From: a virus | Reading direction: 5' to 3' (one strand) | IMG/VR virus record: IMGVR_UViG_3300045988_147821 | Span: 1-64,000 of that record | DNA length: 64,000 nt | Shown: positions 1 through 64,000 of the stretch, in pieces | Layout of the letters: each line of letters starts with the position of its first letter | How positions within the stretch are numbered: position 1 is the stretch's first letter | The notes under the pieces: generated by a model | What the model saw: only the letters and a program-made list of their open reading frames with translations | Database searches by the model: none | Told to the model about the DNA's origin: nothing | Made by a program: the position numbers and the translations under genes

Positions 1-67
1 TTCCCCACGCATCACCTCTTGTCATAGGTTCTGCTTCAATCTGTTTTGTTCCAATGTACTTTTTCAT
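1..67 (-). CDS. hypothetical protein, N-terminal fragment (gene runs off window start)
   Basis: ATG at 65-67 (minus), open to position 1: MKKYIGTKQIEAEPMTRGDAWG... Same orientation as the upstream gene chain. Too short for the supplied ORF track. Confidence 0.3.
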   Translation of the reverse strand, partial: MKKYIGTKQIEAEPMTRGDAWG

Positions 68-112
68 TTCAAAAATTTATGTGGGTTTTACAAAGCCGCC
101 CAAGGCTCATAT

Positions 113-499
113 TTATATCAATTTTAATGCTTCCTGTAATCCTGCTTCAAGTGCTTCTTCGTAGGTGACATATACTTTATAGCCATTCCCTTTGTTTATT
201 TCGTTCTCCATCCAGTCGCTTTCTTCTGTTGGAACATTGAAATCACAAAAAGAAAGCGTCCATCTTTTTCCAATAACAGGTTCTACATATACATACACAC
301 CTCTTATTTCACGCAGCCACTTTTGTGCAACGGATTGAGTGGGACGACTATAACACAATTTTGGCAAATTCTTATTTGTTCGGAACACAGATTGCATTAT
401 CCGATTATTGTCCTCTTTAATAATATCTTTACAATACTCATTAAATCCTTTCTCTTTCAACAGTTTAGCTGTTCCTAATGTTACAAGTTCTTCGGTCAT
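113..499 (-). CDS. hypothetical protein (128 aa)
   Basis: ATG ORF with a 4-nt overlap with upstream gene 496..954. Part of a tightly packed minus-strand chain. No family recognised. Confidence 0.6.
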   Translation of the reverse strand: MTEELVTLGTAKLLKEKGFNEYCKDIIKEDNNRIMQSVFRTNKNLPKLCYSRPTQSVAQKWLREIRGVYVYVEPVIGKRWTLSFCDFNVPTEESDWMENEINKGNGYKVYVTYEEALEAGLQEALKLI

Positions 500-954
500 A
501 GTTGTTCCTCCTTTGTTTTAAAGTGTTCAATCAATTCGTCTACGGTAGCCTTGTGAACGGTATCTATATTAACATCAACATCATTGTAAATCCAATAAGT
601 AGAGAACTTGATTTCAGGACACAGAATCCATTTATTACCATCCGTAACCCATTGGTTCTTGTCTGTATCATTCCTCAATGCAGCGATAGCCAGAAAAAGT
701 TCCTCATTCGTTCCGCAATCAATCCTTCCTTTCTTGGTTACGGTATCTATATCATATATCACCCCATATAAATTCCCATAAGATGTTATGATTGCTCTTC
801 CTTCTTCAATGCTTTTATGACTTCCATTGCCGTCATAATTATATCCATCTAAGGTTGTATTACCAAAATTAAGCATTTCATATCCCAATTCTTCCAGCTC
901 TCTCCGAAGCTCCGGTGTGTTTTTGCGTATGAAACACGGTATTGTAAATCCCAT
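496..954 (-). CDS. hypothetical protein (152 aa)
   Basis: ATG ORF, 2-nt gap to the upstream gene and overlap with the downstream gene. The antisense ORF 502..771 is judged a shadow. Confidence 0.6.
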   Translation of the reverse strand: MGFTIPCFIRKNTPELRRELEELGYEMLNFGNTTLDGYNYDGNGSHKSIEEGRAIITSYGNLYGVIYDIDTVTKKGRIDCGTNEELFLAIAALRNDTDKNQWVTDGNKWILCPEIKFSTYWIYNDVDVNIDTVHKATVDELIEHFKTKEEQL

Positions 955-956
955 AA

Positions 957-1238
957 TTATTCCTCCTTCCCAACTTTAACATATCCGTTTTCGATGCACC
1001 AGCACAGCATTTCATAGGCTGCATCAATGAGTTCTTTACTCTCTGTAATCTTTATCATAGACCTAGTATAATATTCCATATACAAGCATGTATAGCTATC
1101 TGCAAGTTTTTGGATGGTAAGCACTTGATTGCCGATGAAGCAAGGCAGCTTATCGAGAATATCCTGCAAGGTGTAGATATGGTATAATCCAAGTTCTTGT
1201 AAATGTTTCATTTGCTCGAATGATAATACCTGTTTCAT
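957..1238 (-). CDS. hypothetical protein (93 aa)
   Basis: ATG ORF with a 4-nt overlap with 1235..1459. Co-directional chain. Confidence 0.55.
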   Translation of the reverse strand: MKQVLSFEQMKHLQELGLYHIYTLQDILDKLPCFIGNQVLTIQKLADSYTCLYMEYYTRSMIKITESKELIDAAYEMLCWCIENGYVKVGKEE

Positions 1239-1459
1239 TTCTTTTCCTCCTCTGTTTTAATCTCTGTTATTTTACCACGATTGACAAAGAAGAAGCAACC
1301 CATCACATTACACAGGTATGATTCATGCTCCATCTTACACTCATTGCATTCTTTATTCAACGAACATTTACTGCAATCAAAATTCAGACATCGCGCATCA
1401 ATCAGTTCAACCATTTCATGCAGCACTCCATCAATTATTATTCCGTTCTTTATTTCCAT
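1235..1459 (-). CDS. small Cys-rich protein (74 aa), possible zinc-binding
   Basis: The track ORF starts at TTG 1465. The first ATG (1459) lies 2 nt after the stop of 1462..1866. Eight Cys residues, including a CSKC pair and CNEC. Confidence 0.5.
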   Translation of the reverse strand: MEIKNGIIIDGVLHEMVELIDARCLNFDCSKCSLNKECNECKMEHESYLCNVMGCFFFVNRGKITEIKTEEEKK

Positions 1460-1461
1460 AT

Positions 1462-1866
1462 TCAATCTCCTTTCTCTTTAATCCGTTCAAGTACATCCCT
1501 GTTGGCTTCGAGTATATCATCGAAAGACGGGATGGGCATCCACATGTCACACTCGTAGCCGTTCCAATCCTCAAATTCAAATCCTCCGTCTGTCGCAACG
1601 TATGGCGATCTCCCAGGTGAAACAACGATATAGCCACTAACAATCGCTCCATTTGATACCATTCTGCAAAGGACAAGCTTGTTTGGTTCCGGCAACCGTT
1701 CATTAACGCTTATCCAAGGAGATTGCTTTGACTGCCATTCGGCACCTTGAACGAAATTCATCTCTCCAAACTTTGCCAAATCTTTACCAAACAAAGTTCT
1801 GTCAACTGTCCTGTGATTAAACAGGATATTTTCTCTTGCTGCTTCTTCTACTGTCTGCTGTTTCAT
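1462..1866 (-). CDS. DUF551-like phage protein (134 aa)
   Basis: WISVNERLPEPNKLVLC matches the W-I-S-V-x-D/E-R-L-P-E..VL pattern I associate with DUF551. Call from memory only. Confidence 0.55.
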   Translation of the reverse strand: MKQQTVEEAARENILFNHRTVDRTLFGKDLAKFGEMNFVQGAEWQSKQSPWISVNERLPEPNKLVLCRMVSNGAIVSGYIVVSPGRSPYVATDGGFEFEDWNGYECDMWMPIPSFDDILEANRDVLERIKEKGD

Positions 1867-1867
1867 A

Positions 1868-2029
1868 TCAAAATACTATTTTAAAATCTTTTCCTTTTAA
1901 CGTAGGAAGCCTGTCAGTGACAAACTTCTCTAGTTCCTCTTCGTCTATCGGAAACAACGGGCAGTATCGGTATCTGAACGTATGTACAAACCGCCCGTCA
2001 AGCATTACATCAAAAACCAGTGTTTTCAT
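1868..2029 (-). CDS. hypothetical protein (53 aa)
   Basis: ATG 2029 overlaps the TGA of 2026..2220 (ATGA). Its stop lies 1 nt before the ATG of 1462..1866. Fills an otherwise empty gap. Below the track cutoff. Confidence 0.4.
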   Translation of the reverse strand: MKTLVFDVMLDGRFVHTFRYRYCPLFPIDEEELEKFVTDRLPTLKGKDFKIVF

Positions 2030-2220
2030 ATCTTATTCACTTTTGTCCACAAACTAAATTCGGTATAGAGATATTTCCATATATCCCTGTAACGGTATTT
2101 GTCGTTTGGGTATTTGCAACGGACACAATAATCCGTTTTGTATAAGACCTCATATATCACACCCCTGTGTTCAAACAGTTCGCCCATGTCAAGGGTTCCT
2201 ACTTCCACCTTTTCCATCAT
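2026..2220 (-). CDS. hypothetical protein (64 aa)
   Basis: The track ORF starts at TTG 2229; the first ATG is at 2220. Confidence 0.45.
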   Translation of the reverse strand: MMEKVEVGTLDMGELFEHRGVIYEVLYKTDYCVRCKYPNDKYRYRDIWKYLYTEFSLWTKVNKI

Positions 2221-2235
2221 CGTAAACAAAAATTA

Positions 2236-2538
2236 CTACTTTACCAATTCTATCGTAGGGCATTGATAAGACCAAACATATAAGCCCATCTCCGACATGG
2301 TTCCATCTTTCTTCACCTTGTTAAACAATGGTTCAATATTGTCAGAAAAATCAATCCTATAATCCTTGACATAGGCATATCGTTTTGATTCATTAATAGT
2401 AATACACACCTTGCTTCCGATAGGATACTTCGCATTGGATTCAATGTACTCCTTCTCTAATTTTATCATTTCGTTCTTCAATTCATTCATCTTTGAATTG
2501 ATAATTTCTTTCTTTGATTTAAATTCTTCTTTAGTCAT
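2236..2538 (-). CDS. hypothetical protein (100 aa), N-terminal coiled-coil-like
   Basis: ATG ORF. KKEIINSKMNELKNEMIKLEKEY heptad-like segment. Confidence 0.55.
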   Translation of the reverse strand: MTKEEFKSKKEIINSKMNELKNEMIKLEKEYIESNAKYPIGSKVCITINESKRYAYVKDYRIDFSDNIEPLFNKVKKDGTMSEMGLYVWSYQCPTIELVK

Positions 2539-2683
2539 TTTTATTTAGTTTTTCAATTAAATTACTGCCAAGATCTAACCATTCTTCTTTGAATACTAAC
2601 GGCCAACCGAATATGATAATTGCAAGAATTATTGAAGCTATCAACCATAGAACCCACATCAAAAACACAATTATATTATTCAT
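2531..2683 (-). CDS. small predicted membrane protein (50 aa)
   Basis: ATG 2683. MNNIIVFLMWVLWLIASIILAIIIFGWPLVF forms one hydrophobic helix. The 3' end overlaps the ATG of 2236..2538. Below the track cutoff. Confidence 0.4.
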   Translation of the reverse strand: MNNIIVFLMWVLWLIASIILAIIIFGWPLVFKEEWLDLGSNLIEKLNKND

Positions 2684-2702
2684 ATTTTATACGTTTTGAT
2701 AG

Positions 2703-2873
2703 TTATTTATTTACGGTTGATTTTACAATTATCTTATTATCGGATGATGGCATTACAATCACATTTCCGGCATCTGTGCTAATTTTTAAAATAGGATTAA
2801 AGTCAAAGTCAGTAGTGGCTACTATAATCATATCTCCAAAAACATATCTTTTATCTTGTTCTATCTCATTCAT
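2703..2873 (-). CDS. hypothetical protein (56 aa)
   Basis: ATG 2873 overlaps the TGA of 2870..3097 (ATGA coupling). Below the track cutoff. Confidence 0.4.
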   Translation of the reverse strand: MNEIEQDKRYVFGDMIIVATTDFDFNPILKISTDAGNVIVMPSSDNKIIVKSTVNK

Positions 2874-3097
2874 ATATGTTCTGTTTTGAATTTCTCATTT
2901 ATTTCCTTTTCTGCCGCCTTAACCCCTTTCTTGAATCCCTCCACAAAGCTGTCAAAGCAAGTTCTGCTTATTTCCGGAGTGCAGCTTCTCAAAAGCGGGC
3001 AAATCGAACATCTTTGGCTAAGTCCGGCTGACTTCTTGGCTATTTTCGTTACGTTTTTCATAGGCTTTACACTCTTCACAATGCAGTTTGTAAGCAT
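2870..3097 (-). CDS. small Cys-containing protein (75 aa)
   Basis: The track ORF starts at TTG 3103; the first ATG is at 3097. Preferred over the overlapping plus-strand ORFs because it fits the co-directional coupled chain. Confidence 0.45.
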   Translation of the reverse strand: MLTNCIVKSVKPMKNVTKIAKKSAGLSQRCSICPLLRSCTPEISRTCFDSFVEGFKKGVKAAEKEINEKFKTEHI

Positions 3098-3109
3098 GGG
3101 CAAACATTC

Positions 3110-3256
3110 CTAGAGAGTAACAGGTTCAAAGTGAAAATCCGCTTGTTTCCCTTCTACAACAACAGAAACACATAATTGTCCATCACAAAAGTCAATATAT
3201 GCTTCGCCACCTCCATTTCCTTTAATGGAAAGTGTTTGTGTCTGTACACTATTCAT
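3110..3256 (-). CDS. hypothetical protein (48 aa)
   Basis: ATG 3256, stop 3110-3112. Fills the gap between two minus genes. Weak support. Confidence 0.3.
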   Translation of the reverse strand: MNSVQTQTLSIKGNGGGEAYIDFCDGQLCVSVVVEGKQADFHFEPVTL

Positions 3257-3297
3257 TATTCACCTCCTTGGTTTTTATTTTCTCTCTTAAATCCATA

Positions 3298-3504
3298 TCA
3301 CTCGACTTTATATCCCAATGATTCGAGATGGGAGATTATCTCGTCCTGATTCATTCTTGACAGGATATATTGTCCGCCACATTCAGAAATCACCTCATTT
3401 ACCAGATCGTTCTTATCGGCATTTATACATACATAAAGTCTGTCGTGAATAGCAGATACAACATTCACGTGGCCAGCCAAAACACTTATATTTACTGTAT
3501 CCAT
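3298..3504 (-). CDS. hypothetical protein (68 aa)
   Basis: The track ORF starts at TTG 3534, inside the promoter box. The first ATG (3504) lies 28 nt downstream of a TATATTTG -7 box. Confidence 0.5.
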   Translation of the reverse strand: MDTVNISVLAGHVNVVSAIHDRLYVCINADKNDLVNEVISECGGQYILSRMNQDEIISHLESLGYKVE

Positions 3505-3531
3505 ATTTAAATTATTTAAAGTTTTATGGTG

Positions 3532-3539
3532 CAAATATA
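3532..3539 (-). promoter_or_regulatory. Bacteroides-type -7 box TATATTTG
   Basis: Exact TAnnTTTG on the minus strand, 28 nt upstream of ATG 3504 and just downstream of the fibre-gene hairpin. Confidence 0.55.
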
Positions 3540-3613
3540 AAGTTTTATTTTAAGATTACAAACAAACATTATCCAAAATTTAAAGATTTAACATTTGTTT
3601 GGTATTTTATAAC

Positions 3614-3645
3614 ACCCTATCGGAAAACCTAAAAACCGATAGGGT
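3614..3645 (-). terminator. stem-loop after the giant fibre gene
   Basis: ACCCTATCGG (3614-3623) pairs with CCGATAGGGT (3636-3645), a 10-bp perfect stem with a 12-nt loop, 12 nt after stop 3657. The T-tail is weak. Confidence 0.45.
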
Positions 3646-3656
3646 TATAATCCTTC

Positions 3657-6600
3657 CTAAAACTTTATGATGAACTCTGTCATCAGATCGGCACCTGAAT
3701 CCCTGTTTACGGCACTTTGTTTCAGATACATGTTGTTTACAACGGATAGTGTATGGTTAATGACAACGGCATGCTTTTCGGGTACGCTGAACTGTTCTAC
3801 AATTCTTTTCCTTTCATCATCGTCTACGATTTTACTTGAATCCACATCCCCATTGGGGTTGCTTACGGAAACAAAGGAAGCAGGCCTTCGTGACGTGAAT
3901 CCCATGCAGGCAACAGGTTTCCCTATGATCTTGTTCCTCATTGCATCCGTCCATCCTATCAGATTGAGGTTTTTCACTACCTTATATGATCCACCTGAAA
4001 CCTTTTGTACGGCTATTATTCCGTCAAGGGTACAGTAATTGGATGATGAGTGCATGATAATTTCTCCACCTTCCGGATTATTTGCCAATCCAATCTTTTG
4101 TGAATTGTTAAGGTTTATCATGTAGATCAGGATTTTCGAGAAATCGCTGTTTGCCTGAACCCTCCATACGGATTTGAAATTCCCGTAACCCGATAGAAGG
4201 GTGTTCCATGGTGACTGTGACGACAGATCGGTCACATCCATGCTTCCTATCTGCCATCCCGAGTAATTGTTGATATACACATCCTTCTTGAATTCGGTAA
4301 GGGTAAGGAACAGGTAGAAGTTCGGTTTGTTGCCTGTGAAGTTGTGTGCAAATATATAATTGTTGTACACGTTTCCGCTTGCCAGTGTTCCCGTATTATA
4401 ATACTCTATGTAATCGTTGCAATCCGATGTGATGTATTGATTCAGGGTTGTCATGGTATTATCCGGTTGGAACGGATGACACAACTGCAATCCTAACAGG
4501 GCATTCGCTCCGCTTCCCGTAATTCCCGATACGGGTTTTGTGTATGCGAAATAAACACCGTAGATATTGTTGAAAAAATACTGATGGATGTACATCCCGG
4601 ATACAGTCTGTGTCTTTAGTATATTGTAGAATATGACCGACTGGAACATATCCCTGTTTCTGATTACGCTTTCCAGAAACGAATAATCCTTTCCATTATA
4701 CATGATGGCTTCCGCTATGAAAAGGGATGTATTGGTGAAATAATTGCATGGTGACATATAAAATTTGTATGATGATGTCAGAGCCTTTCCAAACCTGTAC
4801 ACATTACTTGAAGCGACGATGGGGCTATTGCTATCAGTGTCGGCATACATCATATTTTGGAAAACACCATAGGTAACATAAAATCTACCAAACATATCCT
4901 TGTCACGTTCCGCTATGAAATAATATTCGTAGGCAAGCGTATAATTGCCACGACTTGTAGCGGTTGTGGTAAAAAAGTTTTGGTACATTACTCCTGCATG
5001 GTATGCAGGCCATGCAGTATGGTCGGTGTCACCTTGCATGGTAATAGTGTCATTATGTGTTACAAAATAAAAATAGGACGGATTGATATGGTAATATGTA
5101 AAAAATCCAAAAGTGCTGGTAAAGGAATATGATGTATTGTCACTATAAGAAACGGCTGTATATATGAAGGTGGTCAGATTCCATGAACACATCATGTTCA
5201 CACTATTCCCTGCCACTATCACCTGCGGACGAGTTATTACGGAACCTATCGGATTATAATAAAGGGTGAATATGTTTGGATCAAAAGCAAGCTGTGCAGA
5301 CAATCCACATAGAACGTAAGACCATCTGGAAGAACTTCCCGAACCGAATTTTGATATCATCAGATAGGCGAAAATAAGGCATGGAGTAGGATTGTAGGCG
5401 GCTGATGCCTGTGTTCCGAAGGGAGCAGGCCCGATCGCACATATATTTCGCCTGTATATGTCCTGGACGGGGTAAACGGATGTACTCTCACTCAAAGATG
5501 AAAGACCAGTATTCCAGATGCTGCTGGTTTTAAACCCCCTCTCCTCCACCCAGGGTGTTCCGTCACCGATGCGGTCTACGGAGAGGGTGACAGCGTATGT
5601 ACCGCCGGAGGGGATGCTTGTAGGTAAGGTGAAGCTGCCTGTCGAATCGAACCATCCCATGGTCGCATAATTGTAATTGAATTTCCATGTTACGGTCGAT
5701 CCTTGCTTCAATCGTTTCGCATTGTAGATGGCCGAACCCGAAGCGTCTGTTGTAAGATTTATGGTTCCTATTGACGCACCGTTCTCGTCCGTACCCGTTA
5801 TCTGAACGGCAACGCCCGCAGGGGCTGTCGCGTTCTGTGCCGTGTCACGGAATGTCATTTTCACAAACATACCCTGTCTGGCAAGCGTTATTTCCTGATA
5901 ACGTGATGTCCACAATCCGACAGCACCCTTGGAAGCGGACAGATAACCCGACTTGGAAACAGACCATGACACGTTTCCGGGCAGCATCTTGCCCCAGCAC
6001 TCACCGTTGTCCGCCAATGAACCTGTGGTCTGTGTCTGGTATCCCATGGAGTATGTGACAACTCCTGTCGCACCCGAAAGGATACCGCTGTTGAAACCGT
6101 CAATGCATTTCAAATGGTTGTACGGGTATGTTCCACCGTTAGCATTTATCGATCCGGGATTGATGTTCCATGTATAAGCTGCCGTGTCGGATGTGGTAGG
6201 ATTGTAACCCCATACGCCCGTATTGTTGTTTTCGGTGAACGGTGATACGGAACCCTTTCTTATGTATGTCCCTACCGTGTTGTTTGTCAGGTCAAGATCC
6301 ATCCATCCCGTGTTCTGTCCGCTGCCGGAAGGGGAATTGGTAAGGACGAACACATATCTTCCTCCCAGTGTCCACCATCCCGGAATAGAGCACTGTCCGA
6401 AATTACCCATATTGACAATGCTGTTCGCTTCCGAAGCGTTCAGGGCGAATCCCTGCGTCTTGTAACATACGGTATGGACGATTGCGATATAGCCGCCTGT
6501 CGTAAGGTTCGCCTTTATCCAGTTCACCCATGTGGCCGTGTCACGTGTTTCATGATAGGTGACTGAACCGTCCGACACCTTCACCCTTAACGTACAGATA

Positions 6601-9600
6601 AGTCGGTTTCCCGATGTGATTCCACCCGGAGTATGGCTAAATTTCTGTGTTCCGTTCCACCATACGGTACTTATTGCCGAACCGTTGTTCCATCCGTTCT
6701 GTATGGTGAACCGTATTTCCTGATAATTTTGGGAAGTGATTCCTCCCGCAGTGAAAGCTGTTGACCACGGTTTTATGCGGCTTATGTAATGTAATCCCTG
6801 ATAATAGGTGGCTGTGAACTGTGCTGAACCGTTTGTATTACTGTTGAACAATATCTTATGGTTTTCACAACACATCATTTCTACGGCCGTGTTCGTAATG
6901 TTCTTCCCTCCTACCTGTACGGTAACTGTCTTGTTAAACGATACGCGCTTCATGTTGATTGTGAGTGCTGTCGCATTTTCTCCAAGAGTTCCGCTTGCAG
7001 CCGTGAAATTGGTGGCTGATGTATTTACCGTATAAGGAGATGTCTTGTAGACATTCAGCACAACCTGTCCGCTCGCGTTTGTCGTTCCCGAATAGGTAAC
7101 GGTGTTTTTTCTTGTTGAGGTAAGTTTTACCGTCGCACCGTTTATACTCTGAACCCAATCCGTCCATGTACCGTCCTTGACGGTTATTGTCACGTTGTAT
7201 TTGACGGGTTCCATTGCGACACCAAGATTTCCCGATGTTTGGGATATGGCTGTTACCTTATTGTTGTAATCGGCACGTGATGCGGTTGCCGAAACCTGTC
7301 TTGCTCCTACATATACATCCACATAATTGTTACCGCTACTGTTATATGTCTGTGTGGCGGTTGCGCCTGTTGCCGATACCGCAACGCCTGTAACATTCTG
7401 ACCGAATATGCTGTTGGTGAACGTAAGACGCACTTTCTTGCTTATCGTAAACTTCAATGTGGTGGAAGAACCTGTATTTGCAGGTGTCCATGACTGTGTA
7501 CCGTTGGAATAGTTACCCGAATAGGGTATCTGTATGGAGAACAGAACCCCTACATATCCCTGTATGGCTAATACACCATTTTCGTTTGACGTATATTGCT
7601 TGGTTGCACCACTTTGTGTGACATTGAACGAACCTAGACTTCCAAGTAACTGCCCGTTTGTCTGATCACCGAATCCCGGAACAATCTCACGAACCGTAAC
7701 GTTGAATGTCGCCTGCTGGTATGCAACCGAAAGGGTAATTGACATGGAAGTAGTTCTACTTGGCATATTACCCGAAGCGGAAGTAAATATATTGTTTCCT
7801 CCTGCCTTGACTGCATAATTACCACCCGAAAGAGGAACGTTAGGTACGGTCCATACTCCCGAAGCGTCTGTTGTTCCTGAAAATGATACGGTAACACCAT
7901 TCAATGTCTGTGACATGCTTGTAGGACAGGAAGCCGCCTTTCCGCCCGTTGTGGAGTTGTTTACGGTTATGGTGGCCGTACCTGTCTTTCTTGTAAGAAG
8001 AACCTTGTAATTCTCTCCTATCGCATGATAGGTGTGTGCAGGGATGCTTCCTGTCCATATTCCTGCCGAATCGGGAAGTTCAAATGTGACAGGAACCTCC
8101 AGTGATGCGGTGAAGAACACCTTTCCCTGTTCGTTGGTCACGCCGGAAAAAAGCTGTTTCCCTGCTTGTGTGACAATAACGGCAAGTCCTGAATGTATCT
8201 TACCGTTTGCCTGATCACCGAATCCCGGGATTTTTGTCCATATTTCCAGTGACACCTGCCCTGTGTTATATACAACCTGTATGTTGAGGTCATTGGATGT
8301 CGCTCCGCCACCAATAGGAATTGTTGCCGTACCCGATATACTGTCATACGTAACATCCTCACCTGCCGTCCAGTTGTAAGGCCCGGAAGGAACATTCTGT
8401 ATGGTGACAGTGCCGTCCGTTCCTGTACGTACATCGAACTTGATGGACGAATTAAGCTGGTGCGTGAGAATGATACGACAATCGTCTGCCTTGTCACCCG
8501 TATTCTTTTCCGTTACAACAATCTTCTGCGTGTACACCTTGGATATAAGGGTATATGAATAGGATTCACCTACTGCACCGAATGTATGGGAGAAAGTAGC
8601 ATTGGTGGCGATAAGGTTATTGTTGTTCTTGTACGTGAAGCTGACGGGCAATCCGATAACGACACTGATGGTGGCATTTCCGCTTGTATCGGTTGTAAAT
8701 GTCTTTGCTTCACCACCTCCCTGCTGGAACGAGAACAAACCTCCGTTAAGGTTGACAACAAGTCCTTCCCTGTACTGCCATTTCATATTGACAGTCACAT
8801 CGCCCGTATTGTATGTTACCGAGTTTGTCCATGTCGCAAGAGGTGATTCCACACCGTTCACTGGAAATGATACCTCACCTGTTTTCTGCTCATATACGGC
8901 ATTCCCGCCAAGTGTATAGGTATAATCTCCGTAATATACATTAGGAATGGTTACAGTACCATTGCTGCCCGTTGTTGCCGTATATTTGATGCTGGGATTC
9001 CATTTGGAAACAATAGTTATGGGACAGTTTGCCGCAATACCTCCTGTAATTGATTCCGTAAGTTTCACAGGAATGTTATATTGCTTGGCCGTGAAATCCA
9101 ATTTTATCCTTTCCACATCTTCTTCTCCTATATGATCATACGGGTTGAACACGTTGGGAGTATTGGTAAAGTATTTCAGTTCACCCGTCAGACGCATTTC
9201 ATTGGGAGAAAGCCAGATATTTTTGGGAAGCGTTGCCGTTGCTGCCGATTGTTTGAGTGCAGTGTTGGATGTGTCAAGTTCCACTGTCAGATTCTGTACC
9301 GTACTGATGGTCTGTGACGGGTATATCACGTTGTTGTATGTTATGGCATGCGATACAAGTGGTGTTGTCACCATTTGCAAATTTCCTCCTGTCAATTCAC
9401 TAGGAAGGACTACATGCGCTATTTCGGCATAGAATATGTTGTAGTTCTCCTTGAACTGGAACTTGTATCTTATCCCTGCGAACGTGTCGAATGAAATCAA
9501 GCCCTGTGCATTCACTTTTTGATCGGATAGGAGCAATTGGTTGTTCGCATAAATATCAAACGGTATGTTTGCAGGAAGCGGGGATTCTACCTGTGGAGCA

Positions 9601-12600
9601 ATACCATCCTGTACAGTATATCTTCGTGTCAATGTCCATCCCTTGTTTTCGGTAACTTTTCTTAATGCGATATCTGTGATAAATTCAGTCGGTTTCTGAT
9701 GTCCGACAGGGAAATAGATACGTTCGGTATTAGGCTTCCAGTCAGAATCGTTACCGTCCGAACCCCATTCATAAACATAATATCCGGGTGCCAGGGGATA
9801 CATTTCGGGTTTACCGTCCGATTCAAACTGTCCGTCCGTATCTGTAACACCTGTGAACACATATTCAGGAGCAAGCTGTCTGTGAATGTCTACAATCAAT
9901 CCTACTGCCTTGGTTGATACAGGGAAATCTGCGTCAATATCCATCTTCCATATCAATTCGGGATAGTCAAGATAGATTGTCTTGGCGGCAGTAGGAGGTG
10001 TTGTAAATGTAAGTTCGTTATTCTGTGTTATATGGTCTACCTGTGTTGTGACTGTATCAAATGTTCCGGGAGAAACATAGAATGTGGATGCCCCTAGTGC
10101 ATCCACCCGTATTCTTTGAGGACGTGATTGTCCTGTAACGGCAATTTCGGGATATTCCTCCGGGCCGTTCTCTACTTCGATAGGAAGGTTTGAGTTTTTC
10201 TGTAACACATTGAAAGTCAATGTTTTAATACAGGTTACGGTCCATCTGAAAAAGTCTGTTGCAACATCCATTTTCCATGAATGCTTGGTTGAATCATGAT
10301 TATAGAATCCTTTGTCAACAAACTCTATCGTGTATTCGACAAGAGGAAGAATGTCAACTGTCACCTGTCCGTTTGCACTGATTGCATAGGTCTTGGTAAC
10401 AGTTTCAAACCTGTTGGTTGACACCCATTGCAGACCTGTTACCTTGATACTTATACCATTAGTAATAGGATTAGCCGTTGCAGTTTCCTCATCAGAATCA
10501 AGAGATGATGATGTTTTCGGGATAATTTCATCTATTTCAAAGATAGAGGTCTTTGTACGTCTGTCCATAAGAACATTCATTGTCATGTCTTTCAGACGTT
10601 CAAGAGTGAAGTCAAGCTGCGGGGTATCAATATAATCGGGGTGACTTGCAATCAGATAGTATTCTCCCGAATGTGCCGAGAACTGGCATACACCGTTTGA
10701 CAGGGAGAACAATTCCTGAATCATTTCACCCGTACCCTTGTTATACACCTTCACACTTGCACCCTCTATCGGATTGTTTGAAAGGTAGTCAAGTACGGTA
10801 ATCGTATTGATACTGTCACGTACCTCCATATAGACGATTTCCTTATCGTCCTGGTCCTGTACGGTGATGGTACCTAACTTGTCCTTGTAATTCGCCCTTC
10901 TTGCAATATAATCGTATGAACCGTTAGGAAGTGTTGCGACAATCTGCCCGTTCACATCAGAAATGTATATCTTTCCACGGATAGTTACCTGTACACCCTG
11001 CAAGTAATCTCCTGTATCAATATCACGGAATACAAGATAATAGTTGTAATATGCAACACTAAGTTGTACAAGAACCGATTTGCTTGCTCCATCCACAACA
11101 ACAGTACCGTTGTATTTCAGATAGCCGGATTTGAACACGACAAAATCCCATGTTCCCGATACAAGGGAAACGATTGTCTGACCCGATTCATCCGTCAGAT
11201 AGGTTTGATTGTTGACTTGCAATGAAGCGTTGGGAATGACCTTGTTCGTTTCAATATCAATGACAGTGAATGTTATCTGATAGGGTGCGCTTTCCATTTC
11301 AAGGAGCACACAATTGTCTATGCGTGCATCGACATCAAATTCTCTGTGGAAAGATAAGTAACCGTCACGGACCGCATCAAGTTCATAACTTCCTATCCGT
11401 AACGGCATGGAAGCCTGTCCTTCAAGGTCTGTCTTGGTGGTCATGTTACGGACAGAAATGACTGCATCGGGAACAAATATCTGATTCATTCTGTCTATTG
11501 CGGCAAAATTTACCTTCATCGTTTCCACAAACATTTCCTCTTCAATCAGAATATCCTGATTAAGCACGCTCAATCCGTTTGTAATGGTCTGATAGTTAAC
11601 TTTTTCTATCGTATAGGCATAACTACCAGGTTCCAATGACACGACAGCCGTACCATCCGGCCCTGTGGTGTGTTCCTCACCGTTGATTGTAATGAGTGCG
11701 TTCTCAACAGGATTAAGACCTGTAATCACCTTGAACGTTACATTGTAGGGGATAGCGTAGAAATCATTGATTGTGATATATACGGGCTGATTTAGAATAA
11801 CGAACTGTCCTGTACGTGTCACCCAATTCTTCTTGGTAAGCGTATAATTGTATTCTCCGTTTTCAAGAAGAATGTTTGCCGTACCCTTACTGTCAGTTGT
11901 GATAACAGAGTTTCCGATAGAGATTGTTGCATCAGGAACAGGATTGTTTCTTGTGTTTACAACCTTAAATGATGCAAGATAGGTAATGCCTGTTCCTATC
12001 TGTGACACAATCTTATCCCCCTCACTTGCAGGATAGAAATAGGACGAAAGTGTTTGGTTTGAATCATACAGGATATTACCCTGTAAATCCCTCATTCTGA
12101 ATCCCTGTATTCTTGGAAGCTGATTGATTGGAACCTCCATATCATATCTTGGATTGAAGTATTCGTCGGGAACATATTTCACACCTTCCGCATTTTTCAC
12201 AACAGAGAGCAAATCATCCCACTGAACCGTCTTTCCTGCATCCCAAAAACGGAAGTCAAGATATTTGGTCAATGCCACTTGAATATTTCGTCTTACTTCG
12301 GCTGTCTGATATTCCGAACTAAGTTCCACACGGAAGTCTATACCTGTTTCACCTCCTACAATCATCCATTTGGCATTGCGTAGACGTATTCCGATTACAT
12401 CTCCGTTCAGGTCAATTTCGGAAATGGAGAATTTTGACTTCACTTTTTCAAGAAGCACACCCAATTCATCTTCCGTAAACAATACACCGTTTTGTGTAAC
12501 AAGGTAGATATAGGTATTACCGTCCTCTCCAAGGCCGACATTCATCACCTTCAAAACCCTATCATCAGCTTCCTGGAATATCTGTGTCCAATATTCCATC

Positions 12601-13190
12601 GTGCCTTGGGAATATCTGTTACCGTTATTTCTGATACGTTTACGGAATGTTTCATCATCCTCATAATCTCGTCCGCCAATAGCATAATATTCGTTCGTGC
12701 ATTCAATGTGTCCTAAAGGGCGTGGAGAAATCTGGACAATGCTGTTTGCTTCCACATTGGATGCAAGTCCTGTAATGGTACTTCGTACATGAACATATCC
12801 GTAACCCGATTCATTTACGGTAAGTGCTTCATCCGTTTCAAAACGTACACCCGATTTACTGATAAAAGTAGAACCAACAGCATACTTTGTTCCCGGTTCG
12901 GCATATACACGTACATACGTGGACGAACCAAGAGCATTCTTTCTTGGGCTTACACCAAACAAAGCTGCCGACTTGTCAAGATAATCACCTGTGGCATATT
13001 CGGGGAATAACTGTGCTTCCACAATGGCAATATCCTTGATTGCCTTCTGTGCCACCTTACCTACACCAAATGCAATGGCGTTGACCACTGAACCGTCAGC
13101 AACATTGCTTATCTTCGATGTCTGATCAATCAATACCTCTAAAAAGAGGTTTTTAAGAGTAGAAATACCGTTGTTTACTTTTGTAATCAT
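3657..13190 (-). CDS. giant baseplate-J-like / tail-fibre fusion protein (3177 aa)
   Basis: Single uninterrupted 9.5-kb ATG ORF. It has a Baseplate_J-like N-terminus, tandem CarboxypepD_reg-like beta-sandwich repeats, three ~180-aa super-repeats and a Tyr/Phe/Asn-rich C-terminal ~750 aa. Last gene of the baseplate block. Confidence 0.85.
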   Translation of the reverse strand: MITKVNNGISTLKNLFLEVLIDQTSKISNVADGSVVNAIAFGVGKVAQKAIKDIAIVEAQLFPEYATGDYLDKSAALFGVSPRKNALGSSTYVRVYAEPGTKYAVGSTFISKSGVRFETDEALTVNESGYGYVHVRSTITGLASNVEANSIVQISPRPLGHIECTNEYYAIGGRDYEDDETFRKRIRNNGNRYSQGTMEYWTQIFQEADDRVLKVMNVGLGEDGNTYIYLVTQNGVLFTEDELGVLLEKVKSKFSISEIDLNGDVIGIRLRNAKWMIVGGETGIDFRVELSSEYQTAEVRRNIQVALTKYLDFRFWDAGKTVQWDDLLSVVKNAEGVKYVPDEYFNPRYDMEVPINQLPRIQGFRMRDLQGNILYDSNQTLSSYFYPASEGDKIVSQIGTGITYLASFKVVNTRNNPVPDATISIGNSVITTDSKGTANILLENGEYNYTLTKKNWVTRTGQFVILNQPVYITINDFYAIPYNVTFKVITGLNPVENALITINGEEHTTGPDGTAVVSLEPGSYAYTIEKVNYQTITNGLSVLNQDILIEEEMFVETMKVNFAAIDRMNQIFVPDAVISVRNMTTKTDLEGQASMPLRIGSYELDAVRDGYLSFHREFDVDARIDNCVLLEMESAPYQITFTVIDIETNKVIPNASLQVNNQTYLTDESGQTIVSLVSGTWDFVVFKSGYLKYNGTVVVDGASKSVLVQLSVAYYNYYLVFRDIDTGDYLQGVQVTIRGKIYISDVNGQIVATLPNGSYDYIARRANYKDKLGTITVQDQDDKEIVYMEVRDSINTITVLDYLSNNPIEGASVKVYNKGTGEMIQELFSLSNGVCQFSAHSGEYYLIASHPDYIDTPQLDFTLERLKDMTMNVLMDRRTKTSIFEIDEIIPKTSSSLDSDEETATANPITNGISIKVTGLQWVSTNRFETVTKTYAISANGQVTVDILPLVEYTIEFVDKGFYNHDSTKHSWKMDVATDFFRWTVTCIKTLTFNVLQKNSNLPIEVENGPEEYPEIAVTGQSRPQRIRVDALGASTFYVSPGTFDTVTTQVDHITQNNELTFTTPPTAAKTIYLDYPELIWKMDIDADFPVSTKAVGLIVDIHRQLAPEYVFTGVTDTDGQFESDGKPEMYPLAPGYYVYEWGSDGNDSDWKPNTERIYFPVGHQKPTEFITDIALRKVTENKGWTLTRRYTVQDGIAPQVESPLPANIPFDIYANNQLLLSDQKVNAQGLISFDTFAGIRYKFQFKENYNIFYAEIAHVVLPSELTGGNLQMVTTPLVSHAITYNNVIYPSQTISTVQNLTVELDTSNTALKQSAATATLPKNIWLSPNEMRLTGELKYFTNTPNVFNPYDHIGEEDVERIKLDFTAKQYNIPVKLTESITGGIAANCPITIVSKWNPSIKYTATTGSNGTVTIPNVYYGDYTYTLGGNAVYEQKTGEVSFPVNGVESPLATWTNSVTYNTGDVTVNMKWQYREGLVVNLNGGLFSFQQGGGEAKTFTTDTSGNATISVVIGLPVSFTYKNNNNLIATNATFSHTFGAVGESYSYTLISKVYTQKIVVTEKNTGDKADDCRIILTHQLNSSIKFDVRTGTDGTVTIQNVPSGPYNWTAGEDVTYDSISGTATIPIGGGATSNDLNIQVVYNTGQVSLEIWTKIPGFGDQANGKIHSGLAVIVTQAGKQLFSGVTNEQGKVFFTASLEVPVTFELPDSAGIWTGSIPAHTYHAIGENYKVLLTRKTGTATITVNNSTTGGKAASCPTSMSQTLNGVTVSFSGTTDASGVWTVPNVPLSGGNYAVKAGGNNIFTSASGNMPSRTTSMSITLSVAYQQATFNVTVREIVPGFGDQTNGQLLGSLGSFNVTQSGATKQYTSNENGVLAIQGYVGVLFSIQIPYSGNYSNGTQSWTPANTGSSTTLKFTISKKVRLTFTNSIFGQNVTGVAVSATGATATQTYNSSGNNYVDVYVGARQVSATASRADYNNKVTAISQTSGNLGVAMEPVKYNVTITVKDGTWTDWVQSINGATVKLTSTRKNTVTYSGTTNASGQVVLNVYKTSPYTVNTSATNFTAASGTLGENATALTINMKRVSFNKTVTVQVGGKNITNTAVEMMCCENHKILFNSNTNGSAQFTATYYQGLHYISRIKPWSTAFTAGGITSQNYQEIRFTIQNGWNNGSAISTVWWNGTQKFSHTPGGITSGNRLICTLRVKVSDGSVTYHETRDTATWVNWIKANLTTGGYIAIVHTVCYKTQGFALNASEANSIVNMGNFGQCSIPGWWTLGGRYVFVLTNSPSGSGQNTGWMDLDLTNNTVGTYIRKGSVSPFTENNNTGVWGYNPTTSDTAAYTWNINPGSINANGGTYPYNHLKCIDGFNSGILSGATGVVTYSMGYQTQTTGSLADNGECWGKMLPGNVSWSVSKSGYLSASKGAVGLWTSRYQEITLARQGMFVKMTFRDTAQNATAPAGVAVQITGTDENGASIGTINLTTDASGSAIYNAKRLKQGSTVTWKFNYNYATMGWFDSTGSFTLPTSIPSGGTYAVTLSVDRIGDGTPWVEERGFKTSSIWNTGLSSLSESTSVYPVQDIYRRNICAIGPAPFGTQASAAYNPTPCLIFAYLMISKFGSGSSSRWSYVLCGLSAQLAFDPNIFTLYYNPIGSVITRPQVIVAGNSVNMMCSWNLTTFIYTAVSYSDNTSYSFTSTFGFFTYYHINPSYFYFVTHNDTITMQGDTDHTAWPAYHAGVMYQNFFTTTATSRGNYTLAYEYYFIAERDKDMFGRFYVTYGVFQNMMYADTDSNSPIVASSNVYRFGKALTSSYKFYMSPCNYFTNTSLFIAEAIMYNGKDYSFLESVIRNRDMFQSVIFYNILKTQTVSGMYIHQYFFNNIYGVYFAYTKPVSGITGSGANALLGLQLCHPFQPDNTMTTLNQYITSDCNDYIEYYNTGTLASGNVYNNYIFAHNFTGNKPNFYLFLTLTEFKKDVYINNYSGWQIGSMDVTDLSSQSPWNTLLSGYGNFKSVWRVQANSDFSKILIYMINLNNSQKIGLANNPEGGEIIMHSSSNYCTLDGIIAVQKVSGGSYKVVKNLNLIGWTDAMRNKIIGKPVACMGFTSRRPASFVSVSNPNGDVDSSKIVDDDERKRIVEQFSVPEKHAVVINHTLSVVNNMYLKQSAVNRDSGADLMTEFIIKF
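7440..9075 (-). repeat. three ~180-aa super-repeats inside the giant protein
   Basis: Each unit has a module with a conserved Cys (ANCPITIV / DDCRIILT / ASCPTSMS ...G(S/T)(N/D)G(T/V)(V/W)T(I/V)(P/Q)NV) plus a second module (PGFGDQANG / PGFGDQTNG). Unit starts lie near 9071, 8530 and 7985. Confidence 0.5.
10596..11978 (-). repeat. six tandem ~75-aa CarboxypepD_reg-like repeats (protein level, aa 405-865)
   Basis: Recurrent P-V-P-D-A-x-I-S-I...T-D-x-x-G-x-A...L-x-x-G-x-Y-x-Y units, e.g. NPVPDATISIGNSVITTDSKGTANILLENGEYNYTL, NPVENALITINGEEHTTGPDGTAVVSLEPGSYAYTI, VIPNASLQVNNQTYLTDESGQTIVSLVSGTWDF. Confidence 0.6.
12066..13190 (-). other. Baseplate_J (P2 gpJ / T4 gp6)-like domain, aa 1-375 of the giant protein
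   Basis: Pattern ..DYLDKSAALFGVSPRKNA..GSTFIS..G..FETDE..NVEANSI..N..AIGGRDYEDDETFRKRIR.. matches the family signature as I remember it. Confidence 0.6.
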
Positions 13191-13220
13191 TTCTTACTAC
13201 GATTATATTTTTAATTCAAG

Positions 13221-14135
13221 TTATATTTTTATTTTCTGTACAAATTCCTGATTGCCGACAGAGGTTGCCTTTACTTCTAGGAACACAGCATCATTTTCCG
13301 ATTTAAGATTCAGAAGTTCCACGGATACCCATCTACTGTCACGTTGAAACATATTCAGAAGATGTTTGTAGAGTGAAGCATACTGTATGGCATTGAGCGT
13401 TGTTCCCACAAACTCATTAGGAAGGCCGTATTCGGGAAATTCGGGGATACAACCCTTCATTGCAGTGGATATGATATCGAGTGCCTGCACCATACAAGGC
13501 TCTTCCCGTATTGTTCTAAGGTCATTGTTATCAATGGAAAAATCCGTTGTAACATCTTTCCCCAACACATTCTTACCCGACAATGTGTCTATCACACTGT
13601 CAACGGAATTTGTGCCGGAGTTTTTGAAATTGACGTGGAACGTATTCTTGGAACCGTTTTCGGGGGTATAATCTTCCTCTATGATATATTGGCGTGTTAC
13701 AATATTCAACCAATCATCTTCGGGATTGCCGTCACCACGTTTATAGGACATATCCTCAAATGTCTGATTAGGTGACAGGCGTGTGGTTATCTGTATCGAG
13801 TTGGTATTGTCAACTTCGGCAGAACGTAACCATCTTGCAGAATTTTTGATGGTCCATATCTTTGTCTGTACCTCTGTAAAATCGTCAAGAATATCCCACA
13901 TGGATATATCGTCAAGAACCGTCTTGTTCAGAGAAAACAACGGCTCGATAATCTTGACTTTCCTTTCCATATCGTCAAGTCGCGAAAAGGCTTCGGGAAC
14001 CATCTCCCCTCCTTGGTAATAGGTAACGACGGAAGCATAGTATGTATTTGAGAAATTCACAAATTCCTCAAAAAAAGCCTTTATATCATATCCCGTGGCC
14101 TGTTTGAATCTGTTATATGCGGTGGTATCTGTCAT
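13221..14135 (-). CDS. baseplate-associated protein (304 aa), positional call
   Basis: ATG ORF 30 nt upstream of the baseplate-J-like gene in the same operon. No motif recognised. Confidence 0.5.
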   Translation of the reverse strand: MTDTTAYNRFKQATGYDIKAFFEEFVNFSNTYYASVVTYYQGGEMVPEAFSRLDDMERKVKIIEPLFSLNKTVLDDISMWDILDDFTEVQTKIWTIKNSARWLRSAEVDNTNSIQITTRLSPNQTFEDMSYKRGDGNPEDDWLNIVTRQYIIEEDYTPENGSKNTFHVNFKNSGTNSVDSVIDTLSGKNVLGKDVTTDFSIDNNDLRTIREEPCMVQALDIISTAMKGCIPEFPEYGLPNEFVGTTLNAIQYASLYKHLLNMFQRDSRWVSVELLNLKSENDAVFLEVKATSVGNQEFVQKIKI

Positions 14136-14139
14136 ATCA

Positions 14140-14907
14140 TTACAGTTTATTTCTTATCACGTTGGCAATATCATATACTGCCTTCTGTATCGAACCCGAA
14201 GATAATGCCTTCTTCGTCTTGTTCTGTGCACCCTGCACGGCTTCCAATGGAGCGACACCCATAAGGCTTAACTGATAGTTCCATATCATGTTGCTATTCA
14301 TGCTTTGGGAAAAGTTAAGGCAGTTGGGCGGTGCGATACACATGTAGGATTCCCCTAATGCAAGATTGTAGAAATACAGTCTGAACGGTTTTCCTGTCTG
14401 ATCACTCACTCCATTGCTCTTGTCTATGATAGACTGCATTATCTTGATACACCCGAACCCGTTCTTCACTGTTCCAGAAGGGTCTATCGAAACAGTTTTC
14501 AATCCGTTGGATTTCCCCATTAACTGATAGAGGGCACGTTTCCCAGCTGATATGGAAAATGCAGAACCCGATATGGTCACACCTGTCTGCAACATAATCT
14601 TGAACTGCCTGCCGAAATTTCCTCTTATGGTTATGTTTTTGGGAACAAAGGCAGTAGAGGATAACACTGAAAGACCTCCTGCCGTTTGTTGCACTGTCGT
14701 ATTCTTGCTTTCCGTTACCGAAATGGAATCGGGTTGTATGGGGAAGGTGAAATAGTCTATCGTATTACCCTTATCATCAGTCAGTTCAAGCGCGCAAAGA
14801 TACACCTCAAAATCCGTAGGGAACTTTGACGCAAGAAGCGATTTTCCGGCCGTTTTTGCGGTTTCTATCGCTGTATTGACTATTGTATTTACAATACTAC
14901 TTGCCAT
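14140..14907 (-). CDS. tail/baseplate protein (255 aa), positional call
   Basis: ATG ORF with a 4-nt gap to the downstream gene, inside the baseplate block. Confidence 0.5.
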   Translation of the reverse strand: MASSIVNTIVNTAIETAKTAGKSLLASKFPTDFEVYLCALELTDDKGNTIDYFTFPIQPDSISVTESKNTTVQQTAGGLSVLSSTAFVPKNITIRGNFGRQFKIMLQTGVTISGSAFSISAGKRALYQLMGKSNGLKTVSIDPSGTVKNGFGCIKIMQSIIDKSNGVSDQTGKPFRLYFYNLALGESYMCIAPPNCLNFSQSMNSNMIWNYQLSLMGVAPLEAVQGAQNKTKKALSSGSIQKAVYDIANVIRNKL

Positions 14908-14927
14908 TGTTTATTCTCATTAAAATA

Positions 14928-15470
14928 TCATCCTAGAAGTGCTTTTGCTGCCTGCAATGCGGAACTTGCACCACTTAAAACCGAATCAAGTCCTGAAACA
15001 AGACCTCCTGCCACATCCTGCATACTCATTTGTATAACAAGGCCCGAAAGCTGTTTTACAGAGGATTGTGTCATAGTTATTGCACTGTTCATCCCATCAA
15101 CCGTACCACTCAAAGATGCTTTCGCTCCATTGGTGGAAGTGGTTGCCCCTGTTCCTGCTCCCGATCCCGCTCCTGTTACGGGATATGGTCCAGCAGTACC
15201 CGTAACCGTTGTTGATACGGATGTGTTCACGGTTTCCATTGACGCAACCGCCTTCGCTGCCGAACCTCCGATAGTAGAAGCTATGTTTTCAACAGAGGAT
15301 TTTATCGAATCATACAGTTGGTCCGCTTCATCTATCTTTGCTTGAAGCGCATCTCCGGCCGCATCCACCATTCCCTTTACAAAATCATCCGCCTTGTCAC
15401 CCAATGTGGCTATATAATCCTTGAATTTGGCACGGACAATCATTTCCTTTGATATTCCTAGACTTCCCAT
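14928..15470 (-). CDS. Ala/Gly/Ser/Thr-rich low-complexity tail protein (180 aa)
   Basis: The track ORF 14928..15602 would overlap the upstream gene by 128 nt. The internal ATG at 15470 lies 4 nt after that gene's stop (15475) and is the likely start. Confidence 0.5.
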   Translation of the reverse strand: MGSLGISKEMIVRAKFKDYIATLGDKADDFVKGMVDAAGDALQAKIDEADQLYDSIKSSVENIASTIGGSAAKAVASMETVNTSVSTTVTGTAGPYPVTGAGSGAGTGATTSTNGAKASLSGTVDGMNSAITMTQSSVKQLSGLVIQMSMQDVAGGLVSGLDSVLSGASSALQAAKALLG

Positions 15471-15474
15471 AACA

Positions 15475-16461
15475 TCAATGTGTAAAATTCTTATCTTCCA
15501 TCTTGGGCATTTCACTGGCCATCCATGATGATACCTGTGAGCCGGACATGGCTGCAAGAAGGTCTTTTGCCACCGCTTGTATGAATGATTCAAACTGTGC
15601 AATGTTAAGCACCCCTCTATTCTTTCCTCCGTTTATTTCAACCAACTTTCCCGACATTATTTCAATCTTATCCTTTGTCATTCGGATAAAATCATTGTTC
15701 TCACCAAATGTCATTTCAAACTTGCCATCCGTAATGGTGACGGTCTGTTTGCTGGTATTCTGTATAAGTTCAAACTTATCCTTGTTGAACAAGATTGAGT
15801 TTGTTATCTTATCATCGCCATATATCTGCTTATAGGAAAGTTGTTCAAGGTCATGTTTTATCTCATACACCTCATCATCCAACTTTTCCTTTGGCAGTTT
15901 GGGGTTTTTCAGATTCTCTATATGCTCCTTATAGGAGGTTGATTCTATCTTCTTGCATCCCTTTACGTTCACGCTACCCGTGGAATAGAGGTTGATTTTT
16001 GCAGATTCACTTCCTGTTGCGTTCACATCCACTGACACCTCATCCTTGCTCTGAACATCAAGGCTTATATGATTGTTTGTTGGATCAATCGTAACAGCAC
16101 AGGAAACACCGTTGACAATCTTTCTGAACTGGATCGTATTCTCATACCCGGAAGGCGTTTCCGTTTCATTCACAAGCGTTCCTGTAACAATGGAAGCGTT
16201 GGTGTATCTGTTCGACATAACCACCACAGGACTTCCCAATTCTCCCGGAGTATCAGGAAACGTAATGTTGTTCAATGCTTCACGTGTAATAGGAACATCC
16301 TGTTTGAACACGCCACCGTCAAAGTACACCATCACCTTACACCTTCTCATGCAAGTATCGATGAAATCCTTGCGTTCACATCCTGACGGGATGGTTATAT
16401 ATCCTATATTCATCCCGTCAAGCGAATTTGCCAGTGCCCTGTATTTTCCTCTGTTATTCAT
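15475..16461 (-). CDS. candidate baseplate spike/hub protein (328 aa)
   Basis: Position between a hub-sized protein and wedge genes. Contains a repetitive short beta-strand-like segment ISLDVQSKDEVSVDVNATGSESAKINLYSTGSVNVKG. Inference only. Confidence 0.4.
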   Translation of the reverse strand: MNNRGKYRALANSLDGMNIGYITIPSGCERKDFIDTCMRRCKVMVYFDGGVFKQDVPITREALNNITFPDTPGELGSPVVVMSNRYTNASIVTGTLVNETETPSGYENTIQFRKIVNGVSCAVTIDPTNNHISLDVQSKDEVSVDVNATGSESAKINLYSTGSVNVKGCKKIESTSYKEHIENLKNPKLPKEKLDDEVYEIKHDLEQLSYKQIYGDDKITNSILFNKDKFELIQNTSKQTVTITDGKFEMTFGENNDFIRMTKDKIEIMSGKLVEINGGKNRGVLNIAQFESFIQAVAKDLLAAMSGSQVSSWMASEMPKMEDKNFTH

Positions 16462-16500
16462 TTATATTCTCCTTTTATCACAAAAATAAGGAATCGCCTG

Positions 16501-18666
16501 TTATTCACCAAACATTTTGCGTTGCACGAAGAAATCGAATACATCCTGTTTGACGTGTATTTCATTTTTCCATGATGCAATTGTTTTGGCTTCCTCTTTC
16601 TTCTGCTTCACTTCCTGTACCATATCACGTAACGGTTTGAGGTCAACTATATCGAAATAGGATTTTACCCCACTTAAACCGTTGGAATTATCGGTACGTT
16701 TCTTGTTCACGTCAGAAAGCGAACTTCCTTCAAGAATAGGAACGTACATTCCTCTTTCCACATTCAACGTTGTTGTTCTCTGTATTCCGTCAGTGGAGAA
16801 TTGCAGGTTTTGCGTAACACCCGTTACGTAAAAGAACTCATTGGAAAATTCCGACTTTACAAATGTACCTACCTTTATCCGTCTGTCACCTACAATGGTT
16901 ATCGTACCCCTTCTTGTGAACGGAAGATACATATTGGATTCAATAAGGAATACAAGGTCTGTCAGGCATGCAAGCTGGAAATTGCTTATGATAGGAACCG
17001 CATCCGGGCCATGGACATCCGTAACCTGCAAATAAATATCTGTCATTCTTAACTGTCGCATACCCCACATCTCCGCAAATTCGGGAATTGACACAATAGG
17101 AATGAATGTACGTACCGTACCCTGGTCTGAACCCAGCCATGAGTTTCCTATATCTATCTGATACCATGAATAGAATCTATCATCATAGGAAAGTGACTGT
17201 GAAATGATGTTTGAAGCGTCTATGGTAACGTATGTATTACTACTGAACACTTCCTCTATTGCAGCTTTCGTAACAGGCGGTCTACGTACAACAAGGTTTA
17301 TGTCATTGATATAGGTATCAAAGAAATATTCCACAAACGGGAACTGACACACCTTGTCCATATATTCGGTCATTGTTCCTCCCGGATTGGCTATGCCACG
17401 ATCACAAAGCGTAAGATTGTCAAGTTCCGAATCCATGTAGACTTTCAATATCTGCCATACGCCCTTCGGACTGTCTGTTTTTTGTCCGGGCACTGATTCA
17501 TCACTTGAACGTTTGTCAGGAAAATTATCGAATATAGTTCCCCTTGTTGCTCTTACATGTGACATTACATTTATTATCCACCACACACATTCCTTCATTT
17601 TCTTGAAGTCAAGTTTCCACAGGAAGTCGTATTCCCCTGTTATAGGATTCCTCTGCTGTGTACTTTCGGCATTATAGCTGTAATTAAGTGCCTTGGAAAC
17701 TGTCTGTAACGGTAGGAACCAATCGCCATCTTCATCAAAGAATTTCGACATATCCCTTCCTGTTATCTCTATGGACGTAATGTTGTCAAGTCCATCATAA
17801 GATACCTGACAGTTGTCCACGAACCCTATCATATCCCAGTACAGTTCTCCGGGCTTGTTATTCTGTATGACAAGATCCATTTCCTCTGTTGATTGCAGAT
17901 CCTCCCATTCTTCAAGTTCCAATGTTTCAAACTTGATAAACACCGTATCATTGTACTGCACGAATTTTTCAAGGAAACTCTTGGTCTGATATTTTCCTCC
18001 CGACATTTGCGCATACTGTTCCACAATGGAACCGCCTGTATCCATAAGAACCGATTTATAGTTGGGGGCAACCGTCATGGAGAATGAACCTGTCTTTCTT
18101 GTTTTCCATGTATTCAATGATATTACAAGGGGAGTAATATCAACAACCTTGTCAAGTGACACCATATATAGGTACACACGACAATTCGCACGCATTGTAA
18201 GAAGGCTCATTCCTGTTTCAACGAAATCAGAATTTAATACCTGTTGTGATCTTATAAACTTATCATCCCCCACAAGTTCAAGGTATTGTGCCGAATAATA
18301 AGGTTTTACGTCCATATTTTCAAACACAGAATCCATATTAGGATAATCGGGGAATGACCTGCGCTCAAATCCGTCACCCTTGAATATTACGGTGGTCTGC
18401 GGTTTTATGAACGGAAGTGCCTTTGCATCATAAGCATCCTTATATTTCACCTTTTCTATATCGTCATAGGTATTCCACACAACTTCCAAATTGGTGTTGT
18501 TGTTATTTAATTTCTCGTCTTTCCACTCCGTCCAAAACTTTTCAGGAGTATATTTTCTTTCCTGGTCTTTCGGAGCACGCTTTTGGTAACTTTCGATCCA
18601 TCCCGGAACATCCTCTATTTTTGTGGATGTAATGACGGAAAGATATTCCTTATCCTGTTCTGCCAT
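16501..18666 (-). CDS. large tail/baseplate hub-type protein (721 aa), positional call
   Basis: First minus-strand structural gene after the tape measure. Size and position are typical of a hub or distal tail protein. Confidence 0.5.
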   Translation of the reverse strand: MAEQDKEYLSVITSTKIEDVPGWIESYQKRAPKDQERKYTPEKFWTEWKDEKLNNNNTNLEVVWNTYDDIEKVKYKDAYDAKALPFIKPQTTVIFKGDGFERRSFPDYPNMDSVFENMDVKPYYSAQYLELVGDDKFIRSQQVLNSDFVETGMSLLTMRANCRVYLYMVSLDKVVDITPLVISLNTWKTRKTGSFSMTVAPNYKSVLMDTGGSIVEQYAQMSGGKYQTKSFLEKFVQYNDTVFIKFETLELEEWEDLQSTEEMDLVIQNNKPGELYWDMIGFVDNCQVSYDGLDNITSIEITGRDMSKFFDEDGDWFLPLQTVSKALNYSYNAESTQQRNPITGEYDFLWKLDFKKMKECVWWIINVMSHVRATRGTIFDNFPDKRSSDESVPGQKTDSPKGVWQILKVYMDSELDNLTLCDRGIANPGGTMTEYMDKVCQFPFVEYFFDTYINDINLVVRRPPVTKAAIEEVFSSNTYVTIDASNIISQSLSYDDRFYSWYQIDIGNSWLGSDQGTVRTFIPIVSIPEFAEMWGMRQLRMTDIYLQVTDVHGPDAVPIISNFQLACLTDLVFLIESNMYLPFTRRGTITIVGDRRIKVGTFVKSEFSNEFFYVTGVTQNLQFSTDGIQRTTTLNVERGMYVPILEGSSLSDVNKKRTDNSNGLSGVKSYFDIVDLKPLRDMVQEVKQKKEEAKTIASWKNEIHVKQDVFDFFVQRKMFGE

Positions 18667-18730
18667 AACGATTATATGTTAATTAAATGTTAATTCTTTA
18701 AATTTTATTTCAAGTTTAAATGAAATAGTT

Positions 18731-18738
18731 TAAATTTG
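18731..18738 (+). promoter_or_regulatory. Bacteroides-type -7 box TAAATTTG
   Basis: Exact TAnnTTTG, 25 nt upstream of ATG 18763. It drives the two plus-strand genes embedded in the minus-strand tail operon. Confidence 0.55.
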
Positions 18739-18762
18739 CACCAACAAATTAAACTAACGATT

Positions 18763-18927
18763 ATGAACAAAGATACTGAAAATAACAGGAAAGAGAAGCA
18801 AAAAGACCGTTCAGTTATATGGTGGGGCTTCTATGGATTGTGGGTTGGGATAAAATTCAGTGTTATCCTGTATATCCTTGGTATGATAGTGATTATGACA
18901 ATGACAATTATATGTAAAACTTTTTAA
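18763..18927 (+). CDS. small membrane protein (54 aa)
   Basis: The track ORF starts at TTG 18736, inside the promoter box; the first ATG is at 18763. Hydrophobic stretch WWGFYGLWVGIKFSVILYILGMIVIMTMTII. Confidence 0.5.
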   Translation: MNKDTENNRKEKQKDRSVIWWGFYGLWVGIKFSVILYILGMIVIMTMTIICKTF

Positions 18928-18932
18928 ATATT

Positions 18933-19220
18933 ATGGGTATGAATACAAATGATGTAGTATTGTTTAGCGGACTGTGGTTCGTATTGTGTGTGGTAGTGTA
19001 CGTTATCTTTGTTTGTCAAACAAGTAAACTGGCACAAAAATTAGGAAGGGATATTTTTATATGGACAGTATGCGCTATCTTTATGACCCCTGTGTTTGCA
19101 ATACTGATGCTTCACTGTCTTGGACGAACGGAGAAAAAGATTAAGGAAGATTTCTTTCAGGAACTACAATGGAAACAAGATTTTGAAAGAGGAGTTCCTA
19201 TAAAGAAAGGGGGAGAATGA
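18933..19220 (+). CDS. membrane protein with two predicted TM helices (95 aa)
   Basis: ATG ORF. VVLFSGLWFVLCVVVYVIFV and IFIWTVCAIFMTPVFAILMLHCL. Followed by a terminator that overlaps its stop. Confidence 0.55.
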   Translation: MGMNTNDVVLFSGLWFVLCVVVYVIFVCQTSKLAQKLGRDIFIWTVCAIFMTPVFAILMLHCLGRTEKKIKEDFFQELQWKQDFERGVPIKKGGE

Positions 19221-19236
19221 TTTTCTCCCTCTTTTT
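19207..19236 (+). terminator. rho-independent terminator
   Basis: AAGGGGGAGAA / TTCTCCCTCTT stem (one G-T pair) followed by TTTTT. Convergent with the tape-measure gene stop at 19255. Confidence 0.6.
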
Positions 19237-19254
19237 GGTAATAAGCAAATTCAA

Positions 19255-22200
19255 TTATTGATTTTCTGCCGCAACAACATTATTTATTGCAGCCCCCGTC
19301 ATTGCCATATTCTTACGTTTTAAGGCTTTTGTATTTTCATCTATTGCAGATTTCAATCCGAAGAACGCCCTTACTGCATCCATCTGTTCCTGTGACAAAC
19401 TCCATACACCCGGATTCGTTGTTGCTGGACCATCATATACATTTCTGTCATAACGTCCAACCTTATCTTCAACCGCATTGGCAATCTCCTGACCTGTTCC
19501 TATATCCGGCTTAACGGCTTCATAAAGTTTTTCAAGGAGTTCCTTTATAGAACCAAGAGTTTCTTCCGTAGCCATTCCACCAATCTTGTTTTTCCAGTTA
19601 TCCATCAACTGTTCAACAGGTCCGACAGTCCTTTGTGCGGCTTCACGTTCATATTGCATGGTACCGGGTTCCGCTTCCTTCAATTCCCCCATCCGTTTCA
19701 TGATGGAATCAAATAGGGTGTTGAGGTCATACCATTGCCCTGTCCTTTGCTCTTCGGGTATCATCTGCCGTGATTCATCCATCAGTTCCTTGATATCGGT
19801 ATCACTAAGGCCTGTGAATATATTAGGAAGGATTTCACGCATTTTGTTGTACCCGCTCTCACCTGTTCCCAACTGTTCCTGGAAATTGGACAGAAGCCTT
19901 CTTATGACTTCGGGCTGTCGTGACAAATCATCGGCTATAACACGCACATCGGCAAGCGTATTTACTTCGGGATGCGTTTCAACGATGGCACGTTGCAAAT
20001 AAGCCTGTGCAACATCGTTCTGTGATATGCCCTGTCCTGCAAGTGCCTTGGATATTCTGTCACCCTGTTCTCCTACAAAACCCCTTTCACGTACTATGCC
20101 CTGTATGGCTGCGATTGCGGCTGCATCCGTTTCGCCTGTACGGGATAATACGTCACGGGAAATATCCGTGAATGTCTGAATGTGTTCGTCAAGGGTAGAA
20201 GCTATCTGTTCAAACGGAGTAGCAACTTTCGCCATTGCCTGTTCAAATGAACGTATGATAACGGATGAAGCATGTACCATATTATCTTCGGTAGATGCAA
20301 AACGCATAACTCCCTGTAATTGGTCTACGCTTTGCAATCCATATAGGCGTTCTGCGGCCATCAATGATTCCGCTTCACGTTGACCGTATTGGATATCACC
20401 TGTCTGTGACGTTCCTATCACACCGCCAGAAGCACGCAACAACCCTGCACGTCTGTTCATATATTCGTCAACAGTCATGCCAAGACTTGAAGCCGCATAA
20501 CTTCCCTCACTATATCCTCTTCTGATTGATTGCGTGATGGAATCCTGTGTTGTTTGTGACCATGCAAGAACATTTTGCTCCATTTCCTGCACCCTGTCTA
20601 TGATAGTCAGAAAACGGTCTGCCGCCACTTCTCCTTCAACATCCTTTCTTCTTCCCAGCCATTCACCGACAAAAGGAATCCATCTTACCTTATCGCCCTC
20701 ATTCTGTGCTTCAACCCTCATTCTTTGGGCTGTCATTTGGATAGGGTTATCCCATGTGGAACGCATGTCGTATTCGTAATTACGTATATCACGCTGTTTG
20801 AATACCTCCCATGCGTTTTTAAGTGAATCAATGGCGAATTGGGCAACCATTGAAGCTATGTTTCCGCCAAGTACCCCTTTAAATACCGATTTGCCGATAC
20901 TTCCTGTATCACCATCGGGAACGTTCACTCCTGCCCCCACATTGGTATCACCTATCCTGTCACCCAAATCATCTATGGCATCCAATTCAGCTTGCCGCCA
21001 ATCATCCAATCTCTGTGACTGCGATACGATGGCACCGTAGATTGATTCTAGTTTCGCATTACCCTGTTGTATTACGGGGCGTATCTTTGACGTGACTTCC
21101 GACAGGGATTGAAGCATACCAACCATCCTGTCACCTACCGCTGTAATTATCTCACCGTTCTTTTCAATAGAGGATATAATGCCACTATCATCGTAGGAAT
21201 TGATAGAAGACGTGTTACTATCGTCTGTCCTATTAAATTCAGGTGATGATACGGGTTCAGCCTTCATATCCTCATTCACCCTGCTTACATTGCGGACAGT
21301 TTCGTTTATGTTTTCCGTGTTCCTGTCTATGTTACGGGTTGATTCGGCTATATGCTCAATAGTAGAGGAATTATTCGTTTCGGTATGTGAATTGTCAACT
21401 GTTTCACGGGCATTGTTGACATTCCGTTCTACATTGGTTTCGTTAACGACTTCGGTACGAACATTATGTTCACCCCTAATGGTTTCACCCCCTGTATCAG
21501 AAACATTTGTTACCTCTTGTGATTGGGAAGAAATAGGTGTGATATCATCATCTTTTAAATCATCAACCGTTCTTGATATGGAATCAATCTTTTTACTGTC
21601 ACCCGTAAGACCTGCTGCTGCACGTCTTGGCATCAACTTTCTTTCAAAATCAATTTGTTCCTGTACAGGATCGGTAGAAGTACGGGCATTATTACGTGAT
21701 TTTCCGTTGTCAGCTATTTCACGTAATATATCGCTATAATCAGGTACTTGAATAGGGTTAACTTCCTGCACGGGAAGTGGTATCGGAAATCCTGCGGAAA
21801 CACCTTCTGTATCAACAGGAGTTGACGGTGGCGGTGTCACGGGCTGCCCGTCAACATCGAACTCGATTGCTTCCGTTTTCGGTTTCCTCTTTCTTTTTGG
21901 TTTCTGTTCAACAGGCGGTTCAACGGTCCATTCAAGACTTTGAACGTTCCCATCATCATCGTAAATGACTTTCGGCTGTCCGGGGGCCGGCTTTTCCTCT
22001 GTACGGTTGGGAGTGGGAGGGATTGCGCCACCCATTTGTCTGCGTGCATCCGTCTGTCGCTTCAATTCTTCCTCAAAAGAATCCGCCATATCGGAAACAA
22101 GCTGGCGGATGTTATCTACGGCAATCTGCCTGGAATCCTGTATCACATCATCGGAAACATCAGGCATGACCTGTACACGTTTTGCTCCCGTATAACTGGA

Positions 22201-22407
22201 ACGGATATCCCCTATCAGTTTGTCAAGACTTGACTTCTGATTAATGACCTGCAATTGTTCACGCAATTTTTCAAGAGCCTTTTCCTGCTGTTCCGAAAGC
22301 TGCTGTGAACCTCCTATCAGATCCCTGTACATGGCAAGACCTTCCTCCCTTAACTGCCGTAGCCCGGAACCATCTGCCTTTATTCTTATTTCCTTTTCAA
22401 TTGCCAT
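19255..22407 (-). CDS. tail tape measure protein (1050 aa)
   Basis: Largest ORF of the tail block, directly after two small chaperone-sized ORFs and downstream of sheath/tube. Long helical and low-complexity regions. Confidence 0.75.
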   Translation of the reverse strand: MAIEKEIRIKADGSGLRQLREEGLAMYRDLIGGSQQLSEQQEKALEKLREQLQVINQKSSLDKLIGDIRSSYTGAKRVQVMPDVSDDVIQDSRQIAVDNIRQLVSDMADSFEEELKRQTDARRQMGGAIPPTPNRTEEKPAPGQPKVIYDDDGNVQSLEWTVEPPVEQKPKRKRKPKTEAIEFDVDGQPVTPPPSTPVDTEGVSAGFPIPLPVQEVNPIQVPDYSDILREIADNGKSRNNARTSTDPVQEQIDFERKLMPRRAAAGLTGDSKKIDSISRTVDDLKDDDITPISSQSQEVTNVSDTGGETIRGEHNVRTEVVNETNVERNVNNARETVDNSHTETNNSSTIEHIAESTRNIDRNTENINETVRNVSRVNEDMKAEPVSSPEFNRTDDSNTSSINSYDDSGIISSIEKNGEIITAVGDRMVGMLQSLSEVTSKIRPVIQQGNAKLESIYGAIVSQSQRLDDWRQAELDAIDDLGDRIGDTNVGAGVNVPDGDTGSIGKSVFKGVLGGNIASMVAQFAIDSLKNAWEVFKQRDIRNYEYDMRSTWDNPIQMTAQRMRVEAQNEGDKVRWIPFVGEWLGRRKDVEGEVAADRFLTIIDRVQEMEQNVLAWSQTTQDSITQSIRRGYSEGSYAASSLGMTVDEYMNRRAGLLRASGGVIGTSQTGDIQYGQREAESLMAAERLYGLQSVDQLQGVMRFASTEDNMVHASSVIIRSFEQAMAKVATPFEQIASTLDEHIQTFTDISRDVLSRTGETDAAAIAAIQGIVRERGFVGEQGDRISKALAGQGISQNDVAQAYLQRAIVETHPEVNTLADVRVIADDLSRQPEVIRRLLSNFQEQLGTGESGYNKMREILPNIFTGLSDTDIKELMDESRQMIPEEQRTGQWYDLNTLFDSIMKRMGELKEAEPGTMQYEREAAQRTVGPVEQLMDNWKNKIGGMATEETLGSIKELLEKLYEAVKPDIGTGQEIANAVEDKVGRYDRNVYDGPATTNPGVWSLSQEQMDAVRAFFGLKSAIDENTKALKRKNMAMTGAAINNVVAAENQ

Positions 22408-22411
22408 AGCG

Positions 22412-22798
22412 TTAATTCTCTATGTTTTCTTCCTTACTTCCTTGTTCTTTGGCGGCTTCCTCTTCCTCTTTCATTATCCTGTATATCTCTTCACGGAACA
22501 TCGCCATATCATTCTTGGTTATTTCCTGAATCTCACCTCCTGTCGCTTCAAAGTCAGACATCAACCAATCACCCGTATTAGGAATGTATTCCACTTTCTT
22601 GTCCTCATTGTCACCTTTCCTTAATTCCGAAAAGAGCATATCCTCTTCATATTCCATCATGGAAGCGAAAAAGGACATGCTCTTATGTTCCTCCGAAAGA
22701 AAGGCTATGTTATGTTTCTTGCGGACATATCTGTCATAAGGAAAGCGAGTGTTCCAACGGATGATAAAATCTTTCAATTCATCCTTGGTATTCGCCAT
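22412..22798 (-). CDS. tail assembly chaperone candidate (128 aa, acidic C-terminus)
   Basis: Second of two small ORFs immediately upstream of the tape measure, with a 4-nt gap to it. Confidence 0.5.
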   Translation of the reverse strand: MANTKDELKDFIIRWNTRFPYDRYVRKKHNIAFLSEEHKSMSFFASMMEYEEDMLFSELRKGDNEDKKVEYIPNTGDWLMSDFEATGGEIQEITKNDMAMFREEIYRIMKEEEEAAKEQGSKEENIEN

Positions 22799-22803
22799 AG
22801 GAA

Positions 22804-23145
22804 TCAGTTTTCTGTGTCTGACAACAGATCAAATCCCTCCTTAATGAACGGGAATATCTCTTTCATGTATATGTCACGCAATTCCTTGAAATCAGCAAAC
22901 CCAAGTTCACTTATGGGAACCTTGATATCGTCTATAAGTTTCGGACAGATTACCGTCAGCGTAGCTTCAATATCAATCACATCAAGTGCCATTTGGGCCA
23001 TCTTGGTACGGTTTGACAGCATGGTGTTATAGTAACCACGTCCTAATGCCTGTTTGTTGGTTTCAATACGGTAGAACTCTCCTACATTAGGAAATTTTAC
23101 CGTATATTCCTTTCCTTTGATTTTTACAATCTTGGTTTCTTCCAT
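22804..23145 (-). CDS. tail assembly chaperone candidate (113 aa)
   Basis: The track ORF starts at TTG 23154. The first ATG (23145) lies 35 nt downstream of a TATATTTG box. Confidence 0.5.
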   Translation of the reverse strand: MEETKIVKIKGKEYTVKFPNVGEFYRIETNKQALGRGYYNTMLSNRTKMAQMALDVIDIEATLTVICPKLIDDIKVPISELGFADFKELRDIYMKEIFPFIKEGFDLLSDTEN

Positions 23146-23179
23146 TTTGTTCAATTATTATAAGGTTATTAATATAGGA

Positions 23180-23187
23180 CAAATATA
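23180..23187 (-). promoter_or_regulatory. Bacteroides-type -7 box TATATTTG
   Basis: Exact TAnnTTTG on the minus strand upstream of ATG 23145. It restarts tail-gene transcription after the KilA/HNH island. Confidence 0.55.
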
Positions 23188-23228
23188 CGAAATGGCAGTC
23201 GGTTTCACAACTGCCATTCGATTGTACC

Positions 23229-24119
23229 CTAGAATGTCTTGAAGTTATCAGGATTTACATCGGTTACATACTTCTCGGAATGGTTCCTTATGATACGCAT
23301 CAGAATGCGATACAATCCCTTGTCGGTTACATATACGATAGGTTTGTCCTTGTAATGTTCATACTCTCGTGAACCATTGTCGGAATACATTTTCAACACG
23401 AACCACCCATAGTTTATATATTCCTGGTATGGCATCAGGTCAGAATCAAGAATTTCTTCATCCTGTAACAGTTCATATAGTCTGTTCCTTCCCAATAGGG
23501 AATTATTGGAACGGAAACGGATATTCAATATTCCGGCAATGAATTTCATCTTATACATCCCCTTTGTTTGACGGGTAGCAACACGTTCTACAAATTCAAG
23601 ATTAGGGATATGAGATACAAGTTCCTCCGTTATCTCTTTGGAATCTTTCTTCCACATATCAGATTCAAGTTGCAACAACTTCTTTTCTTCCTGCATCTTT
23701 TTCTGTTCCTGAATCCATGCTTCGGCACGGGCGATCGGATCTTCTATCATATAGGAAGGAGATTGGTTGATTTCAACTTTTCCGTTCAATAGGAGTTCCT
23801 TAATTCTGTCATTACACCATATCGCAAATTCTGGGCTTAACCAACGGGCAAATTCCATAGCCACATCTTCGTGCATCCATGTACCTTGCTGAAATGAACC
23901 ACTATTCCCTTTGGCTGTTACCACTAAATTAGTGATATCCGATTTTCGGACTTCACAAAGTGATGAAAGAAAGGTCTTTGTAGATGGAAGTTCCAACCAC
24001 TTTGCTGGCCGTTTACCAAATGGTTTCGCCATTTCTGTGGCATTAATCATTGTAGATTTCCCTGTATTAAATGTTACAGGATAGTTGTTGTACTGGAAAA
24101 TTTTAATACCTTTGTCCAT
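23229..24119 (-). CDS. KilA-N domain / KilAC (antirepressor-type) domain protein (296 aa)
   Basis: N-terminus: INATEMAKPFGKRPAKWLELPSTKTF...GNSGSFQQGTWMHEDVAMEFARWLSPEFAIWCNDRI (KilA-N pattern). C-terminus: LGRNRLYELLQDEEILD...PYQEYINYGWF (KilAC/ANT-like). Confidence 0.8.
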   Translation of the reverse strand: MDKGIKIFQYNNYPVTFNTGKSTMINATEMAKPFGKRPAKWLELPSTKTFLSSLCEVRKSDITNLVVTAKGNSGSFQQGTWMHEDVAMEFARWLSPEFAIWCNDRIKELLLNGKVEINQSPSYMIEDPIARAEAWIQEQKKMQEEKKLLQLESDMWKKDSKEITEELVSHIPNLEFVERVATRQTKGMYKMKFIAGILNIRFRSNNSLLGRNRLYELLQDEEILDSDLMPYQEYINYGWFVLKMYSDNGSREYEHYKDKPIVYVTDKGLYRILMRIIRNHSEKYVTDVNPDNFKTF

Positions 24120-24161
24120 GATTTTATAATTAAAGGGTTAAACGAATTGTTTTAAAATTAC

Positions 24162-24193
24162 AGCCTTGTTGTGAAACAAGGCTTTTGCTTTTT
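24162..24193. terminator. bidirectional-looking stem-loop
   Basis: AGCCTTGTT gtga AACAAGGCT, flanked by TTTGCTTTTT on plus and TAATTTTAAAA on minus. Lies between the HNH and KilA genes. Confidence 0.5.
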
Positions 24194-24210
24194 AAAAAGC
24201 CGAAGATGTT

Positions 24211-24225
24211 ATTATTTCGGTTATT
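24211..24225 (-). promoter_or_regulatory. copy of the ATTATTTCGGTTATT motif (minus reading AATAACCGAAATAAT)
   Basis: 15-mer identical to the copies at 48324 and 48367, ~95 nt upstream of the KilA-N gene ATG. No TAnnTTTG box was found for that gene. Confidence 0.4.
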
Positions 24226-24311
24226 CATAATTGATAATGATCTTAAAATGATAAAATATAAAAAGTTTAAATTTTATTTCAATGATATGCTATGATTAAA
24301 TCAAAAGTTTA

Positions 24312-24346
24312 TATCTTTGCATCGGGAACTAATCAAGTTCCTTTTT
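24312..24346 (+). promoter_or_regulatory. plus-strand TATCTTTG box followed at once by a hairpin plus T5
   Basis: TATCTTTG (24312-24319), then GGAACT aatca AGTTCC TTTTT (24325-24346). Antisense to the HNH 3' region. Function unclear. Confidence 0.3.
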
Positions 24347-24362
24347 CAAAAATAGCTTTCAT

Positions 24363-24392
24363 AACCACCCAATTCGTGAGAACAGGGTGGTT
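24363..24392 (-). terminator. stem-loop 8 nt after the HNH stop
   Basis: AACCACCC (24363-24370) pairs with GGGTGGTT (24385-24392). The T-run CTATTTTTG lies a few nt downstream on minus. Confidence 0.45.
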
Positions 24393-24399
24393 GTTTATT

Positions 24400-25443
24400 T
24401 TATGATTTATGATATCGCTTCAAATCGTTTTTAGTAACTCCGGCAAGTTCTATGTCCTCATTAGGAATTCCCACTTCCTCTTTAATTGATTCAAGAAAAT
24501 CTCCCCATCCGTCAATAAGAGATTCTCTTTTTAGGAGATTATCTTCTTCCCACAAAGGACGGAAATTGCTGTAATGCCAACACACCATTCTATGATATTC
24601 GTCCGAATGATTGAATCTTGATTTAGGAAGTATATGGTCAAGATGCCATTTGCCTTTTCCAAATCCATGATTCTCCCATGTCATACCAGGAGTAAATTGC
24701 ATTTCAATCCATTCAACAAAATCAGAGCGTGAGCACCCTACATATCTTAGTATAGACGTTCCTTCCCCAGTCCCCTTTACCCATTTTACAAATGAAGTTG
24801 ATAAAGCAGCAGTCATTTTATATGCTGGATCTGTTTGACGTTTCTTTGCAGACCATTCATTCATCATTTTCTTGTAGGATTCCTTTCGCCGATAGGTTTT
24901 ATTATATTCATTTATACGTTGCTTAAATTTATCTGTTTGATGGTAAGCAGAATCTTGTTCATACTTACATCTTTTACATTTATAAGCATACCCTAATGGA
25001 TTGACCGATTCCTTATAGAAGAACTCTTTAGGAAGAATTTGTTCACACTCACAGCATTTAAGACATTCTTTGCCTTCTTCATTAATTATAAATTCTCTAG
25101 GAGGTCTTGGATGAGCAAGATTTTCTTGATAGTATTTACGTTGTTTTTCGGCCAACTTTTTTAATTTTTCGGGAGAATCCCTTCTTCTTTTTTCTTGCTC
25201 TCTTGCTTTTTCTCTCCCTTTTTCAGATTGATGATAACGTTTATATGCTTCTAACATTTTAGCATGACGCACAGGGTCATTTTTTACCGCTTCACGTTTA
25301 AGTTTACCACGTTCTCTTTCGCAATTTTTACAATTATTAGAAAGTCCATCGAATCTTGATGATTGCTTACCAAATTCACTGATAGGAAGTTCTCTTTTAC
25401 AACGAGAACATACTTTTGTTCCTTTTTCAAAGTCTGCTTTCAT
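24400..25443 (-). CDS. HNH homing-type endonuclease with N-terminal zinc-ribbon (347 aa)
   Basis: C-terminus KWHLDHILPKSRF...YSNFRPLWEEDNLLK gives the H-N-H motif. CSRCKRE..C..C and CLKCCECE..CKRC Cys clusters. Own promoter and terminators. Confidence 0.8.
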   Translation of the reverse strand: MKADFEKGTKVCSRCKRELPISEFGKQSSRFDGLSNNCKNCERERGKLKREAVKNDPVRHAKMLEAYKRYHQSEKGREKAREQEKRRRDSPEKLKKLAEKQRKYYQENLAHPRPPREFIINEEGKECLKCCECEQILPKEFFYKESVNPLGYAYKCKRCKYEQDSAYHQTDKFKQRINEYNKTYRRKESYKKMMNEWSAKKRQTDPAYKMTAALSTSFVKWVKGTGEGTSILRYVGCSRSDFVEWIEMQFTPGMTWENHGFGKGKWHLDHILPKSRFNHSDEYHRMVCWHYSNFRPLWEEDNLLKRESLIDGWGDFLESIKEEVGIPNEDIELAGVTKNDLKRYHKS

Positions 25444-25470
25444 TATTTTGTATTTTTAAATTTTACACTG

Positions 25471-25478
25471 CAAAGGTA
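25471..25478 (-). promoter_or_regulatory. Bacteroides-type -7 box TACCTTTG
   Basis: Exact TAnnTTTG on minus, 28 nt upstream of the HNH ATG 25443. Same box sequence as in the three cassettes. Confidence 0.55.
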
Positions 25479-25552
25479 AGTATGAACAATCACTTATCCA
25501 AATATTGTTATTACATTAACTGTTTTTAACCAATAACCACAATATTTTATGA

Positions 25553-25585
25553 TAAAAATAAGGACTTACAATTTTTGTAAGTCCT
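25553..25585 (-). terminator. rho-independent terminator after the tail tube gene
   Basis: AGGACTTACA (25561-25570) pairs with TGTAAGTCCT (25576-25585), followed on minus by TATTTTTAT. Confidence 0.7.
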
Positions 25586-25604
25586 TGATTATCAGTGATT
25601 TAAA

Positions 25605-26114
25605 TTACTCATTTGAGTTATTTATCGTTGAAATTGGGTTCAAGTACAGGCCCGTAACATTATAGCCAGCTAATCCGCCCTCTGCCAATGAAAACGATTG
25701 GTTATTTACAAAACACGGATTCAACATTACGATTGTCTTACCCGTTTCGTTAACCTGTGTAACCATCTTGGTTGTTGCATCCTGTTGAGCGATTTTCTTC
25801 TTGTACACTTCAAGAGCAAAACCGAGTTCTCCCAATGTAAGGGTGTCAATGATAGCCTGTACAGAACCAAGTCTGTGAAGCATACCTTCCATTACGGGAG
25901 TATTCAAATCAATGAAATACTGATCAACGGTAAATGTACATTGATAGCCAACGGGCGGAACTTCTTGAAGAATAAGACTTCCCAATCCCTGTACGTTTGC
26001 ACGCTGAACAGTTTCCTGCCATTGCAGGTTACGAACGAAACCTGCAATCTGATTGTCAATTCTGATATATGCTTGTGGTGCAGTAAATACCTGCCCTACT
26101 GTTGCTTTTGGCAT
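25605..26114 (-). CDS. tail tube protein (169 aa)
   Basis: Size and position immediately downstream (18 nt) of the sheath gene. Followed by a strong terminator. Confidence 0.6.
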   Translation of the reverse strand: MPKATVGQVFTAPQAYIRIDNQIAGFVRNLQWQETVQRANVQGLGSLILQEVPPVGYQCTFTVDQYFIDLNTPVMEGMLHRLGSVQAIIDTLTLGELGFALEVYKKKIAQQDATTKMVTQVNETGKTIVMLNPCFVNNQSFSLAEGGLAGYNVTGLYLNPISTINNSNE

Positions 26115-26132
26115 AATTACATCTTTTTAGAG

Positions 26133-27761
26133 TTACGAGATCAAGTATCCTGTGAAGAATAACTTGTTAATTTCGTTGTTTACACGAATCTTGTAGGTCA
26201 CAAACCATGCTTCCCCCTGACGTGTTGCCGCAACATCTTGGAATCCAAGAATCAGATTATCCTGCTGTGTTGTTGCCACACGTGCCTGTAAATAGGCGAT
26301 AGTCCAGTTCTTGATTGCTCCTTCCGACAATGTGTTTGCATTGACACCGTTTTCATTGGCCAACAGGTCAAGTTCCGAATTGATAACCAATTCCTTGTTA
26401 ATCTGTGCCACAATACGCATGAACTGAATGGAGTAGGATTGTCCGCTTGTGTTGAACAATACATCGTTGTCCTGCAAAGTATTGATGCCCTGCAATACAA
26501 CGTATTTGTTTACGTATGTATTCCAGCGTGTAACCAATACACCATACTTGATAGCCTTTTCAGCTTCTGCATCACTGGGTGAGTGCATTAACTTGTCAAT
26601 ACCGATTGACTTGTTTGTTACAGGGATATAAGGTGCCTTTCCTGCTGTACGTCCTACGATTGCACATAAGTTGTACATTACACCGTACCAGCGCAAACGG
26701 TTGCCGAATGCCGACTGCATTCCTGCCGCGCCATGTACAAGACATACAGTATCGCTATTGAATCCTTGTGCCAACTTGCATGACTTATCAAAGTCTGCCT
26801 TGGAATCATATCCACCCACAAACAGGAAGTGAGTGAATTTTGCTTCTGTTGAGTTGTGCGCCATATAGGATTTAACCAGCGAACTATTTGCGTTGGTGCC
26901 AAACTGGTCAATAATACAGAAACTGTAATCCAACGGCTTGATTTGTTCCAATACGTCATTGAAATAATCTGCATTGAATGTTTCGGTACCGCCTGCTGCA
27001 AGGATGTAGGTTGAAGCATTCCATTTTTCAACATCCTCTTCCTGGATTGTTCCATCACCCTGCGGTTTTGAAGCGGAGTTCAATGTGAACACTTCCCCGA
27101 AGTCGCTTCCGTTCTGTGCCCAGTCAATCAGTTCGTTGATTGTGGATACTTCTGGTGACTGCAATACAAGTGTGGGATTTGCGGCTGATGCTACTGTGTC
27201 ACCCCATGGATAACCATCTTCCGCATTACCCGTATATGTTCCTCTCCAGAACTGTACGATGTATTTTGTAGGATCTTCCACGCCCGGAATACAATTCGCC
27301 CCGTAACCTGTGATAAGGTTGTCATCCTGCATCTTTCCGTTAGGATACAGACCTTCGTCCAGTGTGTCGACTGCGAATGTTCCGCCTGCCGTAGTTGTCA
27401 ATGTGATAGTTGCTGATGTAGTTTTTGCGGCACGCACATACATCAACTGTGAAACACCGTTTGCCTGTGAATTTGACGGATCGGGAGAAAACAGTTTTTC
27501 CGCCATTCTCCACCATGCCCCACCTTTTACAAAATCACGAAATTCTGATATTGTAGAGAATGAATAGATGGATTCTTGACCTTGAAAATTCTGCCCGTCA
27601 ATACCACTACCACCGCCAAATCCTGCTCCGAAAACACCTGTGTCGATGATCAGCACGGTTCCAAAATCTGATACCCGTGGGGGCTGTGATTCACCGCTTA
27701 TGATGCGTGAATATGCTCCAGGGAGTGTGATTTTTCTATTGTTCCAGTAAATACTAGCCAT
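26133..27761 (-). CDS. contractile tail sheath protein (542 aa)
   Basis: N-terminus ..ITLPGAYSRIISGES...GTVLIIDTG.. resembles the sheath family N-terminus. Size and sheath-tube gene order support the call. Confidence 0.7.
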   Translation of the reverse strand: MASIYWNNRKITLPGAYSRIISGESQPPRVSDFGTVLIIDTGVFGAGFGGGSGIDGQNFQGQESIYSFSTISEFRDFVKGGAWWRMAEKLFSPDPSNSQANGVSQLMYVRAAKTTSATITLTTTAGGTFAVDTLDEGLYPNGKMQDDNLITGYGANCIPGVEDPTKYIVQFWRGTYTGNAEDGYPWGDTVASAANPTLVLQSPEVSTINELIDWAQNGSDFGEVFTLNSASKPQGDGTIQEEDVEKWNASTYILAAGGTETFNADYFNDVLEQIKPLDYSFCIIDQFGTNANSSLVKSYMAHNSTEAKFTHFLFVGGYDSKADFDKSCKLAQGFNSDTVCLVHGAAGMQSAFGNRLRWYGVMYNLCAIVGRTAGKAPYIPVTNKSIGIDKLMHSPSDAEAEKAIKYGVLVTRWNTYVNKYVVLQGINTLQDNDVLFNTSGQSYSIQFMRIVAQINKELVINSELDLLANENGVNANTLSEGAIKNWTIAYLQARVATTQQDNLILGFQDVAATRQGEAWFVTYKIRVNNEINKLFFTGYLIS

Positions 27762-27858
27762 AGTTGTATAATTTGTTTGTATTCTAACTTTTTCAATAAA
27801 CGCCCAACTTTAGACTTTATCTGCCATAAAGTTAAGCGTTTAATGTTTTCTTTCAAAA

Positions 27859-28524
27859 TTATTTCAATGAAACGGCAGGAACTTCAATCTTCTCTACAAT
27901 CAGATTGAAGTCAGAATCCATTACATACATTGAAACCTCTCCCGTGAAGTTTTCTACAAGTCCAAGGTCATTATGCAATGAAACGGAAGTCCAGTCACCG
28001 TTACCGCGTTTCATGATAAGTGATTTCCTTCCAGGAAGAACAACCCCCACTTTGCTCATTTCAGCTTCATTCAATGTAACTTCGGGAGAAAATGATACCT
28101 GAATAGGAACACGGTTTTTCTTTTGTTCATCCAAAGCTACGGTTGATTCAAATGTAGCAATAACCCAAGGCAAACCATATCCGGCAGCTTCCTCATCTTT
28201 CCAAGGATATTGTGCTACATATTCGGCAGGCATATTGGCTTCATAGCTTGCCTTATTTGTAACAGCCTTCAATGTGAATCCCGTTATCTTGTTTGCAGGA
28301 GTAGGGGTGAGAAGTTTTGCAATACCTTCGTTGAACTCCTGTTGTGTACCACCATATCCGGCAGCTTCCACATCCATGTATGTGCCTTTTTGCAAACGGT
28401 CAATCAGTTCCTGATTGGTATAAGGCAGTTCTGCCACCAATAATGGATCTACTGCCGGATCTGCAACAGGCTGCACCTTTTCTTCTGCCTGCGTCATTGC
28501 TTTTGTTTTCTTTGTTGTTGACAT
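27859..28524 (-). CDS. hypothetical virion/neck-region protein (221 aa)
   Basis: ATG ORF between the neck genes and the sheath. No motif recognised. Confidence 0.55.
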   Translation of the reverse strand: MSTTKKTKAMTQAEEKVQPVADPAVDPLLVAELPYTNQELIDRLQKGTYMDVEAAGYGGTQQEFNEGIAKLLTPTPANKITGFTLKAVTNKASYEANMPAEYVAQYPWKDEEAAGYGLPWVIATFESTVALDEQKKNRVPIQVSFSPEVTLNEAEMSKVGVVLPGRKSLIMKRGNGDWTSVSLHNDLGLVENFTGEVSMYVMDSDFNLIVEKIEVPAVSLK

Positions 28525-28553
28525 AATTTCTAATTTTTAGATCAGATATATTC

Positions 28554-28865
28554 TTACTTCTGTCTTACGGCAACCATAAAACCATCGCTTGTTTCCACAA
28601 AACCATTTCCCTGTGTCTTTAATACAACAGGAACAAGAAGTTTCTTTGGTTTCGTGACCACAAATGCTTTCTCGTTAGTCTGCACCATGTAACCGTCTTT
28701 TGTTGCCAGGATACATCTCATAGTGCCGTATTTCTTATTCCATATTCCCGGATTAGGAGAGGAACCGGGTCCATAAGAACTTCCGCCCCCTGCACCTCTG
28801 AACGGCCCTTCGCTTCCTATCGCTCCGGCTATTCTTACATAAGTTCCTGGTAAAATAACTGCCAT
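28554..28865 (-). CDS. hypothetical protein (103 aa)
   Basis: ATG ORF in the head-tail joining region. Confidence 0.55.
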   Translation of the reverse strand: MAVILPGTYVRIAGAIGSEGPFRGAGGGSSYGPGSSPNPGIWNKKYGTMRCILATKDGYMVQTNEKAFVVTKPKKLLVPVVLKTQGNGFVETSDGFMVAVRQK

Positions 28866-28912
28866 AATATTTATAATTATTACTTTATCTTTCTGATTAT
28901 AAAGATAGGAAA

Positions 28913-29566
28913 TTATTCCGTTCCATACTCCATATCTGCTGCGGCCTGTCCTGCATCCAAGAATATCACGTCACTTAACAGGTCCACATTCGAGAATGAC
29001 GTCACCAATTCCATTGCCGACAAATCAACAGAAACAGTTTTCATGAACACAGGAAACGGTACCAAATCAGTATTCACCATCACTTCATCCTGTGAAAACT
29101 CAATCGTATCATACATTGTTGCCAATGTGTCGTAGGAAGCTAGGAAGGCTGCGTAAAGGGCTTCCCCCATTGTAACAGATTCAAGGTAATTATCTGATAC
29201 ACAAAGTATTTCCATGTTATATCTACGATGATCCCTGTATTCTATGTTCTGTCCGTCAGGAGAAAAGGCAACAATCTTCCCTATTGCGTTTCCCGGACCT
29301 TTTATTTTATGGGGTTCCCTTACAACATAACAGGGTAATCCTGTCTTGTCTTTGGGAAGTTCATATCCTACCTTTACATTTCTCGGACTTTCATCACCTC
29401 TTAGAAACAGTGACTTTGCCTGTTCATAAAAGTTGAATGTACCGTCCGTTGAATCATTGAATATCTTATACAGGAACGTATTTGTCTGATCGTCCTGTTG
29501 CGAATCCTTGCGTATTACACCAAGCAAGGCTTCCACCATTTTCTTTATGTGTACAATAGGAAGCAT
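28913..29566 (-). CDS. hypothetical head-tail joining region protein (217 aa)
   Basis: ATG ORF, 2-nt gap to the upstream gene. Confidence 0.55.
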   Translation of the reverse strand: MLPIVHIKKMVEALLGVIRKDSQQDDQTNTFLYKIFNDSTDGTFNFYEQAKSLFLRGDESPRNVKVGYELPKDKTGLPCYVVREPHKIKGPGNAIGKIVAFSPDGQNIEYRDHRRYNMEILCVSDNYLESVTMGEALYAAFLASYDTLATMYDTIEFSQDEVMVNTDLVPFPVFMKTVSVDLSAMELVTSFSNVDLLSDVIFLDAGQAAADMEYGTE

Positions 29567-29568
29567 AA

Positions 29569-30345
29569 CTATTCACCGTTTAAAATTCTGTCCAAAACAA
29601 CATCCACAACCTTGTCAACCACAGAGGGTACATCCACCATATCAAGTGCCTTATCCATGAATTTTCTTGCAACAATTCCAGAATGAAACCATGATGCGTA
29701 ACTGGAAGCATCACTTACCCTTCTGAATGTCATATATTTACTTCTATTTTCCGTTACAGTAGAAGAAGCCTTCACTCTGACAAGACCTTCATATTTGGGA
29801 GATTTATGAATATATTCGGGCACTTTCAATTGAGGGGTATTTATTTCCTTGCGTGAACCAAGTACGTTATATTTCCCCAATTGATTTCTTGTTAGCGGCC
29901 CGCCTTCTTTCTTTATCCTAGAATAGATGGATGATGGCATTATAGAATCGAATCCCCCCGATTCTGCAACCGCTTGTGAGGTTGCATGTCGGAAAGGGAT
30001 ATCGATGTACCATCCTGAACCAATCTTCTTACTCTTTACTTTCGGAGAATTTCTGAATCCGGGCTTCATGTCAAACGGAGATGCTCCATCCTCTATCATT
30101 AGAGGAAAATCGGCATACAGTCCAAAAACTATTTCATTGGGGGCAACCCTGTCCTGGACCATGGCCTTCTTGTATTCGGGCCGTGTTCCATGAAGTCCTT
30201 GATTCACTAGAGAAGTCCATCTTTCCCAATACAGACTACTTACAGTATCTATGATAGATGATTCTATTCTCGAAATTTCCGTATCGGAAAGCGAGAACTC
30301 ACTTACAAGGTCTGTAAAGTCAATGTCTATCGGGATGTTTGTCAT
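29569..30345 (-). CDS. neck/head-tail connector candidate (258 aa)
   Basis: C-terminal SWFHSGIVARKFMDKA weakly resembles the HK97 gp10-type W-x-H-P-G..A..F motif (from memory). Position is compatible. Confidence 0.4.
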   Translation of the reverse strand: MTNIPIDIDFTDLVSEFSLSDTEISRIESSIIDTVSSLYWERWTSLVNQGLHGTRPEYKKAMVQDRVAPNEIVFGLYADFPLMIEDGASPFDMKPGFRNSPKVKSKKIGSGWYIDIPFRHATSQAVAESGGFDSIMPSSIYSRIKKEGGPLTRNQLGKYNVLGSRKEINTPQLKVPEYIHKSPKYEGLVRVKASSTVTENRSKYMTFRRVSDASSYASWFHSGIVARKFMDKALDMVDVPSVVDKVVDVVLDRILNGE

Positions 30346-30349
30346 TTCT

Positions 30350-31141
30350 CTATCCTCCGTATTTCATATTCTCATTTGTCTGTACTCCTGTACCGTCAAA
30401 ATTAGGCTTTTCTATGGCTATCAGGTGGGAGCGTCTGCCTATTGCCTGAATAGGAAGATATATCTTGTCTTTCCCTCCCTGTGCCGTTTCCCAATCAGAC
30501 CGTATCTCATGCGGGATGTCTATTACATGAAACTCCGGCTCGTGCTTGTAATAGATACTCAATGTTTCTCCTGCCTGTATGTCCACGTTATCACCAAGCA
30601 ATACGCAATACCCGTTCTTGTCACTGACTATGAAATTGTCAGAAGAAACCATTTTAAGCGGTTCTACGGAACTTACGTACTGATATATACCCAATATATC
30701 GACAGGATGATAAGTCGTGAATACGAACCTCTGTGAGCCTATTTCACGCACTGTAAGAACCTCACTGTAATAAGACCATTCATTGTGTATAGTAATGCGG
30801 TCATACCATGACAGGTTGTTTTTGTCAGAAGCTATCACGGTAATGGCTATCGTGCCCAAAAGTTCCTCTGACCATCTCATGTATCGGTTGGTAACGTTTA
30901 TTCCCGTAATAAGCGCACGGGTGGAAATGGCGTTCACGTAGAAATAGCCTGTTCCGAAACAGTTCTGACAATCAATGAGTGCATCCCCTCCCTTGCAGCA
31001 CGGACAGCGTACCGCACGTTCGAGAGATACCTCATAACCGTTATCCCATACCGCCTGATCGAAAGCTGGTTTGATAAATTCAGGATTCGCCCATCCGGTA
31101 TTGGGATTCGGTTTTTGTAATATGGATTTTGAATTATTCAT
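30350..31141 (-). CDS. virion-module protein with zinc-ribbon motif (263 aa)
   Basis: VRCPCCKGGDALIDCQNCFGTGYF gives CxxC...CxxCxGxG (DnaJ-type zinc-finger-like). Confidence 0.5.
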   Translation of the reverse strand: MNNSKSILQKPNPNTGWANPEFIKPAFDQAVWDNGYEVSLERAVRCPCCKGGDALIDCQNCFGTGYFYVNAISTRALITGINVTNRYMRWSEELLGTIAITVIASDKNNLSWYDRITIHNEWSYYSEVLTVREIGSQRFVFTTYHPVDILGIYQYVSSVEPLKMVSSDNFIVSDKNGYCVLLGDNVDIQAGETLSIYYKHEPEFHVIDIPHEIRSDWETAQGGKDKIYLPIQAIGRRSHLIAIEKPNFDGTGVQTNENMKYGG

Positions 31142-31143
31142 CT

Positions 31144-31944
31144 TTAAATAGGCATGAATTTAATGGAATCATATACCATTTTCAATCTCTTCAATGATGA
31201 TGTGATTTCATCACCATATTGTTTTATTCGTGCCGAATATGCACTGTAAGTAGCTGACGCTGTGGATTGTATGGATTGTGAAAGTCCGTCCACACTCAAA
31301 CTCATTCCTGCAAGTCCGGCAATAGGGAATACGTTGTCACCTGCGATTGCAAGGAATTGTATTGCCGCCAGCTTACCTATAATCTGCATAAGGTCATAAG
31401 GTAAATGTTTGAGATCGAATCCCGTAATGTACTGTACATCCCAATAATCGGGTATCATGTCAAAACGCTGCATACCTATCTGTGATGTTATTCCCGTTAA
31501 TATCACATCTGCATTTGCCTGTGTGGTGGATGCTCCCGTAGGAACGACACTCAACCGTCTTGCCCCTGGACCGTCACTTTTCTTTGCATACGAAAGCCAT
31601 GTTTTCGGGTAGATTATCTGCTCAATCTTGTTGAGTAATCCTATTAGGGATAATCCTACCGTATTGGGGTAGCTTAACGGAATTATCGGAAATGACTGCC
31701 AATAATCAAGCGCATAAAACACCTCCGATTCTGTTATCAATTGCTTGGCTATTTTCAGATTGAAATAATTCTCCATTTCCGTCTGTGCTGCCCGTATAAA
31801 AGCAAAGACAGCTTCATCTGATAATGTACTACCATCAGCTTTCTTCATGCTTACTCCATATAGGAACAAGTCGTATAGTTCAGAAACCGAATACACAATT
31901 CCCGTATTCTTTCCGTAATTAATAGACAGCACAAGTTTTCCCAT
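31144..31944 (-). CDS. hypothetical head-module protein (266 aa)
   Basis: ATG ORF, 1-nt gap to the upstream gene. Confidence 0.55.
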   Translation of the reverse strand: MGKLVLSINYGKNTGIVYSVSELYDLFLYGVSMKKADGSTLSDEAVFAFIRAAQTEMENYFNLKIAKQLITESEVFYALDYWQSFPIIPLSYPNTVGLSLIGLLNKIEQIIYPKTWLSYAKKSDGPGARRLSVVPTGASTTQANADVILTGITSQIGMQRFDMIPDYWDVQYITGFDLKHLPYDLMQIIGKLAAIQFLAIAGDNVFPIAGLAGMSLSVDGLSQSIQSTASATYSAYSARIKQYGDEITSSLKRLKMVYDSIKFMPI

Positions 31945-31945
31945 T

Positions 31946-32533
31946 TTATTTCGTTGTTTTTGTTACAAGCAAGTCAATGATTTCATCCTTCTTCTTACCC
32001 TCAATATCGGACGGTCCGATACCTTCCGTTTCAAGAGCGACAGTTTTCAATTCATCAACTTTCATTGCCTTCAATTCCTTTCTTAATTCATCTTCCACAC
32101 TGATTTCACCTCCTGTTGGAGTAGAGTTTTCATCCGCCTTTCCGTTGTCTGATTTTTCATCCTTGATTTCAGGCATTTTTGCTCCTTTTTGAAGTTCAGC
32201 ACACAAATTTCTCCAATCCAGGGCTTCTTTTTTTGCCTTGCCGATTTCAATGCTCTGTGCTTCGATAATGTTTTTCAAACGGCTTACTTCCGCTTCCATC
32301 TCCTGTTTGTATCTCTTGATATCGTCAGTCAGTTCGATTTCAAGTTTGGTATTGGCAGCAGGCATCTTCCCTTCAAGGAACACGCCTGGGTATTTCGATG
32401 CTTGCATTGCTTCCCACGTTTCCTTTGACACTTCCGCCTTGCGACCTGTAAACTTCACAAGTTCATTACCAAACATGAATTTCTGATTAGAGTAAACCTT
32501 TGATTCAATTCTTACTTTTTCTTCCATAATCAT
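31946..32533 (-). CDS. head-associated protein with C-terminal Rho-N/SAP-like HeH motif (195 aa)
   Basis: LKAMKVDELKTVALETEGIGPSDIEGKKKDEIIDLLV. Its ATG lies directly after the T-tract of the MCP terminator. Confidence 0.5.
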   Translation of the reverse strand: MIMEEKVRIESKVYSNQKFMFGNELVKFTGRKAEVSKETWEAMQASKYPGVFLEGKMPAANTKLEIELTDDIKRYKQEMEAEVSRLKNIIEAQSIEIGKAKKEALDWRNLCAELQKGAKMPEIKDEKSDNGKADENSTPTGGEISVEDELRKELKAMKVDELKTVALETEGIGPSDIEGKKKDEIIDLLVTKTTK

Positions 32534-32545
32534 TTATTTAAATTA

Positions 32546-32580
32546 AAAAGGGAGGGAGGTTACAAACTCCTTCCCTTTTA
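32546..32580 (-). terminator. rho-independent terminator after the major capsid gene
   Basis: Minus strand reads AAAAGGGAAGGAG tttgtaa CCTCCCTCCCTTTTTAATTT, a GC-rich ~12-bp stem plus T-tract, 29 nt after MCP stop 32609. Confidence 0.75.
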
Positions 32581-32608
32581 TTGAATTAAAAACCTATAAT
32601 CGTTGAAC

Positions 32609-34123
32609 TTATGCCAAACCTTCTTTACCGATATTAACGATACGAACAACTTTGGCAGGTTGGTATAATACAGGAGTACCGTAGTTCAAGATAGCAAATC
32701 TACGAGATGGAGATGTGATAGCGAAATCCATCTTCATAGTATCTGCGAACTGCAAGTATTCGTTGATTTCAGAGTTGTTGTAGCAAATCAATGCTGACTT
32801 GGTTCCGGCAATGATACGGTTACGGTCACGAACCTTGGTTGCGGCAGCACCGTCATATCCGGCAGCCAATTGAGATACTGAAACCTCAAAAATCGGGAAG
32901 TATTTGGTGTTGGCATCAATAACAGCGTTCTTTTCGGTACGATATACAACGAAACAAGTAGCTGCGTATGCACCGCCTACTCCGGCTGCGAACTGCAAAT
33001 CAACTGATTGCTGTGCTGTAACTGCGATAGCTGCATCAGACATAGCAACAGGAGCAGATTCACCGTAACGGTTCTTAGCTGTAACGATGTAACGGTAGTT
33101 ACCTGCATGGTTGGTGAAACGAGTTTTCGTATCACTGTTCTGTGCAGCAGCGTCAGCAGTCTTAGTAGGAGCAACAGGGGCTTTTGCAGAAGTAGCACGA
33201 TCGCCCAAACGTTTCGGCTTACGTTCATCGAAGAAACGGTCATTTTTAATATTCACACGACCGAACTGTGTAACAATGTCGTTTACGCTCTGACCCATTG
33301 TAGCACCCACAACAGAGTTAGGATAACCAACAAGAACACGTTTTGATTCGTGGAACTGTTTAACATAGTCGTTGAACACGATCGGATTAGAGATGATACG
33401 ATCAAATTCACCGTTATATACGTTAACGATTACATTGGCTGCATCCTCAACCAATTTGTCATTCAATACCGAACCGTCAGCATCAACAACAGCAGGGTCA
33501 TTGAAATAAGCATCCAAAACGTTTTCAGAAGTCATACCTTCAATTGTACCACCTTCTTTTGTTACAACACCGATCATGTGTTGGCGGAAGATGCCGTCAA
33601 ACTGTTCGGGAACACAAGAAGAATCGGCATCAACCAATCTGCGGTCAAGCATTGTTTGCAACAACAAAGTCTTGTTTTCAACTTCACGAGCGTACATCTT
33701 TACGCCACCAGCCAATTTAACAAGCATTGCAGGATGAGTAACCTGACCTGTAACACCCATGAACTTAGCAACGATTGAACGTCTGATGTATTGAGAATCG
33801 GTTTCTTCGGGGGTTTCACCTTCTGCATTGAAGATACCTACTTCCTCACCATATTTTGACAATTGGTTGTATTCGTGAACGGTGTTGTCGATTTTGTCTT
33901 TCGGCATTTCGTTCAGATAAACCAACTGATCCAAACGGTTAGTCAACACTTTCAGGACTGCATCCAAAGATTCAACTTTCAGACCACCACCTGTGTTAAC
34001 TTCGTTGTTGTACTGCATACCTGTTTTCAATCCGGCTTCCATAGCCTTCAAGATTTCGGCAGAGTTTTCGTTTCCTACTTGGAAACCGTCAAATGAACCA
34101 CTATAATTGTATAAATCTTCCAT
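32609..34123 (-). CDS. major capsid protein (504 aa)
   Basis: Follows the protease and an acidic scaffold-like gene, and is followed by the strongest terminator in the module. Size is typical of HK97-fold MCPs. The track start 34129 is a TTG; the first ATG is at 34123. Confidence 0.7.
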   Translation of the reverse strand: MEDLYNYSGSFDGFQVGNENSAEILKAMEAGLKTGMQYNNEVNTGGGLKVESLDAVLKVLTNRLDQLVYLNEMPKDKIDNTVHEYNQLSKYGEEVGIFNAEGETPEETDSQYIRRSIVAKFMGVTGQVTHPAMLVKLAGGVKMYAREVENKTLLLQTMLDRRLVDADSSCVPEQFDGIFRQHMIGVVTKEGGTIEGMTSENVLDAYFNDPAVVDADGSVLNDKLVEDAANVIVNVYNGEFDRIISNPIVFNDYVKQFHESKRVLVGYPNSVVGATMGQSVNDIVTQFGRVNIKNDRFFDERKPKRLGDRATSAKAPVAPTKTADAAAQNSDTKTRFTNHAGNYRYIVTAKNRYGESAPVAMSDAAIAVTAQQSVDLQFAAGVGGAYAATCFVVYRTEKNAVIDANTKYFPIFEVSVSQLAAGYDGAAATKVRDRNRIIAGTKSALICYNNSEINEYLQFADTMKMDFAITSPSRRFAILNYGTPVLYQPAKVVRIVNIGKEGLA

Positions 34124-34167
34124 ATTCAATGTATTTGTATTTTGTATCTAACTGTTAGCTTGCGCCA

Positions 34168-34839
34168 TTATTTGCACAAAACAAAACCTTTTGATTTAGC
34201 GTAGTTGTACAAGTTCTTTCCTACTGTGTTTGCATAGGAATCAAGCATGTATGTTTTGTAATCATCTTCGATTGACTTCTGAATGTTTTCATCAGCCTTT
34301 TCGTAAAGATTTTGCAACAGACTCTTGCAGAACTCACGCTGTCCTGTAACACTTACTTCCAACTTACCGTTTTTTTCATTCATTTCAGTGTCAATGGATT
34401 TTTCGATAGCAGACAAACCCATATCACCCTTAAACCCCGGAGCGGTGTTTTTTGCCATTGCATCAAATCTTTCATTGATTGACTTGTTCAGTTCAGCAAA
34501 ACCTTCTTTCATGCCTGCAACGATAGAAGCAGAAAGGCTTTCTCTGAAAGATTTGAGAACATCAGCGTCAAGTCCTTTTTCAACCTTGCCTTCTGAATCC
34601 TTATCTTCCTTGTAGTCCTTTTCATCTTCCTTCACTTTCTTTTCAGCATCAACAGCAGCCTTTTCCTCCTTGTCGATCTTTTCTTCCTGCTTAGTTTCCG
34701 ATTCGTTATCCCCGGCTTTTGCAGATTTTTCGATACGGATATTTCCGGCTTCGATTTGTTCAGCGATATATTCATCACTGAAAACAGCTTGAAGTGACTT
34801 GAACACTTCGTTGTCTTTGTATTCTTCTAAGTTTATCAT
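34168..34839 (-). CDS. scaffolding protein candidate (223 aa)
   Basis: Highly charged helical region (EEKIDKEEKAAVDAEKKVKEDEKDYKEDKD). Lies between the protease and the MCP. Confidence 0.6.
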   Translation of the reverse strand: MINLEEYKDNEVFKSLQAVFSDEYIAEQIEAGNIRIEKSAKAGDNESETKQEEKIDKEEKAAVDAEKKVKEDEKDYKEDKDSEGKVEKGLDADVLKSFRESLSASIVAGMKEGFAELNKSINERFDAMAKNTAPGFKGDMGLSAIEKSIDTEMNEKNGKLEVSVTGQREFCKSLLQNLYEKADENIQKSIEDDYKTYMLDSYANTVGKNLYNYAKSKGFVLCK

Positions 34840-34870
34840 ACTTCGATTATGTTTATATATACAAACTAAA

Positions 34871-35650
34871 TTATTCTGTTTTTCCGCTTACCATCTTCAT
34901 GTAATCCATAAGAACGGATTTATTTACATCCCCATTTTTGACCGCACAAACAAGTCTGTCAAAATCATCCTTGGAGAACTCCTTCTTATTGACAATGGAC
35001 AATTCAAGGCTCTTGTTTACAATAATAACATTTTTACCGCAATCCACTTTCAATAAAGGCAGATTATCCTCATAAACAAAGTCACCATTAGGAATATAAA
35101 AATCCTGTTTCTGCATACCCTTAACAATATCGGCATACGTATTACCGTTTACTGGATTCATTGTAAGGGCCACATTGGTAATCAGTGTTTTTGTTATGTG
35201 TTTAGGATTATCCTTATCTCTTTCCAACGCCTTTCCTTCAATGGAGAATCCTGGGGTACGCTTTGGTTCAGACTGTTCCATTTCAAGTGCTGTATCGTAG
35301 AATGCTCTTGCTTCGGAAGATTTGCTCCACAACTTACATTTCAAATAGAACTTATTTTTCTCAACCTTTGCTTCCAACGGAACTCCTATAAAGAAGCGAC
35401 TTTTGTTTATTGGGGAACGTGTAGGAAGATGATCTAAATTAATCAATCCACGCTTCTTGAACACGTCAAGAACAAAGCCGTTCGGCTCCATAGAATCACC
35501 TTCAAAGTCCTCTGAATTGTCAGAAGCAAGACCTTCAAATATCATATTCTGATATCTGCGATCATCACCTCTTTCATAATCCAACGGATTGAATTTTGAT
35601 TTATGAATGATGGCTTCCAGTGTGAAATTTAATCTGTTATCGTCAAACAC
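34871..35650 (-). CDS. prohead maturation protease (259 aa; alternative ATG start at 35545)
   Basis: GLASDNSEDFEGDSMEPNGF...LINLDH......IG......GFSIEGK resembles HK97-type/S78-like protease blocks. The listed start 35650 is a GTG right after an in-frame stop. Confidence 0.6.
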   Translation of the reverse strand: MFDDNRLNFTLEAIIHKSKFNPLDYERGDDRRYQNMIFEGLASDNSEDFEGDSMEPNGFVLDVFKKRGLINLDHLPTRSPINKSRFFIGVPLEAKVEKNKFYLKCKLWSKSSEARAFYDTALEMEQSEPKRTPGFSIEGKALERDKDNPKHITKTLITNVALTMNPVNGNTYADIVKGMQKQDFYIPNGDFVYEDNLPLLKVDCGKNVIIVNKSLELSIVNKKEFSKDDFDRLVCAVKNGDVNKSVLMDYMKMVSGKTE

Positions 35651-35724
35651 GTCTTATTATATTTAATCTTAACTTACTAACACAAAGATGAATATTTTTC
35701 TTTGGTTAAACAAAAACTTCAATC

Positions 35725-35761
35725 AAAAAGTGTCATGGAGCACATTTACGCGCCATGGCAC
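35725..35761 (-). terminator. rho-independent terminator after the Nudix gene
   Basis: Minus strand reads GTGCCATGG cgcgtaaatgtgct CCATGACAC TTTTTGATT, starting 9 nt after stop 35770. Confidence 0.65.
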
Positions 35762-35769
35762 CCGTTGTT

Positions 35770-37809
35770 TTAATGTAATTGTAATCGGTATATAGACTGT
35801 TTTGTCTTGACAAGAAAATCATCAATCAATGACAGTTCACCAAAGTAATCTTCATCCCCGTCCAACGATTTACGGAATTTGGTTGTTCTCTCAAACAACA
35901 GTTTGATGAACTTCAACGGATCAGATTCTTCGATTTCTTCCGATTCAACCGTATTGGCATCAAATCGCCCGAACAATGCCTGTCCTGATTCGGCAAGAGT
36001 ATCCTTAAAGTCATTCATCAAGTCACCCACTTCATCAAGATACACATGTTTAGAATTATCTTCTTCTGTCCAATGAAGATTGTCCTTACGGGTAATCATA
36101 CCCTGTAAGAAATTGATATAGGAGAGAAAATCGGCTTTCTTTGTCTTTTCAGATTTCTCTATATCATCATTTTCCTTTTTGACATCGTTTTCAACGGACT
36201 TATTTATTTCTTCGTTCCTTCTCAAACCATTTACATAAATACAGTTATGGTTAAACTTCCATTCCTGTTCACCGTTATCAGGAGTGATTACCTTGACTGA
36301 AAAATCAGCGCATCTCCCGGACACTTTCTGTATCATGCCCAACATGTCAAAGAACTTTTCCGCACTTTCGGAATTTACCCCCGAATAACTAAAAGAACCT
36401 TGTCCATATACATCTTCTATCGGCTTTTCATCAACCTCCACATATTTCTCCGAATACTGTCTTTTCTTGAATGAAATAGCCTTCTCCACCTTATCGTCAC
36501 CGTTTTCAACACCTGAACCCTGTGGACCAACAACTTCTTCTTTAAGACTTTCAGGAGCGATTTCCCCAGCATCGGCAGTAGTCATGGCTTTTTCTTCAAC
36601 ACCTGTTTCGTTTTCCGACTTCTCAACCTTTCCTTCTTTCTTCTCTCCCCATGATTCAGGTAACTTGTCTGTAAGACCAAGTTCCTTTGCACGTTTTCTT
36701 ATCCATGCCTTTACTTCTGATTTGGGCATGTCGGATGCTCCTACAAGACGTATGGCATCATGTAAATCCTGTTCGTTTCTGATAGGATATTTACCGTTCG
36801 GCATCGCTTCACCTTTCTTTGCAAGATCCTTTCTTTCTGAATGAGAAAAATAAGTTTTGTTCTGCGCTTTCAAAACTTCATCAGGATGCTCCTTACAATA
36901 GGTGTCAAATACTGATTTGCTGATATATCCTTCCGAATATGCTTTCAGTATCCTTGTTATACCGCATGAATCGTCAAGACCCATAATTCTTTTCAGATTC
37001 TCTTTCATATCGAAAATAAAGTTGTAATTATCAATTTTATCCAGTTTTATCCATGCAGAACCAACTTCCTCTTCGCTGTCAAGTAGGATGCTTGCACCTT
37101 CCTTTTCATCAAGAGTGACCATATAATAGTGAATGTCCGCATCGTTGTTTTTATAGGTGGCTACCTCACGTAAACGGTCTGCGGCCACCTCTATTCCCGT
37201 TTCCTCCCACAATTCTCTACGTGCAGCTACTTTAAATTCTTCTCCTTCATCTACATGACCTCCGGGAATACACCAATCATCCGTTGCCTCTCCCATATCG
37301 GTACAACGGTTAAGGATAAGTATTTTTATCCCATCGGGAGTGAACTTCTGAACAATAACATCCGCATATTTCACGGCACCCTTGCTTTTTAGAAAATCAA
37401 AGTACACAGATTTTGTTATCTGTTTCTTTTGATATAGGTATCTCATTTTTTCCGCCTTGTCAATCTCCTTGATTGCAATAGAAAGATCCTTGTCGGATGA
37501 AATGGATTTCATCACGCTCTCATTCTTTATAACAAGGCCACGTAAATCGGATACTTTTATCCCCTGTTCCTTGATAAAATCATCATATCGGTTCATTGCA
37601 TCCTTCATATCTTCATCCATTTCACCTTTCTCCATGAACATGGACTTCAATGCGGACATTTCAGAGAAAGACTTGGCAAGTTCATTTCCCTTGTCTTTGT
37701 ATTCATAAGACTTACGGACAGCACTTCTATATTTTCTAAGTTTATCCGAAGCAGTTTCTAACCCAAGTAAACTTCTTATATTCATAATCAAATTTTTAAA
37801 TAATCTCAT
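35770..37809 (-). CDS. 679-aa head-module protein with internal Nudix hydrolase domain
   Basis: Perfect Nudix box G-x5-E-x7-REUxEExGU at aa 184-206 (GHVDEGEEFKVAARRELWEETGI). Alternative start at ATG 37785. Also carries GEAMPNGKYPIRNEQDLHDAIRLVG....VKAWIRKRAKELGL, a motif I recall from phage head/scaffold-associated proteins. Confidence 0.8.
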   Translation of the reverse strand: MRLFKNLIMNIRSLLGLETASDKLRKYRSAVRKSYEYKDKGNELAKSFSEMSALKSMFMEKGEMDEDMKDAMNRYDDFIKEQGIKVSDLRGLVIKNESVMKSISSDKDLSIAIKEIDKAEKMRYLYQKKQITKSVYFDFLKSKGAVKYADVIVQKFTPDGIKILILNRCTDMGEATDDWCIPGGHVDEGEEFKVAARRELWEETGIEVAADRLREVATYKNNDADIHYYMVTLDEKEGASILLDSEEEVGSAWIKLDKIDNYNFIFDMKENLKRIMGLDDSCGITRILKAYSEGYISKSVFDTYCKEHPDEVLKAQNKTYFSHSERKDLAKKGEAMPNGKYPIRNEQDLHDAIRLVGASDMPKSEVKAWIRKRAKELGLTDKLPESWGEKKEGKVEKSENETGVEEKAMTTADAGEIAPESLKEEVVGPQGSGVENGDDKVEKAISFKKRQYSEKYVEVDEKPIEDVYGQGSFSYSGVNSESAEKFFDMLGMIQKVSGRCADFSVKVITPDNGEQEWKFNHNCIYVNGLRRNEEINKSVENDVKKENDDIEKSEKTKKADFLSYINFLQGMITRKDNLHWTEEDNSKHVYLDEVGDLMNDFKDTLAESGQALFGRFDANTVESEEIEESDPLKFIKLLFERTTKFRKSLDGDEDYFGELSLIDDFLVKTKQSIYRLQLH
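37192..37260 (-). other. Nudix box (aa 184-206)
   Basis: Direct match to GX5EX7REUXEEXGU. Confidence 0.85.
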
Positions 37810-38209
37810 CGCATACTAAAATACCGTCAGCAAAATAACTATGCGCCCGATTTACTTCAAGAGAATAGCATATCTTATTGATAGTTTCCATCTTTTCAAT
37901 ATCCACTATCTTCTTTATCCCTTTCAAAGTTAATAAACTATCTCCCTTTTTCAAATCCTTGACATATCTCCATCCATCTTCCGACATAACAAGCTGCACT
38001 CCTTGAAAACGATAACCTACAATATCATCATCACATCTTATATTATAGGAAACATCATATTTGGTTGCCAATTCCTGAACAAGTTTCTTGGCTATATGAT
38101 AGCTTTCCTTATAGGACATGACAGACATACCAACAACAATATCTTTGATGTATTTGTCACCCTCTATTGTCCTTATCGCTGTAAAACCCGAATTGAATCC
38201 CATAATCAT
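37796..38209 (-). CDS. free-standing degenerate Hint-fold (PT-HINT/mini-intein-like) protein (137 aa)
   Basis: GFNSGFTAIRTIEGDKYIKDIVVGMSV (block A-like, no Cys1) ... EDGWRYVKDLKKGDSLL ... ICYSLEVNRAHSYFADGILVCDEII* (block F/G-like, CD in place of HN). ATGA overlap upstream and a 14-nt overlap with the Nudix ORF. Confidence 0.6.
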   Translation of the reverse strand: MIMGFNSGFTAIRTIEGDKYIKDIVVGMSVMSYKESYHIAKKLVQELATKYDVSYNIRCDDDIVGYRFQGVQLVMSEDGWRYVKDLKKGDSLLTLKGIKKIVDIEKMETINKICYSLEVNRAHSYFADGILVCDEII

Positions 38210-38829
38210 TCCTCCCCTTTATATTCTGACTTGTTTCCTGTCAACACCCGTGCACTCTCCATATCCAATGCACGCAAGAAAGTATCTTCCATGACATAGG
38301 AGAATCCCGGCTCACATTCCACTTCATATATAGTAGATGTTACGGGAATACGGGTAACATTCATATTGTGCCGTCTGTAATAAATGATATTTGAACCGTA
38401 TGACATGGAATTTTCCGGCCCGATATCAGGCAAGCAATAATTCCCTTCAAGAACTTCACTCACTTTCTTTGTTATGAACGGCATCCATACCACATCATTA
38501 GGATTGTCGGGTATTTCCTTGCACATGATAAGAGTATCAGGGTGCATCAAGGGGAAACACGTTTTCTTTCCGACATAGTTCTTAAATTCCAATCGAAGCA
38601 AATCCCCCTCATATTCGATAGGGGTAACGCTTACGATGGTTCCATCGCAAAACTTCATGGAATTTCGGTCAAACAGCAAAGTAACAGGAGAGCCTTGCAC
38701 TGTTCTAAATGTCTTGTCACCTGTCATAATTCGTTTGTTTTCCTGTAACTCATTAAGAACTTTTGGGCTTTTAATCCCAAGAACATTCTCGTAGACACAC
38801 TTTATTCTTTGTCCTGAATCCAAAAACAT
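38206..38829 (-). CDS. free-standing degenerate Hint-like protein (207 aa)
   Basis: M-FLDSGQRI (block A-like with Met at the Cys1 position), IEYEGDLLRLEF..GKKTCFPLMHPDTLIM (pre-block-B/TxxH-like), IYEVECEPGFSYVMEDTFL (block F-like). No terminal HN. Confidence 0.5.
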   Translation of the reverse strand: MFLDSGQRIKCVYENVLGIKSPKVLNELQENKRIMTGDKTFRTVQGSPVTLLFDRNSMKFCDGTIVSVTPIEYEGDLLRLEFKNYVGKKTCFPLMHPDTLIMCKEIPDNPNDVVWMPFITKKVSEVLEGNYCLPDIGPENSMSYGSNIIYYRRHNMNVTRIPVTSTIYEVECEPGFSYVMEDTFLRALDMESARVLTGNKSEYKGEE

Positions 38830-38847
38830 GATTATAGGTTTTAATTG

Positions 38848-40890
38848 TTAAACATCAAATTCCTTAGTTCCAACCTTGATATGAATTTTGGATTTTCGTC
38901 TTACCTTTCTTTTCTCTTCTTTCATAGGAGAAGTGACGAACATCCTTAATTTTTCATCCCATTCATCAAACATCGGGTTGTAGTATTGGAGCGAGCAACG
39001 GCAATTACCTGATACACATACCTTATTGTTTCTACGAATAATTAACGTATGATTTCTTTCCAATTCAACATCATATATATATCCCTCATATTCTATGACA
39101 TTTTCCTGTATTCTTCTTTTAAGATTGTACTTATTTTTTAATACATTTATCCATAAAATATCATTCTTAGATATATATACCTTTCCCCTTTTTACATCAT
39201 TATAATACCGTTTACCTGTATTTTTAAAAGAAGGTCTTTCTCCGGTTTTTAAAATCAATTCACCCAAATCATCAGCCAATCTTTTACTAGTTGTTATATA
39301 ATGAACTTGTGGCTTAAATTGATACCCTTTCCACACTTTTCCTTTATGAATAGTACCATCTCCAAGTCTAAATGCTTCTAAAAATAAAGAAATGTTTTCC
39401 GAAGTTGTTTGCTTTATAAAATCAGGAACATATCTTACATCTTGCTTTCCTAAATTATAGAAAAACAAAAGTAATTCAGGTTTACTGCAAGCAGAAATAG
39501 TGATTCTATCTTTATCATTTCTAGCCTTTTCCCCAAACAAAGAAGAAGAACATAACCACATCTTTTCCTTAACCTCTTGCTTTAATTGAATCAATTGGAT
39601 TAATTTTCTATCTTCAACCAATGTTCCATCTGAAAGCCAATAGCCCAAAAATTCACAAAACAACTTAAAATCATACTTTATTCCATCAAACTCAATATAC
39701 TCTAAATCAGTTCCTTTCCATTTAGGTATAGTAACTAAAAAGGTAAAATCTTTAGGAAGATCGCTTTCCTTTACTAACAATATATTTCTACCCCTTCCTT
39801 TATTATACTTATTTGTACCAACATGTACATGATTAGGGGTTGTACAAAGGTTATAATCTCTACTAACTCTTTCTATCATAATACCTTTATATTGTTGGTT
39901 TATATACTTAATTGCTTGCACATATTCACCTTCACCAGAACTAGGATTAACTGACAAAAATAATTCATCACCCTTTAAGTCTTTAAAAAACATAAACCCT
40001 TTGTCAGTAAGAACCTCTGTTTTATCATCATAACAGAAAGGGTGCGTAGCCTGGACAGTAGGAAGCCATTCTCTCTGCCTTCTCCCTACGTTGGTCCCAT
40101 TGGCAAGCAATTCTTTCAGTTTGAAAATTTTGGGCCTTGAACCAAGTCCATTTGTAGTAAAGAAACGTATGCAATATGAGCATGCACCATTGAACACTGT
40201 CTTATATACAAGGGCATCCTCACCATGCAAGTCAAGAATACTAAGTGCAGTTCCTTCCTCAAAGATATTCTGCATCTCTGTTTCCATGATACGAAGCCAG
40301 TCCTTTTCCCATATCTGCGTTCTATGACCTATGTCACTTACAATCTGTTTTATAGTCTGTTTTTTATTGAATACAGCACCATTCATAACAGCTTCCTGAA
40401 TCACCCTGCGTTCAGCTTCTGCCTGTGCATTGTCATATTGGGATGCAACCTCTCCAAGAATAGCTTCTGCCACATCCTTTTTCATCTTATCTCCAAGACC
40501 TTTGAGATAGGTATATGTTTTTGTAGCCGCCACACCAAGCCGCATTTGATCTGTAAGCGTCAATTGGGAAACCTGTTCGGATGATACGAATTTATAAAAG
40601 TCAGCATATCCTAATGATGCAGTCTGTCTTGGTTCAAGAACTCCGGCAAGTCTACCGAAAATCATGGCCTGCTGATATGGTGGGATTCGCTTCATCTCCT
40701 TTTCAAAATCAAAGTTGAACTCTTTAAGGAGTTTCTTGTCTGATTCCGAAATAAACTGTTTCCCCAACACTTTTACGATAAGACGAACAAGACGATAGTC
40801 TATTATTCTGAATATCCTCTTGATTACTCCGTCCTGTTCATAAAAAGGTGGATAAAACCTCAAATCCTTATCTATCCTGTTTTCTGCCAT
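38848..40890 (-). CDS. MuF / SPP1 gp7-type head morphogenesis protein interrupted by an intein (680 aa precursor; 336-aa spliced product)
   Basis: Joining the exteins restores ..GACSYCIRFF...WLPTVQATHPF|CRCSLQYYNP, the MuF H-P-x-C-R-C signature. Position directly after the portal. Confidence 0.8.
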   Translation of the reverse strand: MAENRIDKDLRFYPPFYEQDGVIKRIFRIIDYRLVRLIVKVLGKQFISESDKKLLKEFNFDFEKEMKRIPPYQQAMIFGRLAGVLEPRQTASLGYADFYKFVSSEQVSQLTLTDQMRLGVAATKTYTYLKGLGDKMKKDVAEAILGEVASQYDNAQAEAERRVIQEAVMNGAVFNKKQTIKQIVSDIGHRTQIWEKDWLRIMETEMQNIFEEGTALSILDLHGEDALVYKTVFNGACSYCIRFFTTNGLGSRPKIFKLKELLANGTNVGRRQREWLPTVQATHPFCYDDKTEVLTDKGFMFFKDLKGDELFLSVNPSSGEGEYVQAIKYINQQYKGIMIERVSRDYNLCTTPNHVHVGTNKYNKGRGRNILLVKESDLPKDFTFLVTIPKWKGTDLEYIEFDGIKYDFKLFCEFLGYWLSDGTLVEDRKLIQLIQLKQEVKEKMWLCSSSLFGEKARNDKDRITISACSKPELLLFFYNLGKQDVRYVPDFIKQTTSENISLFLEAFRLGDGTIHKGKVWKGYQFKPQVHYITTSKRLADDLGELILKTGERPSFKNTGKRYYNDVKRGKVYISKNDILWINVLKNKYNLKRRIQENVIEYEGYIYDVELERNHTLIIRRNNKVCVSGNCRCSLQYYNPMFDEWDEKLRMFVTSPMKEEKRKVRRKSKIHIKVGTKEFDV
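39004..40035 (-). mobile_element. LAGLIDADG-type intein (344 aa)
   Basis: Cys1 (TGT, 40033-40035) in CYDDKTEVLTDKGF. Block B is TTPNH. Two LAGLIDADG motifs (FLGYWLSDGT, LFLEAFRLGDGT). Block F is IYDVELERNHTLI. Terminal ..VSGN (Asn 39004-39006) followed by +1 Cys (39001-39003). Confidence 0.85.
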
Positions 40891-41080
40891 AATCTATCAG
40901 TTCTTCCGTTATCTGCTTTATCATGTTAGAAATTTCATCCTTATAGATGTCGTTGGCCTCACTCTCATATACATCCTGAACCTTTGGGAAAGGAGGTTGC
41001 TCCTTTGTCCGGGATTTATAGAATATCTTCCCATCAGGAGCAATCTTTTTAATGAATTGAAGTCCTTTTTGCATTATCAT
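40868..41080 (-). CDS. hypothetical protein (70 aa)
   Basis: ATG ORF between portal and MuF, overlapping both (4 nt and 23 nt). Confidence 0.5.
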   Translation of the reverse strand: MIMQKGLQFIKKIAPDGKIFYKSRTKEQPPFPKVQDVYESEANDIYKDEISNMIKQITEELIDYGRKQDR

Positions 41081-42810
41081 TCACCTCCAAACATCTTGTT
41101 GATAACTTCCGTGGCCCTGTCCATGATGGGATTGTCACCATACATGGATTTGTATTTTGCAAATGGATCTTCTTCCTCTGCTGCCACATTGGATGATGGT
41201 TGCTCTTCCTCATTCTCCACACCTTCCACTTCACCTCCGTTCATCTGACCTCCCATGGCAGCAGCGTTATCCTTGTTGATTTTATAATTCATCCATACGG
41301 AATTGAGGATTGTGTCCTTTTCAGGATTGAACGGTCTGCCTGAATATGCTTCAAAAGCATCCTCCAATGAGATCATTCCTGCTTCAAGTTTCTTCTTGTC
41401 GATTTCCACTTTCAATGCTTCATCTTCAAGATCAACGCCTGTAAAAGCAAACTCGAATGATTCATCAAGTTCCGATACAAGATATCTTGTTATGATTTCT
41501 TGTAGGAAGGATAACATGGGTTTAAGACCTTTCTCACGTGAATGCTTTAATCTCTGTCGTTGGCCGTCCTGTCCGAACATCTGTGCGGATTCCTTGAACT
41601 GGAATCCTAGTTCTGAGGGGTCTATACGATAGACAGAACATATCAGCACAATAAGGAATTGGTTCCATAAATTGTACTCCATATCCTTGTTGTTTTTGGT
41701 CAAATCAATCCATTCAACCTGTGATTGTGCCAAAACAGGGATTCTTCCTGCGTTTTGAGGTCCTGCCATCATTTGATACCACATTTGCCTAAACTCGTTC
41801 AAAGTGGTTTGGGAAACATTTTCACCCTTGATATTCAACAGACCTTTGGGGAATACGCCATTCTTGAATGAATTACCATTGGATTGTAAGGACCATAAGA
41901 ACCATGTCACAATCTCATTGAGTGTTTCAAGTTCCGAAACCCCGTATCCGTTACGGTAGACATCGGTTGACTTGTTACGCACCCCGAAACCGAGTTCCCA
42001 CGGGTAATAGACGATTGATTCGCCTGTGACGGGATTTTTGAGAATCTGATTATCCCACACCATACAGTAGCGGGGCAAATATCCCTTAAACCGATATTTC
42101 TCGAACTCCTGCCTGTTCCGTGGGTCAACCGCACCAAGGAAACGTACAAGTGACGCGTCCACCGCCTTGAATCTGTCAAGTTCCCACATCCTGTTTCTTG
42201 TGGTTTCAAACGCAAGCTGGTCAAGTGTCAGCGAATCAAACGAAATCTTTCTTATGAAGTCGGGAAGGGTATCATAGTTATCCCATTTGTCGGTGTTGCC
42301 ACCTCGTTCCAGGAACTCCACGATTTTTTCTACCTTCTTCTTGTCTTTCGATGATAAAGACAAATCTCCCGGATCAAACAAACCTCTTTTCTTTCTGATG
42401 GTATAACCTTCCTTCTGCTCGTCATCGGAGAAGTGCAGGAAGTTCTGTATCTGCTCTATACGTGTGTTTACGATGGCCCTTACAAGATAAATTCCACCCA
42501 TTCTACGTAACGTACTGAATGGAAGAATACCTCTTTGAGCAAGATAATCACGTCCACTATCGTTCCATACCTGCGGATCAAAGAAAACGGATTGAAGTTT
42601 TCCATTATCCGAAGTCTTTGAACCAAGATACAGATTTGCTTTCATCACATCTTCCACATCCCTAGACATCATAGAAGATTGTAATTTTGATTGCAAAAGC
42701 ATGGGAACAGTCTTGCTTAATCTGTCCAGTTCATTGAAATCAAGGGAAGCCAAAGACTTCAACAAGTCAGGCTTCCCATTTTTATATGTATTTTTCCGTT
42801 TTCTACTCAT
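41077..42810 (-). CDS. portal protein (577 aa)
   Basis: Size and position immediately upstream of MuF. The track start 42843 is a TTG that would overlap the upstream gene; the first ATG is at 42810. Confidence 0.6.
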   Translation of the reverse strand: MSRKRKNTYKNGKPDLLKSLASLDFNELDRLSKTVPMLLQSKLQSSMMSRDVEDVMKANLYLGSKTSDNGKLQSVFFDPQVWNDSGRDYLAQRGILPFSTLRRMGGIYLVRAIVNTRIEQIQNFLHFSDDEQKEGYTIRKKRGLFDPGDLSLSSKDKKKVEKIVEFLERGGNTDKWDNYDTLPDFIRKISFDSLTLDQLAFETTRNRMWELDRFKAVDASLVRFLGAVDPRNRQEFEKYRFKGYLPRYCMVWDNQILKNPVTGESIVYYPWELGFGVRNKSTDVYRNGYGVSELETLNEIVTWFLWSLQSNGNSFKNGVFPKGLLNIKGENVSQTTLNEFRQMWYQMMAGPQNAGRIPVLAQSQVEWIDLTKNNKDMEYNLWNQFLIVLICSVYRIDPSELGFQFKESAQMFGQDGQRQRLKHSREKGLKPMLSFLQEIITRYLVSELDESFEFAFTGVDLEDEALKVEIDKKKLEAGMISLEDAFEAYSGRPFNPEKDTILNSVWMNYKINKDNAAAMGGQMNGGEVEGVENEEEQPSSNVAAEEEDPFAKYKSMYGDNPIMDRATEVINKMFGGE

Positions 42811-42823
42811 TTCTGCAAAAATA

Positions 42824-44317
42824 TTATGCCGAAGCTCCAGCAAGTTGATTAAGTGCCACAGTAGCTTCTTTTCCGCCCTCTGTTGCCGTTACCACCGCCG
42901 AACCTGTACGGACTGCGCCTGTATTTGCGGCTGCAACTACCGAATAATCCGTAGAGCCTTTAGTAAATCCCGTGCCGGAAACAACTGTCGTATAAGTTAC
43001 AACAATAGGTGCACCTGAATCCTTTCCGTTCACTTTCTTCTGCTTATTTGAAGTAACGCCAAACACCTTGGTTTCTCCAGCTGCGGCAAATTGAAGTGAA
43101 GTGGGGTCAACTGTAAGTTCATATTCATAAGTTACAGTGGCTGCGGACTGGGTTAAAGTTATTTCGGCAGTCTTTCCACCTTCACTTGCAGTAATGGTAA
43201 CTTTTCCTGTCCGCTGTGATTCGGTTGTATTTTCAGCCGCAACAACTGTTGTATCATTACTACCTTTCGTAAATCCTGCTCCTGAAACAGTAGTCGTGTA
43301 ACCTACATTAACAGGAGAACCTGAATTTTTACCATTTACCTTCTTCTGCTTTTCGGAAACCACATTAAATGACTTGGATTCACCCTTTGCAACGAAAGCA
43401 ATACTTGTGGGCGTAGGAAGCAAAGAATATTCGTATGTAATGACGGATGCTGCCTGTGTAAGATCCACTGTCACACTCTTACCACCTTCATCCATAGTAA
43501 TGGTTGCAGTTCCCTTTCTCTGCGTATTACCTGGATTTTCAGTCACCTTAATGTTGAATCCATCGGAAATGGCTTCATGGGAGAATCCTGCTCCGGCAAG
43601 TTCTATATCCGTACCTATCTTTGTAGGAGCCCCTGACGGTTTTCCATTTACCACAGTCTGTTTGGTTGAAGTAACGGTCACTTTCTTTGTTTCTCCCGTA
43701 TTCACAAATAAAAGTGTCTTTGGATCTACCACCAAATTGTAAGTATAGGTTACAGTGGATGCAGCTTGCGTAAGGTCAATAGTAATCTTCTTATTGCTCT
43801 CATGCTGTGTTACGGTCAAAACCCCGTTTCTTATGGAATTGGTAGGATTTTCAGGAATTGTCACCGTTCCACCTTCACTTACTGCATAAGGAAGTTGTGT
43901 TTCAAAGTCAACTTCCAACGGTGTTTGTACACCTGTCGGCTTTCCGTTTACATAAAGTTGCTTATAGGAAGTAACAACAGCCTCTATGCTGTCACCTTCC
44001 TTGGGAAACGCCATTGTCTTATCTTGCGGAATAAGAAAATAACGCATCTCTTCAACTATATCAACAAGAATCTGTTCCTTTCCTCCCAACTCTTCTGGAT
44101 AAGCTATAAGTTGCAGTGCATGGTTTGTGGCCCATTGTTTGAATACTCCGATATTATAGGTCAGTCCGGCACGTATCACAACACCCATACCCTCATAATA
44201 TTCCCTGTCACCTATGACATTTTCAGTCACAAAAACATTCATTTGGCTGTCTATGCCATCAGTAATGACCGTTAAACGGTGACTTTCATCTCTATTTATA
44301 AACAACAGCCGTAACAT
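42824..44317 (-). CDS. protein with four tandem BACON/Ig-like repeats (497 aa)
   Basis: ~95-aa repeats ending ..TVDLTQ / ..ITLTQ / ..VALNQ, with an L-x-(V/P)-x-P-x-(T/S)-(L/I)-x-F...G(E/T)-(T/S)-K-x-(F/V)-x-V-x-S...(E/A)N-(P/T)...R-(K/T)-G-x-(A/V)-x-(I/V)-T pattern typical of BACON domains. The N-terminal ~90 aa is shared with the two upstream paralogs. Confidence 0.65.
   Translation of the reverse strand: MLRLLFINRDESHRLTVITDGIDSQMNVFVTENVIGDREYYEGMGVVIRAGLTYNIGVFKQWATNHALQLIAYPEELGGKEQILVDIVEEMRYFLIPQDKTMAFPKEGDSIEAVVTSYKQLYVNGKPTGVQTPLEVDFETQLPYAVSEGGTVTIPENPTNSIRNGVLTVTQHESNKKITIDLTQAASTVTYTYNLVVDPKTLLFVNTGETKKVTVTSTKQTVVNGKPSGAPTKIGTDIELAGAGFSHEAISDGFNIKVTENPGNTQRKGTATITMDEGGKSVTVDLTQAASVITYEYSLLPTPTSIAFVAKGESKSFNVVSEKQKKVNGKNSGSPVNVGYTTTVSGAGFTKGSNDTTVVAAENTTESQRTGKVTITASEGGKTAEITLTQSAATVTYEYELTVDPTSLQFAAAGETKVFGVTSNKQKKVNGKDSGAPIVVTYTTVVSGTGFTKGSTDYSVVAAANTGAVRTGSAVVTATEGGKEATVALNQLAGASA
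42827..43975 (-). repeat. four tandem ~95-aa BACON-like repeats (protein level)
   Basis: See the parent CDS. Repeat units are clearly alignable by eye. Confidence 0.6.
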
Positions 44318-44319
44318 AA

Positions 44320-44901
44320 TTAATCTGCTTTAGCGGTGAACTCAAACTTCTGAATGCCGCCCTCTGCCATAATAACCACATTCAAATCCTCTTTGTCTAC
44401 AAGACCCATATCTTCCATTGTCAGAACAACAGGAACACGACTAAGGATATTTGTCACAAGACCTTTGCGATCACCACGGATAACACCCCATCTTCCGGCA
44501 GATTCATTCAGTGTTACGGTATTAGGGAAATAAATTTCAACTTCTTTTTTGATAGGAAGCTGTGTTCTTACGGTGATAACACATTCATCATCCCCATTCC
44601 ATTCCACATTTGCAGATACGATTTCATTCTGTCCTTGCGGATTCAGTTCAAGGATAAGAGCGTTGTTTTCCGCAAATGCAACAAGTTCCTGGTGCATTAC
44701 AGGTTGACCGACAACCCAGTTGAATCCCAATGCCTGCATATTGTCGCTTCCTTCAATTTCATCCGCAGTGGCATCAACATTTCCACGGCTTACAATACCA
44801 CGTATCTCGGTAATGAAAATGCGTTCCTGATCACAACTACCATCGGTAACAACAGTAACGTCAATCTTCTTATCTGTGTCAATAAATCTATATAATCTCA
44901 T
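44320..44901 (-). CDS. paralog-family protein B (193 aa)
   Basis: N-terminus MRLYRFIDTDKKIDVTVVTDGSCDQERIFITE aligns with the N-termini of 44960..45604 and 42824..44317. Confidence 0.6.
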   Translation of the reverse strand: MRLYRFIDTDKKIDVTVVTDGSCDQERIFITEIRGIVSRGNVDATADEIEGSDNMQALGFNWVVGQPVMHQELVAFAENNALILELNPQGQNEIVSANVEWNGDDECVITVRTQLPIKKEVEIYFPNTVTLNESAGRWGVIRGDRKGLVTNILSRVPVVLTMEDMGLVDKEDLNVVIMAEGGIQKFEFTAKAD

Positions 44902-44933
44902 AATATCAAAGTTTTAATAATCTATCTTTGTTT

Positions 44934-44941
44934 CAAAAATA
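44934..44941 (-). promoter_or_regulatory. Bacteroides-type -7 box TATTTTTG
   Basis: Exact TAnnTTTG on minus, 32 nt upstream of ATG 44901. Confidence 0.45.
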
Positions 44942-44959
44942 CGCTTTTCATGCGACAAA

Positions 44960-45604
44960 TCAAAACAGAGGTGACGGATTCACAGGAAGCATTACAACAG
45001 TCATTGTAGCAGACTTGTTATAGGGTTCCGGCAGAACTGCATTTATACCGAAGAATGCCTGTCTGCCTATCGGGTCATTGTCCATAAGACACATGACCGT
45101 CCTGTCGCTATCCTTCACCTTAAAAAACTGTTCATGCACATTCACAGAGTTCCCTGACCAACTGTATGAAGTGGCATACGGTATCTTTATAAGTTCCGAT
45201 TTTCCGCCATCGGGAGTAAACAGAAGGTTGCATGTAATAAATAAGGGATGAATTTCTCCCTTGACTTTCAAATACAGTTTTTTCGGCTCTATGCTTACAT
45301 CAAGGACAGAAGTTCCACGTGAAACTATTGTCTTTTCTTCCTTTCCATCAGCACAAACATTTCTTTCATCCTCTTCCGAATAGGATTCAAGAAGTTCCAT
45401 CTCCATCAGCTTGGCAAGAAGTTCCATCTCTTCCATGCTCACACAGCTACCCTTTTTGGGCCACAACCCTTTTTCATTCACAAGAATGTCCGCACCATCC
45501 CCACTGGGGCTTTCTGTAATGTTGAAAACGGATTGCGTGCCCCATCCGTCAGTAGGAATGGTGACACGTATTCCGTTGTTGTCTGTAAATATCAGCGATT
45601 TCAT
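44960..45604 (-). CDS. paralog-family protein A (214 aa)
   Basis: N-terminus MKSLIFTDNNGIRVTIPTDGWGTQSVFNITE shares the x-F-x-D...V-T-x-x-T-D-G...Q..F-x-T-E signature. Confidence 0.6.
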   Translation of the reverse strand: MKSLIFTDNNGIRVTIPTDGWGTQSVFNITESPSGDGADILVNEKGLWPKKGSCVSMEEMELLAKLMEMELLESYSEEDERNVCADGKEEKTIVSRGTSVLDVSIEPKKLYLKVKGEIHPLFITCNLLFTPDGGKSELIKIPYATSYSWSGNSVNVHEQFFKVKDSDRTVMCLMDNDPIGRQAFFGINAVLPEPYNKSATMTVVMLPVNPSPLF

Positions 45605-45627
45605 ATATAGGTTTTAATTTTTGGTTG

Positions 45628-46287
45628 TCAATTCATTATCCCACGTTTCCGGGCTTCCTTTTCAAGTTCAGAACGTCTTAATCCGGAAATATCCTTGTTT
45701 TTCAGGAACACCTTTATCTGTCCGTCACTCATGCGCTTTACGGCAGATATGATACGTTCCTTCAACGTTTTCTTCTGATCACGCCCAGCCGTGTTCAGTT
45801 TAGTCTTTTCAGGACGCTTCTTGTTCTCCGCAACAGGCTTCCACCCGCTTTCCGTTTTTTGATACACACGTCCGTCCGCATATCTCTTTTTGACACCTAC
45901 GGCTTCGGCAACCGATTTTTCCAATGACTGTTTGTCGTTCACGGCAATTCCCACTATGCCACGGAAACGGTTTAAAGGAGTGTCCTTGTACATCTTCACT
46001 GTCATGGATTTATTTACTCCATCCACGGTAGTTTCAACAAATGTACGTTCCTCAACCTGTGTAGGACGGGTGTAATAGAACGATTTCGTAAGATCATCAT
46101 TTACAACCGTCAATTGAGAAAGGGAATCGTACTCCACTTTCGCTGCCGATATTTCAGATAGGGTAAGGTTGCCTGCCGATTTCAATACTTCGGACAGCCA
46201 TCCAAGAACCTTATCGGCTTCAAAAACCTCTATTTCAGAGGATTTAAGGAGTTCATTAAACTCCTGTCTTGTAATGCTAGTTTCCAT
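45628..46287 (-). CDS. hypothetical protein (219 aa), basic C-terminus
   Basis: ATG ORF, 3-nt gap to the holin-like gene. Confidence 0.55.
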   Translation of the reverse strand: METSITRQEFNELLKSSEIEVFEADKVLGWLSEVLKSAGNLTLSEISAAKVEYDSLSQLTVVNDDLTKSFYYTRPTQVEERTFVETTVDGVNKSMTVKMYKDTPLNRFRGIVGIAVNDKQSLEKSVAEAVGVKKRYADGRVYQKTESGWKPVAENKKRPEKTKLNTAGRDQKKTLKERIISAVKRMSDGQIKVFLKNKDISGLRRSELEKEARKRGIMN

Positions 46288-46290
46288 AAA

Positions 46291-46794
46291 TTATTGATTT
46301 TCAGATTGTTTTTTGTTTTCACATGGCCTTTTGGCAAATCCATTCTCATCGAAGTCACTCAAATACTTCCGAATCCATTTCGGAACAAGATTAGGATTTA
46401 TCTTTGCCGCATTTTCCGCTATTGACATCGCTTCCCGAATGATAAGGGATGTGCATACCAATGTATAGAACCATCCGAACCCTTCAACCACCGAACCACG
46501 AACAGTAAATGATGATGCGATGTTCGCCATGATAAGCAATGAAAAATAAACCAATAGTTTCAATCCTATCATGGAGAACCCTTTAGAGGACAGATCTCTT
46601 TTTATGAAATGATATACCCACGAAAGAATAGTGTCTATTACAATCAGAGATACAAGAAACTTTAGATAGGCCCAATCATTAAAGAGAAATTCCTCAAAAA
46701 AATCCGCTATAAAGCTAAGCGGCAATCCCATGATAACCGGGTAATAGAAGGAAAAGACATATTTCCTAAACCGTTTTTTTACAAAATCCTGCAT
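46291..46794 (-). CDS. holin-like membrane protein (Phage_holin_4_1 / LL-H-type pattern, 167 aa)
   Basis: LIVIDTILSWV...K.DLSSKGFSMIGLKLLVYFSLLIMANI...LIIREAMSIAENAAKI matches the ID..tG...SSK.g..G..KK......E..SIlEN pattern of that holin family. Multiple TM helices. Confidence 0.6.
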   Translation of the reverse strand: MQDFVKKRFRKYVFSFYYPVIMGLPLSFIADFFEEFLFNDWAYLKFLVSLIVIDTILSWVYHFIKRDLSSKGFSMIGLKLLVYFSLLIMANIASSFTVRGSVVEGFGWFYTLVCTSLIIREAMSIAENAAKINPNLVPKWIRKYLSDFDENGFAKRPCENKKQSENQ

Positions 46795-46823
46795 GTATTT
46801 TATATTTAATCATCTATCTTGTT

Positions 46824-46831
46824 CAAAGATA
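46824..46831 (-). promoter_or_regulatory. Bacteroides-type -7 box TATCTTTG
   Basis: Exact TAnnTTTG on minus, 29 nt upstream of ATG 46794. Confidence 0.5.
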
Positions 46832-46846
46832 GATAAAAATCACCTC

Positions 46847-47242
46847 TTATCCATGTGATTGCACATACGCTTGTCTAACTAATTCCCGTGCTTCCTTTGG
46901 TGACAGGACCTTGTACACGGACCTGTTGTATGCTATACCCGTTTTCAGCTTCTCTATCACCCCAAGACGTTCCAGTTTTTTCACCTCTATGGCAACCCTG
47001 CTTCTTACAAGAGAAAATTCCCGTTGTAGTTCCGTATAGGAAACAGTCTTGCAAATGCCGTCCTTGCTGTTTTTCCATAAATGGACGAAAATGGAATAAC
47101 CCCTGTTTCTGACATGAAACCATCGCCACCACTTTCTTTCCTCATCGGGAATAAGGTAGGAGTGAATATCATGGTGTCGGTCCATCAGTGTCGGATTCCC
47201 GAATATGTCATACGCGTCATTAACTGATTTTCGTGTCCTCAT
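46847..47242 (-). CDS. winged-helix DNA-binding protein candidate (131 aa)
   Basis: The track ORF (to 47344) overlaps the upstream gene. ATG 47242 lies 4 nt after that gene's stop. SYTELQREFSLVRSRVAIEVKKLERLGVIEKLK is wHTH-like. Confidence 0.5.
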   Translation of the reverse strand: MRTRKSVNDAYDIFGNPTLMDRHHDIHSYLIPDEERKWWRWFHVRNRGYSIFVHLWKNSKDGICKTVSYTELQREFSLVRSRVAIEVKKLERLGVIEKLKTGIAYNRSVYKVLSPKEARELVRQAYVQSHG

Positions 47243-47246
47243 AATG

Positions 47247-47924
47247 TTATTTTGCAAGATAACAATCCCGAATCTTAAGCGAACATTTTTGTGATGGACG
47301 TTCAGCTTCAATGAACCAAAATGATGATTCAAGATAATCATCATTACACATGTAAACCATTTCCGTTATCGGATCAACGTTAAAATAAATGTCGCTATCA
47401 TCAAAAAACGTTTCTTCATACAATTCAACGGTATATGTTCCTTCCCGTTCGTCCATAGGATATTTATTGCATTCATTCTTCGAGAAAAATGTCAATGGTT
47501 TACTATCTAAAGACTTTATAGTAGAAGCAAAATCACAAAGTTGATTATAAGAGAAATTTGTTTTTCTTTTGCCGTAAGTCAAAAGATATTCAGCGGCAAC
47601 CAATCTAGTTGCCGCTCCAATTGATAAAATATCAACCATTTTAACGTACCTTGTATTTGCTTTAGGAATAAAATAATCCTTTCCATTTTTAGTCAAACAA
47701 GAATAAGTGGATAAGACAAGAAGATCTTGTCCCTGCCGGAGTAATATAGACCTAAATACTTCCTCATCGAATTTAAATGCAACGATTTTATCATTACAAA
47801 TCTTATTTTGCTTAATATCATAAGTATATATCTGGAAGTCACAAGAAAACTTTACTTCATCGTATCTTCCTTTATAAGGTTTTAAAGTGCTGTCCAAAGG
47901 ATAAGCTACAAATACATTAAACAT
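47247..47924 (-). CDS. hypothetical protein (225 aa)
   Basis: ATG ORF in the co-directional chain. Confidence 0.55.
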   Translation of the reverse strand: MFNVFVAYPLDSTLKPYKGRYDEVKFSCDFQIYTYDIKQNKICNDKIVAFKFDEEVFRSILLRQGQDLLVLSTYSCLTKNGKDYFIPKANTRYVKMVDILSIGAATRLVAAEYLLTYGKRKTNFSYNQLCDFASTIKSLDSKPLTFFSKNECNKYPMDEREGTYTVELYEETFFDDSDIYFNVDPITEMVYMCNDDYLESSFWFIEAERPSQKCSLKIRDCYLAK

Positions 47925-47935
47925 GGCAATAGGAA

Positions 47936-48295
47936 TTATTCGTTTATTATTTCAGTTTTATTATTTTGATTGCGATACTTTTGAGGAAAACGAAAATACT
48001 GTTTACACACCCAAAACAATTCTTTCATGGGAACAATAGGAGAATCAGGACATCTAAATTCATTTTCCATCGGAGCAACAACAATATGATTAAAACACGC
48101 CCTTACAAAAAAGGAATTGTAGGAATAAACATCCTTGTTGCCTTTTGTGTCGACAAAAAGAACTTTTGGCGAATTAAGACACACATCAATGAACATGATT
48201 GCATCATCCTTGCAATTCATTTTACAGATAACGGTAGAGCATAACGGGAACTTCCCTATGTTTTTGCTCTTTTTGGGTAACTTCTTTTGTTTCAT
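47936..48295 (-). CDS. hypothetical protein (119 aa), first gene of the long minus-strand block
   Basis: ATG ORF. Its upstream region lacks a TAnnTTTG box but carries three direct TTCGGTTATTT repeats. Confidence 0.55.
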   Translation of the reverse strand: MKQKKLPKKSKNIGKFPLCSTVICKMNCKDDAIMFIDVCLNSPKVLFVDTKGNKDVYSYNSFFVRACFNHIVVAPMENEFRCPDSPIVPMKELFWVCKQYFRFPQKYRNQNNKTEIINE

Positions 48296-48321
48296 TTATA
48301 CTCAATTAATGTTTGAAAATT

Positions 48322-48381
48322 CATTATTTCGGTTATTTTCATTTACTACTTCGGTTATTTCATTCATTATTTCGGTTATTT
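48322..48381 (-). repeat. three direct copies of the (CATTA)TTTCGGTTATTT motif
   Basis: CATTATTTCGGTTATTT at 48322-48338 and 48365-48381 (17/17 identical), with TTCGGTTATTT at 48350-48360 between them. 27-86 nt upstream of ATG 48295. Confidence 0.8.
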
Positions 48382-48570
48382 TATCGTTTTTAGAGCTTAC
48401 AAGCACCTTAAACCCAATTTATGTAATGAAAAAAATGAAAATAATGTAAAAATTTTTCGTTTCGCCCGTATCAAAAACAACTTTATATCTATTCCCTTTT
48501 ATAACAATTGATTGTTGAAATCTATGATATTCCAATATCATTCAAAAACTAATTGTTACATTCCAAGAAC

Positions 48571-48678
48571 CCGGTTGTTGAAAGCACAGACTATATCCCC
48601 ATAGGGGAACTGTATTAATCTATTATAAGTCATTGAAATATAATAGGATACAGTGCCTGTGCTTTCAACTTTAACCGG
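48571..48678. ncRNA. candidate structured RNA element (three-way-junction-like); strand undetermined
   Basis: CCGGTTGTTGAAAGCACAG (48571-48589) pairs with CTGTGCTTTCAAC..AACCGG (48657-48678). It encloses the hairpins TCCCC-ATA-GGGGA (48596-48608) and CTATTATA..TATAATAG (48620-48646). Flanked by 13-bp direct repeats ATTGTTACATTCC (48552, 48727). Confidence 0.3.
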
Positions 48679-49054
48679 ATAATGGTAAGAACGATAGATA
48701 TAAAGTTGTTTTGTTGTCAACCGAATATTGTTACATTCCTGTCACCCGTATTTTATAGTTGGGATAAGACTGTTTTTGAAAAACCGTGCATCGCTCGCAC
48801 ATCTGAAACCTGCTTATCCTTTCGAGTCTTTGGTCCTGTTTCAAAAGAACCCACCTGGCATCTCGATTTCGCACTACCAACCCTACCGTCAGGTTATCCC
48901 GTGGAGTAAGGTATTTCTCAATCTTATGCGCCACCGTTAAGTCTTATCCGTCCACATAAGAAATAGACTTTCTTTTCCGTGTGCGATTCTATATGACCTC
49001 GATAGGGTAATACACCTCATTTCTGCAATAATATTACCTCGGAATACCACGCTA

Positions 49055-49167
49055 TAAAAAAGAAAGTCTGTAATGAATGCCCCATCATATCATTACAGAC
49101 AATATAGAAAAGTTCTATCGAACCATCTTTTACTATGTTGTTTGTATTGACTATGGGGCGTCAATTA
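49055..49167 (-). ncRNA. candidate ~110-nt sRNA (orphan promoter-terminator unit)
   Basis: Bounded by a full-consensus promoter (49174-49206) and an 11-bp hairpin plus T-tract (49054-49100). No ATG-initiated ORF inside. Confidence 0.35.
49066..49100 (-). terminator. rho-independent terminator
   Basis: GTCTGTAATGA (49066-49076) pairs with TCATTACAGAC (49090-49100), an 11-bp perfect stem followed on minus by TTTCTTTTTTAT. Confidence 0.6.
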
Positions 49168-49173
49168 CTGATG

Positions 49174-49206
49174 CAAAGATACAGTGGATTATGTGATATA
49201 GCCAAA
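49174..49206 (-). promoter_or_regulatory. full Bacteroides-type promoter TTTG-N21-TATCTTTG
   Basis: On minus, TTTG (49206-49203), a 21-nt spacer, then TATCTTTG (49181-49174). No protein-coding gene lies downstream before the terminator. Confidence 0.55.
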
Positions 49207-49226
49207 AATCAATTGAATTTTTTAGT

Positions 49227-49234
49227 TATATTTG
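49227..49234 (+). promoter_or_regulatory. Bacteroides-type -7 box TATATTTG
   Basis: Exact TAnnTTTG, 35 nt upstream of ATG 49270. Confidence 0.55.
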
Positions 49235-49269
49235 CAATACAGATAGATTTCATTAAAATACATCCTATT

Positions 49270-49755
49270 ATGAAAGTCATATTCAATTCAAAAATCGCAA
49301 AGGTCATTATTCCGTTCCACTCTGCGATACTTCTGTTCTTTTGGTTGCTGTGCAAAAAGAGTGCACAGCATTACAAGCAATCGTTCTTCGCACACGAGCA
49401 TTGTCATTCCCTGCAATGGCAGGAATGTATGTACACAGGCTTCCTGATTTCATTCATAATGTTTATTCTCGGACTGGGATTCGATACCATGATATACGGT
49501 TGCGTAATATCCGTAGTGTTATCCTATATTCTATACGGGTTGAACTATATAGGAAACCTTGTTTATTTGCTCTGTAAGAAAGGATCAAGGGAGATACTGC
49601 ATACTGCATACCGTATGCTGTCATTCGAGCGTGAAGCACGTTATTTTGAGTTTACGGACGGTTCATGGGAACCCGACAGGAACAACATCGCTCCACATTT
49701 GAAAAGAAAACCTTTCGGATGGATAAAATTTATAGGGAGAAGTTTCAGAGATTGA
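49270..49755 (+). CDS. membrane protein with HExxH motif (161 aa), possible zinc metallopeptidase
   Basis: The track ORF starts at 49135, but the promoter box at 49227 supports ATG 49270 (MKVIFNS..). FFAHEHCHSLQW contains HExxH. At least 3 hydrophobic helices. Confidence 0.5.
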   Translation: MKVIFNSKIAKVIIPFHSAILLFFWLLCKKSAQHYKQSFFAHEHCHSLQWQECMYTGFLISFIMFILGLGFDTMIYGCVISVVLSYILYGLNYIGNLVYLLCKKGSREILHTAYRMLSFEREARYFEFTDGSWEPDRNNIAPHLKRKPFGWIKFIGRSFRD

Positions 49756-49766
49756 AATTTAATCCC

Positions 49767-49985
49767 TATATTTGCTCCTGCACTTAAAAATTTGGGTTTT
49801 GTAACATAAGCATTTTAAACACTCTTCTTTTTGAAGAAGTTGAAGGTATTTGATACTCGGTGTGTTGTGAAACAGAACGTCAGCCATTTTTCAGTTAGTT
49901 AAACTTATTAGTTATTAGAGGATCTGGATTGATCGAGAATGGTAAGGGGCTTTCGGTAATTTCCCCCTTACCATTTCTTTTTCTC
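49767..49985 (+). ncRNA. weak candidate ~200-nt non-coding transcript (TATATTTG box to terminator)
   Basis: TATATTTG at 49767-49774, right after the stop of 49270..49755. No ORF before the terminator at 49938-49985. It may instead simply be that gene's 3' UTR. Confidence 0.2.
49938..49985 (+). terminator. rho-independent terminator
   Basis: AATGGTAAGGGG (49938-49949) pairs with CCCCTTACCATT (49964-49975), 12 bp, followed by TCTTTTTCTCC. Convergent with the stop of 49986..50660. Confidence 0.65.
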
Positions 49986-50660
49986 CTACATCCTGTAATC
50001 CGGCCCCTTCCCCCTTGGAAAGTATTTCATGTAAGGTTCTCCCCATACGAATATCGCCCTTTCCGTCTTGTTGAACCTTACAGGCTTTATCAGGGGTAAT
50101 AGCCTGCTTCTTGCGACTTCTATCATGGCGCGTCTTTCATTGGTGTTCTCTATATTGGGGAATATGTCTATCAATACCGTATCGAAGAACCTCCCCTGTT
50201 GCGGCATGAGTTTCGTAAAGTCACCGAACAGGCTTCCCTTAATCATCCTTAAGGGTACGGCAGAATCCTCAAAATAGGGTTCCATGAGTTTGATAAGGTT
50301 ACGCTCTTCCTCCAGGACGGTCACGGAAGCCACTTCCGGCTCCTTTAGGACACTTTCAAGTGCCATCCCTAACCCTAGCCCCACAATAAGTATGTTTCCC
50401 CTTGCAGCCTTCAAAAACGGCTCATATCCGTGTTCACGGAACAGGGAATCGTCCATGATGTACCTGCTTCCTCCCATAAGCCTGCAATATGTTCCCGGCT
50501 TCTTCTTGAAATCCTTGTGTGGTATATCAAGGTTGAACATGTTTATATCGGTTGACGGGAACACCCGGAAACATTCTATCGTGAAATTCTTGAAGTTGGA
50601 ATAGGAGGTTTCCAGCTTCTGTCCGTACACAAGACGGAATTTGTCAGCCATCCTTCCCAT
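49986..50660 (-). CDS. spermidine-synthase-like / class I SAM-dependent methyltransferase-fold protein (224 aa)
   Basis: NILIVGLGLGMALESVLK..VASVTVLEEERNLI...FDTVLIDIF resembles motif I (hhhhGxGxG), the acidic post-I strand and the D-x-I-h-x-D of aminopropyl/methyl-transferases. Confidence 0.5.
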   Translation of the reverse strand: MGRMADKFRLVYGQKLETSYSNFKNFTIECFRVFPSTDINMFNLDIPHKDFKKKPGTYCRLMGGSRYIMDDSLFREHGYEPFLKAARGNILIVGLGLGMALESVLKEPEVASVTVLEEERNLIKLMEPYFEDSAVPLRMIKGSLFGDFTKLMPQQGRFFDTVLIDIFPNIENTNERRAMIEVARSRLLPLIKPVRFNKTERAIFVWGEPYMKYFPRGKGPDYRM

Positions 50661-50664
50661 AATC

Positions 50665-50862
50665 CTACTTCATTATATCCACGTTCATACCATATCCCAC
50701 GTCAACGGACTTGTCAATGCCGTTGTTCTCTAATTCATGCCTGTTTTTCTTTTCCTTAATGGTAAGAGTGCCTTTTTCATCCGTTACGGTAATTTCGTCA
50801 AGTTCCCCATTCCGATTGAAATTTGCGGTCACTTTGTTTCTTTCCGTTATCTGCTTATTCAT
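50665..50862 (-). CDS. hypothetical protein (65 aa)
   Basis: ATG ORF 40 nt downstream of a TACCTTTG box, with a 4-nt gap to the next gene. Confidence 0.5.
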   Translation of the reverse strand: MNKQITERNKVTANFNRNGELDEITVTDEKGTLTIKEKKNRHELENNGIDKSVDVGYGMNVDIMK

Positions 50863-50901
50863 GTGATTAAATTTTTGGTGAATACTGAATTTATATCATC
50901 G

Positions 50902-50909
50902 CAAAGGTA
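50902..50909 (-). promoter_or_regulatory. Bacteroides-type -7 box TACCTTTG
   Basis: Exact TAnnTTTG on minus upstream of ATG 50862. Divergent from the plus-strand promoter at 51013. Confidence 0.5.
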
Positions 50910-51012
50910 GACAATTTAAATTTTACTCCCACATTATTTAAATAAAATGTTATCTGTATGTTAATTTAATGTTAAAACATGAAATTATTTTTGGATAATT
51001 AAAGTAACCAAT

Positions 51013-51020
51013 TAAATTTG
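51013..51020 (+). promoter_or_regulatory. Bacteroides-type -7 box TAAATTTG
   Basis: Exact TAnnTTTG, 33 nt upstream of ATG 51054. Head of the plus-strand operon. Confidence 0.55.
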
Positions 51021-51053
51021 CAACATGAAAGTTGAAATAAAATTTAAATAATA

Positions 51054-51518
51054 ATGGAAACAAGAATAACAATAGCGCAAATGGATGAAGCGTTGGAGAA
51101 ATTCAAGCAGAAGATATCATCCGATTTCATAGTAGGAGGAAGTCTTGCCCTCTATCATCACGGATTCGAGTGCACTCCCGGTGACATTGACATGGAGATT
51201 GAAATCGGAGAGGGTGACGGGAACATAATTGAAACGCTGTCCGTGCTCAATGAAACCTATTACGGCAACAATGATGCGAGCAGGTATCCTACAACGGAGC
51301 ACCATTACAGATTCAGTTTCCACGGTGTCATATTTGACGTGTGGGCAGTAAACAGGTTCAGTTATAAAGGATACATGCTATCCATTGACGGAACACGTTA
51401 TGCGGACGTGATGAGCGTCCTAAGGGCGAAACGCAAGATAGGAAGAACAAAGGACGTCAATTCCATTGCCGATTACGCATCACAGATATTATCCCTGTTA
51501 AAGGAGGACAAGCAATGA
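51054..51518 (+). CDS. Pol-beta-superfamily nucleotidyltransferase-fold protein (154 aa)
   Basis: FIVGGSLALYHHGFECTPGDIDMEI gives the G-G-S...x-x-D-h-D-h NTase signature. C-terminal KRKIGRTKDVNSI is typical of small Lnu/AbiEii-like NTases (from memory). Confidence 0.55.
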   Translation: METRITIAQMDEALEKFKQKISSDFIVGGSLALYHHGFECTPGDIDMEIEIGEGDGNIIETLSVLNETYYGNNDASRYPTTEHHYRFSFHGVIFDVWAVNRFSYKGYMLSIDGTRYADVMSVLRAKRKIGRTKDVNSIADYASQILSLLKEDKQ

Positions 51519-51688
51519 AACGTTTTCTGGCCACATTGTTCATATTGGCGGTATCGTTCATACTGATGTCTATCCTGTTCATGCCGGAAGAAATTCCTGA
51601 TGTTGATAAAAACATAAAAGAGAATTTTGACTATTCAAATGATAATTGTAACTTTGCCACCAAAACTTTAAACAATATTTTAAAATGA
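51515..51688 (+). CDS. small signal-peptide/TM protein (57 aa)
   Basis: ATGA overlaps on both sides (51515 and 51685). MKRFLATLFILAVSFILMSILFM hydrophobic N-terminus. Below the track cutoff. Confidence 0.45.
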   Translation: MKRFLATLFILAVSFILMSILFMPEEIPDVDKNIKENFDYSNDNCNFATKTLNNILK

Positions 51689-52023
51689 ACAAGATAAAAC
51701 AGCTATTGAGATGCCGGGGATTGAAGGCGAAGGATATGGCGGAAGCGTTGCAGCTTTCCGAAACAAGGATGAGCCAGATATCGAACGGTGCTTCCACAAC
51801 GGAAGAAACGAAAAGACGGATATGTGAATGGATAGGGGAACCGTTATGGATAGTGTTCCCGGAAGATTACCCCGACATGGCGGGGATGGTGGAGAAGGGA
51901 AATTGTGACAAGGTATCCATCACAAGTACGGGCAACAACCCCTATTTCTTTACGGCTACGGCCAAGATAGACGGGAAGCCCGTATATCTGGAAGGTGTCG
52001 CCCATAAAGTTGAGAAGGCATGA
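51685..52023 (+). CDS. XRE-family helix-turn-helix transcriptional regulator (112 aa)
   Basis: LRCRGLKAKDMAEALQLSETRMSQISNGAS is a Cro/CI-type HTH pattern. Confidence 0.7.
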   Translation: MNKIKQLLRCRGLKAKDMAEALQLSETRMSQISNGASTTEETKRRICEWIGEPLWIVFPEDYPDMAGMVEKGNCDKVSITSTGNNPYFFTATAKIDGKPVYLEGVAHKVEKA

Positions 52024-52277
52024 TTGACATACGTGAATTGAGAATCGGTCAGACGGTAAGGTTTGACCAGGGCTTCGGAACGATAGAGGGTCTTAGAAGC
52101 ACACGGTACATGGAGTGGGATACGGGTGACAAGACAGGTACGGTGACCGTCAGGGACGTATCGGGAGTGTATTACCTGTGTGATCTGGAGGAAATATCCA
52201 TCCCCTCACGGGAAGAGATAGACGGATTCCTCAAAGTGGTGGACGACATAAGGAACGGTTTTTACGAAAATGAATGA
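52020..52277 (+). CDS. hypothetical protein (85 aa)
   Basis: ATG ORF with ATGA overlaps on both sides. Confidence 0.5.
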   Translation: MIDIRELRIGQTVRFDQGFGTIEGLRSTRYMEWDTGDKTGTVTVRDVSGVYYLCDLEEISIPSREEIDGFLKVVDDIRNGFYENE

Positions 52278-52432
52278 CCGATATGGGAAACAGAAGAAGG
52301 ATAAGACCGGGATATGTGAAAGTATGGGAGCAGAAAGCGAAAAAACGCGGAACTGCAACCCTTACAAGCGATAACAGTAAGGACAAACTATTAAAACTAT
52401 TTGGTGCCTATGGAAAAGGAATAGAGAAATGA
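52274..52432 (+). CDS. hypothetical basic protein (52 aa)
   Basis: ATG 52274 overlaps the TGA of the previous gene, and its own TGA overlaps the next ATG. MTDMGNRRRIRPGYVKVWEQKAKKRG... Below the track cutoff. Confidence 0.4.
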   Translation: MTDMGNRRRIRPGYVKVWEQKAKKRGTATLTSDNSKDKLLKLFGAYGKGIEK

Positions 52433-52584
52433 GAACGCGCGGTCCGATTCCGAATGAATCATTTTATAAACATAAAAACATAAAAAGTGATAATTATCAG
52501 GAACCGCAATATTTACGGAAACGGATTGTGTACGGGTGTGGACCGTATGGGTGGCACCCGTTTAAAACCTTAAAAACCGAATGA
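52429..52584 (+). CDS. hypothetical protein (51 aa)
   Basis: ATGA-coupled. MRTRGPIPNESFYKHKN...GCGPYGWHPFKTLKTE. Below the track cutoff. Confidence 0.4.
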   Translation: MRTRGPIPNESFYKHKNIKSDNYQEPQYLRKRIVYGCGPYGWHPFKTLKTE

Positions 52585-52588
52585 TTAT

Positions 52589-52813
52589 ATGAGAACAATA
52601 AAGGAAACAACAAGGAAACTGCTTGAATTTTTCGAGATGGAAAAATTGACTGTAAAGGACATGCTAAGGGCATTGTACTTCTCCCTTTCACTCGTGAACA
52701 TCGTCATAATGGGAGGAATAGGATCGTCATGGACACTCATGATCGCCCTTGCCGTATTCATACACGCCACATGGCAGTTCGTAAAGATAGGGAGGAACCT
52801 GCAAGATGAATGA
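52589..52813 (+). CDS. small membrane protein (74 aa)
   Basis: ATG ORF. LYFSLSLVNIVIMGGIGSSWTLMIALAVFIHATW is hydrophobic. Confidence 0.5.
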   Translation: MRTIKETTRKLLEFFEMEKLTVKDMLRALYFSLSLVNIVIMGGIGSSWTLMIALAVFIHATWQFVKIGRNLQDE

Positions 52814-53186
52814 GTTCGGAAAGATATGTACGGAGGTGAACACCCGTATAGTACAGGACACGGTGTGGTTCTCCTATTACAGGATAACGGACGATGATCC
52901 GTTCGGGATAGACAATTACGTCAACGAGTTTGTCGCACGCATAGGAAGGGAAAATGGAAGGAAGTTCAAGTTCCGTGTCCTCATGAACCGCAACACCCAT
53001 GACAGGCTGAACGAAGCCTATTCAAGAAGGATACCCATGTTCGACCAGGGACAAGAGGAACCCGTAAGGAAGGTGGATATCAGGATAATCATATCCATGA
53101 CAGGTTCGGCAGTAACCGTAACGGAAAACATGGCACTCGAAGATGACATCATAAGAATAGAAGCAACCAAAATACAGAAGATATGA
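52806..53186 (+). CDS. hypothetical protein (126 aa)
   Basis: ATG ORF with an 8-nt overlap upstream and a 4-nt overlap downstream. Confidence 0.55.
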   Translation: MNEFGKICTEVNTRIVQDTVWFSYYRITDDDPFGIDNYVNEFVARIGRENGRKFKFRVLMNRNTHDRLNEAYSRRIPMFDQGQEEPVRKVDIRIIISMTGSAVTVTENMALEDDIIRIEATKIQKI

Positions 53187-53593
53187 AAAAGCTGAAAACA
53201 GGAAAAGAAAGGATGTTCGCGATGGCAGACGCATTCACTGCATCCATCATGCTGGTATTGACCAAGGAATCACTCGTCTATATAGGGGATGAAAACCTGT
53301 ACGTGTCGGAGGACGGAGAAGTGTCAAGACATGAGATAACGGGTGCCATGGCACTTGCAATGACAGAAGTGATGGACCAGATAGGGCTTGGCAACGGCAA
53401 GCGGCCCACAAAACTCAACGAACTCCTACACATCCTTACCGATACCGTCATAGACATGATATCCGACAGGTGCGTGGAGATGGCAAGACAGGAAATGGGC
53501 GCGCTACCCAATGACAGGGAGAAGGAAGAATCCACGGAGAACAATATCGAAATGCCCATGATATTCAACAACGACAACCAGAAACCCAACTGA
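53183..53593 (+). CDS. hypothetical protein (136 aa)
   Basis: ATG ORF in the coupled chain. Confidence 0.55.
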   Translation: MKKLKTGKERMFAMADAFTASIMLVLTKESLVYIGDENLYVSEDGEVSRHEITGAMALAMTEVMDQIGLGNGKRPTKLNELLHILTDTVIDMISDRCVEMARQEMGALPNDREKEESTENNIEMPMIFNNDNQKPN

Positions 53594-53606
53594 AAATAAA
53601 CACACA

Positions 53607-53861
53607 ATGATAACGGTTATAATAAGAAACGACAGGTTCCGCATATTCATGACGGACAATATCAACGAACAGCCGATAGAGTTCGTATCGAACAGTGAAT
53701 CAAAATATGTCATGGGATTCACCAACCATAACAAACGGGTGCGGATATGGAAGATGGGAAGAAACACACCCTACGATCAGATGGTGAATCAAATGACGGA
53801 TGATAATGTCGTGTTCGATGCACCCTACAACAATACCTGTATAATAGACAGGAGGGAATAA
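53607..53861 (+). CDS. hypothetical protein (84 aa)
   Basis: ATG ORF, last gene of the plus-strand operon. Confidence 0.5.
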   Translation: MITVIIRNDRFRIFMTDNINEQPIEFVSNSESKYVMGFTNHNKRVRIWKMGRNTPYDQMVNQMTDDNVVFDAPYNNTCIIDRRE

Positions 53862-53977
53862 ATTGCAAAAAACAGAAAGTGGTGAATGATTAGGAAAAGT
53901 GATATAGGAATAGGGAGGGGGCAACAGGATATGTTTTTTGTCCATTAATGTTTTTACCAAAAACCTATGCAAAAACA

Positions 53978-54010
53978 GGTAACGGTGTCCGTCACGGACG
54001 GTACGTTACC
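53978..54010 (+). other. GC-rich two-tier stem-loop
   Basis: GGTAACG..GTCCG tca CGGAC..CGTTACC (7+5 bp). Followed by ATTTCCCC, so not a classical terminator. Confidence 0.4.
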
Positions 54011-54083
54011 ATTTCCCCAAACAGCAACAGGCAACTTGTAATAATTCTCCATAATAAATGATTCTTTTTATAGTTTAGATTTG

Positions 54084-54126
54084 GATGCAGGATATGTCGT
54101 GATGATATGATCCTGCATTGTTTTTG
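54084..54126 (+). terminator. rho-independent terminator of the plus-strand operon
   Basis: ATGCAGGAT (54085-54093) pairs with ATCCTGCAT (54110-54118), followed by TGTTTTTG. Confidence 0.6.
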
Positions 54127-54131
54127 TATGT

Positions 54132-54163
54132 ATAACCGAAATAATGCCATTTCGGTTATTTTT
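54132..54163 (+). terminator. palindromic ATAACCGAAAT/ATTTCGGTTAT hairpin plus T-run (also an inverted pair of the CATTATTTCGGTTAT motif)
   Basis: 11-bp stem (54132-54142 / 54149-54159), 6-nt loop, then TTTT. The left arm plus loop is the reverse complement of the 15-mer found at 48322 and 48365. Confidence 0.5.
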
Positions 54164-54203
54164 ATGAAAAACACGTCCACGCTATCATGGGAACAATGAT
54201 TGT

Positions 54204-54293
54204 GGCAAAAAGAATAGGGTGAGCATTACACCCACCCTATGATACGGAAATCGAAAATAATAGTACCAAAATAACTACTGAAAGAAAATATGA
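54204..54293 (-). ncRNA. candidate ~90-nt sRNA (orphan promoter-terminator unit)
   Basis: TATATTTG box on minus (54300-54307), then ~50 nt without an ATG, then the hairpin ATAGGGTG/CACCCTAT (54214-54240), then TCTTTTTGCC. Confidence 0.35.
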
Positions 54294-54299
54294 CTACCG

Positions 54300-54307
54300 C
54301 AAATATA
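54300..54307 (-). promoter_or_regulatory. Bacteroides-type -7 box TATATTTG (GTTG 20 nt upstream)
   Basis: Exact TAnnTTTG on minus inside the ORF-free island. Confidence 0.45.
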
Positions 54308-54931
54308 GGACATCCATCCCATATATGCAACACCCGTGGGGTATATCGCCCGTTTCATTTCCCGGAAAAATTTTGGAATAGGAATGGTAAGCCAAAAGGT
54401 TTCGGCAGGAAGGAAGAGAGGACATCACCCATGGGGGTAAAATGCGGTTTTTGTTTTTCCGAAAAATTTTAAGGTCCAAAAAGGTATTTCGGGGAATATA
54501 GGGAGAGAGGGTGTTTGTTGCTAAGCACGACACCCCGACTTCCTCGTTTCATAGTGTTTTGCTTCTCCAGGCATTACACCCGCATATACCCTATTTTAAG
54601 CCCTTACACACAAGGATCACCCGTTTTCCATACTGTTACCCATCCATTGCCACATTGTTCCCGTAACATCATTAAAACGGCTCGTACCCTATGTGTGTCG
54701 CCCTATCGGGAATGCGGTTTTTGCGTGTCCTGTGGTAGGGTGTGCCTTTCCCGATTATCATATAGTAAATTATTATAACAGGGTCAAAAACAGGGGTGTT
54801 TTCATTAAGTTACTGATATTCAGACGATTAAGCCAAAAAATCGTTGCATCCGCCCTTATATGCAAATCGAAGCATTGATAGTAATAATATAGGACAAATC
54901 ATTGTTTTGTGATGCGTGTGTACACGCGTGT

Positions 54932-54960
54932 GTGCTGCATATACGAATGTATTGCAGCAC
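54932..54960. other. stem-loop GTGCTGCAtATAC gaat GTATTGCAGCAC
   Basis: 12 bp with one bulge. Adjacent to the GCGTGTGT direct repeat and the GTGTACAC palindrome (54914-54933). Confidence 0.5.
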
Positions 54961-54983
54961 GAAAGAATGTATATGTATATTAG

Positions 54984-55004
54984 GTACAATGTACAATGTA
55001 CAAA
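54984..55004. repeat. 7-bp tandem repeat GTACAAT x3
   Basis: GTACAAT GTACAAT GTACAAA read directly. Confidence 0.8.
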
Positions 55005-55185
55005 AATCGAATATCAGTAACCAACTAGATTATATACACAATTAGGCGGTTTTACGCGTATATGCAGACCATACCAGGAACGGCAATAACATGGAATAAT
55101 TGCCTGGTGATCGTGGAAAGGTGGGAATAGGATAAAAGGGGTAATTAGATGTTTTGGTTACTCCCAATGGCTTCCACGCTAGGCA

Positions 55186-55266
55186 AAAACCTATCAAAAC
55201 CTATCAAAACCTATCAATTCCTATTTCAAAACCATTCAAAAAACAGCCCTCAAATCATTCAAAACC
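55186..55266. repeat. 10-bp phased iteron-like array (CTATCAAAAC) plus CATTCAAAA repeats
   Basis: CTATCAAAAC at 55191 and 55201 (exact), CTATCAATTC at 55211, CTATTTCAAAAC at 55221, then CATTCAAAAAAC (55233) and CATTCAAAACC (55256). Followed by an AT-rich tract at 55268-55300. Confidence 0.75.
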
Positions 55267-55572
55267 GTATATCTACTACTATTACTATTATTATAATCCC
55301 TATTAATGTTGTTGGAACGTTATTCTATCATTTCCGGTTTACCTGGTGATTTATTCTACTGATTGAATGTAATACAGTATATTATATTGTGTTTTCGCTA
55401 TTATGCGGGTGAATTCCCTTGTGTTCCGTATTAGGGTGGTATATATGGGTGTATATAGATGTAGTTTCCCTGTGATAGTGATATACATGCGTCTTTTGTA
55501 TGGTATGGTGGTATTATTGTATGAATGTCTTTTTATTCCTATTTTTATTTTTGGTAAGATTTTTTGCTAAAA

Positions 55573-55594
55573 ACCGAAATAGTGTTATTTCGGT
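55573..55594 (-). terminator. ACCGAAATA/TATTTCGGT hairpin (T-run on minus strand)
   Basis: 9-bp stem, 4-nt loop. Minus strand continues TTTTTAGC. Same core as the cassette hairpins. Confidence 0.4.
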
Positions 55595-55651
55595 AAATTC
55601 ATTCAAAATGTGTTTCACATGGTATTGTAGACGTGATTTTTGCACAAAAAT

Positions 55652-55697
55652 AACAGGTACAAGGTGTTTATGTTTGTCTATTCCTTGTACCTGTTTT
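55652..55697. terminator. strong bidirectional terminator ending the 55757-64000 minus-strand block
   Basis: AACAGGTACAAGG (55652-55664) pairs with CCTTGTACCTGTT (55683-55695), 13 bp perfect. T-runs on both strands. 60 nt after stop 55757. Confidence 0.7.
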
Positions 55698-55756
55698 CAG
55701 ATAGTTTTTATAAATCATTGTATCATGATTATATTATTGCTATTTTGATTGATTGA

Positions 55757-56101
55757 TTAATAGGTGAGTTCCGCCAATACGTCCGTATTATATACGGGTA
55801 ACTGTTTTGCGTATCGTGTACGCCCGTCTAGGGGTGTTTCCGTGATAGTTAGTTCTAGTAATTTGTATATTGGTGTATTCCAGATAGGTTTTTCTAGGGC
55901 TTCTATTTCTTTGTACCTGGGCGAATCTATATATATACCTTTTGGACCGTGGTAAAACTGTTTAAAAAACGGGTGATCTTTATGTCTGCATACCAAATGA
56001 TAACTTATATGTTTATATGCTATATCCTTTACCGTTTTTGAGGCCGATTTACAAATATATTGGCTACCTGTTTTGCTGTTTTTTACTGTTACTAGTATCA
56101 T
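55757..56101 (-). CDS. hypothetical protein (114 aa)
   Basis: ATG ORF, last gene before the bidirectional terminator. Confidence 0.55.
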   Translation of the reverse strand: MILVTVKNSKTGSQYICKSASKTVKDIAYKHISYHLVCRHKDHPFFKQFYHGPKGIYIDSPRYKEIEALEKPIWNTPIYKLLELTITETPLDGRTRYAKQLPVYNTDVLAELTY

Positions 56102-56141
56102 AATGTTTTTTGTTTTAATATTAAACTATTTCGATATGTTT

Positions 56142-56369
56142 TTATTTTTGCGTCAATATATCTATTACCCTATCGATTTCCCGTTTTGCTTCTTTAATGG
56201 TCTTATGCGCATACTTTATATTTTTTGGAAATGTAGGGATATTAGGAAAATTAATTAGATACATTTTCGTTTTATAGCCGCAAAAGCAATAATGTATTAT
56301 ATATCCTTTATAAATCATATCTTTTTGTTTTTTATGGATAATATATCGGTATTGATTGATATCTTTCAA
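56142..56369 (-). CDS. hypothetical protein (75 aa; or 58 aa from ATG 56318)
   Basis: The listed start is a TTG; the first ATG is at 56318. Confidence 0.4.
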   Translation of the reverse strand: MKDINQYRYIIHKKQKDMIYKGYIIHYCFCGYKTKMYLINFPNIPTFPKNIKYAHKTIKEAKREIDRVIDILTQK

Positions 56370-56390
56370 TAGAGGGCTTTATTTTGCCTT

Positions 56391-56693
56391 CTATTGGTGT
56401 TTTTGGATAGAGAATTGCACACCGTCAAGTATATATTTTGCGTGCTCTTTAGCCGCTTGCTGTTTTTCTTGTCTGGTGGGTGTTATTCCGTCATACTTGT
56501 ACAATAGTTTGGCGGCTTCTCTGATTATACTTTTCATTGCGCTGCAATTTGCAAGGTATTCTATTGATGGCTGTATGCCCTTGTTTACCTTCTTAATTAT
56601 GCAATTTTGCAGCCATGTTGTAATATCGTATATTTCCCGCGTATTGCGTATATACATTGCAAGTAAATTAGGTATGTCGTTTCTTGTTTCCAT
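56391..56693 (-). CDS. hypothetical protein (100 aa)
   Basis: ATG ORF (METRND..) downstream of cassette A. Confidence 0.55.
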   Translation of the reverse strand: METRNDIPNLLAMYIRNTREIYDITTWLQNCIIKKVNKGIQPSIEYLANCSAMKSIIREAAKLLYKYDGITPTRQEKQQAAKEHAKYILDGVQFSIQKHQ

Positions 56694-56804
56694 AATGTTA
56701 CGTTTTTTAATTGTTATTGTTTTGTTTCTGTTTTTCGATATAGTCGGTTATCTGTATGGATAGGTACAAGCAACCTAATAATATTAATGTTTCAATCATA
56801 GCAT

Positions 56805-56960
56805 GTATTTTTTAATTGTTCGTTAATCGTTTTTTTCAATCACATTGCAAAGGTAAGGATAAAAACCGAAATAACAACTATTTCGGGAAATTATTTTTGT
56901 TAATAAATGTTTAATGATAGGTAAAACGTTGAAATTGAGTGAGTTATGAACTATCAAAAA
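56805..56960 (-). repeat. terminator+promoter cassette, copy A
   Basis: Near-identical to copies B and C. Contains the hairpin CCGAAATA acaac TATTTCGG (56866-56886, TTTTT on minus) and the TACCTTTG -7 box (56848-56855). Its last 14 nt (TGAACTATCAAAAA) are shared with copy C only. Confidence 0.85.
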
Positions 56961-57255
56961 CATTATTCAAAACGTATATACGCTCGTTTTTATGTAAATA
57001 ATATAGGTAGTGATTATATTCCCATGTGCATTTAATTCGCCTTATGTTGATGCTCTTATGATACTTATATCTAATATATCGCTCGTGCTGCATTATACAC
57101 TGATTGACGGATGCAACGTATATTATTGGTATTCCGTGTTTTTTGCAATGGTTAAGTATAAGATTAATTTCTCGAGCGATTATTATGTACGGTGTAATGG
57201 TACGGGCATCTACTATATAGTAGGTATGCCCGTCTATATTGGTAGTCTGTATCAT
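56944..57255 (-). CDS. hypothetical protein (103 aa)
   Basis: ATG ORF. Its last 5 codons lie inside cassette A. Confidence 0.55.
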   Translation of the reverse strand: MIQTTNIDGHTYYIVDARTITPYIIIAREINLILNHCKKHGIPIIYVASVNQCIMQHERYIRYKYHKSINIRRIKCTWEYNHYLYYLHKNERIYVLNNVFDSS

Positions 57256-57761
57256 TGCTCTAGATACCCGTTTTTTTGCAAAAATTCATTTAGATCAATT
57301 TCCGAATAATCTACAAAATTAGATTCCATTCTACTATTATTGCAGATCCACCCGTATATAATGTTAAGCAAATCATTGTCTAGCCTATTATAGTTGACAT
57401 ATTGTTGTGCGGCTTCCATTATTATATCAAATTTCATTTCGGTATAATATTGTCCTAGATAACAATCAAAATCTAGTATATCACTATTTTTTATAAAGTC
57501 GCGCAAATCTTTTGCAGGCTCTCCAAAAATAAACGCGTTTTCACCGTTCCAGGATGTTTTTTCATGTACTATATTTTCCGGGTAATATTCTTTGAAATAA
57601 GATATTATAACCTTGTCTAAAAATGATCCACCGTAATCGGTGTACGCGAAATTAAGGTATATATCACTATGTTTGTCTTTTGCTTCCTGTAATAAACTTT
57701 CAGAAGCCACGTATGTTTGTTTGCTTGAAAAATCTACTAGGTTGTTATTGTTCGTTCTCAT
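57252..57761 (-). CDS. hypothetical protein (169 aa)
   Basis: ATG ORF with an ATGA overlap with the downstream gene. Confidence 0.55.
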   Translation of the reverse strand: MRTNNNNLVDFSSKQTYVASESLLQEAKDKHSDIYLNFAYTDYGGSFLDKVIISYFKEYYPENIVHEKTSWNGENAFIFGEPAKDLRDFIKNSDILDFDCYLGQYYTEMKFDIIMEAAQQYVNYNRLDNDLLNIIYGWICNNSRMESNFVDYSEIDLNEFLQKNGYLEQ

Positions 57762-57926
57762 ATCTTTAATTATTTTAAATTATTACTTTTGATTTTTCCA
57801 CACTCTATAATCATTATCACTTTCAAAACACATATAACCGTCAAATACTTTGGCTACATGTGCGGGGGTAAACGGGCAAATTTTAATTGCCCGATACCTT
57901 GTTTCAACTTGCGCAAAAAAACGTTC

Positions 57927-58826
57927 TCATAATTTCTTTAATTTAAAGGTTATGTTTTCGGGAAGTTTAGTTTTGTCAACTGTTTTGATAAATTCGTCAA
58001 ATTGTTCTTGCGTTACTTTTTCTTCGTAATCATTCCAATTAAATACAAGTTCATTGCTATGATTGTAGTATATTACGTTTTTAATGGGAATCCCGGTGTC
58101 AAGAAGGGCTAACCTAACTAGCTTTCTATTTTCCGCTTTTTGTGTTTCTTTTTCGAAATCTGCAATTATTTCATTGCGTTTCTTCTCGTATTCTTCACGT
58201 TTTTTCTGGTCTTTTCGTGCCTGTATGGCTTCACTAGTATAATACCCTTCCTTAATTCTGTTTTCGATTAGTGTACGTTCTTCGTCCGTCAATTTTAATG
58301 CAAAACGTTCGCTTTCGGGTTTATACGGGTTTTCCCATGTGTTACCCGTCAATGCTTCTAATTGTTTGATAGCCTTTAAACTTTCTTGTTTCCAACGGTC
58401 TACGATCCCTAGGGTATATAGTAGGTGTTTAAAGTACAACTTATCCTCTGTATTATTACGTAATATATCGTATTCTGTTTCAGTGATACGTAGGTAGTTT
58501 ATTGCCTTTTCCTTGTCGCTGTTTACTAGGTGATATACTCCATTTTCAACGGGATACATTGGCTGCCCGTAATGGTTGCACAAATGTAGGTCAATAAATG
58601 TTTTAAACTCTGGGAAATACTTCAAAATTTCGTCGTGACAACAACCACTAGCACACCAAACGAAACGCCCGTTCCTACGTTTTTCATATATATCCGCTGT
58701 GATGCCCCAATCACATACACCATTTTTGCAACAATCATTTAAACTTATACGCACATTCATTTTGTAGGTTATTCCGTTCTCTACATAAAATTTTGTTACA
58801 TTGTAAGATAAATTCTTTGTTTCCAT
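57927..58826 (-). CDS. hypothetical Cys-rich protein (299 aa)
   Basis: The track ORF (to 58871) begins inside cassette B. The true start is probably ATG 58826 (METKNLSY..), homologous in position to the start after cassette C. Cys cluster CCKNGVCDW...CASGCCHDE...C. Confidence 0.55.
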   Translation of the reverse strand: METKNLSYNVTKFYVENGITYKMNVRISLNDCCKNGVCDWGITADIYEKRRNGRFVWCASGCCHDEILKYFPEFKTFIDLHLCNHYGQPMYPVENGVYHLVNSDKEKAINYLRITETEYDILRNNTEDKLYFKHLLYTLGIVDRWKQESLKAIKQLEALTGNTWENPYKPESERFALKLTDEERTLIENRIKEGYYTSEAIQARKDQKKREEYEKKRNEIIADFEKETQKAENRKLVRLALLDTGIPIKNVIYYNHSNELVFNWNDYEEKVTQEQFDEFIKTVDKTKLPENITFKLKKL

Positions 58827-58834
58827 AATTATAA

Positions 58835-58975
58835 GTATTTTTAATTGTTCGTTAATCGTTTTTTCAATCACATTGCAAAGGTAAGGATAAAAACCGAAAT
58901 AACAACTATTTCGGGAAATTATTTTTGTTAATAAATGTTTAATGATAGGTAAAACGTTGAAATTGAGTGAGTTAT
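58835..58975 (-). repeat. terminator+promoter cassette, copy B
   Basis: Hairpin 58894-58914, TACCTTTG box 58876-58883. Also shares the 5' UTR and first codons (..AATTATGGAAACAAAG) with copy C from 58816. Confidence 0.85.
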
Positions 58976-59283
58976 TTACGTTTAATTTTTTGCGTCCAAA
59001 TACGTTTTCTTCCTCCTAATGTGGCAGTTTTCACCCAAATATTATATAATTTACATTTAGGGTATAATTTACTGTTATTAAGTAACATTAAGTCGTTATT
59101 GCTTAATTCTTTCCACCCCCTAGATATAGGGGTATAACCTGTTAACTTAATACTTTCGGGGGCATTCTCTGATATGGTAAGCGTTTCAACTTCTATTGGG
59201 AAATTGTAATCTTTCATTCTGTTTAATGTATTGGAGCGTTTGGTCGCTCGTCTTAATATTACATTGATATTTTTTGCTTTCAT
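58972..59283 (-). CDS. hypothetical basic protein (103 aa)
   Basis: ATG ORF whose stop lies at the edge of cassette B. Confidence 0.55.
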   Translation of the reverse strand: MKAKNINVILRRATKRSNTLNRMKDYNFPIEVETLTISENAPESIKLTGYTPISRGWKELSNNDLMLLNNSKLYPKCKLYNIWVKTATLGGRKRIWTQKIKRK

Positions 59284-59297
59284 TATTGTATGATTTT

Positions 59298-59729
59298 TTA
59301 AATGTTATTTAAATATGATTTTGGAAGTAATGGAAAAACATTCAAAACTTCTTTAAAACTTATTTCTCCAAACTTTTCGATATATACGGAAAAATAACGT
59401 TCTTTCCGCCTACGATCAATAGTTATGCAGCTAGGTACGTCCTTTCGTTTTAACGTATTATAGTCGTTTGCGTGCTTTCTTACAAACTTAATCAATTCGG
59501 GCGTGTCTCTGTATAGTTTTATTATGTTTTGTGTCCTGGTGCCGTTATAATACACTCGTTTAACCTGTTTTTCGGGTAACTTGTGCCCGTCATAGCTTTT
59601 CCAAAACTTGATATTTTCCTTTATAATATTCAATGTGTCAATGCTTCTACTAGCTTTAAACGTTCCTATCTTAATACTTTCGTTTTCAAGGATAGGATAT
59701 AATTCTTTTTCTACATTCTGTTTTTTCAT
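59298..59729 (-). CDS. hypothetical protein (143 aa; track start 59756)
   Basis: ATG 59729 avoids overlap with the upstream gene (stop 59734). ATG 59756 is also possible. Confidence 0.5.
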   Translation of the reverse strand: MKKQNVEKELYPILENESIKIGTFKASRSIDTLNIIKENIKFWKSYDGHKLPEKQVKRVYYNGTRTQNIIKLYRDTPELIKFVRKHANDYNTLKRKDVPSCITIDRRRKERYFSVYIEKFGEISFKEVLNVFPLLPKSYLNNI

Positions 59730-59733
59730 AATG

Positions 59734-60006
59734 CTAAATATTTTCAGTGTAAACATAATTTCCTGTATTCACTTCTACAACTGACACGGTACCGCCCTTG
59801 TAATCGCCAAAATAGGTTGTATTGTCGTTCCTGTTTGCTTCAATCCATTGCATACAATATTCGTAAGTACCATTTATATACTTACAATTGCTTGCTGTGT
59901 CATCATTAAAAACCACGTCGTAAACTTGTTCGCAATTGGTTTCGGTTTTTTGTTTACAATCGTCTATCACTACCACGGCTTTTTGTGATATTCTCTTTGT
60001 TTCCAT
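59734..60006 (-). CDS. hypothetical protein (90 aa)
   Basis: ATG ORF (METKRIS..) directly downstream of cassette C. Confidence 0.55.
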   Translation of the reverse strand: METKRISQKAVVVIDDCKQKTETNCEQVYDVVFNDDTASNCKYINGTYEYCMQWIEANRNDNTTYFGDYKGGTVSVVEVNTGNYVYTENI

Positions 60007-60014
60007 AATTGTAA

Positions 60015-60169
60015 GTGTTTTTTAATTGTTCGTTAATCGTTTTTTCAATCACATTGCAAAGGTAAGGATAAAAACCGAAATAACAACTATTTCGGGAAAT
60101 TATTTTTGTTAATAAATGTTTAATGATAGGTAAAACGTTGAAATTGAGTGAGTTATGAACTATCAAAAA
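60015..60169 (-). repeat. terminator+promoter cassette, copy C
   Basis: Hairpin 60075-60095, TACCTTTG box 60057-60064. Retains TTATGAACTATCAAAAA, which in copy A is the 3' end of gene 56944..57255, although no gene precedes copy C. Confidence 0.85.
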
Positions 60170-60245
60170 TTTCGGTTTTTGATACGGTATATATTGCGTA
60201 CATGTATATTACACCTTATTATATATAGGGCGTTTGTGATAGAGA

Positions 60246-60281
60246 TCCTAGTCCTGGTCCTAGTCCTGGTCCTGGTCCTAG
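60246..60281. repeat. hexamer microsatellite (TCCTRG)x6
   Basis: TCCTAG TCCTGG TCCTAG TCCTGG TCCTGG TCCTAG read directly. Intergenic. Confidence 0.9.
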
Positions 60282-60387
60282 ACGATTGATAGTAAAAAAG
60301 TCGGACACATGAGGTGCCCGACTGGTGCACCCCCCCAGGGGCAGGAGAGGGTGTTGCACAAATTTTCGATAGGAGAGGGGAGATCTG

Positions 60388-60885
60388 CTATTCCTGGCCT
60401 CCCGTTTGGTTCAACCCCGCCTCCGCCATAATGATTTCCTTGACTTCGGTTTTCTTGATTGCCTTACAGGTGCACTCCTTCCCTACCCCGATAATCTCCT
60501 TGGCAGATTCAATCGCCTTTTCAGAGGCAAGAGATGAATCGGAAGCGAAGCACAGGACCTTGTGTGTCCGCGATTTCATTTTGCCCTTCACCTCTTCCAT
60601 ATATTCACAGGTGCACAGATACCATGCCCCATCAGCTTCTCCCCCACCCTTCTCGGACTTGGGAAGATACGTGTTTATTTTCATCTCACGTATCGGGAAT
60701 ACCCAGAACTCGCCTGTATCGCTTGACACTTCTTCTTCTTTTTCTATCACGGAAGTATGTTTCATCGCAAGCGTTTCAGCTTCCGTATAGTTTGCAGGGT
60801 CCATTACAAGGACGGTCTTTGATGTCTTTACCGATTCACCATCCACATTGTTCACGTAATAGTTGATTTTACATTCTAAATTCAT
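60388..60885 (-). CDS. DUF4494-like protein (165 aa)
   Basis: NLECKINYY...KTVLVMDPANYTEAETLA...GEFWVFPIRE...AWYLCTCEYMEE..GK.K.....VLCFASD resembles the F-E-C-K-V-x-Y...Y-L-V-D-A-x-S-F-T-E-A-E...G-E-F...W-F-K-x-K pattern of Bacteroidota DUF4494 proteins (from memory). The track start 60894 is a TTG; the first ATG is at 60885. Confidence 0.5.
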   Translation of the reverse strand: MNLECKINYYVNNVDGESVKTSKTVLVMDPANYTEAETLAMKHTSVIEKEEEVSSDTGEFWVFPIREMKINTYLPKSEKGGGEADGAWYLCTCEYMEEVKGKMKSRTHKVLCFASDSSLASEKAIESAKEIIGVGKECTCKAIKKTEVKEIIMAEAGLNQTGGQE

Positions 60886-61142
60886 TTTCCTCAAATTTTT
60901 ATGGTTAATAATTTATTTCACTTCCTCAAATACTTTATCAGTATATTTTGTTTCACTTCCTCATTCATCATTCACATCATCATCTTTTCCCCAACTTCCT
61001 CATCAACTTCCTCAAAAATATTTTTGTCACTTCCTCAAACACTTCCTCAACCGTTTCCTCATTACTTCCTCAATAGGAACGGAAACACTTCCTTAATGTC
61101 ACGGGAGATAAACATCAAGGTCATTTATGCCCGTTTTCCTCA
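60886..61142 (-). repeat. phased array of TGAGGAAG(TG) repeats (7 exact + 4 degenerate copies)
   Basis: Plus-strand CTTCCTCA starts at 60921, 60956, 60995, 61007, 61030, 61042 and 61065. One-mismatch copies start at 60886, 61054, 61088 and 61135. All share one orientation, with spacings of 11-12 bp or multiples. Confidence 0.9.
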
Positions 61143-61527
61143 TCACCCTAGTAAGACCCTGCCACGATATAAAAAGTGCCGTATCAAACAGGAAATTGGG
61201 CATTTTCATCCACAAAGATTTCGTGGTTATTTCCTCAATGTCCACCCTCATTCCATAAAACAGACCGATAGGACGTATCAGAACGCTTTCCTTGCTTGTA
61301 AAAACCTCACTTATCTTTCCTAGTGCCACGGAAGATATGTTCTTTCCCGGTATCAGGACAATAATGTCCTCACGTGGCATTTCAAGCATTTCCTCTATCT
61401 TTTCCGTTTCATCCTCAAAGAAGATATTGTTGTCACGACAAAGTTCAAGAGTGTACAGGACACTGTTGTTCTTCATGTGATCTATGAAAGCGTTACCCTT
61501 TTTATAGGAAAAATTCTTGTATATCAT
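61099..61527 (-). CDS. hypothetical protein (142 aa)
   Basis: ATG ORF whose 3' end overlaps the distal repeat copy. Confidence 0.55.
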   Translation of the reverse strand: MIYKNFSYKKGNAFIDHMKNNSVLYTLELCRDNNIFFEDETEKIEEMLEMPREDIIVLIPGKNISSVALGKISEVFTSKESVLIRPIGLFYGMRVDIEEITTKSLWMKMPNFLFDTALFISWQGLTRVMRKTGINDLDVYLP

Positions 61528-61532
61528 GGCCG

Positions 61533-61778
61533 TTATTCACTAAATATAATTTCTGCCGGGCGAATCCACAGTTTGTATGTGGGATATTTCTTTTCCACAT
61601 CATCTTCATTGTACACCTTTACGAACTTCACATCATCCTTAAGATGCTCGTATTTGTCCATCATGGTATCGAAATTCTTCTCAAATTCTTCCGGTGTGGA
61701 AGCCATATCCCCGAATGTTATCAATGCAGGCAAAACCTCATTAAACATTTCCAGTCCGTTTGCTCCTGTTGTTCTCAT
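61533..61778 (-). CDS. hypothetical protein (81 aa)
   Basis: ATG ORF. TATTTTTG box on minus at 61845-61852. Confidence 0.5.
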   Translation of the reverse strand: MRTTGANGLEMFNEVLPALITFGDMASTPEEFEKNFDTMMDKYEHLKDDVKFVKVYNEDDVEKKYPTYKLWIRPAEIIFSE

Positions 61779-61844
61779 TATGTTATCAAAATTTTAAATT
61801 AAACGATAAATCCGTGAATATGACAGGACAAATGAATCCCCGTC

Positions 61845-61852
61845 CAAAAATA
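61845..61852 (-). promoter_or_regulatory. Bacteroides-type -7 box TATTTTTG
   Basis: Exact TAnnTTTG on minus, 67 nt upstream of ATG 61778. A second box, TATCTTTG, lies at 61927-61934. Confidence 0.4.
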
Positions 61853-62021
61853 TAATTAAAAGTATAACGGGTTAATATTGTAAATAATAACAGGGTATCC
61901 GATTCCCATATCATATATCACGGATTCAAAGATAAATGTTTTGGTTTATGTCCGAACGATTCTATAACCTTTTTCGGACAGGAATTTTTTGATTACTAGC
62001 GTGTTCACCACCTCCTTTCCA

Positions 62022-62168
62022 TTATGATTGAAACTTCCGGGCAACGAATTTCTTATAGACCATAACCTGAAAATTTTTGTGTGTATGAACCCTCCCATAA
62101 AAATCATCAAGTTCATACACAGACTTGAAACACTTTTCATTGCCCTGCGGATTAATCAGTTTATACAT
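62022..62168 (-). CDS. hypothetical protein (48 aa); alternative frame is track ORF 61946..62140
   Basis: ATG 62168 lies 12 nt after the stop of 62180..62710 (MYKLINPQGNEKCFKSVYELDDFYGRVH..). It overlaps the 64-aa track ORF in another frame, and I cannot decide between them. Confidence 0.25.
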   Translation of the reverse strand: MYKLINPQGNEKCFKSVYELDDFYGRVHTHKNFQVMVYKKFVARKFQS

Positions 62169-62179
62169 ATATCTCTAGT

Positions 62180-62710
62180 TTATAGATTTTTGAAATAAAA
62201 ACCCATTCCATTTGCCGAATAAGCCTTCGTAACGCTGTCAAAAATACGCTTGTCTATATTCCCATCCATTGCATCATACCATTGGAAACAACAGTCATTA
62301 TCGGTAATAGGGTATATTTTCGGTCCTTTTGCAGTGTCTATGTCATTAGGATTGTCATATCTCATAAAATCAAATATGGTACTTTTTATTGCGAAACGGA
62401 ACATGGATTTATTCGGTGATTCAATAAACGAAATTCCTTCACGTTCACATACATATCTTATGACCGCTCTTATATTTTCAACCCATGATATAGGTTTGTC
62501 GGTGGCAATCCATATAGGATTATCCTGCTTTTTAAAGTTGTACAGGTCAAGTTCCGCAATGCCTATCAACTGGAAGGCAAACAGGGTGGAATATCCGGCT
62601 CTTCTTCCAAAATACACCGCATCATCATTTTCCCCGTCAAGACCGTTAAGGAAAATGCTGTGAAGTCTGTCTATGTCAAATTTCCCATTTGTAATATTAT
62701 AACTTCTCAT
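62180..62710 (-). CDS. hypothetical protein (176 aa)
   Basis: ATG ORF 49 nt downstream of a TATATTTG box. Confidence 0.55.
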   Translation of the reverse strand: MRSYNITNGKFDIDRLHSIFLNGLDGENDDAVYFGRRAGYSTLFAFQLIGIAELDLYNFKKQDNPIWIATDKPISWVENIRAVIRYVCEREGISFIESPNKSMFRFAIKSTIFDFMRYDNPNDIDTAKGPKIYPITDNDCCFQWYDAMDGNIDKRIFDSVTKAYSANGMGFYFKNL

Positions 62711-62758
62711 AATAGGGTAATTCTACGATTGTTTAAATTTGATTTTAATTTTGTGGTG

Positions 62759-62766
62759 CAAATATA
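62759..62766 (-). promoter_or_regulatory. Bacteroides-type -7 box TATATTTG
   Basis: Exact TAnnTTTG on minus upstream of ATG 62710. Confidence 0.5.
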
Positions 62767-62878
62767 GATATTATTTAAATTTTCACCAAATAAAATAGCA
62801 AATAATTTAAATAAAATGGAGCACTCCATTACGAAGCACCCCATTTCAACTAAAAAACAAAAATAAGATATGGTAAAG

Positions 62879-63331
62879 TTATTTGATGGAGATATAGATA
62901 TCGTCTTTTGTAGCAAGCAATCTTTTCATAAGGTTATGGAATGTTGCCGTACTGTTCATTACCCTTCCTACAATAGAGTTTACTCCCACAAGCACGCAGC
63001 CGGAACTATCCTGTGCCGTATTTCCGACATGTATAAGAACACCCTCAAAGCCTGGTACGCCAATCAATCGTGGCAGTTTACCATCGTATGGTTTTGCCCA
63101 CGATCTTTCCTTAAAACGCAAGGAAACGGTGTCCATGTCCACCTTATATCTTCCAGTAGGGATTGCAGTTTGTCCGTACACCTTTATTTCCTTGATTTTA
63201 TGTTCGGGCATGTCTTGTGAAAGCCCTCTATCCTTATCCTCTATCGTATCGCAAAAGTCCTCCCCGTCAATGGAGAGTTTTCCTATTGTATAGGTTTCCT
63301 TTCTTGCTATTCGTCTAAGTTCAAGTTCCAT
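62879..63331 (-). CDS. DUF5675-like protein with YkuD-like H..GN....S-x-GC motif (150 aa); candidate cell-wall enzyme
   Basis: ETYTIGKLSIDGEDFCDTIEDKDRGL...VYGQTAIPTGRYKV...GKLPRLIGVPGFEGVLIHVGNTAQDSSGCVLVG matches my recollection of Bacteroidota DUF5675 proteins. The His..Cys motif resembles L,D-transpeptidase-fold catalytic sites. Confidence 0.5.
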   Translation of the reverse strand: MELELRRIARKETYTIGKLSIDGEDFCDTIEDKDRGLSQDMPEHKIKEIKVYGQTAIPTGRYKVDMDTVSLRFKERSWAKPYDGKLPRLIGVPGFEGVLIHVGNTAQDSSGCVLVGVNSIVGRVMNSTATFHNLMKRLLATKDDIYISIK

Positions 63332-63525
63332 ACTTCACTGTTTAAAATTTCACTTAATTCATTACTGTCGTAAAGGTAAGAAGAAATCTCTTCATCTCCC
63401 AATACGGGTGCGACAAAATCCTCGTGTAACAGGATCATTGTTCCGTCAACACTTCTTCTTGCGTGGATGGGCGGAACAATCCCATGTTCCATACACCATT
63501 TTATTGTTACTATAACGTATCTCAT
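63307..63525 (-). CDS. hypothetical protein (72 aa)
   Basis: ATG ORF overlapping both neighbours (4 nt and 25 nt). Confidence 0.5.
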   Translation of the reverse strand: MRYVIVTIKWCMEHGIVPPIHARRSVDGTMILLHEDFVAPVLGDEEISSYLYDSNELSEILNSEVWNLNLDE

Positions 63526-64000
63526 TTTGTTATCAAATTTTCAAGTACATAATTAATTAAATCCTGCTCGGTGAATCCGTCAGTTTCCTTGGTGGGAACT
63601 GAATCGAATCCTATGGAGTTGTAGAAAGCTGAACTAATCCATCCGCTATTATGGTCAGTATTGCTAAAGAATATAGGAGTTTTAGTTTTATCACCTGTCA
63701 CATCATTGTTTACTATGGTGATTATTTGCTTTTTGTTTAACAAAGCGGAAACTATTGTAGATTCATTCAGTGTTCCATCAATATAGGTCTTGCCGTTTGA
63801 GTTCCTACTATTATAAGCAATACTACCTTTGTCATTGAATACGGCAAACAGCCAAGGTTCAGTAGTATTCAGTCTTTGGTCATAGATAAACTTTCCATCA
63901 ACAAACGGATTAATAGTAGTAAACAACACCTTAACGCCCTGTTGCAAGTTCTGTATTTGCCCATAATCATCTACCCCATCAGTTACTAGGGCGTTGGGAT
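63522..64000 (-). CDS. hypothetical protein, C-terminal part (5' end beyond the window)
   Basis: The track start 63947 is a TTG, and the frame stays open to position 64000. Confidence 0.5.
   Translation of the reverse strand, partial: PNALVTDGVDDYGQIQNLQQGVKVLFTTINPFVDGKFIYDQRLNTTEPWLFAVFNDKGSIAYNSRNSNGKTYIDGTLNESTIVSALLNKKQIITIVNNDVTGDKTKTPIFFSNTDHNSGWISSAFYNSIGFDSVPTKETDGFTEQDLINYVLENLITK

Follow-up and report, generated by a model that had tools for sequence, protein, structure and literature searches.

The 64,000-nt stretch analysed here (the window) comes from an uncultured, ~110-kb, myovirus-like tailed gut phage of the Bacteroides type, which has Bacteroidota-type promoters, a tail predicted from a sheath match to be contractile, and nearly all of its genes on the minus strand. 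Positions 53862-55756 form a 1.9-kb island at the meeting point of a long leftward unit and a small rightward operon. The leftward unit is an early/DNA-metabolism transcription unit that runs on past the right end of the 64-kb window, with genes for RNase H, a SNF2 helicase and an NAD-ligase lying upstream of the small-gene region that leads into the island, while on the opposite side the 84-aa gene of the rightward operon has its stop at 53861. The island is the largest gene-free stretch in the ~84 kb inspected of the ~110-kb genome. A DNA similarity search against 50,697 phage records returned no match for the island or for the 50-58 kb region, a conserved 25-mer had zero exact matches among 185,579 bacterial and archaeal genomes, and a tRNA/tmRNA search found none. 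The window start was rejected as a physical genome end: window positions 1-72 are a gene start that is near-identical in many unrelated phage contigs, and the start is therefore an assembly break.

Searches with the holin gene, the DUF4494 gene and the 136-aa gene recovered close relatives only, and the divergent relative L175 was reached solely through a search with the 224-aa protein; as the known clade is shallow besides L175, the case for conservation depends on a single deep comparison. The island is retained in all 20 relatives in which the neighbouring operon is present. In L175, whose coding identity is 66-84%, the island measures 1.86 kb, its parts stand in unchanged order, and the stems of hp1, the minus-strand terminator, the 54931-54961 hairpin and hp2 are kept paired despite changed sequence. 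This retention of size, part order and hairpins agrees with the expectation, voiced in an earlier sequence-only reading of this DNA, that the region is likely functional. Single strains can do without individual parts: in L041, 54923-55053 is deleted between ACGCGT words, and in L136 the orphan promoter described below has lost its -7 box.

The same reading had found no credible open reading frame (ORF) in the island. In line with this, each of the 18 mechanical ORFs (34-87 aa) within 53862-55756 survives undamaged in only 1-9 of the 11 close relatives aligned, and none in all of them, whereas the 136-aa and 84-aa genes on either side are undamaged in 11/11; single-nucleotide indels are dispersed across the island alignments. 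A 37-aa ORF within 53862-54083 survives in 3/11 relatives, and a GTG-start 51-aa ORF at 54511-54666 in 9/11. The latter speaks for at least one very small concealed protein gene, but intactness in all relatives was found for no island ORF, each block shows frame-breaking indels relative to L175, and protein similarity in the fetched loci and the rest of the window is at chance level only, so that we regard such a gene as barely credible. Pseudogene remnants were likewise absent among 75 six-frame island peptides compared by tblastn with all non-lineage loci, and the same peptides gave two chance-level matches in the rest of the window. The description of the island as relatively GC-rich fits only part of it, since GC is 0.45-0.50 at 54300-54750 against 0.27-0.40 elsewhere and the right third is AT-rich. 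The features that we recognise are as follows:

53862-54083, plus strand: 3' untranslated tail of the rightward operon, beginning after the stop of the 84-aa gene
53978-54010: hairpin GGTAACG..CGTTACC, followed by a T-run on the minus strand; invariant, z = -2.3
54084-54126, plus strand: first plus-strand intrinsic terminator, a 15-bp stem plus GTTTTTGT, following the 84-aa gene
54132-54165, plus strand: second plus-strand terminator, built on hairpin H (CCGAAAT..ATTTCGG)
54293-54204, minus strand: predicted ~90-nt non-coding transcript with a U-rich body, terminator hairpin (54240-54214) and U-run; fold z = -3.0
54331-54300 (TTG-N20 from 54330), minus strand: orphan promoter GTTG-N20-TATATTTG, Bacteroidota type
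54338-54530: two ~96-nt tandem units, GGGGTA..TTTCC(C)G(G)AAAAATTTT.. plus a purine-rich tail, from the repeat search
54516-54562: conserved block TTGCTAAGCACGACACCCC..ACTTCCTCGTTTCATAGTGTTTTGC, near-invariant in 20 sequences and conserved in L175
54757-54905: most conserved block of the island in the alignment of 20 relatives plus L175
54912-54961: two adjacent hairpins, GCGTGTGTACACGC and GTGCTGCA-TATACGAATGTAT-TGCAGCAC; fold z = -2.5, U-run on neither strand
54984-55004: GTACAAT microsatellite, 2.9 copies
55139-55183: conserved block ending CCA(C/G)GCTAGGC, directly left of the array
55184-55266: A-tract repeat array of 10-11 nt period (AAAACCTATC and variants); 10-nt unit and 5.4 copies in TRF
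55270-55298: CTA/TTA trinucleotide microsatellite, from the repeat search
55300-55560: AT-rich stretch, G+T-rich on the plus strand; GC 0.27-0.35
55594-55565 (stem-loop 55594-55572), minus strand: second minus-strand terminator of the pair, built on hairpin H and conserved in L175
55695-55645 (stem-loop 55695-55652), minus strand: first minus-strand terminator, following the 114-aa gene, with a 13-bp stem AACAGGTACAAGG/CCTTGTACCTGTT and a U-run
55717-55726, minus strand: gene-start relic ATGATACAAT; homology to 37 contigs ends at 55717

Each converging unit is ended by two tandem intrinsic terminators, recognised as G+C-containing stem-loops followed by a U-run and preceded by a same-strand gene. 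The two successive plus-strand terminators noticed earlier both fold as claimed (54084-54120 and 54132-54159, a T-run after each, joint z = -6.3), and a minus-strand pair at the right edge (z = -6.0) had been missed. Altogether, 53000-56500 holds 10 terminator-like sites, compared with 2.7 +/- 1.7 in shuffles. The 20 sequences share invariant runs at 53935-53956, 53977-53992 and 53994-54005, as well as a 25-nt run at 54075-54099 that overlaps the first plus-strand terminator; L175 has a hairpin and T-run of different sequence at the position of that terminator, and its counterpart of the 55695-55645 terminator has an altered stem sequence with pairing kept. The stem of the second plus-strand terminator carries uncompensated mismatches in L139, L158, L159 and L164, and 54132-54165 is therefore probably a back-up terminator.

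One terminator of each flanking pair is hairpin H, which occurs five times in the window (0.01 expected), always within 54136-60095. Outside the island, hairpin H is part of terminator-promoter cassettes, three of which (~160 nt, each consisting of hairpin H and GTTG-N19-TACCTTTG) are identical over a 122-column core and show 90% mean column identity over a 212-column alignment. Indels in relatives are bounded by these cassettes, L041 joining 56960 to 59998 and L042 joining 56947 to 58818. Within the island, 54122-54193 is an ~80% inverted copy of 55569-55654; an invertible segment between these flanks is not supported, all 20 relatives being colinear. The PeSL elements of T4-like phages consist of a terminator hairpin followed by an early promoter and are repeated between small accessory genes (PMC4122927, PMC2839356). 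The cassettes of the window resemble them in being composites of hairpin and promoter repeated between accessory genes, and in their copy-to-copy indels, with L041 and L042 losing the DNA between two cassette copies, and the H hairpins and orphan promoter of the island copy cassette parts. The two differ in that their sequences are unrelated and the cassette promoter is Bacteroidota-type. Cassettes of this type account for the flanks of the island and for the origin of some of its parts, but leave its conserved interior and the A-tract array unexplained.

The orphan minus-strand promoter-terminator unit proposed earlier is present, with its terminator at 54240-54214 and a promoter of the Bacteroidota type instead of a sigma-70-like one. 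This promoter fits the Bacteroidota primary-sigma consensus (-33 TTTG / -7 TAnnTTTG), in which a TTG-type -33 element precedes the -7 TAnnTTTG by 19-21 nt, with 3/4 bases matching at -33, and it is the one consensus promoter within the island. For at least 11 of the 18 TTG-N18-21-TAnnTTTG matches in the window, a gene on the same strand starts 20-60 nt downstream. A sigma-70-type promoter scan was uninformative, as it found 13 sites against 15.4 expected. In L175 the -7 box and next bases (CCTATATTTGCAATGTG) are those of the three-cassette promoter, while among the close relatives L136 has lost the box and L159 has a changed one. It is well supported as a prediction that this promoter and terminator would yield a ~90-nt non-coding RNA; they enclose a short ORF-free region in the layout of a small-RNA gene, the predicted transcript itself holds no ORF, and the island probably includes such a gene. 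As in genes for trans-acting small RNAs, a consensus promoter is followed ~60 nt on by a strong terminator, the body is U-rich and unstructured, and the arrangement is kept in L175, where a terminator stem of other sequence stands at equal distance (z = -2.9). Unlike them, the island unit matches no Rfam family, its body is poorly conserved, with indels among relatives, and one strain is without the -7 box.

In the interior, the repeats and hairpins of the sequence-only reading were found where it had placed them. AATGCGGTTTTTG and GCATTACACCC each have their two copies there, and the CCG(G)AAAAATTTT pair belongs to the ~96-nt tandem duplication, which gains a third unit in L043, L139, L140 and L158 and whose unit cores are conserved in L175. 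The block at 54516-54562 overlaps the hairpin at 54511-54537 (z = -2.3), and no compensating changes were seen. The block at 54757-54905 occurs once in the window and includes a 33-nt run (54764-54796, AGTAAATTATTATAACAGGGTCAAAAACAGGGG) that is invariant in all 20 relatives. In the hairpin pair at 54912-54961, a base pair changes from G-C to A-T between alleles, and L175 has two hairpins at this position with different stems and two compensated pairs. The GTACAAT microsatellite is present in relatives in 1-3 copies or replaced by another sequence.

Sliding-window folding singled out only the terminators, the hairpins in 54860-55019 and, weakly, 54460-54619. A structured RNA at 54791-54857 was rejected (z = -0.6; covariation score reached by 57/500 shuffles), Rfam gave no match for the whole window at the gathering score, and its matches to the island at E up to 10 were at chance level (15-22 bits). 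The earlier suggestion of structured RNAs holds for one promoter-terminator unit, predicting the ~90-nt RNA, but not beyond it, z-scores being ordinary outside the terminators and the two hairpins; Rfam and covariation checks gave no support to a large structured RNA, with no Rfam match and a non-significant covariation test.

On the right side of the island, the block at 55139-55183 shows a mean pairwise identity of 0.91 compared with 0.4-0.6 in neighbouring stretches, and its GCTAGGCAAAAACC is retained in L175. The adjoining A-tract array, predicted to form intrinsically curved DNA, gives the top helical-phase A-tract signal in the 64 kb (power 4.4; the next A-run window reaches 1.7 and the best T-run window 2.7). 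It is found in every allele and in L175 with varying unit sequence and constant period and position, and it spans 4-15 A4+ tracts and 95-214 nt between anchors in the 15 complete relatives; the (CTA)n at 55270-55298 ranges from 0 to 10 among relatives. Across 55200-55450 the AT skew goes from ~+0.2 to -0.35, with its sign flipping at the array, and the GC skew from -0.49 to +0.41. The GT-rich character of 55300-55560 is also seen in L175, and its AT content is no higher than that of the neighbouring gene region. The right edge of the island is a recombination scar: in another phage group (L003) an intact gene that starts ATGATACAATTTAC follows the 114-aa gene, where the window phage has only the relic at 55717-55726.

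Judging from sequence comparison, we tentatively interpret the island as a non-coding control module that is conserved and made up of several parts, with replication origin as its most likely role, while giving this reading less than even weight. The terminators would halt both converging transcription units at the island edges, and the orphan promoter just inside the left edge would fire leftward, reach its terminator ~60 nt on and yield the ~90-nt RNA. The 1.2-kb interior, comprising the conserved blocks, the two non-terminator hairpins, the anchor block beside the phased A-tract array and the AT/GT-rich stretch, would work as DNA and not as folded RNA or a coding region, and we infer that its core acts in cis at the DNA level, most likely as the origin. 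A phage protein may bind the curved repeat array and the adjoining AT-rich stretch would open, with the flanking terminators shielding the site from converging RNA polymerases; the array itself may evolve by slippage, so that its copy number varies between strains.

It seems plausible, if unproven, that the curved repeat array serves as an origin. Iteron-type origins include lambda ori, those of plasmids, and the repeat-rich non-coding origins that end the early module in lactococcal/streptococcal phages; in several lactic acid bacteria phages the origin is a repeat-rich non-coding stretch ending the early/replication module. Like these, the island places tandem repeats on predicted bent DNA next to an AT-rich stretch with hairpins close by, in non-coding DNA downstream of replication genes. 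The position of the island repeats is conserved. In contrast to such origins, the island has units of only 10-11 nt, shorter than classical iterons (17-22 nt), and their number is strongly variable (4-15 tracts), an instability that also fits unconstrained slippage. Neither an initiator gene nor a DnaA box was found at the island: the neighbouring proteins hold no replication-initiator domain, their sole match being a weak HTH in a 112-aa protein, and DnaA boxes were absent even with 1 mismatch allowed. Convergent transcription is commoner at termini than at origins, and the ~26 kb of the genome outside the inspected ~84 kb may hold a better origin candidate.

Somewhat unlikely in our judgement, but deserving of weight, is that the function lies wholly in the four flanking terminators and the island is otherwise only a transcriptional buffer and evolutionary debris, the interior being leftover or duplicated cassette material from recombination, the arrays neutral slippage products, and the whole tolerated since read-through must stay clear of the opposing operon. 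The right-edge scar, which truncates a gene after 10 nt, is of this character, as are the derivation of hairpin H and the flank modules from cassette parts, the inverted copy shared by the two edges, the degenerate CCGAAA..TTTCGG pairs inside the ~96-nt units, the free copy-number variation of arrays and microsatellites, and the internal deletions in single strains. Neutral DNA would, however, be unlikely to hold 1.9 kb, some ten ordered elements and re-sequenced paired stems at ~30% divergence, as seen in L175, or a 33-nt run invariant across 20 genomes amid variable neighbouring columns, and the absence of pseudogene remnants argues in the same direction. Distinctly less probable, to our mind, is a locus given mainly to non-coding RNA, in which the ~90-nt RNA, and possibly transcripts with the 54912-54961 hairpins and the 54757-54905 block, would act as regulators of host or phage mRNAs or as decoys. 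The ORF-less consensus promoter and terminator kept in L175, the compensating changes in the two conserved hairpins without U-runs, and wobble-compatible substitutions at 54823-54845 that favour the plus strand are consistent with it; against it count the single consensus promoter, the missing Rfam matches, the ordinary z-scores across most of the island, the non-significant covariation test, the loss of the -7 box in L136 and of the hairpin pair in L041, and an A-tract array that makes no sense as RNA.

That the island is another kind of DNA-handling site (a pac site, a terminal-repeat boundary or a T5-like injection-stop region) appears very unlikely. Pac regions typically hold curved DNA and repeat clusters, and the array holds four contig ends and one scaffold gap, yet all four ends lie inside a variable tandem repeat, and such repeats break assemblies. 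Moreover, contigs of 15/19 relatives read through the island, further contig breaks of the lineage sit at other repeats, and no terminase gene was found within ~10 kb, all of which tells against the packaging or terminal region offered in the sequence-only reading. The non-coding iss region of T5 spans 1662 bp inside the terminal repeat and holds direct repeats (one array has 9 copies), inverted repeats, palindromes and ~8 ordered DnaA boxes, the order being kept among diverged relatives (10.1101/866236). The island is similar in being a gene-free stretch of comparable size in a large virulent phage, with ordered repeats and palindromes and a block of small early genes leading up to it, and in being thought to act in cis as DNA. 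It differs in the lack of DnaA boxes, of any sign of a terminal position and of sequence similarity, in the host phylum, and in tail type, the T5 tail being non-contractile and the one predicted here contractile. An essential cis-acting site of the T5 injection-stop type, or a similar checkpoint for DNA that is entering or being replicated, in a Bacteroides phage is a long shot; if it were true, the hairpins and curved array would serve as binding sites for a host or phage protein, and changes in repeat number between strains would tune or evade that binding.

The terminators, promoter-terminator unit and repeat arrays are all familiar parts, which makes the island an experimental lead and not a surprise. 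Many human-gut metagenomes contain its lineage (~107-113 kb), none of whose relatives is cultured or characterised, and few replication origins or small RNAs have been mapped in Bacteroidota phages; a defined origin or phage small RNA would be of use for vectors, for gut-phage engineering and for reading the infection programme, and the hypervariable array is a ready strain marker and a known assembly breakpoint for this phage.

Finally, L129 (60% holin identity) possesses its own 1.46-kb purine-rich gene-free stretch, which was ruled out as a positional homologue, its flanking genes and sequence being non-homologous to the island. We note, post hoc, that an excess of ATAGG/CCTAT words is common to this stretch and the island.

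The gene-free island between the converging transcription units (53862-55756) is a real, conserved, multi-part non-coding module, and its parts are of familiar kinds. It stops both units with a double terminator each: two tandem hairpin-plus-U-run terminators lie at either edge (z = -6.3 on the left, -6.0 on the right). A small rightward operon (51054-53861), whose products of 154, 112, 126, 136 and 84 aa include a weak HTH protein, enters the island from the left. From the right comes a leftward unit whose small-gene region (55757-64000) follows NAD-ligase, SNF2 helicase and RNase H genes that lie beyond the right end of the window and run in the same leftward direction. The features discussed here are as follows.

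50991-51020: promoter of the rightward operon, with its own consensus motif
54331-54300, minus strand: orphan promoter GTTG-N20-TATATTTG, inside the island's left edge
54240-54214, minus strand: strong terminator, about 60 nt downstream of the orphan promoter
54338-54530: tandem duplication of about 96 nt, carried in three copies by some relatives
54757-54905: best-conserved block, containing a 33-nt run invariant in 20 genomes
54912-54961: two adjacent hairpins that lack U-runs
55139-55183: conserved block directly adjoining the A-tract array
55184-55266: A-tract array
56788-56960, 58818-58975 and 59998-60169: three cassettes of about 160 nt, each upstream of a small minus-strand gene

In line with the sequence-only reading, which had described the region as packed with terminators, terminator-like sites occur at about four times the shuffled expectation, and the coordinates of its dispersed repeats, hairpins, GTACAAT microsatellite and 10-nt array agree with ours. 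The same reading had called the island relatively GC-rich, which is true of the middle-left part (54300-54750) but not of the right third, which is AT-rich. Its statement that no credible ORF is present also holds: none of 18 mechanical ORFs is intact in all 11 aligned relatives, and the flanking genes (of 136 and 84 aa) are intact in all of them. A protein-coding island is rejected on these counts, and the idea that it hides small proteins is hardly credible.

Close relatives are 87-99% identical, too similar to separate function from filler, and individual strains get by with 131 nt deleted (L041), without the -7 box of the orphan promoter (L136) or with any array length. The decisive comparison is with the divergent relative L175, whose coding DNA is 66-84% identical to that of the window. 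At the corresponding position it carries a gene-free island of 1.86 kb whose parts keep the same order, listed here from left to right.

Two plus-strand terminators
The leftward unit, in which the -7 box is unchanged and the terminator stem has another sequence
Two GGGGTA..CCGAAAAATTTT units
A TGCTAAGCAC..CATAGTGTTTTGC block
A CAAAAACAGGGGTG.. block
Two adjacent hairpins, their stems altered yet paired
GCTAGGCAAAAACC, then A-tract repeats whose units differ in sequence, and a 10-nt repeat with CCTAT in it
A GT-rich stretch
Two minus-strand terminators, the stem of one (hp2) again different

Four folded segments of the L175 island have z-scores of -2.9 to -5.8. Since the layout is kept at this distance, the island is not neutral DNA, which bears out the earlier suggestion that it is likely functional. 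The main rival, in which the terminators alone matter and the remainder is cassette debris, is accordingly unlikely, because neutral DNA would not keep the layout seen in L175. A gene-free stretch of 1.46 kb, strongly purine-rich, is also present in a more distant phage whose holin is 60% identical (L129:888-2350). It has many ATAGA, ATAGG and ATCAAG words and 12 GATC sites; homology to the island is absent both in its sequence and in its flanks.

The terminators belong to a wider repeat family. Hairpin H, the recurring CCGAAAT..ATTTCGG stem-loop of this phage, is found five times against 0.01 expected; two copies form the island's inner terminators and three lie inside the cassettes. Because 54122-54193 is an approximately 80% inverted copy of 55569-55654, mirrored terminator modules bracket a 1.37-kb interior. 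The cassettes share an identical core of 122 columns (mean column identity across the 212-column alignment, 90%) and consist of hairpin H with its U-run, a promoter GTTG-N19-TACCTTTG and a common leader. Deletions in two relatives (L041 and L042) run exactly from cassette copy to cassette copy. The H/promoter cassettes behave as recombination cassettes in the manner of PeSLs, the terminator-promoter units of T4-like phages (PMC4122927; PMC2839356).

The orphan promoter, the only orphan consensus promoter in the window, and its terminator make up a small leftward unit; a probable RNA of about 90 nt is well supported (predicted fold z = -3.0) and is a concrete, testable prediction. That the island as a whole is an RNA locus is quite improbable: Rfam had no match in it, and folding z-scores are ordinary there except at the terminators and hairpins. 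The structured RNAs proposed earlier likewise fail as a large fold, as the best candidate, in the conserved block, failed both the energy and the covariation control. Even less probable is a packaging, terminal or injection-stop site, the first two of which had also been proposed: terminase genes are absent near the island, and most contigs read through it. Four contigs do end inside the A-tract array, and one scaffold has a gap there, but the variability of the tandem repeat accounts for these breaks. Both the array and the CTA microsatellite next to it differ greatly from one relative to another (4-15 A-tracts, 95-214 nt, (CTA)0-10).

No other A-tract signal in the 64 kb is helically phased nearly as strongly as that of the array (power 4.4, compared with 1.7 in the next A-run window and 2.7 in the best T-run window), and the array should therefore be intrinsically curved. 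To its right, the plus strand becomes G+T-rich and the AT skew flips sign. The interior may be read, from its arrangement, as working as DNA: a conserved anchor block leads into a repeat array of predicted curvature, an AT/GT-rich stretch comes next, and conserved hairpins are close by, all at the downstream end of the replication-gene unit. The same layout is found in iteron-type origins and in the non-coding origins of several lactic-acid-bacteria phages. By this analogy the interior could be a replication origin, an assignment that is plausible, unproven and possible rather than probable; the composite explanation as a whole is favoured, if tentatively. Repeats and an AT-rich neighbour that may correspond to those of iteron-type origins are present, but no initiator gene is recognisable beside the island, the island has no DnaA boxes, and origin function is putative, so membership of that class cannot be claimed. 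In form the island comes closest to the non-coding iss region of T5 (1662 bp; 10.1101/866236), which has ordered DnaA boxes and lies inside a terminal repeat, whereas the island shows neither DnaA boxes nor evidence of a terminal position.

The right border of the island, at 55717, is a scar left by recombination. Across 37 contigs from another phage group (about 93 kb), the 114-aa minus-strand gene that borders the island is directly followed by a gene starting ATGATACAATTTAC; all that remains of the latter in the window is ATGATACAAT. These contigs (L001-L038) are circularly permuted, measure about 91-96 kb and encode a primase-helicase; window 107-3269 and 55717-58863 recur in them at 83-95% DNA identity. 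The two blocks are adjacent there but separated in the window by about 53 kb (structural genes, rightward operon and island), a sign that unrelated gut phages have recently exchanged modules. The 114-aa gene is dispensable, since most of it is missing from one relative (L159; compare window 55810-56314).

The phage lineage is uncharacterised but common in the gut. Among the proteins encoded in the window are a tail sheath, a major head protein, a 3177-aa baseplate-type protein and a portal that shares only some 34% identity with the portals of Bacteroides phages DAC19-23 and of SPO1-like phages; the window's DNA matches known phages only in short mosaics in common with Bacteroides phages. Nearly all genes are on the minus strand. 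Since the Bacteroidota-type motif TTG-N18-21-TAnnTTTG lies 20-60 nt upstream of at least 11 gene starts, the phage is predicted to use host-type promoters.

The contigs of close relatives are typically 107-113 kb long. L167 (ERZ28658812 scaffold_69, 142,995 bp) has a second set of small terminase, large terminase and portal after the block left of the window start, so that it is probably a chimera or else another genome; IMGVR_UViG_3300045988_146598 (140,912 bp) falls under the same suspicion from its similar size alone. Window position 1, an apparent contig start in common with other contigs, was rejected as a physical genome end: the assembly breaks there, within a gene start found in many phages. 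Positions 1-72, the start of a Sequestin/DUF2829-type gene, recur at 93-100% identity in Bacteroides phages BS-TP2 and BF1-TP2 as well as in 17 viral contigs that are otherwise unrelated, and are likely an inter-genome repeat that breaks assemblies.

Finally, several observations concern the rest of the window. A 680-aa ORF (38848-40890, minus strand) has a LAGLIDADG domain at aa 500-569; L175 lacks exactly 39004-40034 within it, suggesting that an intein or homing endonuclease has been inserted in a gene of the structural module. L175 also carries an IS605 OrfB/TnpB (Cas12f-like) gene beside its structural genes (L175:16944-17133). Adjoining the portal, a 497-aa protein with BACON and fibronectin-like domains (42824-44317, minus strand) is encoded by a gene with internal DNA repeats (42920-43045 resembling 43227-43384), where at least one relative's contig breaks. 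The segment 47243-49227, in whose place most close relatives have unrelated DNA, may be an alternative region for regulation or for an origin. Within it, 48296-49134 is another ORF-poor stretch, located where genes diverge; tandem repeats of 21 nt (three copies) and 9 nt (three copies) occur there, and a tandem repeat is placed at 48319-48382.

Follow-up and report, generated by a model that had tools for sequence, protein, structure and literature searches.

A conserved array of short head-to-tail repeats upstream of a DUF4494 gene in a gut phage lineage

Results

A repeat array fills the gap upstream of a DUF4494 gene

We found that a non-coding gap between two minus-strand genes of a gut phage holds ten head-to-tail copies of a short motif, and that the cores of these copies are under stronger constraint than the spacers between them. 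The element is non-coding and is present once per genome. A functional protein-binding repeat array, taken broadly, fits the data; to this extent the original prediction of iterons, a centromere-like site or a cooperative regulator-binding array stands, while the data do not tell these three kinds apart. Our more specific reading is tentative and is held with somewhat less than even confidence: a cooperative head-to-tail protein-binding array on DNA that controls the DUF4494 gene, nucleates a nucleoprotein complex, or does both.

The window (the whole 64,000-nucleotide stretch of viral DNA analysed) is part of a sheathed-tail (myovirus-type) phage with genes for a tail sheath, a major head protein, and a portal; the latter two lie ~17 kb from the array. 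The genome of this lineage is at least ~105 kb, and the array is internal in the contigs that bear it (62–141 kb). Relatives come from human-gut metagenomes, and GenBank phages gave no match at the DNA or protein level. Most window proteins have no family, and outside the array the genome is tightly packed. Three findings indicate a Bacteroidota host: TTG-N17-21-TAnnTTTG promoter-like elements upstream of many window genes, a BACON domain in one window protein, and the near absence of Shine-Dalgarno sequences from window genes. GC skew tracks gene orientation.

The features of the locus are as follows (coordinates in the window, strand, description).

61099..61527, minus strand: upstream gene, 142 aa, without family; pI 5.2
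60388..60885, minus strand: downstream gene, 165 aa, a divergent DUF4494 (PF14902)
60886..61098: non-coding gap of 213 bp between these two minus-strand genes
60886..61095, minus strand: whole array, 10 intergenic TGAGGAA(G/A) copies, usually (T)TGAGGAAGTG
61135..61142, minus strand: copy c0, TGAGGAAA, in M-R-K codons at the 3′ end of the upstream gene; the ~80% relative L011 reads TGAGGAAG here
61088..61095, minus strand: copy c1, TAAGGAAGtg, 3 nt past the stop codon of the upstream gene
61030..61072, minus strand: dense block c2-c5, with start-to-start spacings of 11, 12, and 12 bp; its members are 61065-72, 61054-61 (= TGAGGAAA), 61042-49, and 61030-37
61013..61026, no strand: 14-bp palindrome CAAAAATATTTTTG in the c5-c6 spacer, with a match to TAnnTTTG (the -7 box) on both strands
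60995..61014, minus strand: copies c6 (61007-61014) and c7 (60995-61002), 12 bp apart
60886..60963, minus strand: promoter-proximal copies c8 (60956-63), c9 (60921-28), and c10 (60886-93, TGAGGAAA)
60299..60323, minus strand: terminator-like hairpin and T-run after the DUF4494 gene, closing the transcription unit

A pattern search of the window places seven exact CTTCCTCA copies at starts 60921, 60956, 60995, 61007, 61030, 61042, and 61065, and one-mismatch copies at 60886, 61054, 61088, and 61135. On the minus (coding) strand these copies read TGAGGAAG, in uniform orientation and head to tail, with start-to-start spacings of 47, 23, 11, 12, 12, 23, 12, 39, 35, and 35 bp from c0 to c10. Reading and pattern search thus reproduce every copy that had been predicted, exact or with one mismatch, as well as their single shared orientation; the gap, given earlier as 204 bp, measures 213 bp. 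The steps between c8, c9, and c10 are 35 bp, and their spacers are A+T-rich. The last copy, c10 (60886-60893), had been thought to overlap the gene start; it adjoins the ATG of the DUF4494 gene (60883-60885) without overlap.

Promoter-type boxes are found upstream of an 81-aa gene that precedes the 142-aa gene, nothing resembling a terminator was found from the 142-aa gene to the array, and a terminator-like hairpin follows the DUF4494 gene. Transcription most likely runs through the gap, which would then form the leader of the final gene in an 81-aa / 142-aa / DUF4494 unit. An internal Bacteroidota promoter was considered and rejected: the sole TAnnTTTG match of the gap lies in the palindrome, which in the close relative L002 is partly removed by an 11-bp deletion (the junction, GTGTTTGAGG, has no TAnnTTTG match) and which is mutated in L011, where the position reads CATTTTTG.

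Three further repeats were seen in the window. One is an array of 3 x 21-22 bp at 48319-48382, in a divergent intergenic region beside an A-rich tract, and another an array of 5 x 10 bp at 55186-55241, in a ~600-bp non-coding region; both look more like classical iterons than the TGAGGAAG array does. The third is a (GGACYA)n hexamer microsatellite 600 bp from the array, which varies in copy number among close relatives and is missing from L011.

The motif is strongly enriched in the gap

Exact CTTCCTCA occurs 13 times in the window, compared with 1.9 +/- 1.4 expected from 100 dinucleotide-preserving shuffles, none of which (0/100) reached 13. Seven of these exact copies fall inside 152 bp of the array, and all four window occurrences of the 10-mer TGAGGAAGTG are array copies (4/4). 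The original prediction had noticed the motif nowhere else; there are in fact six more exact copies (at 22068, 28188, 33841, 40254, 41205, and 47759), all on the same strand and all inside minus-strand ORFs, where GAG-GAA-G is ordinary Glu-rich coding sequence. The motif is nonetheless rare in coding DNA, where a similar density had been named as a refuting outcome, and its density in the array is several hundred times above that in the rest of the window.

A further one-mismatch copy occurs at 61230. This copy and that at 61135 (c0), both in coding DNA, may be coincidental, and it is doubtful that c0 belongs to the array. No intergenic copy of the motif was found elsewhere in the 64 kb, so there is no regulon within the window.

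Cores are conserved while spacers drift

We compared the array in seven genomes that are 95–100% identical (L001-L005, L322, and L374) and in the ~80% relative L011, a comparative depth of two divergence levels within one lineage. The array is kept in all seven close relatives and in L011, and the absence from close relatives that the original prediction had named as a refuting outcome was not found. Among near-identical genomes the differences at the array are exclusively whole-unit changes, which leave the register intact: in L003 the 35-bp unit of the c8-c10 region is duplicated once more (+35 bp), in L002 the array is 11 bp shorter and one unit is converted, and in L001 and L322 a spacer is replaced at unchanged length. 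Copy c1 is an exact TGAGGAAG in L004, L322, and L011. Indels of unit length are by themselves no proof of a selected register, since slippage between repeats gives them anyway.

L011 has flanking proteins that are 78–86% identical to those of the window and retains 7-8 array copies. Between the window and L011, core identity is 58/63 (92%) and spacer identity 72/113 (64%) over aligned columns (P = 2.7e-5, Fisher's test). The spacings in L011 (47, 23, 23, 12, 39, 35, and 34) match those in the window (47, 23, (11, 12, 12), 23, 12, 39, 35, and 35) except for one 35-bp block that is missing in L011 from the c2-c5 part. In an ungapped hand comparison the c8-c9 spacer has near-random identity to that of L011 and is still exactly 35 bp long; the c9-c10 spacer, unlike that between c8 and c9, is conserved. 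The pattern indicates purifying selection on the cores and probably also on the spacings, which makes a purely neutral repeat unlikely. That cores are conserved while the intervening DNA drifts strongly suggests a docking array for a protein.

The sites follow a 12-bp register and not one helix face

The lattice of array sites has a best period of 11.9-12.0 bp (Rayleigh R = 0.83), compared with R = 0.09 at 10.5 bp. In relaxed B-DNA each 12-bp neighbor is rotated by 51 degrees and each 35-bp neighbor by 120 degrees; the copies therefore face different sides of the relaxed duplex, and the claim that they share a single helix face does not hold. The periodicity, put earlier at ~11.6 bp, is about 11.9 bp. 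Against wholly random spacings the lattice gives P = 0.005; this rises to P = 0.06 when the 11-12-bp tandem units are fixed and only the long spacers are randomized, and to P = 0.13 when duplicated spacers are tied, so that over long range the phase falls short of significance once the tandem units are allowed for. A 12-bp register is a fair description of the array, and its source could be a protein filament or the size of the amplified unit. The weakness of the long-range phase counts against docking of a protein on DNA.

Flanking proteins and candidate binders

The 142-aa gene is restricted to this phage lineage, as is the array, and the structure model of its product is unusable (pLDDT 37). 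The downstream protein matches PF14902 at 39.1 bits, against a gathering cut-off of 27 (E = 8.4e-10, profile positions 3-136 of 139). It is an internal tandem duplication: its model (pLDDT 81.5) has two beta-beta-alpha-beta modules of ~65 residues each, whose mutual homology hhalign supports (probability 93%, E = 2.8e-7). By fold the protein matches DUF4494 proteins of other phages (E down to 2.5e-9, TM 0.74-0.84) and also small proteins of Bacillus phage VMY22 and Streptococcus phage SOCP, which we take to be phi29-like. Its best whole-length matches in the PDB are two-module eukaryotic ribosomal proteins, and these are weak (E ~0.03, TM ~0.27). In a local Foldseek alignment one module matches phi29 p6 (8pw2; prob 0.98, TMt 0.67, E = 0.21), superposing at an rmsd of 2.3 Å over 60 columns; no sequence-level match between DUF4494 and p6 was found. 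We found no papers on DUF4494.

Searches of Pfam, PHROGs, and NCBIfam assigned no flanking or nearby protein to a family that binds DNA or RNA, and by sequence none has a solved relative; the three neighboring proteins are acidic (pI 4.6-5.2). That no DNA-binding domain was detected in the neighbors, that their pI is acidic, and that the model of the 142-aa protein is unusable all count against docking on DNA. None of the flanking proteins is CsrA-like. No Rep, helicase-primase, ParA, ParM, TubZ, ParB, or integrase was found among the flanking or other scanned window proteins, and no partition operon was recognized beside the array. The only helix-turn-helix matches among scanned proteins are weak and fall in 51685-52023, 9 kb away.

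The array was found in one lineage only

Protein searches with both flanking genes returned ~78-100% relatives exclusively, and a HMMER scan of 1.8 billion representatives added only remote DUF4494 members. Two short JGI contigs proved to be assembly artifacts. The paired 10-mer pattern occurs at one locus per related contig, in contigs of up to 141 kb. Across viral, genome, and metagenome collections the irregular array was found in this lineage only; other matches in these collections are acidic coding repeats or perfect microsatellites, and no window protein co-occurs with them. We examined 18 distant DUF4494 loci and found no arrays upstream or downstream. A general association between DUF4494 and arrays is therefore rejected (0/18 with an array or leader repeats). 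The literature holds nothing that we could find on comparable arrays in Bacteroides phages.

Readings set aside

Several simple explanations fail on direct inspection. A coding repeat, including one with recoded TGA or TAG, is contradicted by copies in different frames, and the 11- and 35-bp indels among near-identical genomes exclude coding under any genetic code. The copies are not Shine-Dalgarno sites: in the last copy only 2-3 nt separate GAGG from the ATG, the center of the motif mismatches the anti-Shine-Dalgarno sequence (by inspection), and most genes have no such site. A structured RNA is likewise rejected, since the intergenic RNA folds worse than 189/200 shuffles (z = +1.6), with almost no stable hairpins in the MFE or centroid structure; it has no match in Rfam. 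There is no DnaA-box cluster; the two boxes near the array each have one mismatch and fall in coding sequence, and over the whole window fewer boxes occur than expected.

Discussion

A docking array as the preferred reading

The array is a familiar kind of phage control element and not a new kind of system. Proteins that form filaments on DNA usually act on direct repeats about one turn apart, as at P2 Cox/186 Apl boxes, ParR-parC, TubR-tubC, P4 alpha octamers, and PhoB boxes. In the arrangement that we tentatively prefer, the array would be a cis-acting docking platform on double-stranded DNA with about ten head-to-tail sites. Each site, with the core TGAGGAAG and often TTGAGGAAGTG, would be read by one sequence-specific protein, encoded by the phage lineage or possibly by the host, which would assemble cooperatively into a polar oligomer with an 11-12-bp register and so coat the ~210-bp leader of the DUF4494 gene. 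Because the last site is at the start codon and the gap has no conserved promoter or terminator, occupancy would mainly set DUF4494 expression, the array serving as a roadblock or operator or as an activator platform; the bound array may also nucleate a higher-order nucleoprotein complex. We infer protein binding, DNA over RNA as the target, and the regulatory outcome alike, and for the choice of target it is the conserved spacer lengths that favor a rigid duplex scaffold.

Alternative explanations

Recognition might instead take place on the transcript, a level that the original prediction had not considered. The UGAGGAAG repeats would then lie in an unstructured, purine-rich leader and be bound cooperatively by an RNA-binding protein, possibly DUF4494 itself, whose spreading to the AUG-adjacent copy would repress translation. 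Autogenous control of this kind has parallels in T4 gp32 and RegA, in ribosomal proteins, and in multi-site CsrA leaders such as that of pgaA. We regard this as unlikely, though it accounts for much of the layout: every copy is on the sense strand and c10 adjoins the start codon, which fits this reading no less than docking on DNA, and a gap with neither a terminator-like site nor a conserved Bacteroidota promoter is likely to be co-transcribed. The leader is also less structured than shuffled controls (z = +1.6), the fold of DUF4494 has its weak matches to two-module ribosomal proteins (E ~0.03, TM 0.27), and the GAGGAAG core is one base off the CsrB repeat CAGGAAG. However, the spacer lengths of 35, 39, and 23 are kept as sequences diverge, which would be expected of a rigid duplex more than of flexible single-stranded RNA; the predicted fold does not place the GGA motifs in hairpin loops; and no Rfam family is matched. 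Ten sites would be many for translational control, the repeats are missing from the leaders of other DUF4494 genes, and CsrA, Hfq, and ProQ are reportedly absent from Bacteroidota.

The array might alternatively serve genome maintenance, as a short-iteron origin, a parC/tubC-like centromere, or a terminase (pac) array, its repeats recruiting an initiator, a centromere-binding protein, or a small terminase subunit and not controlling the neighboring gene. We think this rather unlikely. A single array per genome, with 10-12 direct repeats and A+T-rich spacers (~80% A+T), would suit such a role, and its 11-12-bp units recall the 12-bp iterons of TubR-tubC, the 11-bp iterons of ParR-parC, and the octamers of the P4 alpha protein; the lineage-specific 142-aa gene directly upstream recalls the sopB-sopC and parB-parS arrangement. 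The core, though, is 8-10 bp, shorter than classical iterons (17-22 bp), GC skew merely follows gene orientation, and there is no DnaA-box cluster. Neither Rep, helicase-primase, ParA, ParM, TubZ, ParB, nor integrase is found among the scanned proteins; the portal and head genes are ~17 kb off; and the same window holds arrays that are more origin-like (those at 48319-48382 and 55186-55241).

An unselected, minisatellite-like expansion, in which slippage or unequal recombination amplified 12- and 35-bp units in a tolerant intergenic gap and for which there is no specific binder, is improbable: copy number is indeed polymorphic in near-identical genomes, indels have repeat-unit lengths, a variable hexamer repeat lies 600 bp away, and perfect tandem repeats with the identical 8-mer are common in unrelated genomes, but within one genome exact cores are separated by differing spacers, between lineages the spacers change much faster than the cores, the irregular architecture survives ~20% divergence through which the neighboring microsatellite was lost, and elsewhere the phage genome is tightly packed.

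The identity of the binder

Within the preferred reading of docking on DNA, DUF4494 itself is a speculative candidate for the binder, suggested by a weak fold similarity together with adjacency. A DUF4494 protein with a p6-like fold and acquired sequence specificity might bind the array, polymerize, autoregulate, and organize or activate local DNA; its two modules, arranged head to tail, would recognize neighboring TGAGGAAG sites at a 12-bp step, one site per module, and the polymer would form a right-handed, p6-like superhelical complex. We judge this very improbable, and the 18 distant DUF4494 loci without arrays count against it.

Whatever protein binds it, a clearly selected cis-element with a core of 8-10 bp offers a practical bait for its binder in an essentially unannotated gut phage lineage, and the binder, once found, would define a regulatory, replication, or segregation module of this phage group. 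If it is DUF4494, a function would follow for a family that is widespread in phages of Bacteroidota, crAss-like ones among them, and if the p6-like model were true, the p6 fold (described in 2024 as unique) would extend past phi29-like phages. If the binder is another protein, the locus would be one more direct-repeat binding array, a common class.

Comparison with known systems

The array shares the defining features of none of Cox/Apl, ParR-parC, TubR-tubC, P4 alpha, or PhoB, and its likeness to each is partial. P2 Cox boxes and 186 Apl sites are six to seven ~9-bp direct repeats in one orientation, about one turn apart, at which a small, filament-forming winged-helix protein bends or wraps DNA and represses the adjacent promoter. 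Short direct repeats, uniform orientation, and steps of about one turn are common to both. Cox/Apl sites, however, are phased at ~10.5 bp and lie at a lysis-lysogeny switch and at attP beside an integrase; the array here has a period of 11.9 bp, and there is no integrase or attP among the scanned proteins and no winged-helix protein detected beside it.

In the partition systems ParR-parC of R1 and TubR-tubC of pBtoxis, iterons of 11 and 12 bp, respectively, are coated by a helical filament. The array resembles these in its 11-12-bp head-to-tail blocks, the longer spacer between blocks, and the small genes beside them. It differs in that no ParM or TubZ NTPase and no recognizable RHH or wHTH centromere-binding protein occurs among the scanned proteins, and in its setting, a phage genome of at least ~105 kb and not a plasmid or known phage-plasmid.

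Iteron origins have repeats of ~17-22 bp, usually about two turns apart, compared with a core of 8-10 bp and spacings of 11-12, 23, 35, and 39 bp here. No adjacent Rep gene is found by Pfam, PHROGs, or NCBIfam; the 142-aa protein could still be a novel initiator. Closer in core length are the type I iterons of satellite phage P4, whose 8-bp core, TGTTCACC, is likewise present in many repeats; it is read by a phage protein, the large alpha primase-helicase. P4 has these iterons in two separated clusters, ori and crr; the array here forms a single cluster, and the scanned proteins include no counterpart of alpha.

At the RNA level, the CsrA/Rsm targets (the pgaA leader and CsrB) also have many sense-strand GGA repeats, the last of them over the translation start, and the CsrB repeat CAGGA(U/A/C)G is similar to the array core GAGGAAG; in contrast to these targets, the array lacks hairpin-loop display of GGA, an Rfam match, and a CsrA-like neighbor.

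Finally, phi29 p6 occupies 12 bp per monomer (11 bp in GA-1) in a right-handed superhelix, and its strand order is beta1-3-alpha-beta4 (PMC10899789), compared with beta-beta-alpha-beta in the DUF4494 modules. While p6 reads bendability and nucleates at the termini of a linear, protein-primed genome, the array is a specific 8-10-mer and contig-internal; a possible point of likeness is the step, 12 bp per p6 monomer (24 bp per dimer) beside the 11.9-bp lattice of the array.

Gene context of DUF4494

In other gut phages with a distant DUF4494 locus (L019-L034), the DUF4494 gene lies immediately after a conserved gene pair encoding proteins of ~300 aa and ~260 aa. By eye, the pair resembles DNA-modification enzymes of the 7-deazaguanine/queuosine type. 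This neighbourhood groups DUF4494 with early genes or genes of DNA metabolism. In the phage studied here, a further short repeat follows the gene:

60246-60281: (GGACYA)n, or 12-bp, repeat, directly downstream of the DUF4494 terminator

The copy number of this repeat differs between near-identical genomes, and the repeat is missing in the roughly 80% relative. It behaves like a neutral microsatellite and serves as the contrast case for the array of same-direction repeats upstream of DUF4494.

Leaders, promoters, and the 138-bp cassette

Several promoter-like TAnnTTTG boxes (at 3532, 51627, 62759, and other window positions) share a downstream leader, CACCA(T/C)AAAACTTTAAA. The related sequence CCATAAAAATTTGAGG stands directly upstream of the DUF4494 ATG, within the conserved spacer between the last two array copies. 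Strong Shine-Dalgarno sequences (AAGGAGGA, 6-9 nt upstream of the ATG) are found in four consecutive small genes on the minus strand (113-1459), and almost every other gene in this phage lacks a Shine-Dalgarno sequence; the finding is unusual for a Bacteroidota phage.

One intergenic cassette occurs three times, at 91-100% identity:

56810-56947, minus strand: 138-bp cassette
58838-58975, minus strand: 138-bp cassette
60019-60156, minus strand: 138-bp cassette

The cassette contains a hairpin (CCGAAATAGTTGTTATTTCGG) with a T-run, overlapped by a sequence matching a Bacteroidota-type promoter (TTG-N19-TACCTTTG). After the promoter comes a conserved leader that reaches the ATG, and the small gene downstream is a different one in each copy. 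The cassette also breaks assemblies, since one IMG/VR contig ends within it.

Similar repeats in other loci

The following hit comes from the genome-contig collection:

L258, 4045-4200: seven direct repeats of 23 bp, CGGCCAACTGAGGAAGTGAAACA

These repeats have a 13-mer, TGAGGAAGTGAAA, in common with the array and lie directly upstream of a promoter-like TAtcTTTG box and an ORF of 423 aa that has a Walker A-like GKT motif. Given a collection of 596 Gb, the match is probably coincidental. The L258 repeats also adjoin an ORF that by eye resembles a transposase fragment. Copies of GTGAGGAAG in both orientations cluster around a short palindrome in intergenic DNA, upstream of a gene start, in an unrelated group of IMG/VR phages (L067, L078, L090, and L098; near 1908-2100 in L098).

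Other large ORFs and repeat regions

Two large ORFs and two further repeat regions were recorded in the window:

3657-13190, minus strand: single ORF of 3177 aa
38848-40890, minus strand: 680-aa protein adjoining the portal gene
48319-48382: three direct repeats of 21-22 bp, ATTCATTATTTCGGTTATTTTC, adjoining an A-rich tract
54900-55500: non-coding region of ~600 bp with several different short repeats

The 680-aa protein has no PHROG match. Its residues 500-569 form a LAGLIDADG-like domain, and a possible identity for the protein is a large terminase into which an intein or homing endonuclease has inserted. The non-coding region holds three copies of GTACAAT, four to five of AAAACCTATC with a 10-bp period (55186-55241), CTAYTA repeats, and GGGTGGTATATAT/GGGTGTATATAGATG; it could be a further origin or a further site of regulation. 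The repeats at 48319-48382 occupy a 386-bp gap at a strand switch, flanked by divergently transcribed genes, an arrangement that is more classically iteron- or origin-like than the array upstream of DUF4494.
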